From Pirellulales bacterium (GTDB taxonomy: Bacteria; Planctomycetota; Planctomycetia; Pirellulales; UBA1268): DNA of 61,450 nucleotides. The notes beneath the pieces were generated by a model. The model did no database searches, was not told the DNA's origin, and was given only the letters and a program-made list of their open reading frames with translations. Shown in pieces: positions 1 through 61,450 of this stretch. The translations under genes and the position numbers were made by a program. The stretch is from the NCBI GenBank assembly GCA_040397685.1, contig JBBAVM010000001.1, positions 64,432 through 125,881 on the forward strand, written 5' to 3'. The first letter of the stretch is position 1. Every line of letters starts with the position of its first letter.

Positions 1-68
1 GGATGTCCATCGCCGGTAAGATGCTCGAGGTAGCCGGCGCTCGTCACCAGGCCTGTGCGGTTGCTCAC
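1..68 (-). CDS. 5' end of a histone-deacetylase/acetoin-utilisation family gene running off the left edge (partial)
   Basis: The minus frame reads (V)SNRTGLVTSAGYLEHLTGDGHP with no stop to position 1. This resembles the conserved HDAC-family opening (..H.tG.gHPE). Start GTG 68-66, or CTG 92-90. Absent from the track because there is no stop in the window. Confidence 0.35.
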   Translation of the reverse strand, partial: MSNRTGLVTSAGYLEHLTGDGH

Positions 69-146
69 GGGAATCGTCTCCGGTCGCCGCAGGGTAGGTT
101 CACTGCGGGCACCTTCGCAAGCAGGCGGCCGCCTGGAGGCCCGAGT

Positions 147-1232
147 ATGAAAACAAAACTGCCGCCCCGACTCTCGGCGCTGCTCCACGGCCGGCTCGCT
201 CCGGCCAAACTCGGTCTGCTCTCCTGGTGGAACGCGCGACATGTCCACGGCGGCCTGCCGCGGCCATGGATCGGGGTCTCTCCGCGGGTCGCCGATGCCC
301 CGTTCGCCGACACCGTCGTCGTGATCCGCAAGCGCGGTGGGAGGATCATCGGCATCGACGCCGACCTCGCCTGGCTCCGTGGCCGCAGCGGCTTTACGAC
401 GGCGTGGCGGCGGCTCGGGGTATTTATCGACCTGCTCTCCGACCCCCGCGTGCCCGACGGCAACTGGCCCGCCGACCTCGCCGACCACGTCCGCGACCCC
501 GGGCCGGTGCTCGGGTTTTGTTCCTATCTTCCCGACACCATCCTGGTCCCCGACCGCGGGTTCCACTCGAGCCAGGGCTATGCCCGCATTCGGACGACTG
601 CATCACGGGCGCCGGCCTTCGCCGACCGCGAGGCGTCGATCGTCTGGCGGGGCAGCCCCACGGGCCAGGGCGAACTTTTAAACGCGACGATGCGCGCGGG
701 CGACCCAGCGCTCCGGCAGCGGGTGCGGATGTGCCTCCTGCTACGCGACGCGCAGGCCGACCTCCCGAATCTCGGGGTCGATGCCCGGCTGGTGGCCGGC
801 GCCGCCTCTTCCGCCGAGGCCCGCGTCGCCTACCGGGCCGCGGGGATCGCTGGTGATCCAGTGCCCGAGGCGTCCTGGCTCGGCCGCCGCTTCGCGATCG
901 ACATCGACGGCAACGCCAACGCATTCAGCAACCTGTTCCTGCGGCTCCTGTTCGGCTGCTGCGTCATCAAGGTCGCCTCGCCCCTCGGTTTTCGGCAGTG
1001 GTACTACGACCGCCTCGAGCCGGGGCGGCACTACGTGCCCGTGGCGGCCGATCTGTCGGACCTCGTGGAGCGCATCGCGTGGTGCCGCGACCATCCCGAC
1101 GACTGTCGGCGCATCGCCGCCGCGGGCCAGGCGCTGGCGGCCTCGATGACGCCCGCGACGGAGCGCCGCCTGGCGATCGACGCCATCGCCGCCGCCCGAG
1201 GCGACAACGCAAGCCGGCGCGCTCTGGCGTGA
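147..1232 (+). CDS. Glycosyltransferase family 90 / CAP10-like protein
   Basis: ATG at 147 (MKTKLPPRLS) inside track ORF 3..1232. The C-terminal block FAIDIDGNANAFSNLFLRLL..VIKV..W..DRLEPGRHYVPV..DLSDL..WCRDHPDDCRRIAAAG is typical of CAP10/GT90. Confidence 0.7.
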   Translation: MKTKLPPRLSALLHGRLAPAKLGLLSWWNARHVHGGLPRPWIGVSPRVADAPFADTVVVIRKRGGRIIGIDADLAWLRGRSGFTTAWRRLGVFIDLLSDPRVPDGNWPADLADHVRDPGPVLGFCSYLPDTILVPDRGFHSSQGYARIRTTASRAPAFADREASIVWRGSPTGQGELLNATMRAGDPALRQRVRMCLLLRDAQADLPNLGVDARLVAGAASSAEARVAYRAAGIAGDPVPEASWLGRRFAIDIDGNANAFSNLFLRLLFGCCVIKVASPLGFRQWYYDRLEPGRHYVPVAADLSDLVERIAWCRDHPDDCRRIAAAGQALAASMTPATERRLAIDAIAAARGDNASRRALA

Positions 1233-1284
1233 TGCCCGCGCAGACCACACACTTCTGAAAATCACCGTTCCCTTCGGAAAGGCA

Positions 1285-2364
1285 GTGGCCCGCCTGATGC
1301 ACCACTGGACGACACTCGCTCCGCTCGCCGCCGCCGCGGTTCTCGCCCTCACATCCGCGCTCGGCGAGAACCCCTGGGTCCTCGCCGGCTCGGGGGCAGC
1401 CCTCGTCGGGGCCGTGCTCGCCGCCGTGCATCACGCGGAAGTGATCGCCCACCGTGTCGGGGAGCCGCTGGGTACGCTCGTGCTCGCCCTCGCGGTGACC
1501 GTGATCGAGGCCGCCCTCCTCCTTTCGCTGCTCATCGCCGGCGGCTCCGGCATGGAGACGCTGCCTCGCGACGCCGTCTACGCCACCGTGATGATCATCA
1601 CCACCGGCGTCGTCGGCCTCTGTACGCTCGTCGGCGGCCTCGCCCACCGCGAGCAGTCATTTCGCGTCGAGGGGGCGGGCGGTGGTCTGGCGGCGCTCAT
1701 CGTGCTTGCCGTCGTCACGCTCGTCCTCCCCGACTTCACCATCACGACGGGCGTCGGCACGTACAGCCGCGGCCAGGCCTTGTTCGCGGCGGTCGTCTCG
1801 GCGGCCCTCTGGGGCATCTTCGTGTTCGTGCAGACCGTCCGGCACCGTGACTATTTTCTGCCGCTCGACGAGGACGCCCCGCCCCACGAGCATGCCCCGC
1901 CACCATCGCGCCGGCAGGCGGCCACGAGTTTCGTGCTTCTTGTCGTGGCCCTCGTCGCGGTGGTGGGCCTTGCGAAGGTGCTCTCCCATCCCCTCGAGGA
2001 ATGGGTGGAGGCGTTTCACCTGCCGCGCGGCGTGGTCGGGATCGTGGTCGCCATGGTGGTGCTCCTGCCCGAGACGTGGGCGGCGATCCGGGCGGCCCAT
2101 GCCAACCGGCTGCAGAGCAGCATGAACCTCGCAATCGGTTCGGCGCTCGCAACGATCGGTCTCACCGTGCCAGTCGTCGTGGTCTGCGCCACTGCGTATG
2201 GACTGCCGCTCATGCTCGGGCTCGAGCCGAAGGAGATCGTCCTCCTCGCCACGGCCCTGCTCGTGAGCGTCGTGACGCTCGGCACCGGCCGCACGTCGCT
2301 GATGCAGGGCGCCGTGCACCTCGTGCTCTTCGCGACCTACCTGTTCCTCGCCTGCGTGCCGTGA
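1285..2364 (+). CDS. chaA: Ca2+/H+ (cation/proton) antiporter, ChaA/CaCA family
   Basis: Polytopic membrane protein with HHAEVIAHRVGEPLGTLVLALAVTVIEAALL and a second alpha-repeat (NLAIGSALATIGLTVP). Confidence 0.75.
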   Translation: MARLMHHWTTLAPLAAAAVLALTSALGENPWVLAGSGAALVGAVLAAVHHAEVIAHRVGEPLGTLVLALAVTVIEAALLLSLLIAGGSGMETLPRDAVYATVMIITTGVVGLCTLVGGLAHREQSFRVEGAGGGLAALIVLAVVTLVLPDFTITTGVGTYSRGQALFAAVVSAALWGIFVFVQTVRHRDYFLPLDEDAPPHEHAPPPSRRQAATSFVLLVVALVAVVGLAKVLSHPLEEWVEAFHLPRGVVGIVVAMVVLLPETWAAIRAAHANRLQSSMNLAIGSALATIGLTVPVVVVCATAYGLPLMLGLEPKEIVLLATALLVSVVTLGTGRTSLMQGAVHLVLFATYLFLACVP

Positions 2365-4046
2365 GCGGCTTCATCGGTCGGTTCGGCCGCGTCGGCTGCG
2401 AAAAATGGAAGCCTCTGCTGCGGGTCGGGGGCCTGCGGGGGGCGGCTGGTCGTCGCACCAGTTTCGCGGGCGAGTGATCGCCGCACCGGGTCTTGGTGCA
2501 TCGCACCGCGGCGATCGCGGCGGCTGCCGTGCCGTCGGGCGACGTCGCGGGCCTCGGCCCGGGCCTCTGGATCACCCCGCACGGCCGCGAGCCGCTGCTT
2601 TGCCTCCCGCACGGCGGCGGCGTGATCGACGATCGGGGCCGGATAGTCGCGGCCGATCACGCAGCCCACCGCCTGCTGCACGGCTGCGGGCATCGTCCAC
2701 GGCATGTGCACGTAGGCCGGCGGCACACGGCCGAGTTCCGGCAGCCAACGGCGGATGAACACGCCGCGCGGGTCCTGCTCGACCGCCTGCTTCGTGGGGT
2801 TGTAGATCCGCAGTGTGTTGATGCCCGTCGTGCCACTTTGCATTTGCAGCTGCGACCAGTGAATCCCCGGCTCGAAGTCGAGGAAGTGGCGGGCGAGAAA
2901 CAGCCCTGTGGGTCGCCAGTGGAGCCAGAGCGAGTAGCTCGCGAACGACACGACCATGGCCCGCATGCGAAACGTGAGCCAGCCGGTCGCGAGCAGGCTC
3001 CGCATGCAGGCGTCCACGAGCGGGTAGCCCGTGCGGCCCGCCTGCCAGGCCGCGAGCCGCTCAGCCGAAACGTCGTGCTCCCGCAGGCCGTCGGCCGCCC
3101 GCAGCATGTTTTCAAATTCTATCTCGGGCTCGTCCTCGAGCTTCTGCATGAAGTGGCAGTGCCAGTGCAGCCGTGACTGCACCGCCTTCAGGCTCCGCTG
3201 CCAGGCCTTCAGTTCTGCGCGCTCGCGCGGATGCGCGGCCGTGGCGAGCGCGGCGGCGACGTCGAGTCGCCGAGACTCGCATTCCTGCCAGACCGTGCGC
3301 ATGGAGATCGCACCGAACGAGAGATATGCACTCAGTCGCGAGCAGCTCGTCGGGGCCGAGAGCGGGCTCGAAATGCCACCGGAGTAGTGGCGGCCGCGGC
3401 GGATGAGAAAGTCGTCGAGCACTTCGCCGGCAGCCGCTGCGCCGCCGCGCTGGCGATCCTTCGTGTCGGCGGGCTGACCGAGCTCGCGGCAGCCAAGGAG
3501 CCCCGCGGTCTCCAGCCGCAGGATCGTCGCCCCGCCCCCGGCTCCGCCGCTTCGCGGAACGGGCGCTCGCGTCGCTTCCATCCGTCTCTCCCAGAGCCGA
3601 TTCCAGCCATTCCGCGACGCGAGCCGCCGCACGACGCCCGTCTGCGGCAGTTCGAGAAGCTCGACGCCCGCCTCGCGGGCCCAGCGGCGCACGCGTCGGT
3701 CGCGGGCATAGGTCACGCCCGTGCCGGTCTCCTCGTGGGCCACGAGGAGCCTGTAGCCCGTCTCGCGTCGCAGTTGCTCGAGCATCGCGACCGCTTCCCC
3801 GCGGCGGGTGACGAGCCGGATGCCGAACCGCCCGAGCGCGACCTCGAGCTCGACAAGGCATTCCCGCTGGAACTCCGTGTGGCTCGGTTCCCACTCCGGC
3901 TGTGCGAGCACCTCGGGTTCGTAGAGAAACACGGCGAACACGGCCCCGCCCAGTGCCCGCGCACACGCCTCGGCGAGCGCGGCGTGGTCGATCACGCGCA
4001 GATCGCGCTTCAGCCACACGCATACCGGCGCCACGGGATCGCGCAT
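2337..4046 (-). CDS. Cryptochrome/photolyase family protein (photolyase-related, FAD-binding)
   Basis: Motifs: VWLKRDLRVIDHAAL N-terminus, SRLSAYLSFGAISMR, RLHWHCHFMQKLEDEPEIEF, GYPLVDACMRSL..TGWL.FRMRAM, LRIYNPTKQ. The basic/low-complexity C-terminal tail overlaps the chaA 3' end by 28 nt. Confidence 0.85.
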   Translation of the reverse strand: MRDPVAPVCVWLKRDLRVIDHAALAEACARALGGAVFAVFLYEPEVLAQPEWEPSHTEFQRECLVELEVALGRFGIRLVTRRGEAVAMLEQLRRETGYRLLVAHEETGTGVTYARDRRVRRWAREAGVELLELPQTGVVRRLASRNGWNRLWERRMEATRAPVPRSGGAGGGATILRLETAGLLGCRELGQPADTKDRQRGGAAAAGEVLDDFLIRRGRHYSGGISSPLSAPTSCSRLSAYLSFGAISMRTVWQECESRRLDVAAALATAAHPRERAELKAWQRSLKAVQSRLHWHCHFMQKLEDEPEIEFENMLRAADGLREHDVSAERLAAWQAGRTGYPLVDACMRSLLATGWLTFRMRAMVVSFASYSLWLHWRPTGLFLARHFLDFEPGIHWSQLQMQSGTTGINTLRIYNPTKQAVEQDPRGVFIRRWLPELGRVPPAYVHMPWTMPAAVQQAVGCVIGRDYPAPIVDHAAAVREAKQRLAAVRGDPEARAEARDVARRHGSRRDRRGAMHQDPVRRSLARETGATTSRPPQAPDPQQRLPFFAADAAEPTDEAAHGTQARNR

Positions 4047-4197
4047 CGATCACCACTCACTCAACGGGCCAAACCGTCCCACGGCCAGTGTAGGGCCTCT
4101 GCTCGGAGCGTTGGTGCCCGGATCAGGGGAATTTCTTTCCCGTGCGGACCACGTGCCTATACTCCCCGGGTTCCAAAACCTTCGTGGAGGCACGCCC

Positions 4198-4407
4198 GTG
4201 GCGGACAAACAGACGAACAATTGGCCAGATCTCCTGATCGGCCTGTACGACAACCTCACCGGTCGTCGCGCCGAGATCACTTATGAGTTCGACGACATGC
4301 ACATCAAGATTCCGAGCGGCACCGGACCTTCCGCCGAGCACGCCGAGTGGGTGCTGCACGGGACGATGAAGATCCGCACGCGGGACGTCGGTTCGTCCCC
4401 AAAATAA
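4198..4407 (+). CDS. Small hypothetical protein (69 aa)
   Basis: GTG 4198 within track ORF 4111..4407. Clean coding texture: VADKQTNNWPDLLIGLYDNLTGRRAEITYEFDDMHIKIPS..AEWVLHGTMKIRTR. Confidence 0.45.
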   Translation: MADKQTNNWPDLLIGLYDNLTGRRAEITYEFDDMHIKIPSGTGPSAEHAEWVLHGTMKIRTRDVGSSPK

Positions 4408-4409
4408 TC

Positions 4410-4676
4410 GTGGCCGGGCGGCTCGCAGGCACCGTGGACGGCCGCCCGGTCGTGATCGACGCGGATGGTGCCGGCTTGAAGATCGCGTTCACCGCTTTTC
4501 GCACGGCGTGGGCGACGCGCGGGTCGGTGAAAGCTCTCCTGCCAGTGCTCGGCGTGTGCAGGCGTGCGGACGTCCCAGTGCGGGTGACGATCGCAGGGTT
4601 TCTGACGCTGGAGATTCTGCCGAATCCGAGTGGGCTGGCACGAATCGTCGTGCCGGGTCTCGCGTCGTTTCCGTGA
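4410..4676 (+). CDS. Hypothetical protein (88 aa)
   Basis: GTG 4410 lies 3 nt after the preceding stop. G/C-rich third positions throughout. No recognisable family. Confidence 0.3.
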   Translation: MAGRLAGTVDGRPVVIDADGAGLKIAFTAFRTAWATRGSVKALLPVLGVCRRADVPVRVTIAGFLTLEILPNPSGLARIVVPGLASFP

Positions 4677-4819
4677 ATGGGGGCCGGAGAACGGGGCGGT
4701 CGGCCGCGGCCGGATGGCGGTTGCCGACGATTTCGGGATCGCCACCCTGGCGTCTCGCGGCACGGCCCGCCTGGCCGAGTGGCTCCCCGTGCGGCCGGCG
4801 CAGGAAGCCCGCGTCGGGC

Positions 4820-8298
<3,479 letters not shown>

Positions 8299-8328
8299 TC
8301 ACGTGGTCGATCTCCAAGTGCCGGACTT

Positions 8329-10452
8329 TCACCGTCTGCTCGCGTTTCCGCGGCCGCCCGGCAGCGGCTGGCCCGGCGCGACCCCGGGCACGAAATATTC
8401 GACGTAGCCCAGATGCATCTCGTCGAACGTCTGCGGCCCCCAGCGGACGGTCTTCGTCGGATCGGGGTTGGCCGGATTTCCAGGGCTGTTGTCGTACCAG
8501 GCGGTGAACGCGAGCGTGTCACCGGCCGCGAGCGCGAGCGGCTCGTGCAGCCTGTAGAGCAATTGCCAGTTGAAGTCGTAGCGCGGGATGTCGAGAAGCG
8601 TCGTCCGCGAGCCGTCGCTGCGGACGAGGTCGTAGCGACAGGCCTTGCCGCGGACGTGCATGTGCGGGAGGAAGCCCATGATCGTGGCATCGAACGGGAG
8701 CCTGAGCGACGCCTGCTCGCGATGGTCGGCAGCCCCCGGAGGGATCGAGATCCGGGCGTTCACGATGCCCGCCACGCGGACTTCGTGCCGAGGCGGACCC
8801 TTGGCGTAGATCACGCCCACGCGGGTGCGGTCGGTCGTGGCCGTGCCGTTGGGCGTGTAGTGCATCTGGAACCTGAGCCGCGCTCCCTGCGGCAGCTTCT
8901 TCGCGAAACCTTCGGGATAGACCAGCGCGTTCTGGCCCGGCACATACTCGCCCCAGAAACCGCCACGCTCCTCCCGACCGGCGTCCCGCGTGTCGCCGAC
9001 GTTCTCGGTGTCGCCCGCCAGATGGATGAGCGCATGGTGCACGACGTTACGGTCGCCTGGCTGCACCTCGATCGCCTGCACCCAGCGGTCTTCGGGCAGG
9101 TGCGTCTCCACGATCACGGTCTGGTAGGGCATCACGCCCGTGGCCTTCACGTCCACCGGCTGGGCGAACTCGAAGACGGCGTCGGGGGCGCCGATCTGCC
9201 AGCCGGCGGGATAGTTGCGTGGTGCGGGTGCGTCGGCGGGATCTCCCGAGACGCGGCCGCCGGAGAGCCATACGAGAAGGTCGTTCTTTTCCACCGGGGC
9301 GAGCGAGCGGTCGTTGGCCCACGGCGTGTGGACGCGGCCGGTCTCGGGGTCGGCGGGCGTCGCCGCGGCGAACCACGGGGGCATCGTGCCGCGGTCGATC
9401 ACCTCCCGCACCATCGGCGCGTGGGCCATGAGATCGTCGTAGGTGTCGAGGGGAAAGGGGCCCGCACCGCCGTCGCGGTGGCATTCGACGCAGTGCCTCG
9501 CGACGATCCGCGAGATCCGACCGTGGTAGGTCACGTCGGCGGTCGGCGCCGTGGCCACCGGCCTGTCGAGCACGCAGCCCGGCGCCTCGGTGGCGGCGAC
9601 GCGTGGGACCTCGCCTGCGCGGATCGCCGCGAGCGCGTCGGCGAGGTAGCGGCTGCGCGGGGCGGCGATCGAGTAGCCGAAGCCATACTGATCGTCGATC
9701 GCACCGTGGTAGACGACCGTGCGGTCGGCCGCGAGCACGACGGCATCCGTCGTGGTGACCGCCCCAACCGCGACGGCAAGCTCGCCGCGTGGATCGTGCA
9801 CATAGGTCGCCCGTGGTCCAAATCTCGCGGCGGCGGCCTGCATGTCGGCGGGCTTGTCGGTCGCGACGGGGTTGACGAGGATCCAGGCGATCGCATCGCC
9901 GGACGCTGCGGCGAGCTCCTCGAGCCGGGGCAGATACTTGCGGCTGATCGGACAGCTCGTGCTCGTCATCGCGAAGACGACGATCCGGCCGTCGCCGATC
10001 GTCGCGAGCGACCGTGTCGCGCCTGCAAGATCGGTGAATGCGACGTCCTCGACGCGGCGGCCGATCCCGTGGTCACCCGGCCGCACCGGCTTCGGCCCGT
10101 CGCGAAACGCCGGCTCCGCGGGGCCCGGCTTTGCCGGCTCCGACTCCTCTGTCGCGGTAGGCGCGGGAGCCGCGGGCGATCGCACGTCTTCGAGCGCGCC
10201 TTTTCGCACCGCCTCCACGGCCTCCGGCTTCGTGATCGCGCCGTCGCCGTCGAGATCGAGCCGCCGGAAAAACCGCGCCGCCGGCAGCTCGTCGGGCGTG
10301 ATTCTCGCGTCGCCGTTCCTGTCGAGCTGCTCGAACCGCTTTCCGACCGTTTCTCGGGCAGCCTGCTGAGCCAGGCCCCGCCGCACGAGTACGAGGCCGC
10401 AGCCGACGACGAGCACCGCCCCGATGACGAATGATACGCGACGCACGCCCAT
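8329..10452 (-). CDS. Membrane-anchored multidomain redox protein: EF-hands + redoxin/thioredoxin-like + PSCyt-type heme c + Cu2-monooxygenase-like C-terminal domain
   Basis: Start MGVRRVSFVIGAVLVV at 10452. Motifs: DRNGDARITPDEL / DLDGDGAITKPEA, FAMTSTSCPISRKYLP, CVECHRDGGAGPFPLDTYDDL..GTMPPW, HHALIHLAG..MHYTPNG..HMHVRG. Confidence 0.7.
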   Translation of the reverse strand: MGVRRVSFVIGAVLVVGCGLVLVRRGLAQQAARETVGKRFEQLDRNGDARITPDELPAARFFRRLDLDGDGAITKPEAVEAVRKGALEDVRSPAAPAPTATEESEPAKPGPAEPAFRDGPKPVRPGDHGIGRRVEDVAFTDLAGATRSLATIGDGRIVVFAMTSTSCPISRKYLPRLEELAAASGDAIAWILVNPVATDKPADMQAAAARFGPRATYVHDPRGELAVAVGAVTTTDAVVLAADRTVVYHGAIDDQYGFGYSIAAPRSRYLADALAAIRAGEVPRVAATEAPGCVLDRPVATAPTADVTYHGRISRIVARHCVECHRDGGAGPFPLDTYDDLMAHAPMVREVIDRGTMPPWFAAATPADPETGRVHTPWANDRSLAPVEKNDLLVWLSGGRVSGDPADAPAPRNYPAGWQIGAPDAVFEFAQPVDVKATGVMPYQTVIVETHLPEDRWVQAIEVQPGDRNVVHHALIHLAGDTENVGDTRDAGREERGGFWGEYVPGQNALVYPEGFAKKLPQGARLRFQMHYTPNGTATTDRTRVGVIYAKGPPRHEVRVAGIVNARISIPPGAADHREQASLRLPFDATIMGFLPHMHVRGKACRYDLVRSDGSRTTLLDIPRYDFNWQLLYRLHEPLALAAGDTLAFTAWYDNSPGNPANPDPTKTVRWGPQTFDEMHLGYVEYFVPGVAPGQPLPGGRGNASRR

Positions 10453-10457
10453 GGTGC

Positions 10458-12203
10458 TCACCGTCCTCCCCGCGCGAAAGCCTGCCGGTAGAAGTCCCAG
10501 TTCGAATCCCCGAGCGCCGTGAGCGTCGCGAGCGGGTCGTGGTCCACGCCGGCGAGCACGGTCCACGTGTGCGGAATCCTCAGCCGCTCGAGATGCTCGT
10601 GGAAGTCGCGATTATTGGCGAACGTCTCGTCGCCGTCGCCGCACACCTGCCGCACGAGTGAACCGTTTGTGATCGCGTCGGCATGCTGCTCGGCCATGAC
10701 CCGCGGGCTGACGCTTTTGAAGTAGTCCTGATCGCCTCCGTACACCTGCTCGAGCACCTCGGCCGCACGTCGCCTTCCCGCTCGTGGGCCGTCGAGAAGC
10801 TCCGCCTGCAAGGGACCGGCGCCCATGATCGAAACCGCACGGAACAGTTCCGGGTATTTGAATCCCAGCCGCGCTGCGCCATAACCGCCCATGCTGTAGC
10901 CATCGAGCAGCCTTCCTTCCCGCGTGGCAATGGTGCGATAGGTTGCGTCGATGTGCGGCACGAGTTCCTTCACGATCACGGTCTCGATGGGGGCCGAACC
11001 GTCCTTCCAGTCGACGTACATTCCGTTGGCCATGCCGTTCACGAACACCACGAGGCAGGGCGGTGTCTTGCCGGCTTCGATCGCGGCGTTGAAGTGGGCC
11101 GCGACCCTCGGAATCCCAGGCAGACCGCCCCCCGAGCCATGCAGCCAATACACGACCGGAAAGCGCCGCTCCGCTTCTCGGTCATGGGCGGCGGGTGCAT
11201 AGATGTGGTAACTGACCGTGGTCCTCGCAGCCGCGCTCTCGAACGTGTGAAACGACACGCCCGGGGCGGTGATCGCCGGCGTCACCCAGGTGGGTTTTCC
11301 CTGCGGCTCGACCTGTTCCACGACAGGCTGTGCGATCGCCCCGCCGCCGAGGCCGCATCCCATGGCGAGGGCCACGAGCGGGATGGATCTGCGACGTCCG
11401 CAGGCCACAGCGAAGGGGTGGGTGAACTGCCGCACGTAGCCCAGCGGCATCGGCTCGTGGATCCCGAAGTTTTCCGGCACGCGATCGCGCGGCATGTAGT
11501 AGGTGCCGAAGAGCATGTCCCACAGAGGAAACAGGCCGGCGAAGTTCTTGTCGACCGCGGCCGGGTCGCGGGAATGGTGCCAGCGGTGGAACACCGGCGA
11601 CGCGATCACGCCCCGGAGCGGGCCGAAGTCCCAGTTCACATGTGCATGGAGCAGGACGGCGTAGAGCGTGAGCACCGGGGCCGTGCTCGCGGTGACGACC
11701 GGATTGAGGCCGAGGAGCAGCACGGGCGTCGCCCGGCAGAGCGTGCCCACCAGCTCATTCACCGGGTGGACTCGGATGCTCGACATCCAGTCGAGCTCCT
11801 CGGAACTGTGGTGGACGGCGTGGAACGGCCACCACCGCCCACCGTGAAACATCCGGTGGTTCCAGTAGGCGAGAAAATCGACGAGCAGGTAGATCTCGAT
11901 GGTCTGGAGCCAGAGCGGCTGGCGGGAGAGGGGGCCGAACCCGGCGTAGGCCCGCGTGCGAAACTCTTCCACCGACGCGACCCCCAACGCCACAAGCAGG
12001 CCGATCGGAAGTAACACAAGCAGGCGGATGAGCGGCTTGGCGACGAGCGGCGTCAGGATCCAGTAGGTGGCGTCGGTGAAAAATCCATGGCGCAGCACCG
12101 GCTTGCCCCGGCCGTTGCCGAGAAGCCGCTCCACGACAAAGAAGATCGCCGACAGGATCGCGAGGCCGACGAGGAGCCGGGCGAGTGTGGGCGAAGCGTG
12201 CAT
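10458..12203 (-). CDS. Fusion protein: fatty-acid hydroxylase/sterol desaturase family (N) + esterase/alpha-beta hydrolase (C)
   Basis: Start MHASPTLARLL at 12203. Histidine boxes NHRMFH, HAVHHSSEE, HRWHHS. C-terminal half has YWLHGSGGG and DGYSMGGYGA (GxSxG). Confidence 0.7.
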   Translation of the reverse strand: MHASPTLARLLVGLAILSAIFFVVERLLGNGRGKPVLRHGFFTDATYWILTPLVAKPLIRLLVLLPIGLLVALGVASVEEFRTRAYAGFGPLSRQPLWLQTIEIYLLVDFLAYWNHRMFHGGRWWPFHAVHHSSEELDWMSSIRVHPVNELVGTLCRATPVLLLGLNPVVTASTAPVLTLYAVLLHAHVNWDFGPLRGVIASPVFHRWHHSRDPAAVDKNFAGLFPLWDMLFGTYYMPRDRVPENFGIHEPMPLGYVRQFTHPFAVACGRRRSIPLVALAMGCGLGGGAIAQPVVEQVEPQGKPTWVTPAITAPGVSFHTFESAAARTTVSYHIYAPAAHDREAERRFPVVYWLHGSGGGLPGIPRVAAHFNAAIEAGKTPPCLVVFVNGMANGMYVDWKDGSAPIETVIVKELVPHIDATYRTIATREGRLLDGYSMGGYGAARLGFKYPELFRAVSIMGAGPLQAELLDGPRAGRRRAAEVLEQVYGGDQDYFKSVSPRVMAEQHADAITNGSLVRQVCGDGDETFANNRDFHEHLERLRIPHTWTVLAGVDHDPLATLTALGDSNWDFYRQAFARGGR

Positions 12204-12310
12204 GGCGATCACAGGCGTCCGGTGGAACGAACAACCAGCCCCGAAGGAGCCTTCCGAACCATTTTGAACGGCCGAATCAGCCCGGGGTTGCACCGGCTTG
12301 GGTCATGGCA

Positions 12311-13708
12311 TCATGCAGACGATGCCGGCGGCTGGTCGAAGCCGCCAGGCCGGCTGAGGGCACCGCGGACTACCCTCAGCCGGAGGCTGAATCCCCAAAA
12401 CGCGGCGCACGCCAGCAGGAATGCCCCGGGCAGGAGTCCCACCACGACCCTGAAGCAATCGTCTGCACCGACGATTCGCTCACTGGCCGCCGTCGCCGCG
12501 GCGAACGCCACACAGCCGAGCCCGTAGCCGACGTTCACCGCCAGCCCCCGAAAACTCAGCACGGTCGCCCGCTTGGAGGAGTCGACAAGCTGGTTCAAGT
12601 ACTGGCTCTGGAGAAACACCACCATCCGCAGCACGGTGGAGAGCAGAACCACGAAGGCGACGCCCCAGAGTGGGACGAAGGCGGCGATGCCCACGAGGCC
12701 GACGAGCGTGACGGCGGCCAGCACGAAGCCGTTGGCGCGGGCGCTCGCACCGAGCGCGAGCCGACGGAGCGGCCCGGCCACCGCCAACCCGAGGAGCGCC
12801 GACGCCGCGCTCACCAGGCCGAAGGCCGGCGTGGGCACGCCGATCTCGGCGTAAATCTCGCTCGACACGACGAGCACCTGCCTGATCGGGAGGTCGATAA
12901 GCACCCCGGCCACGATCACGAGCAGGACCAGGGGCTGCGTGAGGATCCAGCGGCCGGTGGCCGCGGTCTGGCGAAACGCCGCCGCGAGCCCGGGAGCCTG
13001 TGCGAGTCCGATCGCCGGCACGGCCCGGGGAGGCTCGCGCATGGCGACGGCAGCGGCAAACGCCCCGAGGGCGGATGCAAGCGTGAGCCAGATCGGGAGC
13101 CGGAAGGTGTCAGCGCGGGTGAAGCCGCCGGTGAGGCCGACGCTGCGCGCGAGGCTGTCGAGCAGGGCGGGATCGTAGACGAGGCTGCCCGTCACCATGC
13201 CGACGATCGTGACGATTCCGCCGTAGCGCAAGAGCCGCTCGAGCACGCGCGGCCACTCGCCCGTGCGGCCACAGGCGGCCAGCGACTCAAACGCCAGTGC
13301 CTCGTCGGCCCCGGAGATGAAGGCCTCGGCGGCGCCGCTCACGATCCGGTTGGCCGCGAGCACGGGCAGCACCCACGCCGATGGCACCGGCACGAGCACG
13401 AGCAGGAGCATTTCCACCACCATCAAGGACGCCCCGGCGACCACGAGCTGCCGGCGGCCGATGAGGTCGGCGAGTGCCCCCGACGGCACCTCGAGCAGGA
13501 CGATCGCGGCCGCCCAGACCGCGTTGAGCAGCGCGAACTCCTCGACGGTGATCCCGAAGTCGAGGAACATCACCATGAACACGGGGTAGTAGAACCGCGC
13601 GTTGAAGAGGACGCGGAAGGCCACGAAAAGGCCCACGTTCCGGTCAGCTAAGGCGAATGAGGGCTCGGAAGGCTGCGGTGCGGACATCAGTGGCGGTTGC
13701 CCCGTCAT
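12311..13708 (-). CDS. MFS transporter
   Basis: About 12 hydrophobic segments. Motif PSGALADLIGRRQL (MFS motif A-like). Confidence 0.8.
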   Translation of the reverse strand: MTGQPPLMSAPQPSEPSFALADRNVGLFVAFRVLFNARFYYPVFMVMFLDFGITVEEFALLNAVWAAAIVLLEVPSGALADLIGRRQLVVAGASLMVVEMLLLVLVPVPSAWVLPVLAANRIVSGAAEAFISGADEALAFESLAACGRTGEWPRVLERLLRYGGIVTIVGMVTGSLVYDPALLDSLARSVGLTGGFTRADTFRLPIWLTLASALGAFAAAVAMREPPRAVPAIGLAQAPGLAAAFRQTAATGRWILTQPLVLLVIVAGVLIDLPIRQVLVVSSEIYAEIGVPTPAFGLVSAASALLGLAVAGPLRRLALGASARANGFVLAAVTLVGLVGIAAFVPLWGVAFVVLLSTVLRMVVFLQSQYLNQLVDSSKRATVLSFRGLAVNVGYGLGCVAFAAATAASERIVGADDCFRVVVGLLPGAFLLACAAFWGFSLRLRVVRGALSRPGGFDQPPASSA

Positions 13709-13866
13709 CCCAGGTCGTCCAAGAACCCCGGAGCGGAAGCGACGGGATCGGGGGCCGTGCGGTCAGTGCGGACCGTTTTACGTTAAAGAGAGATTCTCGT
13801 TTCCACGTTGCGGACCGCGGTGTGCCGGCGGCATCATGGAATGGCTCTCTGGCCGCCAGACTCCCC

Positions 13867-16827
13867 ATGACAACGCCCCCCCTCGTCCGCCTCGCGGCCA
13901 GCCTCGAAGGCGAATGTTCCACGGACAGTCTCGCCCGCACGATCTATGCGACCGACGCCTCGGAATACCAGGAGCGGCCGCTCGCTGTCGCCTTCCCGAA
14001 GTCGGAGGCTGACGTCCAATCAATCGTGCGGTTCGCTGCGGAGCACCGCCTGGGGCTCATCCCCCGCGGGGCCGGCACGTCGCTCGCCGGGCAAGTCGTC
14101 GGCGGCGGCATCGTGGTCGACCTCGGCCGACACCTGAACCGCATCGTGGCGCTCGACGTCGAGCGGCGGCGAGTCCGCGTGCAGCCGGGCGTCGTCCGCA
14201 ACGAGCTCAACCGGTTCCTCACGCCGCACGGCCTGTTCTTCGGCCCCGAAACCTCGACGGCCTCCTGGGCGATGATCGGCGGGATGGTGGGCAATAACTC
14301 CTGCGGGTCGAACTCGATCGCCTACGGCTCCACCCGCGACCATCTTGTTTCCGCCCGCGGGTTTCTCGCCGACGGCTCCCAGGTCACGTTCGGCCCGCTC
14401 TCGCCCGATGCATTCGCCGAAAAGTGCCGCGGCCCCGACACGCTCGAAACGTCCATTTATAGAAGGATCGGGGAACTGCTCGGCGACTCCGCCAACCGCC
14501 AGCTCATCCACGAATCGTTTCCCCGGCCGGAGGTGACCCGCCGCAACACGGGGTACGCGCTCGACGCCCTCATGGATGCGTCGTGCCTCGATCCGGCGAG
14601 CCCGCGCGAGTTCAATATGTGCCGGCTGCTCGCGGGTTCGGAGGGCACGCTCTTCGTGGGCGTCGAGTTCGAGCTCGCACTTGTGCCGCTACCGCCGCCG
14701 GGTGCGCTCCTCTGCGTCCACTGCCGGTCGGTGGACGAGGCCCTGCAGGCCACGCTCGTGGCCATGCGGCGTCGTGGCGGCGAGGTCTCGCTCACGGCCT
14801 GCGAACTGATCGACGACAAGATCCTCGCCTGTACGAAAGACAACCTCGAGCAGGCCCGCAACCGGGAGTTCGTCGTCGGCGACCCCGGCGCCGTGCTCGT
14901 GGTCGAATTCAAGCACGCCGACCGTGGCCGCCTGACGCAGGCTCTCGCCGATCTCGAGGCCGACCTCCGCTCAACAGGCCTCGGCTATGCGTTCCCGATG
15001 CTCTTCGGCCCCGATGGCGACAAGGTCTGGGAGCTCCGGCGGGCCGGGCAGGGGCTCGTCAACAACGTGCCCGGCGACGCCAAGCCGCGCGAGATCGTGG
15101 AAGACACGGCCGTGGCCGTCGAGGACCTTCCCGCCTACATCGCCGAGTTCGACCGGCTGCTCTCCGAGAAGTATGGAATCGACTGCGTGCACTACGCGCA
15201 CGCGGGTGCGGGCGAACTCCACCTGCGGCCGCTCTTCGACCTGCGGACGGCCGCGGGCCTGAAGCTGTTCCGTGACGTCGCCACCGATGTCGCCGCCCTC
15301 GTGAAGAAATACCGCGGCAGTCTCTCCGGCGAGCACGGCGACGGCCGGCTGCGCGGCGAGTTCATCCGCACGATGGTCGGCCCCGCGTGCTTCGAGTTGC
15401 TCGTGGCGGTCAAGCGCGCGTTCGATCCCCACGGCATCCTCAACCCCGGCAAAATCATCGACACGCCGCCGATGGACACGTCGCTGCGGATCGTGCCGGG
15501 CGAATCCGAGCCGCACCGCGACACCGTGTTTCGGTTTGCCGACACCGGCGGCATTCTTCGGGCCGCCGAAAAGTGCACGGGCGTCGGCCAGTGCAGAAAG
15601 ACGCACCTCATCGGCGGCACGATGTGCCCGAGCTACATGGCCACCCGCGACGAGCGCGACACGACGCGCGCGAGAGCCAACGTCCTCCGGCAGGCACTCG
15701 CCGATCCGGCCACCGCCGACCCCTGGTCGCGACCGGAACTCGCCGAGGTGATGGATCTCTGCCTCTCGTGCAAGGCCTGCAAGAGCGAGTGCCCGTCGAA
15801 CGTGGACATGGCCCGGCTCAAGGCCGAGTGGCAGCAGCACGCTCACGACGCCAAGGGCATCTCCCTCCGCACGCGGCTCGTCGCGGGCTCCGCCGCGACG
15901 TTTCGCCGGGCGGCGATCGCTCCGTGGCTCTACAACGCCGCCGTGACGGCGCCGGGTATCTCGCGGCTCGTCAAAACCGTGCTCGGGTTCCATCCGCGGC
16001 GTTCGCTGCCGCCGCTCGCTCCCATCACGCTCCGCGGCTGGCTCGCCCGGCGTCCGCCACGGCTGGCTCCCGCGCCCCTCGGCCGCGTCCATCTCTTCTG
16101 CGACGAGTTCACCGACACGCTCGACGCCGGGATCGGCATCAAGGCCGTGGAACTGCTCGAGCGACTGGGCTACGAAGTCGTCGTGCCGCGGCACGTGGAC
16201 AGTGGCCGGGCCCACCTCTCGAAGGGGCTTGTCCGCGAGGCCCGCGACCTCGCCACCCGGAACGTCGAACTCCTTGCCAACGCGGTCACGGCCGACGCCC
16301 CGCTCGTCGGCATCGAGCCCTCGGCGATCCTCTCGTTTCGCGACGAGTATCCCGATCTCGTGCCGGAGCGCCTCGCGGCATCCGCCAAGCGTCTCGCGGG
16401 CCACACGCTCCTCATCGACGAGTTCCTCGCCCATGAGGCGGAAGCGGGCCGAATCATGGCGGATTCGTTCACGGCGGCCTCTCGAAAAATAAGACTGCAC
16501 GGGCATTGCCATCAGAAGGCGCTGTCGTCGCTCGCTGCGACGGTCACGGCCCTGTCCCTACCGCAAAACTACTCCGTGGAGACGATCCCCAGCGGCTGCT
16601 GCGGCATGGCCGGCTCGTTCGGCTACGAGCGCGAGCACTTTGAATTGTCGATGCAGATCGGAGGCCTCGTCCTCTTTCCCGCGGTGCGGGAGACGCCGGC
16701 CGAGACGCTCATCGCCGCCCCCGGCACCAGTTGCCGCCACCAGATCAAGGACGGCACCGGCCGCGAAGCGCTCCACCCCGTCGAAATCCTCCACGCCGCC
16801 CTGGCACCGCGTACGATGTCGGCATGA
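13867..16827 (+). CDS. FAD-binding + (Fe-S)-binding oxidoreductase (GlcD/GlcF-type fusion, D-lactate/glycolate dehydrogenase-like)
   Basis: ATG 13867 (MTTPPLVRL). Motifs: FAD PCMH domain (IPRGAGTSLAGQ), HAGAGELH, two Cys clusters (CxGxGxCRK.., CLSCKACKSECP), and a CCG-type C-terminus. Confidence 0.85.
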   Translation: MTTPPLVRLAASLEGECSTDSLARTIYATDASEYQERPLAVAFPKSEADVQSIVRFAAEHRLGLIPRGAGTSLAGQVVGGGIVVDLGRHLNRIVALDVERRRVRVQPGVVRNELNRFLTPHGLFFGPETSTASWAMIGGMVGNNSCGSNSIAYGSTRDHLVSARGFLADGSQVTFGPLSPDAFAEKCRGPDTLETSIYRRIGELLGDSANRQLIHESFPRPEVTRRNTGYALDALMDASCLDPASPREFNMCRLLAGSEGTLFVGVEFELALVPLPPPGALLCVHCRSVDEALQATLVAMRRRGGEVSLTACELIDDKILACTKDNLEQARNREFVVGDPGAVLVVEFKHADRGRLTQALADLEADLRSTGLGYAFPMLFGPDGDKVWELRRAGQGLVNNVPGDAKPREIVEDTAVAVEDLPAYIAEFDRLLSEKYGIDCVHYAHAGAGELHLRPLFDLRTAAGLKLFRDVATDVAALVKKYRGSLSGEHGDGRLRGEFIRTMVGPACFELLVAVKRAFDPHGILNPGKIIDTPPMDTSLRIVPGESEPHRDTVFRFADTGGILRAAEKCTGVGQCRKTHLIGGTMCPSYMATRDERDTTRARANVLRQALADPATADPWSRPELAEVMDLCLSCKACKSECPSNVDMARLKAEWQQHAHDAKGISLRTRLVAGSAATFRRAAIAPWLYNAAVTAPGISRLVKTVLGFHPRRSLPPLAPITLRGWLARRPPRLAPAPLGRVHLFCDEFTDTLDAGIGIKAVELLERLGYEVVVPRHVDSGRAHLSKGLVREARDLATRNVELLANAVTADAPLVGIEPSAILSFRDEYPDLVPERLAASAKRLAGHTLLIDEFLAHEAEAGRIMADSFTAASRKIRLHGHCHQKALSSLAATVTALSLPQNYSVETIPSGCCGMAGSFGYEREHFELSMQIGGLVLFPAVRETPAETLIAAPGTSCRHQIKDGTGREALHPVEILHAALAPRTMSA

Positions 16828-18191
16828 AACCGACCACGATCGTTTGGCTGCGGCACGATCTCCGTCTCGATGACAACCCGGCGCTCGCGGCGGCAGCGGC
16901 CCGCGGGGCTGTGGTGCCGGCATTCATCTGGGCCCCCGAGGAAGAGGCGCCCTGGGAGCCGGGTGCGGCGTCACGCTGGTGGCTGCATCAGTCGCTCGAA
17001 CAGCTCTCCGCGGCATTCGCCAAGGCTGGCACGCCGCTCGTGATCCGCCGCGGCCCGTCGCTCGATGCCCTGCGGAAGCTCGCGCAGGAAACGAACGCGA
17101 CGCACGTCGCCTGGAACCGTCGCTACGAGCCGGCCGTGATCAAGCGCGACACCGGCATCAAGCAGGCCCTCGCCGCCGACGGCCTCGACGTGGAGAGCTT
17201 CAACGGCGCCCTGCTGTTCGAGCCGATGCACGTGGCCACGAAGGAGGGAAAACCGTATCAGGTGTTCTCACCGTTCTGGCGGGCGCTCTTGAGCCGCGAG
17301 GAGCCGGCCGAGCCGGTGGCGGCCCCCAGGAAGCTCACGGCGCCGGAGAAATCGCTCAAGAGCCTGGCGATCGACGCGCTCGATCTCCTGCCCACGATCG
17401 ATTGGGCCGGCACGATGCGGAAGACGTGGACGCCGGGCGAGGCGGGCGGGGCGAAGCGACTCGGTCGGTTCGTCGAGCGGGGCCTCGCCGACTACGACGA
17501 CGAGCGGAACCGTCCCGACCACGACGGCACGAGCGCCCTCTCGCCCCACCTCCACTTCGGCGAGATCTCACCCCGCCGCGTGTGGCACGCCGTCCGCGCC
17601 GCCATCGGCGGCAAGCCTGCGAAGGCGATCACGACCGGCGGCGCCGAGGCCTACCTCCGCGAGCTCGGCTGGCGCGAGTTCGCGAACCACCTGCTCTACC
17701 ACTTCCCGCACACCGCGAACGCGCCTTTGCGCGCCGACTACGCGCGGTTTCCGTGGGCGAAGGATCCTGTCGGCCTCCGTGCCTGGCAACGCGGCCGCAC
17801 GGGCTTCCCGATCGTCGATGCCGGCATGCGGCAGCTGTGGGCGACCGGCTGGATGCACAACCGCGTGCGGATGATCGTGGCGAGCTTTCTCGTAAAGGAC
17901 CTGCGGATCTCGTGGCTCGAGGGGGCAAATTGGTTTTGGGACACGCTCGTCGATGCCGATCTCGCGGCCAACACGCTCGGCTGGCAGTGGGCCGCTGGCT
18001 GCGGGGCCGATGCGGCGCCCTACTTCCGGATCTTCAATCCCACGAGCCAGGCGGAGAAATTCGATCCCGACGGGGCCTACGTGAAAGAGTGGGTGGGCGT
18101 CGATGCGGCCGACTATCCCGAACCGATCGTCGACCACGCCGAAGCCCGCAAGCTCGCACTCGAGGCCCTCAAGGCCATGTCGCGAAAGTAG
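16824..18191 (+). CDS. phrB: Deoxyribodipyrimidine photo-lyase (class I CPD type)
   Basis: ATG 16824 overlaps the upstream stop (ATGA). Motifs: IVWLRHDLRLDDNPAL, TSALSPHLHFGEISPRR, GFPIVDAGMRQLWATGWMHNRVRMIVASFLVKDL, LGWQWAAGCGADAAPYFRIFNP. Confidence 0.92.
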   Translation: MKPTTIVWLRHDLRLDDNPALAAAAARGAVVPAFIWAPEEEAPWEPGAASRWWLHQSLEQLSAAFAKAGTPLVIRRGPSLDALRKLAQETNATHVAWNRRYEPAVIKRDTGIKQALAADGLDVESFNGALLFEPMHVATKEGKPYQVFSPFWRALLSREEPAEPVAAPRKLTAPEKSLKSLAIDALDLLPTIDWAGTMRKTWTPGEAGGAKRLGRFVERGLADYDDERNRPDHDGTSALSPHLHFGEISPRRVWHAVRAAIGGKPAKAITTGGAEAYLRELGWREFANHLLYHFPHTANAPLRADYARFPWAKDPVGLRAWQRGRTGFPIVDAGMRQLWATGWMHNRVRMIVASFLVKDLRISWLEGANWFWDTLVDADLAANTLGWQWAAGCGADAAPYFRIFNPTSQAEKFDPDGAYVKEWVGVDAADYPEPIVDHAEARKLALEALKAMSRK

Positions 18192-18298
18192 GACAGGCTT
18201 CAGCCTGTCGGATTCACCGTTGATTCGTGAGCATGACAGGCTGAAGCCTGTCCCACGCTTTACTATTCGCGAGCATGACAGGCTGAAGCCTGTCCCAC
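18188..18298. repeat. Composite palindromic (REP/RPE-like) element, with its second arm tandemly duplicated
   Basis: Arm GTAGGACAGGCTTCAGCCTGTC (18188-18209), a 25-nt spacer, then inverted arm GACAGGCTGAAGCCTGTCCCAC (18235-18256). A third arm lies at 18277-18298, one 42-bp period later. Fills the convergent gap between the phrB stop (18189-18191) and the lipoprotein stop (18302). Confidence 0.9.
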
Positions 18299-18301
18299 GC
18301 T

Positions 18302-19246
18302 TTACTTCTTCTCGAGCGCCATTGTGAGCGCCCGCACCTTGTCCACGATCGTCTTCATGGCATCGGGCTCCGCCACCTTGTTGGCCGCCTTGTCGGCCTC
18401 CTTCAAGAGCGCGAGGGCCTCCTTCGTGGCTCCGTTCGCGTCGAGCGCCGTGGCCACGGCGAGCAGGGCATAAGCCCGGCTCTCCGCCCGCTCCACGCTC
18501 TTGGCCGCCTTGGCCGCCTCGTCGAGCAGCGCCGTGGCCTCGGCCTTCTTCCCCGTCTGCGCCTTCACGTTCGCGGCGGCGGCAAGCGCTTCCGCCTTCG
18601 CCCGCGGTTCCTCGAGCCCCTTCGCAGCCTCCTCGAGTTTGCCGACCATGTCGCTGGCGGCATCGGCCAGGCCGCTTCGCGTGTAGCCCAGCGCCACCGC
18701 CGCGAGGGCTTCCGCCCGAAACCGCTCGTCGGCTGCCTCCGCCGCCTCGGTCGCCCGGGAAAGCGCATCTTTCGCGGCCTTGCCGTCGGCGAGCCCCTTC
18801 GCCTTGTCGCCATACACGCCCCCCGCCTCTGCGAGCACGCCCGCCCGACGCACCGGATCGTCGATCTTCGCCGCGAGATCGGTGGCCTTCTTGAGGGCGT
18901 CGCGGGCCGGCTTCTTCTCGCCCGTCTCGGCAAGGAAAGCCGCGACCTCGACCAGCCGCGGCCCAAACTGGCTGGCCTCGCCTTCGCCCGACACCTTGTC
19001 GAACGCCTTCTTCGCAGAGTCCTTCGCGCCCGTCTTGTCGCCCGAGGCGAACTGCCGACGAGCCACCTTCAGATACGCAGCCGCCTGGCGGTCGGGCGTG
19101 GACTCTTTCTCCGCCTTCTCGAGCTGCTGCTTCATCGTCAGGCCGCCCTTCTTCGACTTTTTCTTCGTGCCGCCGCACCCGGCCATGGGCAGCAGAAGAC
19201 CGACGCCAATCAAGGTGGCGAGCAGGAGGCGGGCGGGGGCGATCAT
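18302..19246 (-). CDS. Lipoprotein with Ala/Lys/Glu-rich helical (TPR-like) repeats
   Basis: N-terminus MIAPARLLLATLIGVGLLLPMAGC (lipobox), followed by a repetitive helical A/K/E-rich sequence. Confidence 0.6.
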   Translation of the reverse strand: MIAPARLLLATLIGVGLLLPMAGCGGTKKKSKKGGLTMKQQLEKAEKESTPDRQAAAYLKVARRQFASGDKTGAKDSAKKAFDKVSGEGEASQFGPRLVEVAAFLAETGEKKPARDALKKATDLAAKIDDPVRRAGVLAEAGGVYGDKAKGLADGKAAKDALSRATEAAEAADERFRAEALAAVALGYTRSGLADAASDMVGKLEEAAKGLEEPRAKAEALAAAANVKAQTGKKAEATALLDEAAKAAKSVERAESRAYALLAVATALDANGATKEALALLKEADKAANKVAEPDAMKTIVDKVRALTMALEKK

Positions 19247-19290
19247 GCAGGAACCCTCCGGGAACGGGCTGGAGACGGACAGGGGAGAAC

Positions 19291-20544
19291 TCAGAACTTG
19301 AGCCGGGCGCGGGAAAGCCGGGCATGGGTCTCGGCCATGAGGTCGTCCTCGGCCGATTCGTCCTCGGCTTCATACGTGGCGGAGAAGCGGAGGTAGGCGC
19401 CGCAGTCGTCCCACGGCACGGTCGAGATCGAGAGATCGTGGATCAAAAACTGGCTCGCGTCCTGCGCGGTCGCGAACGCGCGGTCGCCTGCGCCCTTCGG
19501 GCTCCGCGTGTAGAGGAAGTACGTGCCGCCGGGCATCTCGCAGTCAAACCCCACGGCGCGCAGCACGCCCACGAGCTTCTCGAGCCGCCGGCGATACTTT
19601 TCCCGCACCCGCTTCGGGATCGTCGCGTCGTCGAGCGCGGCGGCGCCCGCCTTTTGGATCGCCATGAACTGCCCCGAATCGCAGTTGTCCTTCACGTCGG
19701 CGAAGGCCCGCACGATCTTTTCGTGGCCGCATACCCAGCCCAGACGCCAGCCGATCATATGGAAGCCCTTCGACATCGAGTGCACCTCCACGCCCACCTC
19801 CTTCGCCCCATCGACGGAGAGGAACGAGAGCGGCTCGTCGTCGTAGGAGAGCATGATGTGGGCCGCATCCTGCACCACGATGACACGGTGCTTGTGGGCC
19901 CAGTCCACCACTTTCTCGTAGAAGGCCCGCGTGGCGGTCTTGCCGGTCGGACTGTTCGGATAGCAGAGGACGAGCAATTTCGTCTTGGCGAGGACGTCGG
20001 CGGGAATGCCGTCGAGGTCCGGGAAGAAATCGTGCTCGGGCACGAGCGGCAGCCGGTGCACCACGCCGCCGAACCAGCGGGTCGCGGTGCCGGCAACGGG
20101 ATAGCCGGGTACGGTCATGAGCGTGACGTCGCCGGGGTTGATGAACGCGGCCGGCAGCATGGCGTAGGCCGTCTTCGACCCGATGCAGTGGTTGACCTCC
20201 GTGACGGGGTCGATCGCGACGCCGAACTCCCGCTGCATGAACCGGGCCACCGCCTCCTTGTAGGCGGCGATGCCGTTGTCGGCGTAGCCGCGGTTTTCCG
20301 GCCGATCGACCTCGCGCCGCATCACGGCCCGCACGCTCTCGGGGGCCATCTCGTCGTTCTCGCCGATCCCGAAGTCGAGCATGCGGCGTTCGGGGTGGTC
20401 GGCCATCGCCTTCCGCTTGGCCCGCTTGATGAGCTCGAACTTGTAGATCTCGTTGCCCTTGCCGTAGTTGGCCCCGCCGATCCGGTCGGCGAAGCGGTCT
20501 TGGAACCAGGGATCGGCGGCAGCGGGCGTCGTGATGGTGGCCAT
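19291..20544 (-). CDS. dapL: LL-diaminopimelate aminotransferase
   Basis: Motifs: DFGIGENDEMAP, YADNGI, IGSKTAYAMLPAAFINPGDV..VPGYPV, YPNSPTG, HSMSKGFHMIGWRLGW, KDNCDSGQF. Confidence 0.8.
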   Translation of the reverse strand: MATITTPAAADPWFQDRFADRIGGANYGKGNEIYKFELIKRAKRKAMADHPERRMLDFGIGENDEMAPESVRAVMRREVDRPENRGYADNGIAAYKEAVARFMQREFGVAIDPVTEVNHCIGSKTAYAMLPAAFINPGDVTLMTVPGYPVAGTATRWFGGVVHRLPLVPEHDFFPDLDGIPADVLAKTKLLVLCYPNSPTGKTATRAFYEKVVDWAHKHRVIVVQDAAHIMLSYDDEPLSFLSVDGAKEVGVEVHSMSKGFHMIGWRLGWVCGHEKIVRAFADVKDNCDSGQFMAIQKAGAAALDDATIPKRVREKYRRRLEKLVGVLRAVGFDCEMPGGTYFLYTRSPKGAGDRAFATAQDASQFLIHDLSISTVPWDDCGAYLRFSATYEAEDESAEDDLMAETHARLSRARLKF

Positions 20545-20860
20545 GGAGGAGGGCGGGTGCGGGGCAGAAAGACCCCTTCCTGCGCGGGGGCCTGGCGCGT
20601 CGATCCGGCGCGGCCGGACCGCCGGAAGATACAGGTTTCACCGGGGGTTTCCAACCATTTGATTCGCCTCGGCCGCCATGGTGGAGTGAATCCACAAGGA
20701 GCCGCAGCGATGACATCCCCCTTCGATCGCCCGCATGTTTTCGGCCCTTACGACGGCGACTTCGATCCGTTCGACGACGAGGAAGATGCTGTCGTCCTGA
20801 TCACCTTCGGCTGACCCTCGGCGGCCGCCGCCCACTTCAGCCTTCCCGTGGTTGCGCTGG

Positions 20861-21529
20861 TCAGATCCGCGGGCTCCACGGAAGCCCGAAGCGCAAGCGA
20901 GGGAGAAACGCTGATCCCTCGCTTGCGCTTCCTGCTTCTGCCCGGGGCCGGTCGCCCGGTTCCGTCCCCGGGAGCCGCCGGCTCGCCGCCGTATCGGGCA
21001 GCATGGCCCGTTCCCGGGCGTAGACCTCGCGGAGCCGCGCGGGGTCGATGCCCAAGAGCCTCCGGGTTTCGCCCAGTGGGCGGTCGAGCAGGTCTTCGCG
21101 AAGCGCCAGGTGGAGGTTCCTCACACCCATCCTCCGGCCGGCCTCGAGTCCGAGATCGTAGGCCGCGAGGATCCGCCGGGGAATCCGGTAGGGCGCGGGA
21201 TACAGCCACGCCACCACGAACTTGAACCACGCCTGCTCGAGCCACGAGACCGCTTTCGTCGCCCCCATCGTAAACCCGATGACGAACGCCTCGTCCTGCC
21301 CCAGGAGTCCGCGGCCGAGGAGCACGTGGATCATGTCGTGATGGGCCAGATCGATGGCGCCGTGAAGCCGCAGCCAGCCTTCCGGGTTCTCGAAGAGCCT
21401 CACGACCCAGGGAATCGCCGCCGGCGGCGCTGCCGGCAGCGTGGCGAGCACCGCGCGCAGTGTCTGCCCGTCATTGTCGAGCCCGGGGTTCCAGCGGCTC
21501 CAGGCGGGTTCCATGATCGCACCCTCCAC
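20861..21529 (-). CDS. Hypothetical protein with Coq4-like HDxxH..E motif
   Basis: Lies 63 nt downstream of the ECF sigma gene. Motif HHDMIHVLLGRGLLGQDEAF. The last ~25 codons run through the hairpin at 20889-20930. Confidence 0.45.
   Translation of the reverse strand: MEGAIMEPAWSRWNPGLDNDGQTLRAVLATLPAAPPAAIPWVVRLFENPEGWLRLHGAIDLAHHDMIHVLLGRGLLGQDEAFVIGFTMGATKAVSWLEQAWFKFVVAWLYPAPYRIPRRILAAYDLGLEAGRRMGVRNLHLALREDLLDRPLGETRRLLGIDPARLREVYARERAMLPDTAASRRLPGTEPGDRPRAEAGSASEGSAFLPRLRFGLPWSPRI
20889..20930 (-). terminator. Perfect 16-bp stem hairpin at the 3' end of the sigma-factor operon
   Basis: AAGCGCAAGCGAGGGA-gaaacgctga-TCCCTCGCTTGCGCTT. No U-run follows, so it is terminator-like or REP-like rather than a canonical intrinsic terminator. 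Confidence 0.45.
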
Positions 21530-21592
21530 GAAAATCGTAGGGGTGTCCCGCGGCCGGAAGCCAGCAGCCGCCGGGAGGTCGCCAGGGCGGGA

Positions 21593-22231
21593 TCAGGCCA
21601 GTTTGGCGGCCAGGGCGAATGCCCGCCGGGGCGGCGCCACGCCCCAGATTCGGGCCAGCGCCAGGAGCGCCGAGTGGAGCCGGCTTTTCACGGTGCCGAC
21701 TGGCACGCCAAGAATGGCCGCGGCGTCGCTGTACGCCAGCCCCTGGCCATAGACGAGCTGCACCGTCCGCCGCTGCACCTCCGAAAGGCTCTGGACGGCG
21801 GCCTGCATCCGCCGCCCCTCCTCGCGGTCGCCCACCTGGTCGGCCGGCGTGAGGCCCGCGGCCGGCACCGCCTCGAGCAGGCTCGCCCCGTCGCTGCCGC
21901 AGGCGCGGGTGCCTTCGTGCACGACCCGCCGATGCCGCCGCTCCTGCCGCTGGGCGTCGATCGCCTGGTGGGTGGCGATCGCGTAGAGCCAAGGGCGAAA
22001 CGCCCGGCCTTCCACGAACTGCTCGTGCCGCGTGTAGAGCCGGAGGAACGTCGCCTGAAACACCTCCTCGGCGACGGCCGCATCGCCGATGTAGCGCTGC
22101 AGGTAGCCGAAGAGGGGGGTCTCGTAGCGGTGCACGAGCGCCTCGTAGGCATTGAGGTCGCCGGCATGCCGAAACCGGCTGAAGAGTTCCTCGTCGCTCG
22201 TCGTCATGTCGCGGACAGCGGTGGTGGCCAT
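21593..22231 (-). CDS. RNA polymerase sigma factor, ECF (sigma-70 group 4)
   Basis: Region 2 (YEALVHRYETPLFGYL.., FRPWLYAIATHQAID) and region 4 (LSEVQRRTVQLVYGQGLAYSDAAAILGVPVGTVKSRLH). Confidence 0.85.
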   Translation of the reverse strand: MATTAVRDMTTSDEELFSRFRHAGDLNAYEALVHRYETPLFGYLQRYIGDAAVAEEVFQATFLRLYTRHEQFVEGRAFRPWLYAIATHQAIDAQRQERRHRRVVHEGTRACGSDGASLLEAVPAAGLTPADQVGDREEGRRMQAAVQSLSEVQRRTVQLVYGQGLAYSDAAAILGVPVGTVKSRLHSALLALARIWGVAPPRRAFALAAKLA

Positions 22232-22416
22232 GACTTTTCTCCTGGGCCTCTTCTGGGACTTCGGCGTAGTGCATGCGCCGTGCCAAAGCCGCGCAAACCC
22301 ACCTTTCGCTGCAATCCCGCCGAATCACGTATTCGCGGCACCGCCCGCCGCCGCCGGCCCGGCCGCCACCCGGGCAAAATGCTCCACGCGGTTTGCAAAA
22401 AGCGGCGATCCGCGGC

Positions 22417-23889
22417 TCAAACCCGCGGCAATTCGAAGCCCCGCCGATACTCGCGGCCGAAGAGGCGATTGGCCTCGGCGTCGGTCGCCCGCTCGGTCTT
22501 CGGATCGATCGTCAGTTCGCGGCCGAGGGCGATTTTGGTGACGTCGTAGTCGATCGGATGCTCGGCCAGATAGCTCTCGAAGCTCTCCCAGGTGGCGGCG
22601 ACATGCGGATCGCCCGCGGCCAGGGCGGGCCGGGTGCCGGGACGCGCGGTCTCGCCGAGAGCCCATGACACGTTGCCCAGGTGGGCCAGGGCGCTCGACA
22701 GGTGGCCGTCCTCGATATCGAGGTGCAGGTCGGCGTGGTTGCGGCTCTTCACGGCGGCCGCGAAGTTGGCGAAGTGGTCGCGGTAGTGGCCGCCGGACCA
22801 GGCACCCAGCGGCGTGCCGTCATAGGTGAACGCAGCGCCCGAGGTGTAGCTCGGTCCGACGGCGAAACCCTCGGAGCCGTACCAGACGTTGCACGCCCCG
22901 GAGAACGGCTTCGGCCCCTTGAGCCCGTAGGTCACGGGCGTCTTGATCGGCAGGCCGCGGACGTCGGAGATGAGCAGGGCGTCGTCCCACTGGAAGATCG
23001 TGACCTGGCAGTTGGCGACGTCGCCGTTGTCGACGTAGCCGAGACGGCCGCCGAGGCTCACCACCCGCCGCGGCAACTCCTGCTTGCCGAGCCCCCACCG
23101 TGCCTTGTCGAGTTCATGGGGATTCTGGTTGCCGAGGTCGCCGTTGCCGGTGAAGTGATTCCAGTGCCAGTCGTAGTGGAGCCGCTTCCGCTTCGGCACG
23201 TCGGCCGCGACGGGGCCCGCCCAGAGGTCGAAGTCGAGTCCGGGGGGGATCGGGGCGGGGGCGTCGGCCAGGCCGATACTGTCGCGCTGCCGGTAGCAGA
23301 TGGCCCGCGCGGCCTTCACGTCCCCGATCTTGCCGCTCTTGATGAAGTCGATGGTCTGCCGCATGCCGCTCATGCTGCGGCTCTGGACGCCCATCTGGCA
23401 CATCCGGCCGAGCTTGCGGGCCCACTGCGTGATCACGCGGCCTTCCTCGACGTTGTGGCTGCACGGCTTTTCCACATACACGTCCTTGCCCGACTGCATC
23501 GCCCAGACGGCCATCAGGGCGTGCCAGTGGTTGGGCGTGGCGATCGTGACGGCGTCGATGTCGCGGCGGTCGAGCAGCCGGCGGACGTCCTGCACGTATT
23601 CCGGCGGCCGCAACTCGTTTTTGAACCGCTGCTCGCAGAGTCGGACATAGGCGCCCGGATCACAATCACAAATCGCGACGAGGTCGATGTCGGCGACCTT
23701 CTTCAACTCCTCGACATGCATCCGGCCCTGGCCGTTGACGCCGATCACCGCCATGCGGACCTTGTCGTTCGCACCGCGGGCCGCGCGAGGCTGCGGCTCG
23801 GCAGCGGCTGGCGTTGCCGGCAGGCCGGCGAGGGCGACGCCGGTCGCCGCCAGCGCGTGCTCGAGAAAATCACGTCGAGAAGGATTCAT
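22417..23889 (-). CDS. Gfo/Idh/MocA family oxidoreductase with Tat signal
   Basis: Motifs: MNPSRRDFLEHALAATGVALAG (twin-Arg), VRMAVIGVNGQGRMH Rossmann, EKP motif (VYVEKPCSH). Confidence 0.85.
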   Translation of the reverse strand: MNPSRRDFLEHALAATGVALAGLPATPAAAEPQPRAARGANDKVRMAVIGVNGQGRMHVEELKKVADIDLVAICDCDPGAYVRLCEQRFKNELRPPEYVQDVRRLLDRRDIDAVTIATPNHWHALMAVWAMQSGKDVYVEKPCSHNVEEGRVITQWARKLGRMCQMGVQSRSMSGMRQTIDFIKSGKIGDVKAARAICYRQRDSIGLADAPAPIPPGLDFDLWAGPVAADVPKRKRLHYDWHWNHFTGNGDLGNQNPHELDKARWGLGKQELPRRVVSLGGRLGYVDNGDVANCQVTIFQWDDALLISDVRGLPIKTPVTYGLKGPKPFSGACNVWYGSEGFAVGPSYTSGAAFTYDGTPLGAWSGGHYRDHFANFAAAVKSRNHADLHLDIEDGHLSSALAHLGNVSWALGETARPGTRPALAAGDPHVAATWESFESYLAEHPIDYDVTKIALGRELTIDPKTERATDAEANRLFGREYRRGFELPRV

Positions 23890-23952
23890 GACGCAAAGGC
23901 TCCGGAGATGCCGGGGAGGGAGGTTTTCGAACGGAACGCCACCCCGGAATGA

Positions 23953-24561
23953 TTATGCACGATCGTCCACCGGTAAAGCACTCAACGGGTGGGGGGGGAC
24001 GACCGCGCAGCAGGACCCCGTGGTGCCGCCGGCCTGGTTCCAGGGCATCTTCGCGATCAGCATCGCCATCCCGCAGGTGTCGGTGACCCCGGCGAACACC
24101 AGGCCGCAGCCGATGAATCCGGCGAGGCCGATGCCGATCCGCTGCCACGTGGGGTCGGGGCCGAAGGCGGCGAGGGCCGCGCCCGCGGCCACGAGAGCGC
24201 CGGCAGCGATCCGCACCTGCCGCTCGAGCGACATCACCTTCCGACCGCGCACGACAGGCACACCCGCGGCCTCGCAGGCGGCTGTGCCCCCTTCGACGCT
24301 GACGACGTCGTTCATCCCTGCGGCGAGGAGCTTTTCGCAGGCTTTCGCGCTGCGGCCGCCCGACTTGCACACGAAATACACGGGGCCGCTGCCCGCGATC
24401 CGGGCGACCTCCTGCGGGTCGAGGCGGTCGAGCGGGATGTTGTGGGCGAAGTCCACGTGCACCTCGCCGAATTCGGCGGGGGTGCGGACGTCGATCAGGG
24501 TCACGTTCTCGCCCTTGCGGCAGAGGTCGGCGAGCGTCGTCGGGGAAATCGTGGCGACCAT
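23953..24561 (-). CDS. Rhodanese-domain protein fused to a DUF2892/YgaP-like membrane domain
   Basis: Start MVATISPTTL at 24561. Rhodanese active-site loop CKSGGRS. C-terminal hydrophobic hairpin GCGLVFAGVTDTCGMA. Confidence 0.75.
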   Translation of the reverse strand: MVATISPTTLADLCRKGENVTLIDVRTPAEFGEVHVDFAHNIPLDRLDPQEVARIAGSGPVYFVCKSGGRSAKACEKLLAAGMNDVVSVEGGTAACEAAGVPVVRGRKVMSLERQVRIAAGALVAAGAALAAFGPDPTWQRIGIGLAGFIGCGLVFAGVTDTCGMAMLIAKMPWNQAGGTTGSCCAVVPPHPLSALPVDDRA

Positions 24562-24859
24562 GGCGAGGTTCTCCTCGGGGGTCCGCCCGGGGGAGCGGCT
24601 ATGACACACTCCCGGGCATCGAACATTGAACGGGTTGATCCGACGACTTATAATGTAGCTTGGAAGGTCGGAAGTATCCTGGCTTTGAATCGGCTCGGCC
24701 CTCGCGGTCGGCCGTACCAACCTCGCGAAAGCACAAGGTGGTGACCCTCCCTGGCGACAGGGCGGGAGGATACGCGTCGGGCGCGTGCCCCGGCGAAGCT
24801 TTCGAGGCGGTTTCCCTCTCGAAGGCACCTTCCTTTCCTGAAACGGAAAGGGGTGCGAG

Positions 24860-25126
24860 ATGCCGGTGGGATTTCCTTCGCTTCGCGTCGATCACGCGAA
24901 CGAGCTTCACCATCTGTGGAACAACAACGGCACGTGGTGGGTGCACTACACGGTGCACTTCGACCACCGCAAGCGGCGCGTCCGCCGGTCGCTCGGCACG
25001 CGGTCGCTCGCCGACGCGAAGGCCCGCCGCGACGCACTCCTGCTCAAGATCGCCGGGGAGGGGGAGTACGTGCCGGAGCGGGGGAGCCACGATCCGGCCG
25101 CGTGCGACCGGCGGCTGCTCGTGTGA
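24860..25126 (+). CDS. Orphan small protein resembling the N-terminal arm-binding region of tyrosine integrases
   Basis: HLWNNNGTWWVHYTVHFDHRKRRVRRSLGTRSLADAKARRDALL resembles the W.Y....G.R.R.SLGT.....A opening of phage-type integrases. No catalytic domain follows. Confidence 0.4.
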   Translation: MPVGFPSLRVDHANELHHLWNNNGTWWVHYTVHFDHRKRRVRRSLGTRSLADAKARRDALLLKIAGEGEYVPERGSHDPAACDRRLLV

Positions 25127-25190
25127 TCCGTCTTTTCCATGCAGCCTCCGGCGGAAGCAGGGGGATTCCACGGCGGCGCCGACGCCGACT

Positions 25191-26195
25191 TCAGCCCGGC
25201 ACCGTTGGCGCCGGCAGCGGGTGCTTGCGCATCTTGTTGCCGGCGGCGTCGGTGATCGTGCCGCCGTAGCAGAGGCAGATTTTCACCGGGACCGTGAGCA
25301 GGCCCGTGCCGGCATCGGCTTCGCTGAAGCGATAGGCATAGGTCAGCCGCGTCGTGCCGCTCCCCTCACGGTAGCGGGCGAGCAGTTCGCGCCCTCGAAA
25401 CGTGAACGTGAGGGCCGGGAGCGTGCCATTCAGCATGCGCACGTGCATCGGCTGGGCGAACTCCACCGTCCACGACACCTCTGCGCCGGCGACTGCCTCG
25501 TAGGCACCCGCCCGCGGTCCCTCGAGCCCCCGCGCCGTGTCGGACGAGGTGTCGAACGTGAAGCTGATGGCGACGGGCGCCGAAGCGTTGCCGGCCGCAT
25601 CCACCTGCCGCACCCACCACATGTTGGCTCCGACCTGCGGTCGGTAAGCGCCCCACGCGGCGGTGCGGGGATCGAAGCCGCCGGTGTCGCGGCTGAATTG
25701 CACCCGCGCCCCGCGCTCCTGCCCGCGCACGGCGAGCGCTGCGATCGCGGTGATCGAGTCGGTCGAGGAGACCCCGGTGTCCTGCACGAGCGACACCGTC
25801 ACGGGGGCCGCTGTGCGGTCGAGCGTGATCGTGAGTAGCCCGGCCGGCGGTGACGATCCTCCGGCGGCATCGACGATCCGTGCGCCGACGCGATACACGC
25901 CATCGGCATCCATCCCGACCGGCACGAATCGGCGACCGTCGATCAGTGTCGCCGTCTGTGCCGGGCCGCCGTTCACGGTGTATTCGACGCGCTCGCCCGG
26001 GGCGACGCTGCGATTGACCGCGATCGTCGGATCCGCCGTGATCCGATCGGTGCGGCTGGCTCCCGTGTCGTTCGCCAGTCCGATCGCGACGGCGCAGACC
26101 TGCCGCGGCTCCATCCGCTCGACCGCCAGCTGCATCGATGCGGGTCGGGGTGGGGCGGGAACGGGCCGGCGTGAGCGACGCTGCGGGCGGTGCAT
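25191..26195 (-). CDS. Secreted Ig-like-domain repeat protein
   Basis: N-terminus MHRPQRRSRR..MQLAVERMEPRQV. Repeated DTG.S.TD.IT motifs (bacterial Ig-like repeats). Confidence 0.6.
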   Translation of the reverse strand: MHRPQRRSRRPVPAPPRPASMQLAVERMEPRQVCAVAIGLANDTGASRTDRITADPTIAVNRSVAPGERVEYTVNGGPAQTATLIDGRRFVPVGMDADGVYRVGARIVDAAGGSSPPAGLLTITLDRTAAPVTVSLVQDTGVSSTDSITAIAALAVRGQERGARVQFSRDTGGFDPRTAAWGAYRPQVGANMWWVRQVDAAGNASAPVAISFTFDTSSDTARGLEGPRAGAYEAVAGAEVSWTVEFAQPMHVRMLNGTLPALTFTFRGRELLARYREGSGTTRLTYAYRFSEADAGTGLLTVPVKICLCYGGTITDAAGNKMRKHPLPAPTVPG

Positions 26196-26417
26196 GGGGC
26201 CATCGTCTCCAGACGGTGCAACAACCTCCCGGGAAAAATCGGCCATGGGCCCCAGGCGGCATTCCCCAGGCCCACGCCCCGCCTCACAGTTGCCGCAGAC
26301 TCCCCGTTCTCAAGAGGGGGCGAGGGGCCGTCGATCAAGACCGGTCGTACCAGTGCCACGCGGGGCGGCAACACGCCTCTGGACAAACACTGAACGCCTG
26401 AACAGAATTTTTCCCCC

Positions 26418-29400
26418 ATGAGCCCGTCACGGAAGACCGCCGCCGCACCTGCCGCCGCACCCGGATGGCACGCGCTCGAGGTGCCGGTGCCGGTGGCGAG
26501 CCGGCTCGTGCGCTCTCGTGGCGGCCTGCCCGGCAGGGCGGCTCCGCAGGCCAACCGGCTCCTCGAGTCGCTTGCCGCCGCGCTTCCAGACATCGCCCTT
26601 GAACGGGCAACTGAAACAGTCGCCGACCCTGCCTGGCTCATCGCGCCCTCGCGCCGCATCGGGCACCAGTGGCTCGAAACGCTCGTCCGGCTCGGCCACG
26701 GCATCGCCAACGTGCACGTCACCACCGTCTCGGCCCTCGCCTTCGACATTGTGGCCGACGCCCTCGCCGCCACCGGCACCACCCTCGCTCCCCCGCGGGC
26801 GAAACTCGTGGCGGTCGAGCGGGTGCTCGACGAGAGCCGCCCCGACCTCCGCTCGTTCGCAGGTGCCGAAGGATCGCTCCGACGCCTCGCGGAACGTGTG
26901 CTCTCGAGCCTCGAATCGCTGCGGGCGGCCGGCCTCGCTCCACGCGACGTCGCCCGCAGCCTGGGCCGGTCCGACAAGGCCCACGACCTCGGCCTGTTGC
27001 TCGAACGCTACACCGCCGCCCTCCGCGCGATGAACCTCACCGACCAGGCCGGCGAAATCGCCCTCGCGATCGCGGAGGTGGAGGCCGGCCGGGTGCCCTC
27101 GGCGCTCGCCCTCCTGCTCGTGCCTGACGACATCGATCTGCCACCGCTCGAACGCCGGCTCCTCGACACGCTCGCAAAAGCCCCGGGCGTGCGCATGCGG
27201 TCGCTCGCCACCGATCCGCCGCTCCCCGCGGCTTTCGCGCCGATCGACACGCCCCCCATCTCGATCTTCCGCGCGGCCGGCGAGGCCAACGAGGTCCGCC
27301 ACCTGCTTCGCACTTGCCTCGCCCGCGGCCTCACGTTCGACGAAATCGAGATCGTGCACACCGACGCGGCCACATATCCGGCGCTCGTGCGCGAGATCGT
27401 GGCCGCGCTGCCGCAGCCGACCGACGACGCGGGCCGTGAGCACCATGTGCCCGTGACGTTCGCCGAGGGGCTGCCGCTCGTCGATTCCAAGCCCGGCCGC
27501 GCGCTCGCCGGCTGGCTCGCATGGCGGCGCACCGGCCATCCGCAGGCGGGGCTCGAGCGGCTTCTGCGCGACGGCGTGCTCGACCTCCGCGGCTTGGCCG
27601 CCGACGCGTTGCCGGCTCCGGCACTCGTGCGCGAGTTTCGGGGCGTAAAGATCGGCCGCGGCCTCGACCGCACCGTGTCGATGCTCGCAAACGCCGCCGC
27701 CCGCGCCGCCGAACAGCCCGCCGCCGCCTTCGCCCGCCACGACGACGACGAGGGTCCGCGTGAGGCGACGTCGCCCGAAGACCTCGCCTCCCGCAAGGCA
27801 CGGATCAGCGGTCGGCTCGACGCGCTCGCCGGCCTCGCGCGATGGCTCGCCGACTGCGAAGGCGGGCCAAACCCCTCCGCCAGTTCGGTCCTCGCCGGCG
27901 CCCGCCGGTTCGTCGAAACCCTCTGCCCGGCCGACAGCGAATTCGACGGCAACGCCCGCCGCCTCCTCCTCGACGAGATCGACGCGATGCTCCAGTGGCA
28001 GGGCGACCACGCCGGCACGACTCCCCGCGAGATGCTCGACTGGCTCGAGCAGTTGCCTGCCGAGCTCGTCGTGCTCGGGTCCGGCCCGCGGCCCGGCTGC
28101 CTGCACGTGAGCGGTCTGGCCGGGGGTGGCCATGCGGGCCGGCCCTACACGTTTGTCCTCGGCCTCGATGAAAACCGGTTTCCCGGCGGTGGCGCGGCTG
28201 ATCCCCTGCTCACCGACGGCGATCGCATCCTCATCAATCATCAACACCCCGAGGCTCGGCTGGCCGTCGCGCGCGATGCCGCCACCCGCAACCTCGACCT
28301 CTGGCGGCGGCTGCTCGCGCGGCTCCGCGGGGAGGTATGGCTCGGGTTCTCGTGCCGCGATACGACCGATGACGCCGAGGTGTTTCCCTCGCCGGCGCTC
28401 GTGGCGCTCCACGCGCGGCTCACCGGCAATCCGCTCGCCACCGTGGCCGATCTCCTCGCCACGCTCGCGCCCCCCGAGACGCTCGTCCCGGACAATCCCG
28501 ATCTCGCGCTCGACGAATCGCAATGGTGGCTCGCCACGCTATCCCCCGACGCCACCGGCGCCGACGTCGCAGCCGCGCTCGCCGCCCATCGCGGCCACCT
28601 CGCCCACGGCCAAGCCGCGGTCGCGGCGCGGGCCTCGCGCGAGTTCACGCCGTACGACGGCCTCGTGCCCGCGGCCGGCCCGCAGCTCGACCCGCGCGCC
28701 GGCCGGGCCGCGTCTCCCAACAGCCTCGAAATGATCGGCGCCTGCCCGCGGCGGTTTTTCTTCCGCTACGGTCTCGGCATCGAGCCGCTCGAGGAGTTCG
28801 ACGACGATGCCGACCGCTGGCTCACGCCGCTCGACGCCGGCAGCCTGCTTCATACCGTGCTTGAGCGGTTCATGCGCGACCTCATCGACAGCGGCGAGGC
28901 GCCGGAGGTGGCCAGGCATCTCGACGGCCTCCTCGCGATCCTCGACGCGGAACTCGACGCGAGCCGCCAGCGTCAGCCGCCGCTCACGATGCTCGCATTC
29001 GAGGCCCGGCGCGACGAACTGCGTTCGGCGATGCTCACGTTTCTTCACGACGAGGAGCGGTCGTGCCGTGAGTCGGGCCGGCGCCCGCTCGCGCTCGAGG
29101 CGGCGATCGGTATCGAGCCGGCCGGAGCGGCCACGCCGTTCGACTGTGCCGAGCCCGTCGCGGTGCTGCTCGCGCCGGGAGAAACCCTCCGGCTCCGGGG
29201 GCGGATCGACCGGATCGACGTCCGCTCCGGCACCGGCGCGCCCGCGTACACGCTCTGGGACTACAAGAGCGGCAGCGGCTACGGATTTCCCGCGGTGTCA
29301 GACGCCGACCCGTTCGCCGGTGGCCGCAAACTCCAGCACGGGCTGTACGTGGTGATGCTCCGCACGCGGCTTGCCGACCCTTCGTGCCCGATCGCGGGCG

Positions 29401-32400
29401 GCGAGGTCGAACGCTTCGGCTATTTCTTTCCGACCCGCGCCGGCAAGGGCCGGCGGCTGGAATGGACGGCCGCCCAGCTCGACGACTGCACCCGGCTCGT
29501 GCGGCAGCTCGCCGAGATCGCCCGGCAGGGCATGTTTCTGCCGACGAGCGATGCCGCCGACTGCGGCCACTGCGACTTCGCGCCGGTCTGCGGCGATCCG
29601 GCGAAGGTCGCCCGCGACGCCGCGCGGATGGTCGCCGCCTCGGATGCGTTGCGGAATCTGTTCGGCGTCTTGCGCCGCGACCGCCAGCCGCGTCCCGAGC
29701 TCGAGATCCGCCGCCCCCACGAGGCGTCGCTCGACCTCACGCCCCATCCGCCCGCGCCCGTCCCACCGCCCGACGAACCCGTGCGGGAACGGATCCGCAC
29801 CGACCTCGCCACGACGCTCCTGGTGGAGGCCGCGGCGGGCACCGGCAAGACCACGTGCATCGTCGCCAGGATGCTCGCGCTGGTGCGCACCGGCACCGCA
29901 CGGCCCGAGGGGATCGTCGCCGTCACCTTCACGAAGAAGGCCGCAGCCGAACTCCGGCGGCGGTTTCGCGAGCGGCTCCAGCGGGCCACGAGTGAGGCGA
30001 CCGATCCGGCCGAGCAGGTGCGACTGGCGGCCGCACTCGAACGGATCGACTCGATGGTGATCGGCACCATCCACTCGTTCGCCGGCCGCCTGCTCCGCGA
30101 ACGGCCGCTCGAGGCGGGAATCGACCCCGGGTTCCGCGAACTCGACGAGGCGTCCGACCGGATGCTGCGCCGCCAGGCCTGGCGCGACTTCGTGACGAGC
30201 GCACCGACCGACCATCCGCAGTTGCTCGCCGATCTGGCCGCCGTCGGACTGCGGCTCGGCGACCTCTCGCAGCTGTTCATCGATCGCTTCGCCACCTATG
30301 GCGACGTCGAGGACTGGCCTGCCCCCGCCGCCGACCTGCCGGATACCGTTGCCGTGCTCCGCGCGGTCGAGGCGTTCGTGACGCGGATCGAGGCCGAGGC
30401 GTTTCCGGAGCCGGCGGACCGCGGCACCGACGACCTCATGAACGCGCTCGAGCAGTTCGCGCGCATGGTGCGCCGCTGCGACACATCGTCGGTCGCCGCC
30501 GTGATGGACACGATCCAGGAGCTCGATCGCTCCCCCAAGCCCACGCAGAAATACTGGCCCGGCACGGGCGACACCGATGCGGCACGGAAAGCCGCGCAGA
30601 AAGACGCAGCCCTCGGCTGGCAAGCCGCTTGGGAACAGTTGCGCGACACGGTCGCGCTCCCCGCCCTCTGGCAGTGGCGGGCGCATCGCTATCCGACCGC
30701 CATCGCGGCCCTGAAGGCGGCGCTGGCCGTCTACGATCGCCTGCGGGCGGAGCGGGGGGTGCTGTCGTTTCAGGATCTCCTCTGCAAAGCGGCCCGGCTC
30801 GTCGCCGGCGATGCCGACGTGCGGCGGAGCTTCCGCAGCCGCTACACGCACCTACTCGTGGACGAGTTTCAGGACACCGACCCGGTGCAGGCCGAGATGC
30901 TTCTCCTGCTCACCGCCGACGACCCGCGCGAGACCGACTGGCGGAAGTGCGTGCCGGTGCCCGGGTCGCTCTTCGTGGTCGGCGATCCCAAGCAGTCGCT
31001 CTACCGATTTCGGCGGGCCGACATCGTCACCTATTCGGCGGTCCGCGATGTGATCGCGGCCCACGGCGATGTCGTCGCCTTGACCACGAATTTTCGCAGC
31101 CGCGGCGATCTCGTCACTTGGACCAACGACGTGTTCTCCCAGGAGTTTCCGCCCCAGCCCACCGTGGAGTCGCCCTCGTTCACGCCAAGCACGTCGGGCC
31201 GGCGCGAGGCCCCGGTGGATGGCAACGAACGGGGCTGGCTCACGGGGCTCCGCACGCTGCGGCTCGTCCGCAGCGGCACCGGCGGTGACGCGTGGGCGGA
31301 GCGCGAGGCCCGCGAGATCGCGGGGTTCATCAAGAACGCGGTCGATGCCCGGATCGCGGTGCCCCGCACCGTCGAAGAAGCGGCCGCGGGCGCGACGACG
31401 GCCTGCCGGCCGGGCGATTTCCTCATCGTGGCCCGCGAGCGGAAGCACCTCGGCATCTACGCAGCCGCCTGCCATGCGGCGGGGCTGCCCGTCGATGTGA
31501 CCGGCACGCTCGGCGAAGATCAGGCCGAGCCGCTCCGCGGCCTGCGCACCTGCCTCGCGGCGCTTGCCGATCCCGACGATCCGGTGGCGATGCTCGCGCT
31601 GTTGCGGGGCGCGGTGTTCGGATTCAGCGATGCCGATCTCTTCGCCTACAAATCGGCCGGTGGAAGGTTTGGGGGCCCGATCGACGTGCCGCAGAAGCTC
31701 GACCCGGCGCTGGCCGAGCGTTTCTCCGGCACCCGCACGGCATTCGCCCGCTGGCGCGGGTGGCTCAAGCACCTGCCCGTGGCGGCCACCGTGGAGCGGG
31801 TGATCGACGACGCGGGGCTATTGCTCGTCGCCGCCGCCGCCGACGGTGAGGCCGGGCCGCGCGGCAGGGCGGTGGCGGGCCTCCTTCTCAAGTATGTCGA
31901 GCGGTTGCGGAGCGACCGGCTGGAAGTGGTGTCGCTCCACGATTGTCTCGACCTGCTCGATGACATGCTCGACACGTCCGCGCGTGCCGAGTTCGACCCG
32001 CTCACGATCGACGTGCCGTCGGCCGACCGCGTGCGGATCATGAACCTCCACAAGGCGAAGGGGCTCGAGGCCCCGGTCGTGTTCCTCGCCGATTTCCAGC
32101 GGCGTGAGCCCGGGGACGACGCGGAGGACGGCCCCTACCTGCACGTCGATCGCTCCGCACACCGCACCACCGGCTGGCTCGCCGTCACGCATCCCGTCGG
32201 CCGGGCGACGAAGATCGTGGCGGCGCCCCCGGGCTGGGCCGACCTGTGTCGCCGCGAACGGGCGTTCGAGGCGGCCGAGCGAATCCGCCTCGACTACGTG
32301 GCCGCCACGCGGGCCGGCGCCTGCATGGTCGTGTCGCTCTTCGAGAAGCACGAGAAGGCGACGAAGACGAAGCCCGAGTCGTTCGCGGCCGACGGCGCCT

Positions 32401-33116
32401 GGGACCGGTTCGCCGGCTTTCTCGCCGACGTGCCTGATCTGCCCACGCTCTCCCCTTCGCCACTCGCGGCGCGCTCCGGCCGTGGCGTGCAGCCACCCGC
32501 CGACCTCGCCAATCGCATCTGCAGCCGCGTCGGCACGGCGCTGCAACACACCTTCGCGCGGATCTCGCCGCGGGAGTTGCTCACGGAACCAGCCGAAGGA
32601 ATCCGCTTCACGGGCAGCGGCCTCGGCGAGCCGTGGGGCCGGGCGATCCACCGGCTGCTCGAACTCGCGGCACATGATCCTGGCCTCGACCTCGACGCCG
32701 CTGCCGCCACGGCCCTCTCGAGCGAGGAGGTGCCGCCGGGGCATCTCGCCCGGGCCGTCGCGACGGTGCGCGACGTGCTCGCAAGCGACGTGTGGAAACG
32801 GGCCCAGGCAAGCGGCGAGCGATTCGTCGAGGTACCGTTCGCCGTGCAGGTGCGGGGCGAGGAACTGCCCGACCGGGTGCGGGTGTTCACCGGCGACGGA
32901 CCGCCGGTGCCGACGGTGGTCCGCGGGGTGATCGACCTCGTCTTCCGTGAGGCCGACGGTGCTTCACAGGGTTCTTGGACGGTGGTCGATTGGAAGACCG
33001 ACGCCGTCGCCGCCGACAGCGTGGACCGTCTCCACGACCACTACCGCCCGCAGGTCGAACTCTACGCCGACTGTTGGCGGCTGCTCGCGGACAGCACGGC
33101 TCCGCAACCTCTATAA
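26418..33116 (+). CDS. Single-polypeptide AddB-AddA-type helicase-nuclease (2232 aa)
   Basis: N-terminal half is AddB-like, with a nuclease/Fe-S module (GACPRRFF.., RGRIDRID..LWDYKSG 29259-, CGHCDFAPVC 29562-29591). C-terminal half is UvrD/AddA-like (AAAGTGKTT 29838-, VTFTKKAA, LVDEFQDTD, VGDPKQSLYRFRRAD) and ends in a PD-(D/E)xK motif (GVIDLVF..VVDWKTD 32988-, QVELY). Confidence 0.8.
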   Translation: MSPSRKTAAAPAAAPGWHALEVPVPVASRLVRSRGGLPGRAAPQANRLLESLAAALPDIALERATETVADPAWLIAPSRRIGHQWLETLVRLGHGIANVHVTTVSALAFDIVADALAATGTTLAPPRAKLVAVERVLDESRPDLRSFAGAEGSLRRLAERVLSSLESLRAAGLAPRDVARSLGRSDKAHDLGLLLERYTAALRAMNLTDQAGEIALAIAEVEAGRVPSALALLLVPDDIDLPPLERRLLDTLAKAPGVRMRSLATDPPLPAAFAPIDTPPISIFRAAGEANEVRHLLRTCLARGLTFDEIEIVHTDAATYPALVREIVAALPQPTDDAGREHHVPVTFAEGLPLVDSKPGRALAGWLAWRRTGHPQAGLERLLRDGVLDLRGLAADALPAPALVREFRGVKIGRGLDRTVSMLANAAARAAEQPAAAFARHDDDEGPREATSPEDLASRKARISGRLDALAGLARWLADCEGGPNPSASSVLAGARRFVETLCPADSEFDGNARRLLLDEIDAMLQWQGDHAGTTPREMLDWLEQLPAELVVLGSGPRPGCLHVSGLAGGGHAGRPYTFVLGLDENRFPGGGAADPLLTDGDRILINHQHPEARLAVARDAATRNLDLWRRLLARLRGEVWLGFSCRDTTDDAEVFPSPALVALHARLTGNPLATVADLLATLAPPETLVPDNPDLALDESQWWLATLSPDATGADVAAALAAHRGHLAHGQAAVAARASREFTPYDGLVPAAGPQLDPRAGRAASPNSLEMIGACPRRFFFRYGLGIEPLEEFDDDADRWLTPLDAGSLLHTVLERFMRDLIDSGEAPEVARHLDGLLAILDAELDASRQRQPPLTMLAFEARRDELRSAMLTFLHDEERSCRESGRRPLALEAAIGIEPAGAATPFDCAEPVAVLLAPGETLRLRGRIDRIDVRSGTGAPAYTLWDYKSGSGYGFPAVSDADPFAGGRKLQHGLYVVMLRTRLADPSCPIAGGEVERFGYFFPTRAGKGRRLEWTAAQLDDCTRLVRQLAEIARQGMFLPTSDAADCGHCDFAPVCGDPAKVARDAARMVAASDALRNLFGVLRRDRQPRPELEIRRPHEASLDLTPHPPAPVPPPDEPVRERIRTDLATTLLVEAAAGTGKTTCIVARMLALVRTGTARPEGIVAVTFTKKAAAELRRRFRERLQRATSEATDPAEQVRLAAALERIDSMVIGTIHSFAGRLLRERPLEAGIDPGFRELDEASDRMLRRQAWRDFVTSAPTDHPQLLADLAAVGLRLGDLSQLFIDRFATYGDVEDWPAPAADLPDTVAVLRAVEAFVTRIEAEAFPEPADRGTDDLMNALEQFARMVRRCDTSSVAAVMDTIQELDRSPKPTQKYWPGTGDTDAARKAAQKDAALGWQAAWEQLRDTVALPALWQWRAHRYPTAIAALKAALAVYDRLRAERGVLSFQDLLCKAARLVAGDADVRRSFRSRYTHLLVDEFQDTDPVQAEMLLLLTADDPRETDWRKCVPVPGSLFVVGDPKQSLYRFRRADIVTYSAVRDVIAAHGDVVALTTNFRSRGDLVTWTNDVFSQEFPPQPTVESPSFTPSTSGRREAPVDGNERGWLTGLRTLRLVRSGTGGDAWAEREAREIAGFIKNAVDARIAVPRTVEEAAAGATTACRPGDFLIVARERKHLGIYAAACHAAGLPVDVTGTLGEDQAEPLRGLRTCLAALADPDDPVAMLALLRGAVFGFSDADLFAYKSAGGRFGGPIDVPQKLDPALAERFSGTRTAFARWRGWLKHLPVAATVERVIDDAGLLLVAAAADGEAGPRGRAVAGLLLKYVERLRSDRLEVVSLHDCLDLLDDMLDTSARAEFDPLTIDVPSADRVRIMNLHKAKGLEAPVVFLADFQRREPGDDAEDGPYLHVDRSAHRTTGWLAVTHPVGRATKIVAAPPGWADLCRRERAFEAAERIRLDYVAATRAGACMVVSLFEKHEKATKTKPESFAADGAWDRFAGFLADVPDLPTLSPSPLAARSGRGVQPPADLANRICSRVGTALQHTFARISPRELLTEPAEGIRFTGSGLGEPWGRAIHRLLELAAHDPGLDLDAAAATALSSEEVPPGHLARAVATVRDVLASDVWKRAQASGERFVEVPFAVQVRGEELPDRVRVFTGDGPPVPTVVRGVIDLVFREADGASQGSWTVVDWKTDAVAADSVDRLHDHYRPQVELYADCWRLLADSTAPQPL

Positions 33117-33136
33117 CTGCGGCTCTGGAGCCAGCC

Positions 33137-34321
33137 ATGACAACCCCTGCCGACCCCACGATCACCTGTCCCAACTGCAAGGCCGAGGTCCGGCTCACCG
33201 AGTCACTCGCCGCGCCGCTGGTGGAGGCGACGCGGTCGGAATACGAGCGGAAGCTCCAGGCCGAGCGGGCGGCGATTGCGAAGGCCGAGGGCCAGAAAGC
33301 CCGGCTCGCGCTCCAGGCCGATCTCGACCAGCGGGCCAAGGACCTCGCCGACCTGAAGGACGTGCTCGCGGATCGCGATGCGAAGCTCATCGAGGCCCAG
33401 AAGGCCCAGACGGAGGCCCTCAAGAAACAGCGCGAGCTCGACGACGCCCGCCGCGAGCTCGATTTGTCGGTGGAGAAGAAGGTGCAGGAGTCGCTCGCCG
33501 CCGCCCGGGCCCAGGCGAAGCAGGAGGCGGAATCCGACCTCCGGCTCAAGATGGCGGAGAAGGAGCAGACGATCACGGCGATGCAGAAGCAGATCGAGGA
33601 CCTCAAGCGCCGGGCCGAGCAGGGCTCGCAGCAGCTCCAGGGGGAGGTGCAGGAATTGGAGCTCGAGAACGTGCTCAAACAGTCGTTCCCGACCGACGTC
33701 TTCACGCCCGTGGCGAAGGGGGAGTTCGGCGGCGATGTCGTGCATGCCGTGGCCCGCGGGGAGGGAATCATCTGCGGCACGATCCTGTGGGAGTCGAAGC
33801 GCACGAAAAACTGGAGCGACGGCTGGCTCGTGAAGCTCCGCGACGACCAGCGGGCGGCGAAGGCGGATCTCGCGGTGATCGTGACGCAGGCGCTGCCCAA
33901 GGGGATCGAGTCGTTCGGCCACGTGGACGGCGTGTGGGTGACGAGCCAGCGCACGTTCGTGCCGCTCGCCGTCGCCCTGCGGCACACGCTCCTCGAGCTC
34001 GCGCTCGCCCGGCAGGCCGGCGAAGGCCAGCAGACGAAGATGGAGCTCGTCTACCACTACCTCACAGGCCCACGCTTCCGGCAGCGTGTGACGGCGATCA
34101 TCGAGAAGTTCGAGGAGATGTCGGCCGATCTCGTGAAGGAGCGGGCCACGATGACGAAGCTCTGGGCACGGCGCGAGATGCAGATCCAGGCCGTGCTCAC
34201 GGCGACCGCCGGGATGTACGGCGACCTCCAGGGGATCGCGGGCCAGGCGATCGAGACGATCGCGGCGCTCGACGTCTCTCGGCTCACCGGGCCCGGTGAC
34301 AGGCCCGAGAAGCAGCCGTAG
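33137..34321 (+). CDS. DUF2130-family protein (zinc-ribbon + long coiled coil + RmuC-like PD-(D/E)xK C-terminal domain)
   Basis: ATG 33137, 21 nt after the AddBA stop. Motifs: CPNCKAEV, about 180 aa of E/K/A/Q-rich coiled coil, then GGDVVH..GTILWESKRTKNW (D..ExK, 33788-). Confidence 0.75.
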   Translation: MTTPADPTITCPNCKAEVRLTESLAAPLVEATRSEYERKLQAERAAIAKAEGQKARLALQADLDQRAKDLADLKDVLADRDAKLIEAQKAQTEALKKQRELDDARRELDLSVEKKVQESLAAARAQAKQEAESDLRLKMAEKEQTITAMQKQIEDLKRRAEQGSQQLQGEVQELELENVLKQSFPTDVFTPVAKGEFGGDVVHAVARGEGIICGTILWESKRTKNWSDGWLVKLRDDQRAAKADLAVIVTQALPKGIESFGHVDGVWVTSQRTFVPLAVALRHTLLELALARQAGEGQQTKMELVYHYLTGPRFRQRVTAIIEKFEEMSADLVKERATMTKLWARREMQIQAVLTATAGMYGDLQGIAGQAIETIAALDVSRLTGPGDRPEKQP

Positions 34322-34331
34322 CGCCGGCCCG

Positions 34332-34562
34332 CTACCACAGCCCCTCGTGCCTGAGCCTGGCCTCGACGGTGTCGGCCAGGTCGCGGGCTTGGGCCTCGAG
34401 TTCCTCGAGCTCCTCCTCGTCCTCGTTGTCCTCCGCGCGGCGGGCGAGGAACAGGAGATAGTTGGCCTCGTTCCGCCAGGCCTTGAGCCAGTCGGGCCGG
34501 GTGGAGACGGGGCGGTAGATGAGCCGCTCGAGCCGGTCGAATTCGTCGCTGGCCGCGGTCAC
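34332..34562 (-). CDS. Small acidic hypothetical protein (76 aa)
   Basis: Starts 4 nt after the stop of the upstream gene (34567). Coding-like texture. No family recognised. Confidence 0.4.
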   Translation of the reverse strand: MTAASDEFDRLERLIYRPVSTRPDWLKAWRNEANYLLFLARRAEDNEDEEELEELEAQARDLADTVEARLRHEGLW

Positions 34563-34566
34563 GGCA

Positions 34567-35532
34567 TCACGGGCCCGTGGGCTTCGGCTCGGGATTCTCC
34601 ATCTGCACGAGCTCCCACTCCTGCACGGCCGTGCCGGTCTTCATCGTCACGCCGCTCGGGGTCTTCAGGAGCGCGTCGAGCGTGGTCTCGAACGTCGCGC
34701 CTCCCGACGCGCCGACCGTCCACGTCGCCTTGCGGGTCTCCGCGTCGATCTTTCCGGAAATCGGCTGCGTGGCGTTGGAGATCGCATCGTAGTAGTTGCC
34801 CTTGAGCTCACCCTTTCGGCTTACGGCGAGTTGCTGGTAGACGTGCGCCTGCGTCGCACCCTTCGGGGCGGTGGCAAAGACGCCGAGCGGCAGCCATTCG
34901 AGATCCTCCGGCGGCGCGGCCGACGATGCCGGCGTCGCCGTCGTGGAAGCCGCTGCCGATGTGGCGGCGGCCGTCGTCGCGCCCTCGGTGGCCACGGAAT
35001 AGCCGAGCCAGCTCGAGAGCCCGGCGACGCCCGCCACGGCCCACCAATCGGCGTAGGGATGCGCATACCGCCAGGCATTCGGATGTTCGGCATACCAGGC
35101 GGCGGTGAACGGCTGCGTGCGGCCGGCGAGCGACGCCTGGAGGGAATTCACGCGGCTCTGCGCCGCGGCGGGATCGACCGCCGCTCGCGCGGCCGCCGGC
35201 CTGGCGTTGATGAAGGTTTCGACGTCGCGGGGCGACGCAGGCCTTCCGACGCCGGCCGGTCCAGGACCGATCGCGCCAGGACCGATCGCGCCGGGCCCCG
35301 CGGCGCCCGGACCGACGGCACCGGGCCCACCGGGGCCGCCCGGGCCCGGACGCATGCCGCCGCCCACACCGGGCCGATCAGCGTTGCCGGGGCCACCGGG
35401 GCCACCGGGGCCGCCGGGGCCTCGCCCACCGCCCGGTCGGGCGAAGGCCTCGAACTCACACGAAACGATCGAGGCGATGACGAATGCCACGCGAACGACA
35501 CGACGCAGCGAGTCGGAATGGAATCGGCTCAT
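34567..35532 (-). CDS. Secreted protein with Gly/Pro-rich low-complexity region
   Basis: Signal-like N-terminus MSRFHSDSLRRVVRVAFVIASIVS, then (GPG)n-type tracts, then a globular C-terminal half. Confidence 0.55.
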   Translation of the reverse strand: MSRFHSDSLRRVVRVAFVIASIVSCEFEAFARPGGGRGPGGPGGPGGPGNADRPGVGGGMRPGPGGPGGPGAVGPGAAGPGAIGPGAIGPGPAGVGRPASPRDVETFINARPAAARAAVDPAAAQSRVNSLQASLAGRTQPFTAAWYAEHPNAWRYAHPYADWWAVAGVAGLSSWLGYSVATEGATTAAATSAAASTTATPASSAAPPEDLEWLPLGVFATAPKGATQAHVYQQLAVSRKGELKGNYYDAISNATQPISGKIDAETRKATWTVGASGGATFETTLDALLKTPSGVTMKTGTAVQEWELVQMENPEPKPTGP

Positions 35533-35553
35533 GGCTGAAACGCTCCAGGGAGG

Positions 35554-36663
35554 CTAGGACCGTGTGGTGAGGTTCACCGCATACCGGGGAAAATCGGTGT
35601 AGCCGCGGGCACCCGTCGGGGAATACCACGCGGCCATGTCGGCCGGCTCGGCGAGCGGCCAGCCGTTCCGCAGCCGTTCGACGAGGTCGGGATTCGAGAT
35701 GTACGGGCGGCCGAAGGCGACGAGGTCGGCGACACCCTCGGCCACGGCCTTCTCGGCCGAGTCGAACGTGTAGCCGCAGTTGCCCATGAGCGGGCCACGG
35801 AACACGCGGCGGAACTCCGTGAGCGCCATTGGCTCGCCCAGCTTGTGGAAGCCGAACGCCAGCCCGTCCACGACGTGCAGGTAGGCGAGATCCAGCCGAT
35901 CGAGCATCGTCGCCACATGCGAAAACTGCTCGCGGAAGTTGGGGGAGCCCATGTCGTTGAACACGCCGTTCGGTGAAATCCTCACGCCCACGCGACGGGC
36001 CGGCCACTCGGCCGACACGGCCTCCACGACGTCCTTGAGAAACCGCGCCCGCTTCTCGATGCTGCCGCCGTAGTCGTCGGTGCGATGGTTCGTCTTCGAC
36101 TGCAGGAACTGGTCGATGAGATAGCCGTTCGCCGCATGGACCTCGACGCCGTCGAACCCCGCCGCCCGGGCCCGGGCGGAGGCCCGGCGGTAGTCGGCGA
36201 CGACGTTCGCGATCTCCCAGGTCTCGAGGGCCCGTGGCGCCTCGTAGGGCTTCTTCCCAAGCGGCGTGTGGATGCCGTCGCCCTCGATCTTCACCGCCGA
36301 GGCCGACACCGGCAGGCTCCCGCCGTGGAAGTCGCTGTGGGAGGCGCGACCCATATGCCAGAGTTGGAGGAAGATCCGGCCGCCGGCCGCGTGCACCGCC
36401 GATGTCACGCCCTTCCAGCCTTCCTGCATCGCGTCGGTGTAGACGCCGGGCGACTCGAGCCAGCCGTTGGCCTGCTCCGAGATCGTGGTGGCCTCGGCGA
36501 TGATCAGTCCTGCGGAGGCCCGCTGCACGTAGTACTCCGCCATCACGGCGTTCGGGATCCGGTCCGCGCCGGCCCGGCCACGGGTGAGCGGCGCCATCAC
36601 GACCCGATTGGGGAGCGTGAGATCGCCGATCTCGAAAGGCTCGAGCAGCTTCGTTCCGGCCAT
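35554..36663 (-). CDS. Old Yellow Enzyme family NADH:flavin oxidoreductase / alkene (N-ethylmaleimide-type) reductase
   Basis: Motifs: LPNRVVMAPLTRGRA, IIAEAT, QLWHMGR, GFDGVEVHAANGYLIDQFL, DDYGGS. Confidence 0.88.
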   Translation of the reverse strand: MAGTKLLEPFEIGDLTLPNRVVMAPLTRGRAGADRIPNAVMAEYYVQRASAGLIIAEATTISEQANGWLESPGVYTDAMQEGWKGVTSAVHAAGGRIFLQLWHMGRASHSDFHGGSLPVSASAVKIEGDGIHTPLGKKPYEAPRALETWEIANVVADYRRASARARAAGFDGVEVHAANGYLIDQFLQSKTNHRTDDYGGSIEKRARFLKDVVEAVSAEWPARRVGVRISPNGVFNDMGSPNFREQFSHVATMLDRLDLAYLHVVDGLAFGFHKLGEPMALTEFRRVFRGPLMGNCGYTFDSAEKAVAEGVADLVAFGRPYISNPDLVERLRNGWPLAEPADMAAWYSPTGARGYTDFPRYAVNLTTRS

Positions 36664-36764
36664 GATGCCTGCCTCGTGAACGGGGGCCAGTCGTTATACC
36701 AAGAAGGCGGCGGGAGACTCGCGTCCCCCGCCGCCACTCGCACGTCAATCATCGCCGTCGGCGA

Positions 36765-37007
36765 CTACTTGCCGCAGCAGCCGGAGCTGCCACAGCCCGA
36801 GCCGCAGCACTCCTCCGTATCGGCCTTCACGCCGGCCGCAGGGCACTCGTCGACGCAGCACTCGCAGGTGCAGGTCGTGCACTTGCAGACGCCCGTCTCG
36901 CAGCAGCCGCAGCAGTCACACTTCGGGCAGCCGGCCGTCGGGCCGGCCGTGATGGCGGGCACCGAGGCCGCGAGGCCCAGCGCCGCCCAGAGCAGGAAAC
37001 CGTTCAT
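36765..37007 (-). CDS. Exported Cys-rich (metallothionein-like) peptide, 80 aa
   Basis: Signal peptide MNGFLLWAALGLAASVPAITA, followed by 18 Cys in 54 residues (CPKCDCCGCCETGVCKCTTCTCECCVDEC..EECCGSGCGSSGCCGK). A GC-rich hairpin lies downstream at about 36704-36735. Confidence 0.55.
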   Translation of the reverse strand: MNGFLLWAALGLAASVPAITAGPTAGCPKCDCCGCCETGVCKCTTCTCECCVDECPAAGVKADTEECCGSGCGSSGCCGK

Positions 37008-37097
37008 GGGAAAATCCTTCGCATGGTTGGGAATCGAACCGATCGATCCGCGTCACGACGCGTGAGCGCGGAGAAGCCTGGGAACGCGGCTTCTGAT

Positions 37098-37523
37098 TCA
37101 GTTCCGCCAGACGCCAAACAGGATCCGCGGCGGGCGGATCGGCACGGCGAGCGCGGCCGCCAGATACTCCCGGCTCGCGCCGAGCACCTGCGGCACATCG
37201 GGCGTGGCGATCGCGGGCGCCGGCGTCCACGCACCGTGATCGAGGGTGATGCTCACGAGCCGCGGCTGCGACGACGGCTGGTCGTCACGCGGCTCCAGCT
37301 GACAGCGGCAGGGAGTGTCGGCCGCCGTGTCGCAGCACGTCACCGCCTCGCGGCAGCAGCTGGTCGCCTGCTCGCAGCAGCTGCGGGATTCGCCGGTTTC
37401 GACGGGCCGCGGCTCGCAGCAAACCAGGTCGCAGGCACGGCAGAACGCCCGGGGCACTACCTGGGCGACGAGCGTCGCACACGCCACGACCAACCACGCG
37501 ACGATTCGACCGCGGGCCATCAC
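37098..37523 (-). CDS. Membrane-anchored Cys-rich protein (141 aa)
   Basis: N-terminal TM/signal MMARGRIVAWLVVACATLVAQV, then CC-pair-rich region CRACDLVCCEP..SCCEQATSCCREAVTCCD..CRC. Lies directly upstream of the Cys-rich peptide gene. Confidence 0.45.
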   Translation of the reverse strand: MMARGRIVAWLVVACATLVAQVVPRAFCRACDLVCCEPRPVETGESRSCCEQATSCCREAVTCCDTAADTPCRCQLEPRDDQPSSQPRLVSITLDHGAWTPAPAIATPDVPQVLGASREYLAAALAVPIRPPRILFGVWRN

Positions 37524-37639
37524 CAGACCTCCTGCTTCATTCTATTCCGTACGCCCTCCGGGGCGATTCGGTTCGGCAGATCGCCGTTTCGCGGCTGAAT
37601 CACGCCGCCCCACGAGCCGCGGCCCGGCCATCTTGGCGA

Positions 37640-39730
37640 TCAGTCGGTCGTCCAGCGGCTCTCGTAGACGGTATCCCGCCGTGGCATGATCACCGACCAG
37701 CCGATGAGCTGGCCGTAGGGATGGTCGATCGTGTATCGCGACGTGAGCGGCTCAGCGGCATCGGGGGCGCCGCGCGGATAGCGCACGAGTTCGTACCGTC
37801 GATAGGGGTGATCCTCCGGAAAGAGCAGCCACACCGTGATGAGGTCGGCGTCGAACTGCATCACCATCGGCATGCGGCCCGGCGGCAACGACGAAAATCG
37901 CACGGCCCCGCCGAGCTCGAGCGTGATCGGCTCGTCGAGCGGTGCCTTCGAGAGGTCGCAGTGGAATTCGTAGGCTCCCCCGGCGGCGTCCGGCGGCGTC
38001 GCAGTCACCCGCCGCACCGCGATCGGATACGGGCTCTTGGGCTGGCGGTAGTCCACGTCCTCGATGTCGAACGCGGTGCGGAAAACAACGCCGCGCGTCT
38101 GCCGCGCCGCATCCTTCACCCGCAGCACGACGCGGTCGCGGAAATGCACGCGGCCCCCCGAGTCGGGTCCCAGCCTCCCCGACCAGGCGTGGCGGAGATC
38201 GTTGATCCGACTGTAGGCGAGGATCTCGACGCCGGCGAAGTCGTCGGGAGTGGGGACGGCAGCCGTTGTGACGGCGATTTTCCGCCATGTGACGAACGGG
38301 TCGCTCTCCACGAGATCGAGGACGATCCGGATGTCGGGGTCCCCCTTCGCGATCGAATCGATCACGCTCGTGAGCATCTCGGCGCGGCGGTGCACCTTGT
38401 AGAATCGCACCGGGAGATAGATGAACAAGAGGCCGGCGAGGGCGAGGTAGAGGTAGGTCGGCCAGTCTTTCCAGTCGAGGAGCATCGACCAGACTTTCCG
38501 CTGACTCGACCGGCGCAGGAGCGCCGCGATGCGGGCGGTTTCGTTCGTGTCCGCCGTGCGTGCGGTGCCGGGGGCCTGTTCCGCCGCCCCCGACCGTCCC
38601 CGCTGCACGACCGACGACCGTCCCGGCACCGGCTCCCAGGGCGGCCCCTCCGCCACCGGCTTGATCGCCTTGTCGCCGAGCCGGCGATGGAGGCTCCTGG
38701 CCACCTCGTATCCATGGGCGACGAGCGCGTTCGCCTCGAGGTCGCTGAACCGGTCGAGGTCGGTGCGGATGCTCGATACTTCGGCCTGCACCACGGGGTG
38801 CAGGGCGTGCGGGTCGTCGTGGGGATCGACCACATACGTCACCGGCAGAAACAAAAACCCGTTGCGGTCGCCGAAGTTCTCGCGCTCGAGCTGCCACACC
38901 CTGTCCCAGAGGATGTCGGACGCCCGGATCGACTGTGCGACGAAGCCCAGTGGCGTGTTCCCCAGGATCTGGAACGGCTTGCCGGCATCGCTCACGACGA
39001 TCCTGTCGAAGGTGCGGCCGCAGTGTTGCACGAGCCAGGCGAATCCGCGCGTGCCGAGGTTGTCGTAGACGCCGCCGTCGGTGAACGACTCGGCCGGGAA
39101 CTGTCCCTCGTGTACCCCGAGGTCGGCGGCCGAGATTTCGACGGGTGGGAAGAACCCCGGAAACGCCGACGAGGCGCTGACCACTTTCGCGATGCTCGCC
39201 GTCTGGCCGGCGACGTGCCGGAAGGAACCCGCCGAGCCGGCATCGCGCGTTTGGATATGGAGGCCGTCGCGGTTGAACACCGCCATCACGCCGTCGCTCA
39301 CGTTCGTGGACAGTACGTGGAGGGCGGGTTGCTCGGGCAGTTCGAAGAGCCGCCGATCGCCATAGAGGAACTGCCGATACGCCCGCTCCAAGAGCGCATT
39401 GGGCGTGAACTGCGGTGCATGCCAGCCGGTGACTTTGGCCGCCAACCGCAACGGAAACAGGAGCGGCAGCCGGCGGACGATGCGGTTGCGCACATCATGC
39501 TGCACGAAGTGCAGGATCTCCGCGGCCGCCTCACCGAACGCCCGGTCGTCGCCGGTGTAGCGGTCCCAGTTGAGGACCAGATGCGCCCCCAGGATGCTTC
39601 CGCCGGAGACGGCTGCAATGTCGGTGACCAGCGGCAGGGTGCCGTTGTCGCGCAGATAGCGGATCACGCCCAGGTGGTAGAGCGTGGCTCGAAATCCTCC
39701 GCCGGAGAGGGCGAGTCCGATGGCGGCCAT
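37640..39730 (-). CDS. Patatin-like phospholipase with a central TM segment and a ~270-aa uncharacterised C-terminal domain
   Basis: Motifs: LALSGGGFR oxyanion motif, AVSGGS (GxSxG), FTDGGVYDNLG (catalytic DGG), TM WPTYLYLALAGLLFIYLPV. Confidence 0.85.
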   Translation of the reverse strand: MAAIGLALSGGGFRATLYHLGVIRYLRDNGTLPLVTDIAAVSGGSILGAHLVLNWDRYTGDDRAFGEAAAEILHFVQHDVRNRIVRRLPLLFPLRLAAKVTGWHAPQFTPNALLERAYRQFLYGDRRLFELPEQPALHVLSTNVSDGVMAVFNRDGLHIQTRDAGSAGSFRHVAGQTASIAKVVSASSAFPGFFPPVEISAADLGVHEGQFPAESFTDGGVYDNLGTRGFAWLVQHCGRTFDRIVVSDAGKPFQILGNTPLGFVAQSIRASDILWDRVWQLERENFGDRNGFLFLPVTYVVDPHDDPHALHPVVQAEVSSIRTDLDRFSDLEANALVAHGYEVARSLHRRLGDKAIKPVAEGPPWEPVPGRSSVVQRGRSGAAEQAPGTARTADTNETARIAALLRRSSQRKVWSMLLDWKDWPTYLYLALAGLLFIYLPVRFYKVHRRAEMLTSVIDSIAKGDPDIRIVLDLVESDPFVTWRKIAVTTAAVPTPDDFAGVEILAYSRINDLRHAWSGRLGPDSGGRVHFRDRVVLRVKDAARQTRGVVFRTAFDIEDVDYRQPKSPYPIAVRRVTATPPDAAGGAYEFHCDLSKAPLDEPITLELGGAVRFSSLPPGRMPMVMQFDADLITVWLLFPEDHPYRRYELVRYPRGAPDAAEPLTSRYTIDHPYGQLIGWSVIMPRRDTVYESRWTTD

Positions 39731-39911
39731 GGGCGCTTCACTAGGCGGTCGAGCGTTGAATCTGCAGGGTTATAGCAAAGCCCTGCGAAACTCTTCCATC
39801 TTTCAGCCGCCTGGAAGCGCGGCAGCCTTGGGCGGGTTCTTGGAACTGTCGATGTCGAGGACCACGTATTCGCCGATTGCGGCGGCTCGGTTTTAGGATT
39901 CGTAGGAATCA

Positions 39912-40628
39912 TCAAAGAATTGTTGGCGCGAGCAGCAGGCTCGCGACCAGTTCGGGTACGCCTTCACAGGCAGTCTTGGCGATGCATTCGCACACGTCTG
40001 CGGGCACGAGATCGGGCACCTCGGGATTCACCACGATCCGCCGGGCTCGGCGGGGCGTGGCGAAGATGAGCGAGTTGGCCGGGTAGACCTCGAGCGACGT
40101 GCCGATGCACAGAAAAATATCGGCCTGCGACACGATCCTGGCCGCTTCGTCCATCGCCGGCACCTGTTCCCCAAACCACACGATATGCGGCCGCAGCTGG
40201 CTCCCGAGCGGGCATGTGTCGCCGAGGGCGATGTCGCGATCGCCCAGGTAGTGCGTATGGCTCGGATCCCGTGTGCTTCGGGCGTAGAGAATCTCGCCGT
40301 GCAGGTGCAGCACGTGCGTGGAGCCGGCCCGTTCGTGAAGGTCATCGACGTTCTGCGTGACGATGCGCACGTCGTAGGCCCTCTCCAGATCGACGAGCGC
40401 CCGGTGGGCGGCGTTTGGCTGTGCCGCCCGCACCTTCCGCCGCCGCACGTTGTAAAACTCGAGCACAAGCGCCGGATCCTTGGCCCAGGCCTCGGGCGTG
40501 GCCACGTCCTCCACCCGGTGGCCCTCCCACAGCCCGCCATCGCCACGAAACGTCTGCAGGCCGCTTTCGGCGCTGATGCCGGCCCCGGTGAACACGACGA
40601 GATTTTTCCGCGAGAGTTGAGGACGCAT
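39912..40628 (-). CDS. cobB: Sir2-family NAD-dependent protein deacylase (short CobB type)
   Basis: Motifs: FTGAGISAESGLQTFRG, QNVDDLHERAG, LHLHGE, IVWFGE, GTSLEVYPA. AAGGAGG SD in the 22-nt gap after the upstream gene. Confidence 0.85.
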   Translation of the reverse strand: MRPQLSRKNLVVFTGAGISAESGLQTFRGDGGLWEGHRVEDVATPEAWAKDPALVLEFYNVRRRKVRAAQPNAAHRALVDLERAYDVRIVTQNVDDLHERAGSTHVLHLHGEILYARSTRDPSHTHYLGDRDIALGDTCPLGSQLRPHIVWFGEQVPAMDEAARIVSQADIFLCIGTSLEVYPANSLIFATPRRARRIVVNPEVPDLVPADVCECIAKTACEGVPELVASLLLAPTIL

Positions 40629-40650
40629 GAATAGGCCTCCTTTCGGTGTC

Positions 40651-42096
40651 TTAGGTGTTGATGCTCAGGGCGTCTTCCCCGGCCTGGGCGATGCGAGCGA
40701 TCGCCGCGATCATTTCGGCGTGGGTCGGGTGGGACGGTGCCGTGCTGCGAGCTGGAGCCGTGGCGTCGCTCCGCAGCCAGCGCGGGAGTTCAATGCCCGG
40801 ATTCAGCCGCAGTTTTGCGAGCCCCGAGGGGCTCACGTGCCGCAATCCCCTGAGCGAGAGCGTGCCGCCTAAGTGGGAGACGAGGATGCCTGCGACGCGG
40901 TCTGTCACGCTCGCGACGCCGTCGAGCGTCAGCAGCGGATGCCGCACGAGCTCGCGGGCCGTGTCTTCGCTGAGGAGCGTGATGCCGTTGAGCGACAGTT
41001 CCCCGGCCCGGTGCGTCGCCAGGATCGTGGCCACCGGCGGCGTGACGTGCTCGATGTCGTTCACAAACAGCCCGGACAGTCCGGCGATGCCCCGTGGGCC
41101 CTGCTGGCTCGCGAGGATCCTGGCCGTGCGTTGATCCAGTTTCTTGAGCCCGCCGAGCGACAGCGGCCCGACATGCCGGATGAGCGCCGCGAGGTGGTGA
41201 TCCGCGATGCCATTCGGCGGCGAGAGTGAGAGGGACCCCTGGTGCTGGCCGAGGGAGTGCACGACCGCATCGGTGATCTCGACGGCATTGAGATAGAGCG
41301 GCCCTCGATGCTCGGCGAGAAGCTGGGCCTCGGTGGGAGACAGCGACTTGAGCCCCCTCAAGCACAGATGCCCCGTGCGGCTGCCGAGGGCGCGGGCCGC
41401 GGCTTCCTTGAGACGCGGGATCCCGTGGAGGTGCAGCTTCCCGCAATGCCTGGCCAGATGCGTCGCGACCCTGCCGGGCAGCCGGGAGAGCCCATCGAGA
41501 AACAGGTCACCGCGATGATGGGATAACGCAGCCGCGGCACCGGGCGACAGCTGCTTCAAACCCCAGAGGTAGAGCTCGTTGTCGTGCTGGGCCAGTCCGA
41601 GGGCCGCGTCGTCATCGAGGTGCTTGAGGCGGTTCAAGGAGAGTTCGCCATCGTGGCGGCCGAGTGCCCAGGCGGCCGCGTTCGAGAGTTTTCGGAGGTT
41701 GTTGAGCGACAGCCCGCCGCCAGCGTGCTTTCCCAGTTCGGCGGCGACGCCGTCGGTGATGGTCGTCAGCTTGTCGAGATAGAGATGCCCGCGGTGCTGC
41801 GCGAGTTGTCGAGCCACCGAGAGTGGAAGCCGGATGACTTCGTGCAGGTAGAGATGCGTGGCGTGGTGGCCGATGATGCCTTCGGCCGTGCCGGTGCCCA
41901 GGCGGCCAAGCACCACCTCACCTTTGGTGGCCGCCACGACGTGATCGCGCGCGTCGTGGGTTTCGCAAAAAACCGTCGGCCCTGTCGCCGGGATGGGCCG
42001 GCGAAAGAGGGCCACGATCTCGCGGGCTCGAGCCGCGTCGAGGTGGCGAATCCTGCTTGTGTGGTCGCGCAGGGAGGGCGGGCTGAGCGAGGCCAT
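40651..42096 (-). CDS. Repeat protein with about 15 tandem ~24-aa Leu-rich units (LRR-like)
   Basis: Start MASLSPPSL at 42096, at the edge of cassette 1. Recurrent L.L..L..L....A..La.H.G.L.L units, e.g. HRGHLYLDKLTTITDGVAAELGK / HDGELSLNRLKHLDDDAALGLAQ. Confidence 0.55.
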   Translation of the reverse strand: MASLSPPSLRDHTSRIRHLDAARAREIVALFRRPIPATGPTVFCETHDARDHVVAATKGEVVLGRLGTGTAEGIIGHHATHLYLHEVIRLPLSVARQLAQHRGHLYLDKLTTITDGVAAELGKHAGGGLSLNNLRKLSNAAAWALGRHDGELSLNRLKHLDDDAALGLAQHDNELYLWGLKQLSPGAAAALSHHRGDLFLDGLSRLPGRVATHLARHCGKLHLHGIPRLKEAAARALGSRTGHLCLRGLKSLSPTEAQLLAEHRGPLYLNAVEITDAVVHSLGQHQGSLSLSPPNGIADHHLAALIRHVGPLSLGGLKKLDQRTARILASQQGPRGIAGLSGLFVNDIEHVTPPVATILATHRAGELSLNGITLLSEDTARELVRHPLLTLDGVASVTDRVAGILVSHLGGTLSLRGLRHVSPSGLAKLRLNPGIELPRWLRSDATAPARSTAPSHPTHAEMIAAIARIAQAGEDALSINT

Positions 42097-42470
42097 CGTG
42101 CGCACTCCAGAATGAGCCACGCACCAAGAACCAGCCCGGCGGGCGTGCTGCCCGTCAGACTGCTGCAACATTGTTTCGTGAGGAATGAATCCTCACGCAC
42201 ATCCCGCCGGCATTTTCATGCCGACGGAAGCACCGTGTGCCTTGCAGGGGCTCGGTTGCGGAAACGCCCCGAGGCGTCTCCAACACGTCGTGGGGGACGT
42301 GTCGTTCCTGATGCTGATGTCATTTTACCGCATCACTGCATCGAAGGCCAGTTTTTCACGAGCAACGCGTGTCATAGTCGCGCTCGCGCAACTGCCGAGC
42401 GCAATCGTCGCGGACCAAGGTTGTCCCTGTCGTGCCTCACAATAATGACCTCGTTACCAGGAGGCTCCCA
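42097..42470. promoter_or_regulatory. Structured divergent intergenic region, cassette copy 1
   Basis: 374 nt between divergent start codons. Shares long identical blocks with 58566-58942. Inverted repeats CGTGAGGA..TCCTCACG (42177-42197) and ACACGTC-gtggg-GACGTGT (42283-42301). Motif GGACCAAGGTTGTCCC at 42412-42427. Confidence 0.7.
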
Positions 42471-42665
42471 ATGATCGGACCGGCAAAGAATCGACTGCAC
42501 GACTACGAAGCGGGGTGGCTCACGCTCTTGATCAAGATGGGCGTGGCTTCCCAAGCCGAAGCCCAGGCCGCGATGACCCGCGTCGCCCAGGCGGCGATCG
42601 ACGAGATGGAGGCGAAGCAGGAGAAACGGCAACGTGAACGAAAACGGCGCCAGAAACCTGATTGA
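42471..42665 (+). CDS. Small conserved protein (64 aa), cassette copy 1
   Basis: AGGAGG SD, then ATG 42471. MIGPAKNRLHDYEAGWLTLLIKMGVASQAEAQAAMTRVAQAAIDE.. plus a basic tail. Paralog at 58943-59137 differs largely by synonymous changes. Confidence 0.6.
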   Translation: MIGPAKNRLHDYEAGWLTLLIKMGVASQAEAQAAMTRVAQAAIDEMEAKQEKRQRERKRRQKPD

Positions 42666-42881
42666 AGGACGGCACCTCATTACAGGTCTGTCCGCCGACG
42701 GTTTCCGCAGGCTGCCACTATTTCGTTATCACCGTGGCTCGATGGGGCAGGTGTGGGCGACCTCAGCGGCATGAGCCACCGGGCACGCGTGAGGTCGGCC
42801 TGCGCGACGAAGGCTGGGAGGCCGATCTCGACGAGGCGAAGACGCCGGATCAGCAGGGCTAGGTGATCGCGTCGCGACCGC

Positions 42882-43130
42882 TCAGATTCGTCGGCGGTTG
42901 ATCGCCCGCAGGCCCGCGATCAGCACGATCGCGCCCACCGTCGCCGTCACGAGGCTGCCGACGAGCCCCGATGCCGAGAGGCCGAGCAGGCCAAACAGAA
43001 ACCCGCCGAGGATCGAGCCGATCACGCCCATGATCAGGTCGCTCACGAGCCCCGAGCCGCCCCCCTTCATGATCTGGCTCGCGAGCCACCCGGCCGCCAG
43101 GCCGATCGCCAGAAACCAAATAATGTCCAT
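42882..43130 (-). CDS. GlsB/YeaQ/YmgE family stress-response membrane protein
   Basis: Start MDIIWFLAIGLAAGWLAS at 43130. Gly-rich three-TM pattern typical of the family. Confidence 0.85.
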   Translation of the reverse strand: MDIIWFLAIGLAAGWLASQIMKGGGSGLVSDLIMGVIGSILGGFLFGLLGLSASGLVGSLVTATVGAIVLIAGLRAINRRRI

Positions 43131-43232
43131 AGCGCGAGCCTCCGGGAACGGACAATCCAGTTCAGATCCTACCCCCGGACACATGCGCAAATCCACGCCG
43201 CCGCCTGCCACCCAGGGCTACACTCGGAGCCC

Positions 43233-43628
43233 ATGGAGACTTTCCGCCTGCTCCTGTTCACCGCGCTCTGGACCGCCATCTGGGCGGCGCCGCTGCCCAA
43301 GCTCTCTCGTCGCGTGGAACTCGTCGCCGGGCTGATCCCGTTCGCGGCGTTCGGCCTGCGGGTGTTCGGAGCCTGCTTCATCGGCGTGCCCGACGACGAT
43401 CCCGTGCGCATGGCCGTCGCCCCGCTCGTGGACTGGGTCAATGGGGCGACGGGAGCGGTGCCGTTTCAGTGGGCGCTCGACTGCACCGTGGCGATCGGGC
43501 TTGTGTGGTTCGCGTCGATCGCCAACATCCCGCGGCGCTGGCGGCTGGCCACGATCTGGGTCATGCCGGCCATGGCCCTCGCGAGCCTCGCCTGGACGCA
43601 CTGGCTTCTCCCGCTCCGGAAGCCGTAG
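43233..43628 (+). CDS. Hypothetical integral membrane protein
   Basis: Four hydrophobic segments, followed by an intrinsic terminator. Confidence 0.5.
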   Translation: METFRLLLFTALWTAIWAAPLPKLSRRVELVAGLIPFAAFGLRVFGACFIGVPDDDPVRMAVAPLVDWVNGATGAVPFQWALDCTVAIGLVWFASIANIPRRWRLATIWVMPAMALASLAWTHWLLPLRKP

Positions 43629-43656
43629 CCGCCGCCTAGAGGTGGGCTGCGCTCAC

Positions 43657-43701
43657 ACGTGCCCTGTGCGATAGGTTTCTTTCGCACAGGGCACGTTTTT
43701 T
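43657..43701 (+). terminator. Rho-independent terminator
   Basis: ACGTGCCCTGTGCGA-taggtttctt-TCGCACAGGGCACGT followed by TTTTTT. Confidence 0.85.
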
Positions 43702-43796
43702 AGGCTTCTAACGCCGCCGAGTGACCTGCCCCCCTTAAACGTCGCCACTTTCAGAGAGAGAATCTCTGGGTGGTGCAACCCAAGGGAGGGCACGAG

Positions 43797-44078
43797 ATGC
43801 CACGAGGAAAGAAGTTCACGGCGGAGCAGATTATCGGAAAGCTCCGCGAGGCGGAGGTCGAGTTGGCTCGGGGCAAGACCGTGCCCGAGGTGGTGCGGAA
43901 GCTTGGCGTGACCGAGCAGACGTATTACCGCTGGAAGAGGGAGTACGGCGGCCTGCGAACGGACCAGGCGAAGCGGCTGAAGGATCTCGAGAAGGAGAAC
44001 GCTCGATTGAAGCGACTCCTGGCGGACGCCGAACTGGACAAGGCGATCCTGCGGGAGGCGGCATCGGGAAACTTCTGA
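43797..44078 (+). CDS. IS3-family transposase OrfA (HTH)
   Basis: MPRGKKFTAEQIIGKLREAEV..GVTEQTYYRWKREYGG..LKDLEKENARLKRLLAD. GGGAGGG SD. Confidence 0.9.
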   Translation: MPRGKKFTAEQIIGKLREAEVELARGKTVPEVVRKLGVTEQTYYRWKREYGGLRTDQAKRLKDLEKENARLKRLLADAELDKAILREAASGNF

Positions 44079-44977
44079 GCCCGGCGAAGCGGCGCCAGAC
44101 GGTCGAGCACGTGCGTGACACGCTCGGCCATGATGTGGTGACCGAACGCCGGGCATGCCGGGTGCTGGGGCAGGCCAGGAACACGCAGCGTCGGCAGGCA
44201 TGCGTTGCTGATGACGAGCCGCAGCTCGTGAAGCGGATCGTCTGGATGGCCAGCGAGTACGGACGCTACGGATACCGCAGGATTACAGCACTTCTGCGAG
44301 CGGAAGGCTGGTGGGTGAACCACAAGCGGGTGGAGCGGATCTGGCGACAGGAGGGCCTGAAAGTGCCTGCGAAACAGCCGAAGCGGCGGCGGCTCTGGCT
44401 TGGAGACGGGTCGTGCGTCCGGCTACGGCCGAGGCACCGGAACCACGTCTGGAGCTACGACTTCGTGATGGATCGGACGGCCGACGGCCGGGCGTTCCGG
44501 ATGCTGACGATCGTGGACGAGTACACGCGGGAATGCCTGGCGATCGACGTGTCGAGGAAGCTGACCAGCGAGGACGTCTTGGAAAGGCTGAGCGACCTGT
44601 TCGTGCGAAAAGGCGTGCCCGATCACATTCGCAGCGATAACGGCAGCGAGTTCACCGCGACACGAGTGCGGGAGTGGCTCGGCCGGGTCGGGGTGAAGAC
44701 GCTTTACATCGAGCCTGGATCCCCTTGGGAGAACGGCTACATCGAGAGCTTCAACGGCAAGCTGCGGGATGAGCTCCTGGCCCGCGAGGTGTTCGATACC
44801 CTGCTCGAGGGCAAGGTGCTGATCGAGTGCTGGCGGAAGGCCTACAACACGGTCCGACCGCACAGCTCACTCGGGTACCGGCCCCCGGCCCCGGAGTCGC
44901 GCCGCCCCTGTCCGCTTGCTTCGGCTACGCCTCAGCAAGCGGACAGGGGCGAGCCATTGGTAGGGAAACCCTATTGA
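44066..44977 (+). CDS. IS3-family transposase OrfB (DDE integrase core), expressed as OrfAB by -1 frameshift
   Basis: Slippery G_GGA_AAC at 44066-44072 in the orfA frame. The -1 frame continues ..LLSPAKRRQTVEHV.. into the rve core (WSYDF..DEYTRE..HIRSDNGSEF..GSPWENGYIESFNGKLRDE). Confidence 0.85.
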   Translation, partial: GKLLSPAKRRQTVEHVRDTLGHDVVTERRACRVLGQARNTQRRQACVADDEPQLVKRIVWMASEYGRYGYRRITALLRAEGWWVNHKRVERIWRQEGLKVPAKQPKRRRLWLGDGSCVRLRPRHRNHVWSYDFVMDRTADGRAFRMLTIVDEYTRECLAIDVSRKLTSEDVLERLSDLFVRKGVPDHIRSDNGSEFTATRVREWLGRVGVKTLYIEPGSPWENGYIESFNGKLRDELLAREVFDTLLEGKVLIECWRKAYNTVRPHSSLGYRPPAPESRRPCPLASATPQQADRGEPLVGKPY

Positions 44978-45061
44978 TAGAAACTGGTTCCATCAGTGGG
45001 GGCAGGTCAGGCCGCGCTGCACATTCCGATGCAGTCAGTGACTCGCCGATAGCGCCTCGAC

Positions 45062-45226
45062 ATGCATCGACGAGTCATGGGCGGCGAGGAGAGAAAGTAC
45101 CCCCGACAGGGATCCAACAAACGCGGTATCTCTCGGGGAAAACCCAAAAAGGGTAGGCCACCCGGCGCAAAATCCGGCACCACGAAAGCCAAACGATCCA
45201 AGGGCCGGAAGGGAGGTGCGAAATGA
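45062..45226 (+). CDS. Possible small basic AT-hook-like protein (54 aa) coupled to the recombinase gene
   Basis: MHRRVMGGEERKYPRQGSNKRGISRGKPKKGRPPGAKSGTTKAKRSKGRKGGAK. Its TGA (45224-45226) overlaps the recombinase ATG (45223) as ATGA. Below the track size cutoff. Confidence 0.3.
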   Translation: MHRRVMGGEERKYPRQGSNKRGISRGKPKKGRPPGAKSGTTKAKRSKGRKGGAK

Positions 45227-47244
45227 TGCACCTCCGCCAACCCATTGTTCTTGCCTTCGGGAAACCGTTTCGTGTGTTGATCCATGCCCGGTTCTCGACC
45301 GAGGAGCAGCGTCCCACCAGCATCGACGACCAGATCGCTGCCTGCCGCCGCTTCTTGGATGCAAACCTGCCCAAGGGCATGAAGCCCTCGCAGTTGGTGA
45401 TCGACTACGTCAAGGAGCCCGAGGTCAGCGGCGAGATTGCCGATCGCTCCGGCATCAATCAGGTCTGGGCCGGCATCGAGGCCAAGCGGTGGGATCTGAT
45501 CATCGCCGAGGAGTCGAGCCGTCTCTACCGCCACCACACGAAGGCCGGCGAACTCTTCGAGTCGGCGGTCGATGCCGGCGTGCGGGTGATCTGCCCGTCG
45601 GACTACATCGACACGGCCGACGACGACTGGCCCGACCGGCTGCATATGTGCCAGATGCAGCACGCCCGATCGAACTATTACGTGCGAAACCGGATCATGC
45701 GTGCCCACGAAGGTCTCTGGGCTCGCGGGGCTGCGGTCGGCATCACCGTGATCGGCTACAAGCGCCGACCGACGTTGCCGGCAACGAAGACCGAGCCGGC
45801 GAGGGGCCCCTTTTACGATGAGATCGACAAGAAGACGGCCCCAGTCATCCGAGAGGTCTTCAAGCGGATCGCGGCTGGCGAAACAGCAGCCGAGGTCGCA
45901 GAGTGGCTCGACTCGATCAAGTTTGCCAAGGCGAAGTGGGCACGGCAGGCCAAGTGGACGAAATACAACGTCAACTCGATCATCCGCCGGACGATCTATC
46001 GGGGTTTTGAAACAAACCGCAAGAAGGTCTCGAAACGAAAGCTCCGGACCGGCAAGTCGGAGTACGTTTGGAACGATCCCGACAAGGTAGAGACCCGCAA
46101 AAGCGAGCATTTGCGGATCGTGTCGGACGCCCTCTGGTATAAGGCCAACGAGGTCGTCGACAACCGTCGCCTCTTCAAGAAGCCGGTCCGCGGCGCGGGG
46201 TACCCGCTTCACGGCACGACCCGCCAGCGGCGTGGTCTGCTCTCGGGCGTATTCACCTGCGGCGTCTGCGGAGCACCGATGTATTCCTACGGGAAGACAA
46301 ACGGCTCGTACCGCTGCTCCGCATCAGCGCAGGGAAAGTGCTGGAACCGGGTCTACTGCGTCCGGAAACGCACCGAGCCGGCGATCCTCGAAGCGGTGGT
46401 CAACGAGGTGTTGTCTCTCGACGGTGTCCGCGACGCGGTGCTGGCCCGTGTTCGGGAACTGCACGAGAAAGGTGGCTCGCTGGCCGTCGAACTCAAGAAG
46501 CTCGATACGGAGGAAAAGAAGCTCGTAGCCTCAATCGAGCGACTATCAGCAGCGGTGGAGAGCGGCGACGGAACGCTCACGTCACTGACGTCGCGGCTGG
46601 CAGCTCGGGAGCAAGATCTCGCGATCGTGAGGGCCCGTCGGCAGGAGGTTGAGGAGCAGGCGGGTCGCAAGGAGAAACTGCCCTCTGCGACGAAACTCCT
46701 CCAGCACCTTGAGGCCGTGAAGACCCAGGTGCTCGGCGACGAGGCCCGGGCGGCGGTAATCCTACGGCAACTACTCGACGGGCCGATCCGTGTGGTGCCG
46801 TTCATGCGGATCGACGGTAGCAAGGTGGTGCCGCGGTTGGAGTTCACCATCAATCTCGTCGCGGCACTGCCGTCGGCGGTGGCGACGCGGCTTCGCCATC
46901 GGGCGGCCGTGGAGGAGCCGTCGGCCGACTCTCCGACGGTGCTCCAGCGGAAACTCCTCGTCAACGCCTACCACAATCCGCAAAAAGCATTGCACGCTTG
47001 CGCGATCGTGGAACGACGTCTGGCGGGGAAAACCACCAAGGAGATCGCCAAGGAATTCGGCCTCACGAAGGACGACATCCGAAACTGCGCACGGATCACG
47101 GAGTTGATGGAGGAGGCGGGCATTCCCGAGCCCTACCACCGACTCACGCAGAGACCGGTGCGCGTCGCCCGGTGGTCGAGCAAGCACTGGCTGCAGGATG
47201 AAGACCGCAAGGGCGGCGGTAAACGCCGCCGCCGGGCGTCATAG
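45223..47244 (+). CDS. Large serine recombinase
   Basis: Resolvase catalytic N-terminus (LIHARFSTEEQ), recombinase domain, zinc ribbon (CGVCGAPMYSYG..YRCS..GKCWN), coiled coil. Confidence 0.9.
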   Translation: MMHLRQPIVLAFGKPFRVLIHARFSTEEQRPTSIDDQIAACRRFLDANLPKGMKPSQLVIDYVKEPEVSGEIADRSGINQVWAGIEAKRWDLIIAEESSRLYRHHTKAGELFESAVDAGVRVICPSDYIDTADDDWPDRLHMCQMQHARSNYYVRNRIMRAHEGLWARGAAVGITVIGYKRRPTLPATKTEPARGPFYDEIDKKTAPVIREVFKRIAAGETAAEVAEWLDSIKFAKAKWARQAKWTKYNVNSIIRRTIYRGFETNRKKVSKRKLRTGKSEYVWNDPDKVETRKSEHLRIVSDALWYKANEVVDNRRLFKKPVRGAGYPLHGTTRQRRGLLSGVFTCGVCGAPMYSYGKTNGSYRCSASAQGKCWNRVYCVRKRTEPAILEAVVNEVLSLDGVRDAVLARVRELHEKGGSLAVELKKLDTEEKKLVASIERLSAAVESGDGTLTSLTSRLAAREQDLAIVRARRQEVEEQAGRKEKLPSATKLLQHLEAVKTQVLGDEARAAVILRQLLDGPIRVVPFMRIDGSKVVPRLEFTINLVAALPSAVATRLRHRAAVEEPSADSPTVLQRKLLVNAYHNPQKALHACAIVERRLAGKTTKEIAKEFGLTKDDIRNCARITELMEEAGIPEPYHRLTQRPVRVARWSSKHWLQDEDRKGGGKRRRRAS

Positions 47245-47372
47245 CCCAGACGCTTCAGTGAATTGCTGTGAAAAATGGACGGGCGTATACTCGTATCCGA
47301 GTCCGTGGCTGCGCATGCGTGGTGCGTACGTGTGGAAGCCATGACCGAAGACCATCTCGGCGGATCTGAACC

Positions 47373-47615
47373 ATGACGACGATTCAACTGACTCTCCCCG
47401 ACGACCTCGCACAGAAGGCGACGGAGGCCGGGCTTTTGTCTGCCGAAGCAGTTCAGGAAATGCTCCGTGAAAAGCTTCTGCGGCGGGCCGGCGAATCACT
47501 TCGGGAGATTCGCAGCCGGATGCCCAGCGAGGAGCTGACGCCGGAGATCGAGCAGGAGGTCGTTGAGGCCGTGCAAGCATATCGGGCCGAGCGACGTGCG
47601 CGACGGGTGGGCTGA
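47373..47615 (+). CDS. Putative type II antitoxin (partner of the PIN toxin)
   Basis: 80-aa charged helical protein ending 8 nt before the PIN gene. Confidence 0.55.
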   Translation: MTTIQLTLPDDLAQKATEAGLLSAEAVQEMLREKLLRRAGESLREIRSRMPSEELTPEIEQEVVEAVQAYRAERRARRVG

Positions 47616-47623
47616 TCTCTGCG

Positions 47624-48061
47624 ATGGCAGCTCGGCCGATCATCGCAGTGCTCGATACGAATGTGGTGATCGCCGGTCTCTTGTGGGCAGGGCCACCCTA
47701 TTCGCTCCTGATGCGAGCCACGGAGCGCCGCGATTTGCTGCTCGTGACAACGCCCACGCTCATAGCTGAACTCGGCGATACCCTTGCTCTGCCGCGGTTT
47801 CGCAGGCGGATAGCTGATGCCGCAATGTCGATCGAGCAGTTGGTGGGTGCCTACCGCGACGCTACGTGGCTCGTGACACCTCACGATGTGCCTCGTGTCG
47901 TCACCGACGATGTGGACGATGACCATGTCATCGCTGCGGCCGTCGCCGCACGGGCGCGATACATCGTGACCGGTGACCGCGCGCATCTGCTGCCCATCGG
48001 CACGCATGGTGAGATCGCGATCATCTCGCCGCGACAGTGCCTCGATCTGCTCGGGCCCTGA
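47624..48061 (+). CDS. PIN-domain toxin (TIGR00305-like)
   Basis: Motifs: IAVLDTNVVIAGLL, DDDHVIAAAVAARARYIVTGD. Confidence 0.8.
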   Translation: MAARPIIAVLDTNVVIAGLLWAGPPYSLLMRATERRDLLLVTTPTLIAELGDTLALPRFRRRIADAAMSIEQLVGAYRDATWLVTPHDVPRVVTDDVDDDHVIAAAVAARARYIVTGDRAHLLPIGTHGEIAIISPRQCLDLLGP

Positions 48062-48191
48062 AGATGCCGCAGTGCTGCTTCTTGCTGTGGCAAGCGCTGG
48101 CTGAAGGTGGGCGACCGCAACCGCCGCCTGGCCGGACGAACTTGTTTGGCATGCACGTGCCGTGGCTGTTGATTCCGCAACGCGATAGAGT

Positions 48192-48539
48192 TTGTGCATG
48201 GAACCCACCAGTGCCCCGCCATGGATGCCGATAGCCGATCGGCTTCGTGCAGCCGTGGAACGGCTTGTGGCGGCAGCACAGCCGAAGCAGATCATCCTGT
48301 TCGGTTCATACGCCCGCGGCGATGCTGACGACCACAGCGACATTGATCTGCTTGTGGTTGAGCGGATCGTAGACGACCGCTATGAGGAGATGATCCGCCT
48401 AAACCGCGCCCTAGAGGGGCTCGTCATGCCGGTGGATCTGCTGGTGGTCAGCGAACAGGAGTTTGATCACCGCTCGGCAATGCCCGGGACGGTCGAACAC
48501 GCGGCGCGCCGCGAGGGCCGGGTGTTGTATGCCGTCTGA
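48192..48539 (+). CDS. Nucleotidyltransferase (MNT-type) domain protein, no adjacent HEPN partner
   Basis: ILFGSYARGDADDHSDIDLLVV. Start uncertain (48192, 48198 or 48225). Confidence 0.7.
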   Translation: MCMEPTSAPPWMPIADRLRAAVERLVAAAQPKQIILFGSYARGDADDHSDIDLLVVERIVDDRYEEMIRLNRALEGLVMPVDLLVVSEQEFDHRSAMPGTVEHAARREGRVLYAV

Positions 48540-48564
48540 TCATCAGTCGAAGGGACCCTGACAC

Positions 48565-48909
48565 ATGCCCGTCCTGCTCCAGACGACGCTTCTGCTGATC
48601 TGCTCGAACGTGTTCATGACGTTCGCATGGTACGCCCACCTCAAGGACATGAGCGGCCGGCCGTGGTTCATCGCGGCCCTGGTGAGCTGGGGCGTCGCGC
48701 TCGCCGAGTACCTTCTGCAGGTGCCTGCCAACCGGATCGGCTACACGACGATGAACCTCGGGCAGCTCAAGATCCTGCAGGAGGTGATCGCGCTCAGCGT
48801 GTTCGTGCCCTTCGCGGTGCTCTACATGAAGCAGCCGCTGAAGCTCAACTACCTGTGGGCGGCCATGTGCATCTGCGCGGCCGTCTACTTCGTGTTTCGG
48901 GACTCGTAA
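48565..48909 (+). CDS. DMT-superfamily small membrane protein (DUF486-like)
   Basis: MPVLLQTTLLLICSNVFMTFAWYAHLK.. Four TM segments, 114 aa. Confidence 0.7.
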   Translation: MPVLLQTTLLLICSNVFMTFAWYAHLKDMSGRPWFIAALVSWGVALAEYLLQVPANRIGYTTMNLGQLKILQEVIALSVFVPFAVLYMKQPLKLNYLWAAMCICAAVYFVFRDS

Positions 48910-48930
48910 AAGGCACCCGCCCGACGCCGC

Positions 48931-49335
48931 TCACCGCCGCATCGCCCGGCAGGCGTCGTGGCACTTCTTGCAGGCTGCCGCGCACGCCTTGCAGCAGGGC
49001 TCGTCGCCGCACTTCGTGCATTCGGCGGCGCACTGCTCGCAGGCTTCCTCGCAGAGTTCGCACATCTCCTCGGCCAGCGGCGAGTCGTACTCCAGGAGCG
49101 CGACACACGTTCGGCACGTCTCGATGCAGGTCAGGCAGGTTTTCTCGCAGCCCGGGCAATCGCAGCCCACGATGCATTCGCGGCAGGCCCGGAGGCACTC
49201 GTTGCAGGCCTTGATGCACGCGTCCTTGGCGGCGGCATCGGCGTGCGGGGCGTCCGCAGCGTAGGCGGCGGCCGGCAGCGTCACGGCGGCGGCGAGAACG
49301 AAACGCATCATGAGCGGGATGGTCAGCGACAGCAT
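48931..49335 (-). CDS. Cys-rich four-helix-bundle (DUF326-type) metal-binding protein with signal peptide
   Basis: Start MLSLTIPLMMRFVLAAAVTLPAAAYA at 49335. Repeated CxxCxxxCxxC heptad-like motifs (CIKACNECLRACRECIVGC.., CELCEEACEQCAAECTKC..CCKACAAACKKCHDAC). Confidence 0.7.
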   Translation of the reverse strand: MLSLTIPLMMRFVLAAAVTLPAAAYAADAPHADAAAKDACIKACNECLRACRECIVGCDCPGCEKTCLTCIETCRTCVALLEYDSPLAEEMCELCEEACEQCAAECTKCGDEPCCKACAAACKKCHDACRAMRR

Positions 49336-49534
49336 GGGTCTGCCCTTTTCAGTTGGGGGTAGGTGAGCGGGAACGGCTCGCCGGAACTCTACGCAGCCCC
49401 GAGGCGGGCTGGCCAACAGGCCAGCGGGGCTTTGGCTGACGGGCGTCGCAGCCCGATCGACTCTTTGGATTTCTCACGGTAGGGGCGGTGCCTTCGGGCG
49501 TCGCCCCTGCCTTCTCTTTTTCACGGAAGGTCAC

Positions 49535-49702
49535 ATGGTGAAAATCACCACATTCAACGACCGGCCAGTACAGCACGTGCGCTACATGCCCGACGGCTCG
49601 GTCATCCTGAAACTCTACGAGCGGCGGCCCACTGGCCGCGCTCGCCATATCCGCGTGTCGCTGGCCCAGTGGCTGGCCAGTCGCGGCGTCTATCTCTTGT
49701 AA
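49535..49702 (+). CDS. Possible small protein (55 aa)
   Basis: GGAAGG SD 5 nt upstream of ATG 49535. MVKITTFNDRPVQHVRYMPDGSVILKLYERRPTGRARHIRVSLAQWLASRGVYLL. Preferred over the antisense 119-aa track ORF. Confidence 0.3.
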   Translation: MVKITTFNDRPVQHVRYMPDGSVILKLYERRPTGRARHIRVSLAQWLASRGVYLL

Positions 49703-49767
49703 AGCCACGCATCACGGCGGGCCCAGGCCCGTCAACTCGCCCGCCGCCGCTGTGGATGACGAAAACG

Positions 49768-49888
49768 CCGGGAAATTCAGCGGAGTCGGCAACCGGGAAT
49801 AGGTGCGTTTCCCGAACGGGTAACTCCCTTATTCCCGGTTCTTTACGTCTCTCGTTTTCCCGGGGTTTCGCGGGAAAACGCCCGGGAA
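49768..49888. repeat. Cluster of seven CCGGGAA / TTCCCGG motifs (nested inverted repeats)
   Basis: CCGGGAA at 49768, 49793 and 49882. TTCCCGG at 49832 and 49857. Imperfect copies at 49809 and 49870. AACCGGGAATA (49791-49801) pairs perfectly with TATTCCCGGTT (49830-49840). Confidence 0.7.
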
Positions 49889-49928
49889 TCTTTCGCGCGC
49901 CGGGGGCCTGCGGCCCCCAACGCGGATC

Positions 49929-50453
49929 CTACCCCTTGGCGAGCGAGCGGATCTTCCGCAGGTCAAGAACGCCCTTCGCGCCCCAGCCCTTCACGCCCTC
50001 GGAGATCGCGGGCCGGAACGCCTCGTAGAGAGCGAAGGCCTCGGCTGCCAACTCCCGCGGTCGGTACGCATGGGCCAGCGTCGTCATCGCGGCCCGGGTC
50101 GCCTCCAGATGGTCGCCAAACTTCGTTTCCAGATAGGCCGCCGCACCCTCGGCCGTCACAACGGCCCGGCCGCTCACCGCCCGGATGCCGTAGGCCGTGT
50201 TCTTCGCTGGTACCGAGCGGCCGCAGAGTTCAATCCAAAACTGCTCGCCCCGCTCCCGCTCGCGGGCGGCCTTCGTCTTCTCCTCGTGCGGCTTGAAGAT
50301 ACCCAGCCGCCGTCCCTTGGACTGGGCGTTCAAGCCTGCCAAGGCCTTACCGAGGCTCAACGATTCATCCCAGCGGAACCCGAGTCGCTGGGCGACAACG
50401 GCTGCCCAGAGCGTGAGGACGGGCGCCCGGTTGATCGAGATCGTGGTGGGCAC
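49929..50453 (-). CDS. Hypothetical protein (about 174 aa)
   Basis: GTG 50453 is the first plausible start after the upstream stop (50459-50461). Coding texture ..INRAPVLTLWAAVVAQRLGFRWDESLSLGKALAGLNAQSKGRRLGIF... Followed by hairpin GGGGGCC-tgc-GGCCCCC at 49902-49918. Confidence 0.45.
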   Translation of the reverse strand: MPTTISINRAPVLTLWAAVVAQRLGFRWDESLSLGKALAGLNAQSKGRRLGIFKPHEEKTKAARERERGEQFWIELCGRSVPAKNTAYGIRAVSGRAVVTAEGAAAYLETKFGDHLEATRAAMTTLAHAYRPRELAAEAFALYEAFRPAISEGVKGWGAKGVLDLRKIRSLAKG

Positions 50454-50458
50454 AGCAG

Positions 50459-50875
50459 TCAGGCGATTTCGTAGACAAGCTTCCAGCCGGCGTCCTGCAC
50501 CGCCCGCTCGACGTCTTCCCGGAACTTGCCAAATTCGAGTTTGCCACCACCTCCCACGCCCGCATCCGTCCGAGTTGTGCTCACGCGGGAGCCGAATTGC
50601 GACGTGGTCTCGACGGTGAACGTGGGCGGCGGCAGGCCCCATGAACTTTCCATGGCCGACTCACAAAAATGCGCCTCGTGATTGGCTTGGTCGAGCGTGC
50701 ATCTGAAATTGCTCGTGACCTTCCGGCCGCCGAGGAGCCATTTCGACTTGATCGCCGTGAGCGTGCCCGTGATGGTGCCGTCTTTGGCTGTTAGAGCAGT
50801 GCCAGTGTTGGCCGCCGCGACAGCCGAAAGTTTTGAGAGCAGATCGGCCTGAGAAAGCGTGCTCGGCGTGGCCAT
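50459..50875 (-). CDS. Hypothetical protein (138 aa)
   Basis: Strong SD GGGGAGG upstream of ATG 50875. No family recognised. Confidence 0.5.
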   Translation of the reverse strand: MATPSTLSQADLLSKLSAVAAANTGTALTAKDGTITGTLTAIKSKWLLGGRKVTSNFRCTLDQANHEAHFCESAMESSWGLPPPTFTVETTSQFGSRVSTTRTDAGVGGGGKLEFGKFREDVERAVQDAGWKLVYEIA

Positions 50876-50960
50876 GGCTACCTCCCCGGGTGTCTGGCGT
50901 TCGAAAGGGCTTCGACTCGAACAATCCTACGCAGTGACGCAAGGAGCCAGCCCACAGGAT

Positions 50961-51671
50961 TCAGCGAAGGGCCGTCGGCTCCTCGGATCCGGCAGCGATT
51001 TCGCAGGACGTGAGAGCCCGGGCAAGCGGACACGCGACGGCAGTGGGCTCGCCCCGCCGGTACGTCCCGAGAAGCTCCTTCGAGCGCTGGGCGAGCATCC
51101 GTCGGACTTCGCGGCGTTGGCCTTTCACACGGGCGATCCTCATCGAGTCATAGGCCGTCGTCTGGTGCCGCATCCACGCGATGACGGCAGCTTCGGCCCT
51201 GCGCTCGATCGGGATGCGCTGCGTTCGGGCCACGGTGCCGCTGCCTACGGGAGTGGCGTGGTTCGTCACGGCTGTTGCAAGCGCAGCGGCGAGGGTGGCG
51301 TGGCGCTGATGGAAACCCAGAAATTCCAAGACGGCGCTCCGGAAGTCCTCAATGTATTCGCGCTGGGTTTTCTCGCGCCGCTTCGCTCCCGCTATCTGCT
51401 TTTTGGCATACGCGTCGGTCGAGCGTTCGGCGGCAAGCTCTGAACGAACCTGCGCGATCGTTGCCGCAGGGGCCCAGACGCCGCGCGAGAAAACCTTGCG
51501 TCCGACTTTTTCCTGCACCAGCCAGTGCTCCCCGGCGGCTTTGACGCGGCGGGTCAGGGCGGGGTCGCCGGGTGGGAGAAGTTCCCAGCCCTGCGGGACA
51601 GGAAGGATCTGCCCCGCGTGGGTTCTGACCGTATTGGGAGTTGGGCCGGGGAGAAAAGTCTGAGCGGGCAT
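50961..51671 (-). CDS. DUF2293-like protein
   Basis: Start MPAQTFLPG at 51671. AVIAWMRHQTTAYDSMRIARVKGQRREVRR matches my recollection of the DUF2293 core. Confidence 0.55.
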   Translation of the reverse strand: MPAQTFLPGPTPNTVRTHAGQILPVPQGWELLPPGDPALTRRVKAAGEHWLVQEKVGRKVFSRGVWAPAATIAQVRSELAAERSTDAYAKKQIAGAKRREKTQREYIEDFRSAVLEFLGFHQRHATLAAALATAVTNHATPVGSGTVARTQRIPIERRAEAAVIAWMRHQTTAYDSMRIARVKGQRREVRRMLAQRSKELLGTYRRGEPTAVACPLARALTSCEIAAGSEEPTALR

Positions 51672-51729
51672 CGTGGCTGGTTCGAAGTGATGTGGATCGC
51701 GATCTTTTTTATCGGAAAACGGCGGGTCG

Positions 51730-52497
51730 TCACTTTCCGTCGACCAGCGCCTCCCAGAACTCTGTCTCACCCGACACCGAGTTGTGGTCGGTGCCGTCGA
51801 CGATTCGCAGCGTTGCGACGTCCGCTGGAAAGGCCGCGACCAGCCGCCGTGTGTCAGCGAGCGGCACCAACTCGTCGTGTGATGCGGCGATCAGGAGCGT
51901 CGGGCAGGCCACCTTGGGGGCATACCGCCACGACTCGTACGGATCCCGCAGCAGCAGGCCCATCGGCAGGAACGGGGCCACGCGCTTCGCAATGGAGAGA
52001 ATGCTCTCGAAGGGCGTGATCAGCACGAGCCGCGACACGGGCTCCTCGGCCGCGAGTTGGATCGCAAGGCTACTGCCGAGGCTGCGGCCCACCACCATGA
52101 CGTCCGGATGCCGGTCGCGTGCCATCCGAAAGAGGGCCCGGGCGTCGCCGCGCAGCGCATGCTCGGCCGGATGGCCGGTGCTGCCGCTGTAGCCACGGTA
52201 ATGCATCGCATAGATCGCCCGGTCAGGAAACGCCGTAGCCAGTTCCGGCACCGTGTAGGCCACGTCCTCGGCGTTGCCCCCGAAATAGACGAGCGCCTTG
52301 GATCCGTCGTGCTCGCGTGCGGAGATCCGCAGCCTTGCGCCGGGCACCTCGAGCGAACGTGCCTTGGCGTGGGCCGGCGTCACCGGAGTCGGCATGTAGA
52401 TGAACGACCGCTGGAAGATGAGAAACACGAGGCAGAGCCCCGCATAGACGGCTAGCGCGATCGTGAGCAGGCTCCAGAGCATGCGGCGGGTTCTCAT
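51730..52497 (-). CDS. Alpha/beta hydrolase with N-terminal membrane anchor
   Basis: Motifs: FGGNAED, GRSLGS (GxSxG), D..H at the C-terminus (SHDELVP, GTDHNS). Confidence 0.75.
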   Translation of the reverse strand: MRTRRMLWSLLTIALAVYAGLCLVFLIFQRSFIYMPTPVTPAHAKARSLEVPGARLRISAREHDGSKALVYFGGNAEDVAYTVPELATAFPDRAIYAMHYRGYSGSTGHPAEHALRGDARALFRMARDRHPDVMVVGRSLGSSLAIQLAAEEPVSRLVLITPFESILSIAKRVAPFLPMGLLLRDPYESWRYAPKVACPTLLIAASHDELVPLADTRRLVAAFPADVATLRIVDGTDHNSVSGETEFWEALVDGK

Positions 52498-52521
52498 CGA
52501 CGGACCGTACCGGATCGTGAC

Positions 52522-53127
52522 TCACGCGAACCGGTCCTGCACCACCACCTCCGACAGGGCCAGTTGGCCACCCTTCGGCATGGCGGGTTTCACGGCCTTG
52601 CCGACGGCGATCATGAAGCCGATCACGTGATCGTTCGGCAGGTAGATGATCTCGGCCACCTTCACCGGGTCGAAGCCGATCATCGGGCAGGAGTCGTAGC
52701 CCATGGCCTTGGCCGCGAGCATAATCGTCTGCCCTGCGATTCCGCACGACCGCATGGCCTCGTCCCGCTGCAACTGCTCCTTGCCTTCGTAGAACGGCCC
52801 TATCCAGCCCGTGACCAGTTGCTGGACCTCAGGCGCGGCATTCCGCCAATAACGCTCGGGCGACTTCTTCCAGGCCTTGAGGTCGGCGGTGAGCACGATC
52901 AGGAGCGAGGCGTCGGTCACCTGCGCCTGATCGACCGCGGCTGCTCGAATCTGCTTTCGCAGTGCCGGGTCGCGAACGATCACGAACCGCCAGTTCTGCA
53001 TATTGAACGACGTCGGCGACTGGATCGCTGCCTCGAGCAGTTTCGTCTCCTCGGCGGCCGTGAACCGGTGGTCCGGGTCAAAAGCCTTCACCGCACGCCG
53101 CTGCTTGATGGCGTCAAATGTATCCAT
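52522..53127 (-). CDS. Nitroreductase family protein
   Basis: Motifs: MDTFDAIKQRRAVKAF, SPTSFNMQNWRFVIV, typical length. Confidence 0.85.
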   Translation of the reverse strand: MDTFDAIKQRRAVKAFDPDHRFTAAEETKLLEAAIQSPTSFNMQNWRFVIVRDPALRKQIRAAAVDQAQVTDASLLIVLTADLKAWKKSPERYWRNAAPEVQQLVTGWIGPFYEGKEQLQRDEAMRSCGIAGQTIMLAAKAMGYDSCPMIGFDPVKVAEIIYLPNDHVIGFMIAVGKAVKPAMPKGGQLALSEVVVQDRFA

Positions 53128-53129
53128 TG

Positions 53130-53876
53130 TTAGTCCTTCTTACGCAGTGCCTTAGAGGTCGAGGATTCTATTCCGGGGGCCTTCCACACGTGCAGGCGTG
53201 AGATCGCTTCGGGTGCATCGGTGAGCAGCGGCGAGTGCCCGAGGTAGCGCTCCGCCATCTCCCGCCGGCCCCGCGCCAGAAGGGTCGCATAGACGTGCAG
53301 TTCGAAATGGAGACGAAGGCGGTGTTCCGCGGCCTGCTCACCTGCGGCACGGAAGACGCCCATGAGAGCCTCGGCCGTGGAGAGCTGCCCGCAATCAGGC
53401 TGGTCACGCAACCAGTAGCGGCTCGGCGTGTCATCTACGTTCGGTAGGCACACACAACGTCCCATGCCTTCGACTGTCCGGAGCATCTCGCCGGCCTGTC
53501 GCCACGTGCCGTCGAGCAGCAACACGTGTCGGCAGGCGTTGGAGGGGGCGGTCGCCGCATCGGCTGACGGGGGAAGTGGTTGCCCGTTGGGATGGAGGAT
53601 CCACAACGGCTGGGCCGGCTCGAGCAGGTCCGTCGTGAAAGTCGCCGCCGTAAAAAACCTCGTCTCGCGTTGGTAGATGTGAGACTCAGCGTTGCTCACA
53701 GCCCGAGTGACGAGCATGCCGGTGCTCGACGGTTTGCCCGATTCGTGCCGATGGATCAGCACATGGACGGAGAGCCGCGTCTCGACCGGCGGCAGCAAGT
53801 CGCACGTGCACCATCGCGGAGGCAGACTACAACGCGGGCAGCGGGCGGCACCGGCGAGCACCACACTTCGACCCAT
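53130..53876 (-). CDS. DTW-domain protein (tRNA-uridine aminocarboxypropyltransferase family)
   Basis: N-terminal CPRCSLPPRWCTCD Cys cluster. LLLDGTWRQA (DTW motif). Confidence 0.7.
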   Translation of the reverse strand: MGRSVVLAGAARCPRCSLPPRWCTCDLLPPVETRLSVHVLIHRHESGKPSSTGMLVTRAVSNAESHIYQRETRFFTAATFTTDLLEPAQPLWILHPNGQPLPPSADAATAPSNACRHVLLLDGTWRQAGEMLRTVEGMGRCVCLPNVDDTPSRYWLRDQPDCGQLSTAEALMGVFRAAGEQAAEHRLRLHFELHVYATLLARGRREMAERYLGHSPLLTDAPEAISRLHVWKAPGIESSTSKALRKKD

Positions 53877-53895
53877 GGATGATCCCCGGCTAGAG

Positions 53896-54474
53896 TCATG
53901 TTGTCAGCACCGACACGGTGCTCACGAGGAGCGGAAGTCGATGCCGTTGTACGAATATTTCTGCCAGACGTGCAGCCAGAAAATCGAGTTGCTCATTCGC
54001 AGGGACGAGAAGCCCGAGTGCCCGCACTGCCACAGCACCAAGCTCACCAAGCTCGTGAGCGTCGTCAGTGGTCATGTGGCGAGCGGCGGCGAGAATTCCG
54101 AGCCCGCGGATCTCGTCAATCGGCATCGGGTCCGTCCAGCGCGACGCGGGGACAACCGGCAGAGCGGCCGCTATGCCTGCATGGACGGCCTCGATCGCTG
54201 CGAGAAGTTCAGCCTTCGACGGATACTGGGCTGAGCCGGCTTTCGGAGTCGAGTTCCAGTCGAACAACGGCCGCCACTCCGGCGGGCAGACGGGTTTGCT
54301 ACCGATGAGGGGCGCGAACAAATCGCCCGAGCATGCCAGGTGCCCGAGCACCCACGCGGCATGGTTCATGCCCGGCGCGGGCTGAACGGTCATCTGCTCC
54401 TCTGCGAGGTCGGCGACCAGCCGCCGGGCGTAGGCGAGGTTGAGATTCCACGTGTGAATGAGGTGGCTGACCAT
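53896..54474 (-). pseudogene. DinB-family (DinB_2-like) gene, apparently 3'-truncated
   Basis: Start MVSHLIHTWNLNLAYARRLVADL at 54474. DinB-like to ..ASRWTDPMPIDEI, then the ORF reads through antisense FmdB. The expected C-terminal His-containing helix is missing. Confidence 0.45.
53941..54234 (+). CDS. FmdB-family zinc-ribbon protein, copy 1 (C-terminal tail replaced)
   Basis: MPLYEYFCQTCSQKIELLIRRDEKPECPHCHSTKLTKLVSVVSGHVASGGENSEP parallels copy 2 (57023-). Beyond about 54105 the frame reads antisense DinB sequence. Confidence 0.55.
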   Translation: MPLYEYFCQTCSQKIELLIRRDEKPECPHCHSTKLTKLVSVVSGHVASGGENSEPADLVNRHRVRPARRGDNRQSGRYACMDGLDRCEKFSLRRILG

Positions 54475-54524
54475 TGATCTCGCTCCTGAAGACAATTGAC
54501 ACCGTGAACGCGACGGTATCGAAA

Positions 54525-55118
54525 TCACTCGCTGCGTAGCACCTTCAGAAGCCGTGCAGCACCATCTTCCGTATAACGGCCTGATTCCATGGTCAGGATC
54601 GCGCCGTCGCGATTGACGACGAGCACATGGATGTCATTCACCGAGTCGATCCCGCATGACTTCAGGAACGCCTTTCGGTCGGTATAGGCCGTCCACACAT
54701 GGCTTCTGGCATCCTTCCCAGGAATGCCTCGCTGCATGCCGGTGTCGATAATCCAGCGCATCACCATTCCTGGCTCGTCGATCACCGGCATCTCGACCCA
54801 CGGCAGCGTGTTTTCCGGCCGGGTGAGTGCCATTCCGGCCGTCCAGGTGTCGATCGCCGCCTGCTGCTCCTGCTCGTACCCCAGGATGACGAGCGTGCGG
54901 TCGGCCGGAAAGTCAGCAGGGGCCTTCCAGGGTTTCCCATTGAGGTCCTTGCCGGTCACCGTTGGCAGTCGCGGGGAAGGTTCCATATCGGGGGCCTCCG
55001 ATGCCAGGGCCACTGCAGCGACTGAGCAACCGAGGGCAAGCAGGCTGGTGAGTGACCAGTGAGAGCAGTTTTCCATGACCGGGCCTTCGGGTTCGGAGCC
55101 ACTGGCGAAACGATTCAC
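54525..55118 (-). CDS. Putative lipoprotein / exported protein
   Basis: GTG 55118 overlaps the upstream stop (GTGA). SLLALGCS lipobox-like signal. No family recognised. Confidence 0.5.
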   Translation of the reverse strand: MNRFASGSEPEGPVMENCSHWSLTSLLALGCSVAAVALASEAPDMEPSPRLPTVTGKDLNGKPWKAPADFPADRTLVILGYEQEQQAAIDTWTAGMALTRPENTLPWVEMPVIDEPGMVMRWIIDTGMQRGIPGKDARSHVWTAYTDRKAFLKSCGIDSVNDIHVLVVNRDGAILTMESGRYTEDGAARLLKVLRSE

Positions 55119-56443
55119 ACGGGAAAGCAGCGGCCAAAATCCTTGAGTCGCGACAGCCCGCCCGTGACACGGACTTTTCCACGGATGATCGCCCAGACAA
55201 TCGAGCGTTCCTTTCGTAGGAACCCGAGCCAGGTCGCTGCGTCGGCCCGAATCGTGCAGTCGGGTGTGCCGACGAGCCCGGGTTGGACATCGAGCGACTG
55301 CTTGCGAATCGTGACGGTCGCTTCGGCCGTTTCGGCGCCGGTGAACACGAGGTGGTAGGCCGTGTCGATGCCCTTCGCCTTTCCGGACTGGAAGACGACC
55401 TTGAGGCCGTCGAGGAATCCGTGGATGGTTGAGGGACGGATCCCGGTGACCCGCTTTGGCGTCTTGTGAGGGAAGGCCCGGGTCACATGCGCTTCGGCGT
55501 CGGAGTCGGCGACGACATAGACGATCTCCTCCTTCTGTTGCAGCGGCTTCACGAAGTCGGCCACGAATCCGCCGCGATCGTCAAGAAATGGCGAGATGAC
55601 GTCCTCGCCAGCCGGACAGACGGCCAAGCAATACGCGGCCTTATAGTTGGCCCCGAAGCTCAGGCTCTGCCACATCGACACCGACTCTTGATCGGTCACG
55701 CGGCTGCGATACTCGCGGGCGTCTCGGCTATCGGCGACCGTCTCTACCCAGTCGGTGAAGCCATTCATGAACTCGCGGTAGTTGTGCGTGAGGCAGGAGC
55801 CCGCGTCGAATCGGCCGTCAGGCTTGATCGCACCCACGGGGCACGCGGCGACGCACAGTTTGCAACTGACACAGGGGTCGTATGCGACCGGCTTCGATTC
55901 GTCGTCCACCTCGGCGGCGAGGAGCACGGTTCCCAAGAGGATGAACGAGCCGAAGCGCGGATGGATCACGTTGCGGTGGATGCCCATCTGCCCGAGGCCT
56001 GCGGCGACGGCGACCGGCTTATGCGAGACAACCCAAATCTTGCCCGGAAACTTCGAGGCCTCCATCGGAAAGCCCACCGGGGCGTTCATCGCACGGATCC
56101 CCTCCGCCTCGAGCACACGAACGATCTCGCGGGCAGCGTCGTTGACGTGATCGCCTGTGCGGTGGAACTCCAGGTTCGCAACCGATCGGGCGGGATTCCT
56201 GACCGGCTCCCGGTTCATCCGGCAGACGATGCTGATGAGTGTTTTCGTCGCCGGAAATGTCTTGAGGATGTCGGCCTTGTCGCCGGCGATCTCGGTCCTG
56301 TCGATCGCGACGAAACCGACGTCGTCGGCCCCGGCAGCAAGGCACACCTCCCGCAGCCACGACGCGGAGATCCGCCCCGGTGCCGGCCGTGCGGGCCGGT
56401 TCCGCACCGCGACGACGGTCGGATGCTGGTCGAGAACAGCCAT
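55115..56443 (-). CDS. QueG/reductive-dehalogenase-like 4Fe-4S protein fused to a C-terminal SCP2 domain
   Basis: Motifs: GLGQMGIHRNVIHPRFGSFILLGTVL, CVSCKLCVAACPVGAI, CLAVCPAG. C-terminal ..VFTGAETAEATVTI..RGKVRVTGGLSRL resembles SCP2. Start at 56443 (MAVLDQ) or 56491. Confidence 0.65.
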   Translation of the reverse strand: MAVLDQHPTVVAVRNRPARPAPGRISASWLREVCLAAGADDVGFVAIDRTEIAGDKADILKTFPATKTLISIVCRMNREPVRNPARSVANLEFHRTGDHVNDAAREIVRVLEAEGIRAMNAPVGFPMEASKFPGKIWVVSHKPVAVAAGLGQMGIHRNVIHPRFGSFILLGTVLLAAEVDDESKPVAYDPCVSCKLCVAACPVGAIKPDGRFDAGSCLTHNYREFMNGFTDWVETVADSRDAREYRSRVTDQESVSMWQSLSFGANYKAAYCLAVCPAGEDVISPFLDDRGGFVADFVKPLQQKEEIVYVVADSDAEAHVTRAFPHKTPKRVTGIRPSTIHGFLDGLKVVFQSGKAKGIDTAYHLVFTGAETAEATVTIRKQSLDVQPGLVGTPDCTIRADAATWLGFLRKERSIVWAIIRGKVRVTGGLSRLKDFGRCFPV

Positions 56444-56567
56444 CAGGAACCCCTTGTAAGCGCGGATCGACGTCGAAGGCTTCTTTTGCAACCACTTGCA
56501 TTATGCAAGTGACAGCGCTACAGTCAAGAGATGAGTTCGAGGGGCCGCGGCGACCGCGGGATCAGTC

Positions 56568-56924
56568 ATGAAAAGCGCAAAGCGGCGATCGATCTGCCCG
56601 GTGGCCTGCTCGCTCGACATCTTCGGCGACAAGTGGACGCTCCTGCTCATCCGCGACATGGCCTGCGGGAAGGCACTCTTCAAGGAGTTTGCCGCCTCGC
56701 CCGAGCGGATCGCGACGAACATCCTCACGGATCGGCTCGAGCGACTCGTGGCCGGCGGTCTCGCCGAATCGTTCGTGCCGCAGCAGGGCGCCGGACGCGG
56801 TGGCTACCGTCTCACCGCGAAGGGCAGGTCGTTGCTACCAGTGCTCTCGGCCATCGCCGACTGGGGGCTTCGGCACATCAGCGGCACCGAGGCGCGGCTG
56901 CGGCCTCCGTCCACCAGCCGTTGA
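56568..56924 (+). CDS. HxlR-family winged-helix transcriptional regulator
   Basis: CPVACSLDIFGDKWTLLLIRDM..FKEF..IATNILTDRLERLVAGGL. Divergent from the Fe-S/SCP2 gene. Confidence 0.85.
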   Translation: MKSAKRRSICPVACSLDIFGDKWTLLLIRDMACGKALFKEFAASPERIATNILTDRLERLVAGGLAESFVPQQGAGRGGYRLTAKGRSLLPVLSAIADWGLRHISGTEARLRPPSTSR

Positions 56925-57022
56925 AGATTCGGCTGATGATCGCCTCGGGTTAACCGCCGCTGATTGATCGCGTCGAACGTGTCGATGTAAAATGCATTCC
57001 TCGCGTCAGGGAGCTGAAGCCG

Positions 57023-57244
57023 ATGCCGTTGTATGAATATTCCTGTGAGAAGTGCAGCCGGAAAGTCGAGCTGCTCATTCGCGGCAACGAGAATCCTGAG
57101 TGCCCGCACTGCCAGAGCACCAAGCTCACCAAGCTCTTGAGCGTGGTCAGTGGCCACGTGGCGGGCGGCGGCGGCAACTCCGCTGCGGCCGAGAGCTGCG
57201 GCCGCCCGCAGTGCGGCATGGGCGGCTGCGCGGGGCTCGGATGA
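57023..57244 (+). CDS. FmdB-family zinc-ribbon protein, copy 2
   Basis: MPLYEYSCEKCSRKVELLIRGNENPECPHCQSTKLTKLLSVVSGHVAGGGG.. plus a Cys-containing tail. Confidence 0.75.
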   Translation: MPLYEYSCEKCSRKVELLIRGNENPECPHCQSTKLTKLLSVVSGHVAGGGGNSAAAESCGRPQCGMGGCAGLG

Positions 57245-57648
57245 CCGACGTTCCGTGGATGGAGTGGTATCAGACCCTGGCCAAGCCGTCGTGGACGCCC
57301 TCGCCGCGGACGATCGGCCTCATCTGGCAGATCCTCTATCCCGTCATCATCGCGACCTTCGGGTTCGTGTTCGTGCAGGCCGGGCGGGGCCGGCTGCCGC
57401 TGCTCGTCGCGCTTCCCTTCGCCATCAACCTCGTGGCGAACCTGATCTTCACGCCAATCCAGTTCGGCATGCGAAACCTACCGCTGGCGGCAGCTGACAT
57501 CCTCGTCGTGTGGGGAACGATCCTCTGGATGATGCTCGCCATCTGGCCGCACTATCGCTGGGTGGCCGTGGCCCAGGTGCCCTACTTCGTCTGGGTCTCC
57601 ATCGCCACGGTCCTGCAACTCTCGATCACGTGGATGAATCGCCCGTAA
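57241..57648 (+). CDS. tspO: TspO/MBR tryptophan-rich sensory protein
   Basis: ATG 57241 overlaps the FmdB stop (ATGA). Motifs: WYQTLAKPSWTP, NLVANLIFTPIQFG, five TM segments. Confidence 0.85.
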   Translation: MTDVPWMEWYQTLAKPSWTPSPRTIGLIWQILYPVIIATFGFVFVQAGRGRLPLLVALPFAINLVANLIFTPIQFGMRNLPLAAADILVVWGTILWMMLAIWPHYRWVAVAQVPYFVWVSIATVLQLSITWMNRP

Positions 57649-57668
57649 CTGGGTCTACAAGGCAAAGC

Positions 57669-57899
57669 ATGTCTGAAATTCGCCCGGGCCGCTACAGGCA
57701 CTACAAGGGAAACGAGTACACGGTCCTCGGCGTAGCCCGCCACAGCGAGACGCTCGAGGAGGTCGTCGTCTACCGGCAGGAGTATGGCGAGCACGGCCTC
57801 TGGGTCCGGCCGGCCGCGATGTTCGGCGAGACCGTGACGGTGGATGGCCGTGCCGTGCCGCGATTCACCCCTTGCGACGCTCCCGCGAGCCGCGGATGA
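57669..57899 (+). CDS. DUF1653-like protein
   Basis: Motifs: YRHYKGNEYTVLGVARHSETLEEVVVYRQ..LWVRPAAMF. Confidence 0.7.
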   Translation: MSEIRPGRYRHYKGNEYTVLGVARHSETLEEVVVYRQEYGEHGLWVRPAAMFGETVTVDGRAVPRFTPCDAPASRG

Positions 57900-57948
57900 G
57901 CTTTTCTCATTCGTCGGCCAACTTCCATCGCCAGCACGCGTCGCTCGT

Positions 57949-58221
57949 TCATGCTGTGCCGCCTTCCGGGGACTCATAGGGGACGTCGAAGAACTTGCCG
58001 CACGACTGACAAAACCATTGGCCGGGCTTCGGCCCGTTGGGAATCAGCTTGAACTTGGGGCACGTGGCTGCGAGCCGGATCGTGATGCCGATTACGCCCA
58101 CCTGCACCGACGCCGTGGCACCCGATCCGCACCGCGTGCACGGCGGCACCTCCATGTTCATGAACCGTTTGTACTGCTCCTGATAGACCTGCTCCGGGTC
58201 GTACGTCTCGAACCCTGCCAT
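57949..58221 (-). CDS. Small zinc-ribbon protein (90 aa)
   Basis: MAGFETYDPEQ.. with CTRCGS ... CQSCG. The start overlaps the upstream stop (TGATG at 58219-58223). Confidence 0.5.
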   Translation of the reverse strand: MAGFETYDPEQVYQEQYKRFMNMEVPPCTRCGSGATASVQVGVIGITIRLAATCPKFKLIPNGPKPGQWFCQSCGKFFDVPYESPEGGTA

Positions 58222-58565
58222 CACAACGCTCCTTTCGTTTGCTGGGGGCCCGTCTCGTCGTCTTCCCAATACGTGCTCACCGCCGACCATCGCTCCTGGT
58301 TGACCTGGGCGGCCGCGGAGTCGCCGCCGAGGGAGTGGTAGCGGGCAGCCTCGGCGAACAGTTCCTTGGCGAGCAGTCCGAGCCCTGCTTGCTGGTAGAG
58401 CGTGGCGGCCTTCTCGCACCGCCTCGCAGCGGCTCGGATGAGCCGCTGGTTGTCGCCGGTCTTGGCCTCGCCAAAGACCCGTGCGGCCTCGGCCGCGGCG
58501 GCATCCGCGGCGTGAATCCGTTGCTGCCGCGCGCAAAACAGCTTCGGAAAGATGTCGTCTGCCAT
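58221..58565 (-). CDS. Hypothetical helical protein (114 aa), first cargo gene of cassette copy 2
   Basis: ATG 58565 (MADDIFPKLF) lies at exactly the same position relative to the conserved leader as the repeat-protein start at 42096. Confidence 0.5.
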   Translation of the reverse strand: MADDIFPKLFCARQQRIHAADAAAAEAARVFGEAKTGDNQRLIRAAARRCEKAATLYQQAGLGLLAKELFAEAARYHSLGGDSAAAQVNQERWSAVSTYWEDDETGPQQTKGAL

Positions 58566-58942
58566 CGTGCGTACTCCAGAACGAGCCACGCACCAAGAAC
58601 CAGCCCCACGGGCGGTGACACCCGTCAGACTGCTGCAACTCTCTTTTCGTGAGGCACGAGTCCTCACGCACATCCCGTCGACACTCTCGTGCCGGCGGAA
58701 GCACCGTTTGCCTTGCAGTGGCCCGGTTGCTGAAACGCCTCCGAGGCGTTCCCGACACGTCGTGGGGGACGTGTCGTTCCTGATGCTGCGTGCATTTTAC
58801 CCGGCGACTGCAGCACAGGCCATCATTCGGCCTGCGTCGAGCGTGTCATAGTTCGTCGCCACCAACACCGGGCCGCGACCGGTTCGGACCAAGGTTGTCC
58901 CTGTCGTCCGACAGTATTCGACATTGCCAAAAGGAGAACTAC
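58566..58942. promoter_or_regulatory. Structured divergent intergenic region, cassette copy 2
   Basis: 377 nt. Identical blocks with copy 1: GAGCCACGCACCAAGAACCAGCCC, CCCGTCAGACTGCTGCAAC, TCCTCACGCACATCCCG, and a 34-mer ACACGTCGTGGGGGACGTGTCGTTCCTGATGCTG (58755-58788). Motif GGACCAAGGTTGTCCC at 58886-58901. Confidence 0.7.
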
Positions 58943-59137
58943 ATGATCGGACCAGTGAAAAACCGACTGCACGACTACGAGGCCGGCTGGCTCACCCTCT
59001 TGATCAAGATGGGCGTGGCATCCAAAGACGAGGCCCAGGCAGCCATGAACCGCGTCGCTCAGGCGGCGATCGACGAGCAGGAGGCGAGGCGAGAGAGACG
59101 GAAACAAGAAGGGCGGCGAAGGAAGCCGCCGGAGTGA
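58943..59137 (+). CDS. Small conserved protein (64 aa), cassette copy 2
   Basis: AAGGAG SD, then ATG 58943. MIGPVKNRLHDYEAGWLTLLIKMGVASKDEAQAAMNRVAQAAIDE.. plus a basic tail. Confidence 0.6.
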   Translation: MIGPVKNRLHDYEAGWLTLLIKMGVASKDEAQAAMNRVAQAAIDEQEARRERRKQEGRRRKPPE

Positions 59138-59186
59138 CTTATCCGCGATCTACTTCCGATTCAGCAGTCGCTCATACTCGCTGTGG

Positions 59187-59366
59187 TCACCGACGATCCT
59201 CGAGAGCTTCGTTCGCAAGACTATCGAGTCGCCCTTCGCGAGCGTCCTGCTCGAATTGCCGATCCCACGCCTCGGCGTCGAACCGATCGAACCATTCGCG
59301 AAACACCGCCAACTCGGCTCTTGAAAGCCGTCGAACTGCGTCTTCGATTTCGCTGATCGTGGTCAC
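59187..59366 (-). CDS. Orphan antitoxin-like (addiction-module component-like) small protein
   Basis: GTG 59366. VTTISEIEDAVRRLSRAELAVFREWFDRFDAEAWDRQFEQDAREGRLDSLANEALEDRR. No toxin gene fits in the 50 nt downstream. Confidence 0.4.
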   Translation of the reverse strand: MTTISEIEDAVRRLSRAELAVFREWFDRFDAEAWDRQFEQDAREGRLDSLANEALEDRR

Positions 59367-59450
59367 GTCAACCTCGCTTCCGAGACAGTATACGGCCGTA
59401 CACTCTTTCGTCAAGGGCCTTCGACGAGCTTGCCACTCTGATTCTACCCC

Positions 59451-59466
59451 GGACCAAGGTTGTCCC
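59451..59466 (+). promoter_or_regulatory. Third copy of the GGACCAAGGTTGTCCC motif, upstream of the HIT-PLD-helicase gene
   Basis: Exact 16-mer, 23 nt before ATG 59489. The other two copies lie 42-44 nt before the starts of the 64-aa genes. Confidence 0.6.
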
Positions 59467-59488
59467 GCGGGTTCGTACACTGCCGGCC

Positions 59489-61450
59489 ATGGAGTCGGCT
59501 GGCCCCTCACCGTTTGCGCGTGTACCCGAGGCGGAGTGGGTCTGCGCGAATGACCTGTGCTTCGCGATCTTCGATTCGTTTCCCGTGTCGCCGGGGCACG
59601 TGCTCGTGGTTACGCGGCGGGTCGTGCCGACGTTTTTCGAGTGCACGGCCGCGGAGCAGCAGGCGCTCTTGTCGCTGGTCGGCGAGGTGAAGGCTCTACT
59701 CGATGAGCGGCTCGACCCGAAGCCCGATGGCTACAACGTCGGCTTCAATGCCGGGGCCGCTGCCGGCCAGACCGTGCCGCATGTGCATGTGCACGTGATC
59801 CCGCGGTATGCCGGCGATATGAGCGACCCCCGCGGCGGCGTGCGGCATGTGATTCCTGAGAAGGGCAACTACCTGGCGCGCTCGCAGGCCGCCGCAGCCG
59901 AGTCCCCGCGGCTCTCGCTGACCACTGGGCCCGACCGGCCCCTTTGGCCGCGGCTCGCCGAGCGGCTACCGGGGGCGAGCGAGATCGACCTGCTCGCGTC
60001 TTTCGTGCAGCCCTCGGGGCTCGACGTCATCCGCGCAGGGCTTTTCAGTGCGATCGCCGCTGGCGCTCGCGTGCGGCTGCTCGTGGGCGATTACCTCGGC
60101 CTCACGTCGCCCGACGCCTTGCGGCAACTGCTCGGCTGGACCGATCTCGCAGGCCCAGCGTTCGAGGCCCGGCTTGCAGAGCTCGAAAACCTCCGCGGCT
60201 CGCCCGAGTCGTTCCACCCGAAGGCGTGGCGGATTGCCGACTCCTCGGGCGGGATCGTGGTCGTGGGATCGAGCAACCTCTCGCAGTCGGCCTTGGTGTC
60301 GGGCGTCGAATGGAACCTACTCGGCGAGACGTCGGGCTCGGGCGAACTCGACCGTGAACTTGTCGCCGCGTTTGACGACCTCTGGCAGCAGGCCACGCCG
60401 CTGTCGGCCGAGGTGGTCGAGCGGTATGCCGCCAACGTAGGACAGGCTTCAGCCTGTCAGATGTGGGATCCACCGCCGAAGGCCGACAGGCTGAAGCCTG
60501 TCCTACATCCCCGCCCCTGGCAGCAGGAGGCCCTCGCCTCCCTCGCCGCGATCCGTCGTGACGGCTACTCCAAAGCCCTCGTCGCCGTGGCCATGGGCCT
60601 TGGGAAAACCTGGCTCGCGGCGTTCGACGTGATCGCCGTGGGCCGTGAGCTCGGCCGGCCGCCGCGGGTGCTCGTGATCGCCCACCGGGCCGAGATCCTT
60701 GCCCAGGCCGAGGCCACGCTCCGGCAGGCGATCGCGCCTGCGAGCGTGTCGTATGTCGCCGGGTCGTCATGCGACCTCTCCGGCCAGCTCGTCATCGCGT
60801 CGATCCAAAAACTCTCCCGGCCCGACAGTCTCGCAGCCCTCGCGGCGGCGGCTCCGTTTGACTACTGCGTGATCGACGAGGTGCACCACGCCGAGGCGCC
60901 GAGCTACCGCCGCGTGCTCGCGCGGCTGTCGGAGCTGTCGCGGGCTGCCCCGTCGTTCACGCTCGGCCTCACGGCCACGCCCGAGCGGACCGACGGCGTC
61001 GACGTGGCCACGCTCTTCGACGACATCCTCGCGGCCCAGGCCACGATCGGCGACGGGATCGCGGAGGGGTCGCTCGTGCCGTTTCGGTATCGGGGGCTCA
61101 AGGACGACGTCGACTTCGAGCAGATCCCCTGGCGCAACGGCCGCTTCGATCCGGCCGTGCTCGAAGCGGCCCTGGAAAACGCTCCCCGCATGGAACGCCT
61201 CTGGGCCGAGTGGCAGGCCGCCCCGGCCGGTCGCACGCTCGTCTTCTGCTGTTCGCGGCGGCATGCCGTGTTTGCCCGGGATTGGCTCCGGCGAAAGGGC
61301 GTTAGTGCCGCCGCGGTCTTTTCCGAAAGTGGGACAGGCTTCAGCCTGTCGAATCCGGCCGCAAGCACTCGACAGGCTAAAGACCTGTCCCACAACTCCG
61401 ACCCGCGCATGGCGTCGCTGGCCGCCTTTCACGCAGGCACCCTCTCGGCC
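59489..61450 (+). CDS. HIT domain - PLD/HKD nuclease domain - SF2 (ResIII/DEAD-like) helicase fusion protein, 3'-partial (runs off the window)
   Basis: ATG 59489. 654 codons are open to the window end (translated by hand, no stop). Motifs: HVHVHVIPR (59780-), FHPKAWRIADSSGGIVVVGSSNLS (60215-), AMGLGKTW (60596-), IDEVHH (60875-), GLTATPER. Not in the ORF track. Confidence 0.8.
   Translation, partial: MESAGPSPFARVPEAEWVCANDLCFAIFDSFPVSPGHVLVVTRRVVPTFFECTAAEQQALLSLVGEVKALLDERLDPKPDGYNVGFNAGAAAGQTVPHVHVHVIPRYAGDMSDPRGGVRHVIPEKGNYLARSQAAAAESPRLSLTTGPDRPLWPRLAERLPGASEIDLLASFVQPSGLDVIRAGLFSAIAAGARVRLLVGDYLGLTSPDALRQLLGWTDLAGPAFEARLAELENLRGSPESFHPKAWRIADSSGGIVVVGSSNLSQSALVSGVEWNLLGETSGSGELDRELVAAFDDLWQQATPLSAEVVERYAANVGQASACQMWDPPPKADRLKPVLHPRPWQQEALASLAAIRRDGYSKALVAVAMGLGKTWLAAFDVIAVGRELGRPPRVLVIAHRAEILAQAEATLRQAIAPASVSYVAGSSCDLSGQLVIASIQKLSRPDSLAALAAAAPFDYCVIDEVHHAEAPSYRRVLARLSELSRAAPSFTLGLTATPERTDGVDVATLFDDILAAQATIGDGIAEGSLVPFRYRGLKDDVDFEQIPWRNGRFDPAVLEAALENAPRMERLWAEWQAAPAGRTLVFCCSRRHAVFARDWLRRKGVSAAAVFSESGTGFSLSNPAASTRQAKDLSHNSDPRMASLAAFHAGTLSA
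60437..60506. repeat. Composite palindromic element inserted in-frame in the PLD-helicase linker
   Basis: GTAGGACAGGCTTCAGCCTGTC (60437-60458), a 26-nt spacer, then the exact inverted arm GACAGGCTGAAGCCTGTCCTAC (60485-60506). Translated as ..VGQASACQMWDPPPKADRLKPVL... Confidence 0.9.
61329..61393. repeat. Composite palindromic element (second arm degenerate) inserted in-frame in the helicase C-terminal domain
   Basis: GTGGGACAGGCTTCAGCCTGTC (61329-61350), a 20-nt spacer, then GACAGGCTAAAGACCTGTCCCAC (61371-61393). Translated as ..SGTGFSLSNPAASTRQAKDLSH... Confidence 0.85.

Follow-up and report, generated by a model that had tools for sequence, protein, structure and literature searches.

Two homologous regions with different minus-strand genes

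The window analysed here, a stretch of 61,450 nucleotides from a Pirellulales bacterium, contains two homologous regions, 42092–42665 (copy A) and 58561–59137 (copy B), which lie 16.5 kb apart with mobile-element genes in between. The two align from a minus-strand start codon (CAT at 42094–42096 and 58563–58565) to the stop of a plus-strand 64-aa open reading frame (42665 and 59137), and homology ends beyond both edges of the alignment; the minus-strand start of copy B, which an earlier sequence-only reading had placed at 58566, is at 58565. The 64-aa gene occupies 42471–42665 in copy A and 58943–59137 in copy B. The intergenic parts (374 and 377 nt) are 79% identical with gaps included, and the long identical blocks noted in that reading each occur exactly twice in the window: a 24-mer at 42114 and 58583; a 19-mer at 42151 and 58621; and a 34-mer at 42283 and 58755.

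Behind the minus-strand start codons lie genes, hereafter cargo, that are completely different between the two copies, as had been stated. The first cargo gene of copy A (40651–42096, minus strand) encodes a 481-aa leucine-rich helical-repeat protein with no Pfam family; the remainder of the operon (37640–40628, minus strand) includes genes for a CobB-like SIR2 protein (39912–40628; Pfam SIR2, 1e-42) and a patatin-like phospholipase (37640–39730; Pfam Patatin, 1e-17). A defence-SIR2 reading of this operon was rejected, the SIR2 protein being CobB-like and no PADLOC model having matched. In copy B, the cargo consists of a 114-aa, four-helix TPR/SNAP-like protein of what we call family A (58221–58565, minus strand; AF2 pLDDT 86.8, weak alpha-SNAP/TPR matches by Foldseek) and a 90-aa zinc-ribbon protein (57949–58221, minus strand). 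Searches of Pfam, PHROGs and PADLOC returned no informative family for family A, the zinc-ribbon protein or the repeat protein.

A leader family in freshwater Planctomycetia

The cargo-proximal part of the intergenic region, hereafter the leader, has 82% identity in the two window copies, with 14 gap columns, while the neighbouring 64-aa gene has a dS of 0.76 and the 34-nt spacer adjoining the leader is identical at only 23 of 37 positions; in this comparison the leader is far better kept than either the synonymous sites of the neighbouring gene or the adjacent spacer. The sequence-only reading took the region to be non-coding, and two properties bear this out: the indels of 47 type-1 copies, counted against copy A, comprise 94 single-nucleotide and 4 two-nucleotide events, and variability shows no 3-nt periodicity. 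Coding potential was judged on these two properties, as open-frame length is uninformative at 65–70% GC, where every frame is open.

Public data hold 97 copies of the leader, 87 of them unique, in Planctomycetia MAGs and lake metagenomes, so that the region recurs more than by chance: 81 metagenome contigs were matched by an exact 20-base core pattern, and blastn of both window copies against 62 loci gave 10 further copies. About ten species-level genomes are among the carriers, and the copies found come from freshwater Planctomycetia. Because the copies are very similar (up to 94% alike, and 82–94% identical within one genome) and stem from a narrow clade, part of the leader conservation reflects recent spread.

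Comparison against Rfam 15, which the sequence-only reading had proposed, gave no match anywhere in the window at gathering thresholds; at E-values up to 10, positions 41900–42800 gave two chance-level matches only (c4-2 at 15.3 bits, and snoTBR7), and in 12 further loci no match fell on the leader. A tRNA/tmRNA scan found none, a viral origin of the RNA was rejected because the leader was not found in 16 viral loci searched with the exact core pattern and nhmmer, and literature word searches returned no description of such a motif in Planctomycetes.

A covarying RNA fold on the cargo strand

The leader is about 220 nt long, with about 205 structured nucleotides in eight predicted helices. It runs on the minus strand from 42314 to 42094 in copy A (MFE −145 kcal/mol) and from 58786 to 58563 in copy B, both of type 1. 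P1, of 11 bp (5′ strand GCAUCAGGAAC, 42314–42304; 3′ strand GUUCUUGGUGC, 42131–42121; in copy B, 58786–58776 and 58600–58590), closes a multi-helix junction that holds the hairpins P2 (42303–42282; copy B, 58775–58754), P3 (42281–42260; copy B, 58753–58731), P5 (42229–42202; copy B, 58700–58673), P6 (42197–42177; copy B, 58668–58648) and P7 (42162–42132; copy B, 58632–58601), together with an element P4 (42259–42230; copy B, 58730–58701), which is nearly invariant and has the 30-nt core GCAACCGRGCCNCUGCAAGGCANACGGUGC. The GNRA loop of P5 is GAAA in copy A and GAGA in copy B, and its closing pair changes from U-A to C-G. Three inverted repeats listed in the sequence-only reading are real and correspond to P6, P3 and P2 within this larger fold.

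A structure of 72 pairs was defined manually and then tested with slid and shuffled controls on a MAFFT alignment of 76 unique full-length copies, 47 of them type 1. Over the 76 sequences, the structure is 88.9% paired, compared with 35.5–43.9% when partners are slid. Double changes occur at 38 pairs (235 cells) versus 24.8 pairs (77 cells) in shuffles, with none of 500 shuffles reaching the observed value; these raw counts are inflated by the split of the family into two clades, type 1 and type 2. Within type 1 alone, 97.1% of the structure is paired, against 35–43% when slid, and 13 pairs show double changes, against 4–6. The type-2 copies support the structure less well in the MAFFT alignment (79.8% paired). 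RNAalifold recovered P2–P8 when run on type 1 and type 2 apart; on the mixed MAFFT alignment it returned fragments only and preferred to pair the 5′ GCAUC with GGUGC, an invariant part of P4. Covariation gives no test of P4 and of the outer pairs of P1, which hardly vary, and an all-against-all covariation scan for pseudoknots was discarded, swamped by the clade split.

The pairs also indicate the strand. G-U and U-G combinations fill 467 cells versus 154 for A-C and C-A, a bias that puts the RNA on the strand of the cargo; where type 1 has U-G and G-U pairs in P1, type 2 has U-A and A-U at those positions; and the copy A fold has a z-score of −5.7 on the minus (cargo) strand versus −2.8 on the opposite strand. 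The sequence-only reading had suggested a search for further copies and compensatory changes, and both exist: across about 90 copies the predicted helices are kept by compensatory changes, beyond what slid and shuffled controls give, and this conserved structured domain stands directly upstream of a Shine-Dalgarno (SD) sequence and an ATG.

These data bear on the notion of a neutral remnant left by a recent segmental duplication. Two copies 16.5 kb apart, with mobile-element genes between them and the adjacent 64-aa gene common to both, would fit such an origin; 97 copies on many contigs and in about ten species-level genomes, base pairing that survives through compensatory changes, and a leader better conserved than neighbouring synonymous sites and spacer would not. 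As copy number and covariation contradict it, we regard a neutral remnant as extremely improbable. We consider it fairly probable that the conserved block is the template of a 5′ leader RNA, transcribed on the minus strand together with the variable gene behind it.

Two boxes precede the fold on the same strand. A TAAAAT box lies at 42322–42327 in copy A, 7 nt upstream of P1, and at 58799–58794 in copy B. Over 76 copies, this TAnAnT box has an invariant first T, at least 90% conservation of A2, A4 and T6, and a constant spacing of 7–9 nt upstream of P1. It is probably a −10 promoter hexamer, in which case the transcript probably starts at P1. A sigma-70 consensus scan found no full promoter, and no intrinsic terminator was found in the leader. 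The outermost conserved block of the leader unit is a CTATGACAC box (42369–42377; in copy B, 58851–58843, with the upstream part spanning 58794–58851), which is conserved in most copies and may be a transcription-factor site or a −35-like site.

The SD hairpin and a putative switch

P8 (42124–42098; copy B, 58593–58567) directly follows P1 and pairs three or four of the four SD bases (GGAG, 42108–42105; copy B, 58577–58574), and the cargo AUG (42096–42094; copy B, 58565–58563) comes 2–3 nt further on; SD and ATG are a fixed-distance part of the conserved unit. P8 is 91.3% paired in the alignment, with double changes at 5 of its 6 pairs. Folded in isolation, the tail reaches −11 to −16 kcal/mol in type 1 and −7.4 to −14.5 kcal/mol in type 2, and three or four SD bases are paired in all 46 type-1 copies and in 18 of 19 type-2 copies.

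The final 4–5 nt on the 3′ side of P1 also belong to the 5′ arm of P8, so the two helices cannot both form in full. Outer P1 is formed in the full-length MFE structure of 22 of 46 type-1 copies, which implies a near-isoenergetic competition between P1 and P8 in silico. The leader probably controls translation by hiding and exposing the ribosome-binding site. In the translational switch that we propose, a signal bound at the junction would stabilize P1, and stabilized P1 would open P8 and so expose the SD site; the signal might be a small molecule, or else a factor acting in trans, for which the arginine-rich 64-aa protein is one possibility. That the leader switches at all, in which direction it regulates and what it responds to are inferences here, and the SD-pairing hairpin may be constitutive rather than switchable. 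The sole hint of a ligand is the CobB-like SIR2 gene that recurs downstream of 14 of 40 leader copies. Riboswitch classes normally stand before functionally coherent genes; at least six families with no relation to one another make up the immediate cargo of the leader, and most have no known function.

The 64-aa gene is a separable unit

The 64-aa protein has 887 homologue clusters, nearly all of 62–64 aa, and most homologues are not adjacent to the leader RNA. Distant viral relatives of the family also occur. Its AF2 model (pLDDT 75.5) is a two-helix hairpin (residues 7–22 and 28–61) with no helix-turn-helix, and the C-terminal tail is rich in arginine and lysine; Foldseek with this model gave no PDB matches, and Pfam, PHROGs and PADLOC gave no informative family. 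The sequence-only reading had described the protein as being under purifying selection. This holds (dN 0.14, dS 0.76, ratio 0.18 for copy A versus copy B, with 15 synonymous and 15 non-synonymous codon changes), and selection is strongest in residues 1–48.

About 58 nt upstream of the 64-aa ATG lies a GGACCAAGGTTGTCC box (42412–42426; copy B, 58886–58900; plus strand). When at most two mismatches are allowed, 55 of 70 unique cellular 64-aa genes have it upstream, some of them at loci that lack the RNA; on this distribution, the box belongs to the 64-aa gene and not to the leader. The linkage of the gene itself to the leader is partial: it adjoins 30 of the 73 leader copies with enough upstream sequence, in two fixed arrangements, and is absent there from 43 (30 type 1, 13 type 2); in type-2 copies it lies on the same strand as the leader, not divergent from it; and the leader RNA is present in only 11 of the 52 species-level genome loci that have the gene. 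By these counts, leader and gene are two separable units rather than one cassette. The portable module of the sequence-only reading is accordingly retained as a long structured 5′ leader before variable cargo and abandoned as a small regulator plus operators in a single cassette.

A control region acting at the DNA level, with divergent promoters and palindromic operators for a 64-aa regulator, is very improbable in our view. The inverted repeats do exist, and both the CTATGACAC box at the outer edge and the GGACCAAGGTTGTCC box, conserved even without the RNA, resemble DNA sites. The long repeats, however, keep pairing and not sequence; strand-specific G-U pairs, covariation and freely variable loops are the behaviour of RNA helices rather than of operators; and the supposed DNA-binding regulator is predicted to be a helical hairpin without helix-turn-helix or known family, its gene often being missing or on the same strand. 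We rejected the specific form of a divergent promoter/operator cassette with a small DNA-binding regulator on the hairpin model, the lack of Foldseek PDB matches, the 43 of 73 copies without the gene and the covarying repeats.

The same protein could instead act on RNA. The leader might be a stable ncRNA or ribonucleoprotein component, for instance one bound by the arginine-rich 64-aa protein, its place before genes being secondary, or the protein might set the balance between P1 and P8. A simple helical hairpin with a basic tail, the presence of its gene beside 30 of 73 leader copies in one of two fixed arrangements, the conserved GNRA loop on P5, and a size and junction complexity above those of most translational leaders would all suit this possibility. 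It is nevertheless unlikely, given the many leader copies without an adjacent gene and the many gene-bearing loci without the RNA; moreover, SD and ATG are integral to the unit at a fixed distance, which argues for the cis-acting leader.

Cargo genes and how they change

When all copies are considered, the same few kinds of cargo keep returning, and to call them unrelated was an overstatement: about half of all immediate cargoes are members of a single family of 106–121-aa TPR/SNAP-like proteins, the types observed being TPR/SNAP-like, DUF6538-like, zinc ribbon, repeat protein, DUF6717 and ARPP-1. Some copies share their first codons (MASLSPP) before they diverge. One cargo change could be resolved in detail, by comparison of copy A with a related locus, L018: an in-frame microhomology deletion just after the ATG, through which the first seven codons of the copy A repeat-protein gene (MASLSPP) derive from a deleted ARPP-1 gene. 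Whole leader-cargo blocks are also gained or lost as indels. A 2.4-kb block in locus L076 is absent from the same site in L117; it includes genes, and CTATGACAC lies exactly at its right end and, inverted, about 40 nt inside its left end, in keeping with the position of this box at the outer edge of an indel block in relatives. We propose that leader, SD, ATG and sometimes the first codons would stay in place while deletions remove, fuse or exchange the genes downstream, and that recombination between the many near-identical leader copies would also swap cargo.

Blocks of this kind raise the question of whether the leader marks the terminus of a DNA unit that moves or recombines, with a fold that matters in the single-stranded DNA, as it does for integron attC sites and the ends of IS200/IS605. 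This would account for multi-copy spread with variable cargo and many near-identical copies; inverted leader pairs flank cargo blocks in four loci (L076, L093, L110 and L141), the 2.4-kb block of L076 lies between inverted CTATGACAC boxes, single-stranded DNA tolerates G-T pairs too, and copy A has genes for an IS3 transposase and for a large serine recombinase at a distance of 2–5 kb. Yet no recombinase or transposase is consistently adjacent in the loci examined, and the leader is absent from the viral contigs searched. With respect to MITE- or REP-like elements, there is one filled-versus-empty site (L076 versus L117), its block contains genes, and no target-site duplication was seen at the L076 boundaries. 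A simple microhomology deletion accounts for the one cargo change that could be traced in detail, and the fixed SD-ATG at the 3′ end with the TAnAnT box at the 5′ end suits a unit of transcription and translation. We therefore consider a mobile unit very improbable and retain the reading as a transcribed leader.

Discussion

On comparative evidence, the leader is a previously undescribed class of structured cis-regulatory RNA with about 100 copies in freshwater Planctomycetes. RNA-based regulation in this group is almost unexplored, and the leader would add a large RNA outside Rfam that has strong comparative support, an invariant 30-nt core and an architecture that predicts competition between P1 and an SD-pairing hairpin. 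It is also a clear example of a conserved leader that outlasts the deletion, fusion and exchange of the genes behind it.

A more far-reaching reading is speculative and, as a whole, rather doubtful: a new riboswitch-like class, or a switch read by the arginine-rich 64-aa peptide, would gate the translation of exchangeable conflict- or signalling-type genes (TPR/SNAP-like, DUF6538-like, ARPP-1, sirtuin operons) in Planctomycetes, with the leader and first codons serving as a homology handle through which cargo could be swapped or trimmed while regulation is kept. Should the leader respond to a metabolite or to a small basic protein, it would define a new sensor, and its many copies before different genes would mark a hidden regulon in abundant freshwater bacteria.

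Several known systems invite comparison. Lambda N and boxB pair an arginine-rich-motif peptide with an RNA hairpin, and here, too, a small basic-tailed protein is encoded beside a structured leader with a GNRA-type loop; unlike lambda N/boxB, the linkage of gene and leader is partial, the leader has neither an antiterminator context nor an intrinsic terminator, and binding is hypothetical. Cassettes are exchanged behind a conserved 5′ segment at integron attI/Pc and in the orphan modules of polymorphic toxin loci, and the leader resembles both in placing a constant expression signal, with shared first codons, before changing genes. We rejected an integron all the same: no IntI lies nearby, the IS3 transposase and serine recombinase near copy A have no consistent counterpart elsewhere, an integrase and attC sites are both lacking, and the resolved event is a microhomology deletion rather than site-specific recombination. 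A retron ncRNA (msr-msd) was likewise rejected, the downstream genes having no RT domain.

Large orphan structured leaders and ncRNAs of the Breaker/Weinberg type, such as raiA and the former ykkC orphans, have come from comparative genomics (PMC7266159, PMC11109978). We did not find the leader among the motifs of these two surveys, neither of which mentions planctomycetes. The leader is similar to such orphans in that conservation and covariation revealed it within a long, GC-rich intergenic stretch, and in a function that cannot be read from neighbouring genes; it differs in being confined to freshwater Planctomycetia and in always having SD and ATG at a fixed distance.

A further architectural parallel is with translational ON riboswitches, among them the Vibrio vulnificus add adenine riboswitch, where an SD-sequestering helix and the 3′ strand of P1 compete. 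The leader departs from add in its eight helices and its length of about 205 nt versus about 70 nt, and from riboswitch classes in general in its heterogeneous downstream genes, its still hypothetical ligand and its copies within one genome, which at 82–94% identity are far more alike than typical class members. It shares with add-type riboswitches a site in the 5′ UTR, a P1-closed junction with highly conserved unpaired or invariant nucleotides, and an SD-pairing hairpin immediately downstream, whose 5′ arm overlaps the P1 3′ strand.

Results

Two homologous regions of the window, 42092-42665 (copy A) and 58561-59137 (copy B), each run from a minus-strand start codon (CAT at 42094-42096 and 58563-58565, respectively) to the stop of a plus-strand 64-aa ORF (42471-42665 and 58943-59137), and no relatedness was found between their flanks outside these limits. 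Gapped identity between the intergenic parts is 79%, and the identical blocks of 24, 19 and 34 nt quoted in the sequence-only reading have exactly two occurrences each in the window. The 64-aa genes differ in 30 codons, 15 of them synonymously; dN/dS of 0.18 (dS 0.76) confirms that they are under purifying selection. The same reading set a minus-strand gene at the conserved edge of copy B; the gene stands, its start corrected to 58565, and encodes 114 aa, followed by a 90-aa zinc-ribbon gene.

Our analysis does not uphold the earlier proposal of one cassette; instead, a leader of about 220 nt on the minus strand (42314-42094 and 58786-58563; 82% identity between copies A and B) and the 64-aa gene are two units. 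The leader block of about 285 nt (42094-42377) recurs alone, is matched by blastn in 10 and by nhmmer in 11 of 52 species-level genome loci, and in several loci lies on the opposite side of the 64-aa gene or in reversed orientation. Conversely, a locus with a 64-aa homologue (L001) has in common with the window, upstream of that gene, only the GGACCAAGGTTGTCC box and the ribosome-binding site; of 70 unique cellular 64-aa genes, 55 have the box about 58 nt 5' of their ATG. Leader copies form two clades, type 1 (including copies A and B) and type 2. Among 73 unique copies with enough upstream sequence, 26 of type 1 have a divergent 64-aa gene nearby and 30 have none, while four of type 2 have the gene upstream on the same strand and 13 have none nearby.

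Leader copies, further examples of which the sequence-only reading had proposed to look for, number 97 in total (87 unique by sequence). An exact pattern of the most conserved 20 specified bases, GCACCGTNTGCCTTGCAGNGGC, matched 81 metagenome contigs and none of the viral contigs. Where a genome host is named, it is a lake MAG of Pirellulales, Planctomycetia or Planctomycetaceae, and the closest relative of copy A, locus L018, is 94% identical over 284 nt. The leader matches no family in Rfam 15 and was not found by literature word searches or in two genome-wide motif surveys.

The outermost conserved block of the leader unit is a CTATGACAC box, separated by a variable stretch from a TAnAnT box (TAAAAT, TATAAT or TAGAAT) that lies 7-9 variable nt 5' of helix P1. 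P1, in which 5' GCAUCAGGAAC pairs with 3' GUUCUUGGUGC, closes a junction of P2-P7: P2 and P3 precede P4 (GCAACCGRGCCNCUGCAAGGCANACGGUGC, nearly invariant, with three predicted 3-bp helices), and P5 (12 bp, GNRA loop) is followed by P6 and the two-part P7. P8, the Shine-Dalgarno (SD) site with which it pairs and the AUG of the downstream gene, here called cargo, lie 3' of P1. The three inverted repeats listed from the sequence correspond to P6, P3 and P2. The TAnAnT box has an invariant first T and at least 90% conservation of A2, A4 and T6; because this profile is like that of a −10 hexamer, the RNA probably starts at P1. A σ70 consensus scan returned no complete promoter.

We aligned 76 unique full-length copies, oriented as the cargo gene. 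Across these copies, about ten of them degenerate, 88.9% of the cells in 72 defined pairs are canonical, compared with 35.5-43.9% after sliding the 3' partners by 1-3 columns. Changes on both sides, the covariation that the sequence-only reading had suggested checking, occur in 38 pairs and 235 cells, a level reached in none of 500 shuffles (24.8 ± 2.4 pairs and 77 ± 7 cells expected). The clade split inflates these counts and dominates a naive all-against-all scan; the same test was thus run on the 47 type-1 sequences by themselves, where 97.1% of cells are paired vs. 35-43% when slid, and double changes affect 13 pairs and 46 cells vs. 4-6 pairs and 5-10 cells. RNAalifold, run separately on each type, recovered P2-P8 in both. 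P4c is invariant and P4a and P4b hardly vary, with no standard-pair variants, so the pairing of P4 stays a prediction.

The RNA sense is the minus strand of the window. Copy A folds at −145 kcal/mol on this strand (z = −5.7; plus strand, z = −2.8); the pair cells hold 467 G-U and U-G vs. 154 A-C and C-A; and two P1 positions that are U-G and G-U in type 1 become U-A and A-U in type 2, positions that would read as C-A mismatches on the other strand. Type-1 indels (94 of 1 nt, four of 2 nt) and variability lacking codon periodicity agree with the earlier view that the region is non-coding. The length of open frames is meaningless as a sign of coding here, as long ones occur in every frame at the leader's GC content. 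We consider it very likely that the leader is a genuine structured RNA with the sense of the cargo strand.

The arms of P8 (GUGCGU...GCGCAC in type 1; AUGCGUUC...GAACGCAU in type 2) are 91.3% paired, with double changes in five of six pairs. Folded in isolation, the tail hairpin is predicted at −11 to −16 kcal/mol (type 1) or −7.4 to −14.5 kcal/mol (type 2), and pairs 3-4 of the four SD bases in 46 of 46 type-1 and 18 of 19 type-2 copies. The 5' arm of P8 overlaps the final 4-5 nt of the P1 3' strand, and the outer P1 pairs are present in the full-length minimum-free-energy structure of 22 of 46 type-1 and 18 of 19 type-2 copies. As modelled, the P1/P8 arrangement is the layout of a translational switch.

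We clustered the ORFs that begin at the leader's conserved ATG. Family A (106-121 aa; AGLGLLAK...STYWEDD motifs) is the commonest first gene 3' of type 1, and family B (about 93 aa; weak DUF6538 match) lies 3' of type 2; other cargo encodes zinc-ribbon (90 aa), leucine-rich repeat (445-481 aa), DUF6717 (150-184 aa) and ARPP-1 (317 aa) proteins. Family A is modelled as a four-helix TPR/SNAP-like unit (pLDDT 86.8; best Foldseek E-value 0.13; α-SNAP matches at TM 0.68-0.70) and forms only 15 clusters in a large protein set. Further downstream on the same strand, a CobB-like SIR2 gene, which has no PADLOC match, is present in 14 of 40 copies with at least 2.5 kb of downstream sequence. Family B proteins of type 2 share a conserved hydrophobic tail at the stop codon (..MLAAVA, ..FAAVA, ..LLIVA; e.g. 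L076 3061-3345, L114, L119, L132), which might serve as a degradation tag or point to read-through.

Truncations and fusions are plain to see in many cargo ORFs. In L095, L065, L139, L026, L093 and L118 they include family A with the zinc-ribbon protein's C-terminal FDVPY..EGG tail, a 30-aa ORF joining the DUF6717 N-terminus to that tail, family A variants with 52-aa internal deletions, and a fusion of family B with family A. These loci are changing rapidly. In L018 the order is leader, ARPP-1, repeat protein and SIR2; the window, by comparison, is without ARPP-1, whose codon 7 has been joined in frame to the repeat protein at about codon 10 (MASLSPP|SLRDHTS) by a deletion at a microhomology, CAGCC. 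Different genes thus abut the leader at one nucleotide because of in-frame microhomology deletion just after the ATG. Movement also affects entire blocks: a nitroreductase gene and its neighbour, 20 nt apart in L117, are separated by a 2.4-kb block in L076. This block holds a type-1 leader, remnants, SIR2, then family B with a type-2 leader in opposite orientation, and its right-hand boundary is the outer end of the CTATGACAC box (GTGTCATAA, L076 plus strand). L093, L110 and L141 likewise contain leaders in inverted pairs.

The copy B neighbourhood is syntenic across genomes (TspO, then DUF1653 on the evidence of the other genomes, the 64-aa gene, leader cassettes, SIR2 and HIT-PLD-helicase). 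Downstream of the copy B 64-aa gene, a HIT-PLD-ResIII helicase fusion (59357-61450) runs past the window end; in PADLOC it scores best against a type IV methyl-directed restriction enzyme (6e-53), its HIT part matches ThsC, and the gene likewise closes the syntenic block in L030. Copy A is followed (42867-47244) by genes for a Transgly_assoc small membrane protein, a 131-aa unknown protein, IS3 OrfA and OrfB (44111-44977) and a 673-aa large serine recombinase with a C-terminal DUF433-like stretch (45223-47244), and copy A may have arrived at its present site along with mobile DNA. GC content, about 0.70 up to 42 kb, falls there to about 0.64.

Homologues of the 64-aa protein form 887 clusters, of which nearly all are 62-64 aa long, derive from Planctomycetia MAGs and lake metagenomes and lack a Pfam domain; the protein was placed in no PHROG or PADLOC family. 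Its AF2 model, a prediction that the sequence-only reading had called for, shows helices 7-22 and 28-61 and an Arg/Lys-rich tail (pLDDT 75.5), with no PDB neighbour. Sixteen relatives of 60-90 aa (52-68% identity) lie on GC-rich IMG/VR viral contigs (L147-L162), where the GGACCAAGGTTGTCC box is absent; most of five contigs inspected have an HNH endonuclease-like, excisionase-like HTH or 330-360-aa gene nearby.

Other repeats were seen in the window. A palindrome, GGACAGGCTTCAGCCTGTC, with conserved flanks (18177-18306, 60426-60462, 61318-61354) occurs three times in one intergenic stretch, two copies forming a 42-nt tandem (98% identical), and twice inside the unbroken HIT-PLD-helicase frame (peptides ..VGQASACQM.. 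and ..SGTGFSLSN..); the orthologous helicase of L030 has a similar RTGFSLSN stretch at a different place. It looks like a REP/RPE-like element tolerating in-frame insertion. A 173-nt repeat (53928-54100 and 57010-57182; 86% identity) was rejected as a structured RNA (z = −0.9); its plus strand can be read as two copies of a small zinc-ribbon gene of FmdB type, with a CPHC motif. This repeat is conserved, too, 5' of the nitroreductase genes of L076 and L117, and its 53.9-kb copy overlaps the end of a minus-strand DinB_2 ORF call. A Gly-Pro-rich collagen-like nucleotide repeat, CCGGGGCCACCGGGGCC (repeat family D6), lies at 35312-35421, and a 2241-aa open frame at 26394-33116.

Discussion

From the overlap of P1 and P8 we infer both switching and its direction: a signal would stabilise P1, P8 would open, and translation would be turned on. 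That P1 and P8 form a signal-responsive translational switch, as the full model states, we regard as about as likely as not. The 64-aa protein is a candidate that may bind the leader, to which its linkage is partial. Action of the leader as a recombination substrate, a side effect of its copy number, is plausible. Integron, retron and operator cassette each failed as identities for the leader when tested. The leader behaves like a large riboswitch-type leader, and in our judgement it adds a new member to the structured cis-regulatory 5' leader RNAs.

What the first reader, a model, noticed from the sequence alone, without database searches (positions are those of the whole stretch)
59489..61450. 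ORF missing from the track: HIT - PLD(HKD) nuclease - SF2 helicase in one polypeptide
The frame opened by ATG 59489 stays open for 654 codons to the window end. I translated it codon by codon and found no stop, so it cannot appear in an M..stop ORF list.

Domain order:
- Histidine-triad domain: FPVSPGHVLVVTRR ... HVHVHVIPRYAGD ... DPRGGVRHVIPEKGNY.
- PLD/NucT-like HKD module: FHPKAWRIADSSGGIVVVGSSNLSQSAL.
- ResIII-type SF2 helicase: PWQQEAL, AMGLGKTW, IDEVHH, GLTATPER.

PLD-nuclease plus helicase single proteins are a recurrent defence-island architecture. I cannot assign an N-terminal HIT nucleotide hydrolase/transferase fused to that pair to any named system. The gene sits at the distal edge of the accessory segment, next to an orphan antitoxin-like gene. 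It is preceded by the same 16-nt motif that precedes the two cassette genes.
Basis: partly seen in the sequence, partly recalled or inferred. Interest (0 to 1): 0.72.

Follow-up and report, generated by a model that had tools for sequence, protein, structure and literature searches.

The report
HIT-fused SauUSI-like restriction nuclease-helicase
The window ends inside a real, intact gene for a large defence-type enzyme that joins a nucleotide-hydrolase (HIT) domain to a SauUSI-like DNA-cutting motor; this fusion is common in Planctomycetota and Verrucomicrobiota, I found no paper describing it, and most full-length relatives also carry a LexA-like self-cleaving tail.

Summary
ATG 59489 opens a frame that stays open for 654 codons to the window edge, with coding-type codon bias. 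HIT (Pfam E 6e-22) and the ResIII helicase (5e-25) are solid. The PLD/HKD module is below Pfam's cut-off, but homology to SauUSI (PDB 7CLG, E 1e-60; Foldseek E 1e-36) and invariant H-x-K/GSSN residues establish it.

The fusion is not an artefact. At least 571 species-representative genomes, mostly Planctomycetota and Verrucomicrobiota and including cultured Rhodopirellula and Stieleria, encode relatives. In 55 intact orthologs it is one ORF of about 1230-1300 aa.

Full-length proteins continue with an HTH repeat and a helical plus beta module that has no Pfam or PDB match; there is no DUF3427 domain. Of 60 complete HIT-HKD-helicase orthologs, 55 end in a LexA-type S24 peptidase domain (53/53 scanned), with invariant Ala-Gly site, Ser and Lys.

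Neighbourhoods are defence islands: canonical SauUSI paralogs, HNH, GmrSD, dnd, Schlafen-type helicases and toxin-antitoxin genes. There is no fixed partner or methyltransferase.

Best reading: a new variant of SauUSI-type ATP-dependent restriction enzymes, carrying a catalytically intact Fhit/Ap4A-phosphorylase-type HIT head. The HIT role is unresolved. I found no paper describing it.

The parts
59451..59466 (+). Conserved upstream motif GGACCAAGGTTGTCCC, 38 nt before the ATG; possible promoter or operator element.
   Evidence: There are three exact copies in the window. The same 15-mer sits at the same distance from the ATG in close relatives L001, L002, L003, L005 and L008, with 1-2 mismatches in L006, L009, L011, L014, L015, L017 and L018. 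Further copies occur elsewhere in those loci.
59476..59481 (+). TACACT, a -10-like hexamer 7 nt upstream of the ATG with no Shine-Dalgarno sequence; this arrangement fits a leaderless transcript (inferred).
   Evidence: A TAnACT or TAGAAT box lies 6-7 nt before the ATG in 18 of 18 aligned relatives, even where the 15-mer has diverged. The consensus sigma-70 scan did not call a + strand promoter here.
59489..61450 (+). 5' part (654 codons) of the HIT-PLD-helicase gene. It is cut by the window end inside helicase lobe 2; the expected full length is about 1040-1300 aa.
59489..59824 (+). HIT domain (aa 1-112) of the Fhit/Ap4A-phosphorylase branch; the histidine triad HVHVHVI is at 59780-59800.
   Evidence: Pfam HIT matches at E 6e-22. 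The closest solved structures are 6af2 and M. tuberculosis Ap4A phosphorylase 3wo5/3ano (E 1e-15 to 1e-16), aligned from the N-terminal SPF..VP motif to PRYAGD. H98, H100 and H102 are invariant.
59825..59872 (+). Post-HIT tail DPRGGVRHVIPEKGNY (aa 113-128); invariant, but predicted disordered in the monomer model.
   Evidence: D113, P114, G116, G117, R119, P123 and N127 are invariant across 40 sequences. The model's pLDDT is below 50 over residues 111-150.
59912..60439 (+). PLD/HKD nuclease domain (aa 142-317) with a single HKD motif: FHPKAWRIAD at 60212-60241 and VVGSSNLS at 60260-60283.
   Evidence: PADLOC mREase_IV and the SauUSI alignment cover it. The model shows a folded domain at P0003 residues 154-335. 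H254, K256, G271, S272, S273 and N274 are invariant in P0003 numbering. Pfam PLDc_2 is below its threshold.
60434..60517 (+). In-frame copy 1 of a palindromic repeat element, in the PLD-helicase linker (aa about 316-343).
   Evidence: It folds as a hairpin with dG -51 kcal/mol and is similar to copy 2 and to the site at 18183-18298. The equivalent linker has pLDDT below 50 in the model.
60509..61450 (+). SF2 helicase-like ATPase (aa 341-654, truncated). Motif I AMGLGKTW is at 60590-60613, motif II IDEVHH at 60872-60889, motif III GLTATPER at 60965-60988, and lobe 2 starts near 61235.
   Evidence: Pfam ResIII matches at E 4.7e-25. Relatives carry Helicase_C. Walker A, DExH and motif VI are invariant.
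61324..61404 (+). In-frame copy 2 of the palindromic repeat element, an insert in helicase lobe 2 (aa about 612-638).
   Evidence: It folds as a hairpin with dG -44 kcal/mol. The same element lies at other positions in relatives L001 and L008.

Best explanation
This is the 5' half of a single-chain, ATP-dependent defence endonuclease of the SauUSI (Type IV restriction) kind, with an extra catalytically intact HIT domain at its N-terminus.

Shown here:
- The three modules lie in one reading frame.
- Their active-site residues are invariant across the family.
- The PLD-helicase core is homologous to SauUSI.
- In the structure model the HIT domain hangs on a flexible linker.
- Full-length orthologs replace SauUSI's DUF3427 reader with an HTH repeat and a helical plus beta module of unknown fold. 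Most end in a LexA-type S24 domain with an intact Ala-Gly site and Ser/Lys dyad.
- The gene lives in defence islands, with no fixed partner and no cognate methyltransferase.

Inferred, by analogy with SauUSI:
- Two chains pair through their single-HKD nuclease domains to form one composite active site. The HIT domain, a fold that normally forms dimers, would sit on the same two-fold head.
- The C-terminal DNA-binding modules recognise a feature of foreign DNA and switch on the ATPase.
- The enzyme translocates, and the PLD site cuts both strands.

Inferred, more speculative:
- The S24 tail is a self-cleaving (possibly RecA*-stimulated) switch or dimerisation module.
- The HIT domain binds and turns over a nucleotide of the ApnN/NMP-X type. 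This would tie nuclease activity to a nucleotide alarm signal, or clean nucleotidylated DNA ends.

Whether this particular copy carries the S24 tail cannot be known, because the window ends at residue 654.
For: Reading frame:
- The frame is open, with coding-type codon bias.
- It is a single ORF of about 1230-1300 aa in 55 intact orthologs.

Domain support:
- Pfam HIT and ResIII.
- PADLOC mREase_IV: E 4.9e-53 for the window protein and up to E 5e-88 for full-length relatives.
- SauUSI 7clg: phmmer E 1.4e-60 and top Foldseek match E 1e-36.
- SauUSI's dimeric, target-activated translocation mechanism is taken from PMC7913695.

Conservation:
- The HIT triad, HKD H/K/GSSN, Walker A, DExH and motif VI are invariant across 40 members sharing 46-89% identity.

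Structure model:
- Mean pLDDT is 80.6. The HIT domain is a separate module on a low-confidence linker.

S24 tail:
- Pfam Peptidase_S24 matches 53 of 53 orthologs.
- The A-G site, Ser and Lys are invariant.
- hhalign against LexA pairs GMSMKD with GTSMEP and TVKRL with TVKKY.

Defence context:
- Annotated loci hold GmrSD plus a C5 methyltransferase, dndABCD, SIR2, MazG-like, SLFN-type helicase, a canonical SauUSI-like paralog and ParE.
- Recurrent neighbours are HNH_2 (12 loci), a SauUSI-like paralog (9), an SLFN-type helicase (6) and NERD (3).
- PADLOC hits among the 75 nearest neighbours: 7 mREase_IV, 6 HNH, 3 PD-T4-6 and 3 MkoA.
- No methyltransferase or other gene is universally adjacent.

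HIT linkage:
- All three 'stand-alone' copies of this HIT subtype that I looked up are followed on the same strand by the helicase gene.
Against: - There is no experiment of any kind. The defence role rests on homology and on association with defence genes, and no statistical baseline was computed for neighbour enrichment.
- Pfam PLDc_2 is below its gathering score, and the Asp of the canonical HxK(x)4D motif is not invariant.
- The SauUSI target-recognition domain is absent. The replacement module has no Pfam hit and no PDB match with E below 0.1, so what the enzyme recognises is unknown.
- Nothing tested here shows what the HIT domain does. HIT-less orthologs exist (L075/P0088, L061), so HIT is dispensable for the core activity.
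- Close relatives differ at the 3' end. P0002 and P0003 lack S24, and several copies are frameshifted or split.
- HIT, a PLD fold, a RadD-like helicase and an S24 domain could also be read as a DNA-repair toolkit.
Confidence: 0.68

Rival explanations
1. It is a DNA-repair enzyme rather than a defence enzyme. In this reading the HIT domain removes 5'-AMP like aprataxin, the PLD domain acts like Tdp1 on 3' adducts or cross-links, the RadD-like helicase delivers the enzyme to lesions, and the UmuD/LexA-like S24 tail links it to the SOS response through RecA*.
For: RadD is the second-best solved relative of the helicase (6jde, E 2e-18; Foldseek ranks 3-10). The S24 domain is a hallmark of SOS proteins and has an intact cleavage site and catalytic dyad. 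HIT and HKD folds both include DNA-end-cleaning enzymes (established knowledge of aprataxin and Tdp1).
Against: The PLD-helicase core matches SauUSI far better than RadD (E 1e-60 against 2e-18). The HIT domain is closest to Ap4A phosphorylase and Fhit, and no aprataxin appears among the hits. There is a single HKD per chain, as in Nuc/BfiI/SauUSI nucleases, not the double HKD of Tdp1. The gene has a patchy distribution and sits in variable, defence-rich loci next to toxin-antitoxin genes and Type IV enzymes. Copies are often truncated or frameshifted.
Confidence: 0.12
2. It is the restriction arm of a modification-based system, for example DNA phosphorothioation (Dnd/Pbe-like). The nuclease-helicase would attack DNA lacking the host mark, and the HIT domain would detoxify the nucleoside phosphorothioates or other modified nucleotides released.
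For: dndA/B/C/D lie 4-7 kb downstream of the 86%-identical P0002, and dnd genes occur in L025, L076 and L024. There are weak PADLOC PbeA hits and a weak NCBIfam dnd_restrict_1 hit. HINT1/Fhit desulfuration of nucleoside 5'-phosphorothioates is reported in the literature (from my own knowledge, not checked here).
Against: Only about 4 of about 85 loci carry dnd genes, and no modification gene is consistently adjacent. The window itself shows none near the gene. The PbeA and dnd_restrict hits cover only the generic helicase region and score far below the family cut-offs.
Confidence: 0.08
3. The HIT domain is only a structural dimerisation handle, or a decaying relic, with no catalytic role. The protein is then simply a SauUSI-like enzyme with a different reader domain.
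For: HIT-less orthologs with 59-61% identity exist. In the model the HIT domain sits on a flexible linker and does not pack against the rest of the protein. HIT folds are normally dimers, and SauUSI needs dimerisation.
Against: The whole catalytic apparatus is invariant over sequences only about 46-50% identical: the His triad, N83, N87, Q94 and the 16-residue tail. That is not expected for a mere handle or a relic.
Confidence: 0.08

Closest known systems
[quoted passage not shown]
   Same: Both have an N-terminal single-HKD PLD nuclease, an unstructured linker, an SF2 helicase-like ATPase and a helical region, in the same order in a single chain. SauUSI is the best sequence match (E 1.4e-60) and the best structural match (E 1e-36). 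Both are found in defence islands, and canonical SauUSI-like paralogs often sit in tandem with this gene.
   Different: This family adds an N-terminal HIT domain. It has no DUF3427/SRA target-recognition domain (0 of 53; the PADLOC profile is covered only to about position 630 of 945). Instead it has an HTH repeat and an unmatched helical plus beta module, and usually a C-terminal S24 peptidase. It shares only 31% identity with the tandem canonical paralog. Its target (5mC or otherwise) is unknown.
Fhit / mycobacterial Ap4A phosphorylase (Rv2613c, PDB 3ANO/3WO5) branch of the HIT superfamily
   Same: Both have the HxHxHxx triad, the GYNVGFN nucleotide-binding strand, the PR(Y/W)xGD motif and the N-terminal PF..(I/V)P motif. 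The match is E 1e-15 to 1e-16 over residues 4-112.
   Different: Here the HIT is one domain of a protein of more than 1200 aa, not a free enzyme. It carries its own invariant tail, DPRGGVRHVIPxKGNY, which the PDB alignments do not cover. Its substrate is untested.
LexA / UmuD / lambda CI S24 self-cleaving peptidases
   Same: In full-length orthologs the family has the Pfam S24 domain (53 of 53), an invariant Ala-Gly preceded by VPVYDL, and an invariant Ser (G-x-S-M-E-P) and Lys (T-V-K-x-Y). These align with LexA S119 and K156.
   Different: The domain is attached to the C-terminus of a nuclease-helicase rather than to an HTH repressor or UmuD. The same specialised S24 module is also found on the neighbouring Schlafen-type helicase (40% identity). 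Cleavage and any dependence on RecA are untested. This part is not present in the window.
BfiI / NgoAVII / CglI PLD-family restriction endonucleases
   Same: All use a single-HKD PLD nuclease that works as a dimer, and NgoAVII and CglI pair it with an SF2 ATPase (PMC7913695).
   Different: [quoted passage not shown] Here I found no B3 match by Foldseek and no conserved methyltransferase.

Membership tests
SauUSI-like Type IV restriction enzymes (PADLOC mREase_IV) | N-terminal PLD-family nuclease with a single H-x-K ... G-S-x-N motif | tested here: met
   FHPKAWRIAD...VVGSSNLS lies at aa 242-265. H, K and GSSN are invariant. The region aligns to SauUSI. Pfam PLDc_2 alone is below its threshold.
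SauUSI-like Type IV restriction enzymes (PADLOC mREase_IV) | SF2 helicase-like ATPase following the nuclease in the same chain | tested here: met
   ResIII matches at E 4.7e-25. Motifs I, II and III are present. Lobe 2 (Helicase_C) is seen complete in relatives, but is cut by the window end here.
SauUSI-like Type IV restriction enzymes (PADLOC mREase_IV) | C-terminal DUF3427 / SRA-like target-recognition domain | tested here: not met
   PF11907 is absent from 53 of 53 ortholog C-termini and from all 8 full-length relatives scanned. The PADLOC profile is covered only to about position 495-630 of 945. The confident C-terminal model has no PDB match. The tandem canonical paralog does carry DUF3427.
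SauUSI-like Type IV restriction enzymes (PADLOC mREase_IV) | ATP-dependent cleavage of modified (5mC/5hmC) DNA | not testable with these tools
   This needs biochemistry. The absence of a conserved adjacent methyltransferase is compatible with a modification-dependent enzyme but does not prove it.
HIT superfamily, Fhit/Ap4A-phosphorylase branch | [quoted passage not shown] | tested here: met
   HVHVHVI lies at aa 98-104. Pfam HIT matches at E 6e-22. The domain aligns to 3wo5, 3ano, 6af2 and Fhit. The triad is invariant.
HIT superfamily, Fhit/Ap4A-phosphorylase branch | Dinucleoside-polyphosphate hydrolase or phosphorylase activity | not testable with these tools
   The NCBIfam ATP adenylyltransferase model scores 55.8 bits against a cut-off of 290. 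The domain is therefore related to that family but is not an equivalog.
LexA/UmuD-type S24 peptidases (in the full-length protein) | Ser-Lys dyad plus an Ala-Gly (or Cys-Gly) self-cleavage site | tested here: inconclusive
   The feature is met in 53 of 53 intact orthologs. However, the window ends at residue 654, and the close relatives P0002 and P0003 lack the domain. Its presence in this copy is therefore unknown.
Dnd/Pbe phosphorothioation-linked restriction (PbeA, dnd_restrict_1) | Full-length match to PbeA or TIGR04095, and conserved linkage to dnd/pbe genes | tested here: not met
   The matches are partial and cover only the helicase region. TIGR04095 scores 21 bits against a cut-off of 600, and PbeA reaches E 7.5e-11. 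dnd genes are present in only about 4 of about 85 loci.

The most novel reading that the evidence does not exclude
This could be a restriction-type nuclease motor wired to two signal-processing modules that no characterised restriction enzyme has.

The first is a catalytically intact Fhit/Ap4A-phosphorylase-type HIT head. The second is a LexA-type self-cleaving S24 tail, which it shares with the neighbouring Schlafen-type helicase.

In this reading the enzyme's DNA shredding is gated by infection signals, namely RecA*-ssDNA filaments and/or dinucleoside-polyphosphate alarmones. Alternatively, the enzyme itself makes or destroys an ApnN alarm signal when it fires. The S24 module would then be a portable 'SOS-sensing' switch used by several defence effectors in Planctomycetota and Verrucomicrobiota.
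Probability: 0.2. Interest if true: 0.8.

Novelty: new variant of a known kind. Interest (0 to 1): 0.57.

Why it matters
SauUSI-type enzymes are major barriers to gene transfer, and their known control logic is simple: a reader domain detects methylated DNA and switches on the motor. This family keeps the motor and nuclease but changes everything around them.

- An active nucleotide-handling HIT enzyme is bolted onto the nuclease end.
- A LexA-like self-cleaving domain is usually added at the other end.

It is widespread: at least 571 species representatives and about 1000 clusters at 50% identity, in phyla whose phage defence has hardly been studied. It is also present in cultivable strains (Rhodopirellula, Stieleria, Novipirellula), so it can be tested.

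If the HIT and S24 modules really gate or report nuclease activity, this would link restriction to nucleotide alarmones and to the SOS/RecA signal. If they do not, the finding is still a well-delimited new subfamily that current annotation flattens to 'DEAD/DEAH box helicase' or 'HIT domain protein'.

Tried and rejected
- **Literature:** four full-text searches (SauUSI+HIT; histidine triad+PLD+helicase+defense; HIT domain+anti-phage+nuclease; HIT+HKD+helicase+restriction) found nothing on this architecture. The 'HIT' hits were CD-HIT or 'top hit'. A search for S24/LexA-like domains in phage defence also found nothing relevant.
- **C-terminal module:**
  - A profile of 53 C-termini against PDB sequences gave only chance hits with E above 0.2.
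  - A confident sub-model (pLDDT 89.9) gave no PDB match with E below 0.1.
  - The best viral-library match was one weak DUF262/GmrSD-like phage protein (E 0.014). I keep that as a lead only.
  - My guess from the sequence that the beta domain is a B3/EcoRII-N-like pseudobarrel was not supported by Foldseek, so I dropped it.
- **Named defence systems:** PADLOC gave no match to Mokosh, DISARM, Zorya, Hachiman or Nhi beyond generic helicase similarity.
- **Fixed partner gene:** clustering of 689 neighbour ORFs from about 85 loci found no gene present in more than 12 loci.
- **Stand-alone HIT proteins of this subtype:** all three I looked up are split or frameshifted copies of the same gene family, not a separate family with other partners.
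- **Plasmids and phages:** tblastn found only HIT-less DUF3427 SauUSI-likes at 39% identity or less.
- **Sigma-70 promoter for the gene:** the consensus scan found none on the + strand.
- **ParE/antitoxin homology:** the window's small minus-strand ORF is not related to the ParE pair at that position in relatives.
Full report
**1. The observation**

Translating window 59489-61450 on the + strand gives 654 codons with no stop. The ORF is missing from the mechanical ORF list only because it runs off the window end. The window is 67.8% GC, where long chance ORFs are common. However, this frame has the codon-position GC pattern of the window's real genes (0.72/0.52/0.84). It also has hundreds of homologs at up to 86% identity over its whole length. 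ATG 59489 coincides with the N-terminus of the orthologs.

**2. Domain claims**

- **HIT:** Pfam supports it (E 6e-22, aa 15-108).
- **Helicase:** Pfam supports ResIII (E 4.7e-25, aa 340-500).
- **PLD:** PLDc_2 reaches only 20 bits against a cut-off of 27, so on Pfam alone this claim would be weak.
  - PADLOC's Type IV restriction model (mREase_IV) matches aa 147-616 at E 4.9e-53.
  - The 85%-identical full-length relative P0003 matches the crystal-structure sequence of SauUSI (7clg) at E 1.4e-60.
  - SauUSI is the top Foldseek hit for its AlphaFold model (E 1e-36).
- **Conservation:** in an alignment of 40 members down to 46% identity, the following are invariant:
  - the HIT triad (H98/H100/H102, P0003 numbering);
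  - HKD H254/K256 and G271-S-S-N274;
  - Walker A, DExH and motif VI.

  All three catalytic centres are therefore under purifying selection.

**3. The fusion is real and widespread**

A pattern scan of one genome per species found at least 571 genomes encoding a relative. The genomes are mainly Planctomycetota (Pirellulales, Planctomycetaceae) and Verrucomicrobiota (Akkermansiaceae, Luteolibacter, Chthoniobacteraceae). They include cultured strains: Stieleria bergensis, Rhodopirellula europaea, R. maiorica, Novipirellula rosea and Maioricimonas.

In 55 loci the gene is one intact ORF of more than 1200 aa (mostly about 1230-1300) with the HIT triad, HKD and Walker A motifs. JGI's automatic annotation already names members 'SF2 helicase / Ap4A HIT hydrolase / HKD nuclease'. 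No paper in the searchable library describes the architecture.

The 72,556 plasmids and 50,697 phage records hold only HIT-less, DUF3427-type SauUSI-likes at 39% identity or less.

**4.

The window stops at residue 654, inside helicase lobe 2. Full-length orthologs continue with four parts.

- The rest of Helicase_C.
- A homing-endonuclease-type HTH repeat, matched by Pfam HNH_repeat in 16 of 53 orthologs.
- A module of about 270 aa: a helical, winged-helix-like part, a long helix and a small beta domain.
  - It has no Pfam hit and no PDB sequence hit.
  - A confident model (pLDDT 89.9) gave no PDB structural match with E below 0.1.
  - The best viral-library match is a weak similarity to a DUF262/GmrSD-type protein (E 0.014).
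  - A profile of the module against 1.84 billion representative proteins finds 966 hits, and in the long proteins among the best 150 it sits at about position 780-1050 of 1000-1450-aa chains. It therefore looks specific to this family.
- In 55 of the 60 complete HIT-HKD-helicase ORFs by motif, and 53 of 53 by Pfam, a C-terminal Peptidase_S24 domain.
  - The Ala-Gly pair (context VPVYDL-AAAG-WGP), the Ser of G-x-S-M-E-P and the Lys of T-V-K-x-Y are invariant.
  - A profile alignment to E. coli LexA pairs these with S119 and K156. The LexA sequence was supplied from memory.

By contrast, the canonical SauUSI-like paralog that often lies next door matches the whole PADLOC profile and carries DUF3427. 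It is only 31% identical to the window protein.

Close relatives differ at the 3' end. P0002 stops after the helical part and P0003 after the beta domain. L008, L009 and P0007 have the S24 tail. L001 also encodes it, though its copy is frameshifted. The tail of this particular copy therefore cannot be inferred.

**5. The HIT domain**

Its closest solved relatives are a mycobacterial-type HIT protein (6af2), M. tuberculosis Ap4A phosphorylase (3wo5/3ano) and Fhit. The alignment runs from an N-terminal SPF..VP motif to PRYAGD. NCBIfam's ATP adenylyltransferase model scores far below its cut-off. The domain is therefore related to that family but is not an equivalog.

A 16-residue tail, DPRGGVRHVIPxKGNY, is invariant yet has low confidence in the monomer model. 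That would fit a segment that is ordered only in a dimer or on a ligand, which is inference. The HIT domain is joined to the PLD domain by a variable, disordered linker.

HIT-less orthologs exist (P0088/L075, L061), so HIT is an add-on to a working core. Short 'stand-alone' HIT proteins of this exact subtype are common in the protein database. The three I looked up are each followed on the same strand by the helicase gene, so they are split or frameshifted copies. I found no other partner for this HIT subtype.

**6. Genomic context**

In the window, the gene follows two small ORFs:
- a 59-aa minus-strand ORF (59187-59366) with no Pfam hit;
- a 64-aa ORF (58943-59137).

Farther upstream are TspO, DTW and Fe-S genes, and at 44-47 kb an IS3-type transposase and a large serine recombinase.

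In relatives, the annotated neighbours are:
- ParE toxin-antitoxin pairs;
- GmrSD plus a C5 methyltransferase;
- dndA/B/C/D;
- SIR2 and ARPP-1;
- MazG-like;
- Schlafen-group-3-type helicases;
- canonical SauUSI-like enzymes.

Clustering 689 neighbour ORFs from about 85 loci found no universal partner. The commonest are an HNH_2 endonuclease (12 loci), the SauUSI-like paralog (9), the SLFN-type helicase (6) and NERD (3). Of the 75 nearest neighbours, 7 are full-length mREase_IV, 6 are HNH, 3 are PD-T4-6 and 3 are MkoA by PADLOC.

I did not compute a random baseline, so this is descriptive. It still argues against a housekeeping repair context. The SLFN-type helicase next door carries the same specialised S24 module (40% identity over 161 aa, E 9e-32). 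This suggests a portable regulatory module shared by different effectors.

**7. Mechanism**

For SauUSI it is established that two chains dimerise through their single-HKD nuclease domains. Target recognition by the C-terminal domain then activates the ATPase, and translocation leads to double-strand breaks and shredding (PMC7913695).

I infer the same core cycle here, with the unknown C-terminal modules as the sensor of foreign DNA. HIT folds are normally dimers, so a HIT dimer tethered to the PLD dimer is geometrically natural.

What the HIT chemistry contributes is not shown. My best guess is turnover or sensing of an ApnN-type nucleotide. Ap4A rises on stress and DNA damage (PMC7705103). 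Removal of nucleotidyl groups from DNA ends is an alternative. The S24 tail most likely acts as a self-cleaving switch or dimerisation element. Any dependence on RecA* is pure inference from LexA and UmuD.

**8. Rivals**

- **DNA repair:** an aprataxin-like HIT, Tdp1-like PLD, RadD-like helicase and UmuD-like S24 form a coherent picture. It is disfavoured by the much stronger SauUSI similarity, the Fhit/Ap4A-type rather than aprataxin-type HIT, the single HKD, and the variable defence-island context.
- **Dnd-linked restriction:** the dnd cluster beside P0002 suggests this role. However, dnd genes occur in only about 4 of about 85 loci, and the Pbe/dnd model hits are generic helicase matches.
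- **HIT as a structural handle only:** this is hard to square with the invariant active site.

**9. Verdict**

The gene is a new variant of a known kind: a SauUSI-type single-chain restriction nuclease-helicase with a HIT head, a non-DUF3427 reader and, typically, a LexA-like tail. It is already visible in databases, but I found no paper that characterises it. Its interest is moderate to good, mainly because of the two unusual accessory modules and because cultured hosts exist for testing.

Noticed in passing
window 60434-60517 and 61324-61404 (both inside the ORF); also 18183-18298: A 72-84 bp imperfect palindromic element (arms GGGACAGGCTTCAGCCTGTC / GACAGGCTnAAGnCCTGTCCC; hairpin dG -44 to -51 kcal/mol) is inserted in-frame twice in the gene, in disordered linkers, and is read in two different frames (GQASACQ... 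and TGFSLSN...). Relatives carry it at other positions (the HIT-PLD linker in L001 and L008) or lack it (P0003). It behaves like a mobile REP/RPE-like element that is tolerated inside coding sequence.
   Followed up: partly
window 42412-42427, 58886-58901, 59451-59466; relatives L001-L018: The motif GGACCAAGGTTGTCC(C) recurs on the gene's strand, several times per locus, in close relatives. It sits 38 nt before the ATG of the HIT gene and is followed by a conserved TAnACT box 6-7 nt before the ATG, with no Shine-Dalgarno sequence. This fits a lineage-specific promoter or operator and a leaderless transcript. Its function is untested.
   Followed up: partly
L001 437-646, L003 1488-1697, L005 9106-9266 and 4710-4777, L014 8992-9222, L018 9992-10243: Partial duplicates of the motif plus the first 34-84 codons of the HIT ORF lie upstream of the intact gene. 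They flank inserted small-gene or ParE cassettes, as if cassettes repeatedly insert at the 5' end of this gene and duplicate it.
   Followed up: partly
window 42471 onward and 58943-59137 (+): Two paralogous small genes (MIGPxKNRLHDYEAGW..., about 64 aa) each lie about 42 nt downstream of the 16-nt motif and have a Shine-Dalgarno sequence. A 92-96% identical homolog lies in L005 (8357-8551), also behind the motif. There is no Pfam hit.
   Followed up: partly
window 59187-59366 (-), promoter-like site 59414-59387 (-): A 59-aa ORF (VTTISEIEDAVRRLSRAELAVFREWF...) looks like an addiction-module antitoxin but has no Pfam hit and is unrelated to the ParE pair at this position in relatives. Downstream in another frame is a possible toxin C-terminal remnant (...GDHSEYERLLNRK*). 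A 10/12 sigma-70-like site precedes it.
   Followed up: partly
L012 1917-4355 (-), also L006, L017, L033: A Schlafen-group-3-type helicase (812 aa) encoded divergently about 490 bp upstream of the HIT gene carries the same specialised S24 C-terminal module (40% identity, E 9e-32), with the context LPLYGLKAAASEFGP, GQSMEP and YTVKEY.
   Followed up: partly
L001 5311-8424, L006 14093-17221, L011 6049-9162, L018 14944-18057: A canonical SauUSI-like gene (PLD-helicase-DUF3427, about 1040 aa) lies in tandem directly downstream of the HIT-fused gene in several species. This could be a functional pair or simply clustering within the island.
   Followed up: partly
window 44111-44977 and 45223-47244 (+): An IS3-family transposase (rve/HTH_21) is followed by a large serine recombinase (Resolvase, Recombinase, Zn_ribbon_recom), marking a mobile segment about 12 kb upstream of the gene.
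   Followed up: no
L003 9630-15425: A dndA-dndB-dndC-dndD phosphorothioation cluster, preceded by two unannotated genes (440 aa with a weak AAA_22 hit; 696 aa), lies directly downstream of the 86%-identical ortholog P0002, whose own C-terminus is truncated.
   Followed up: partly
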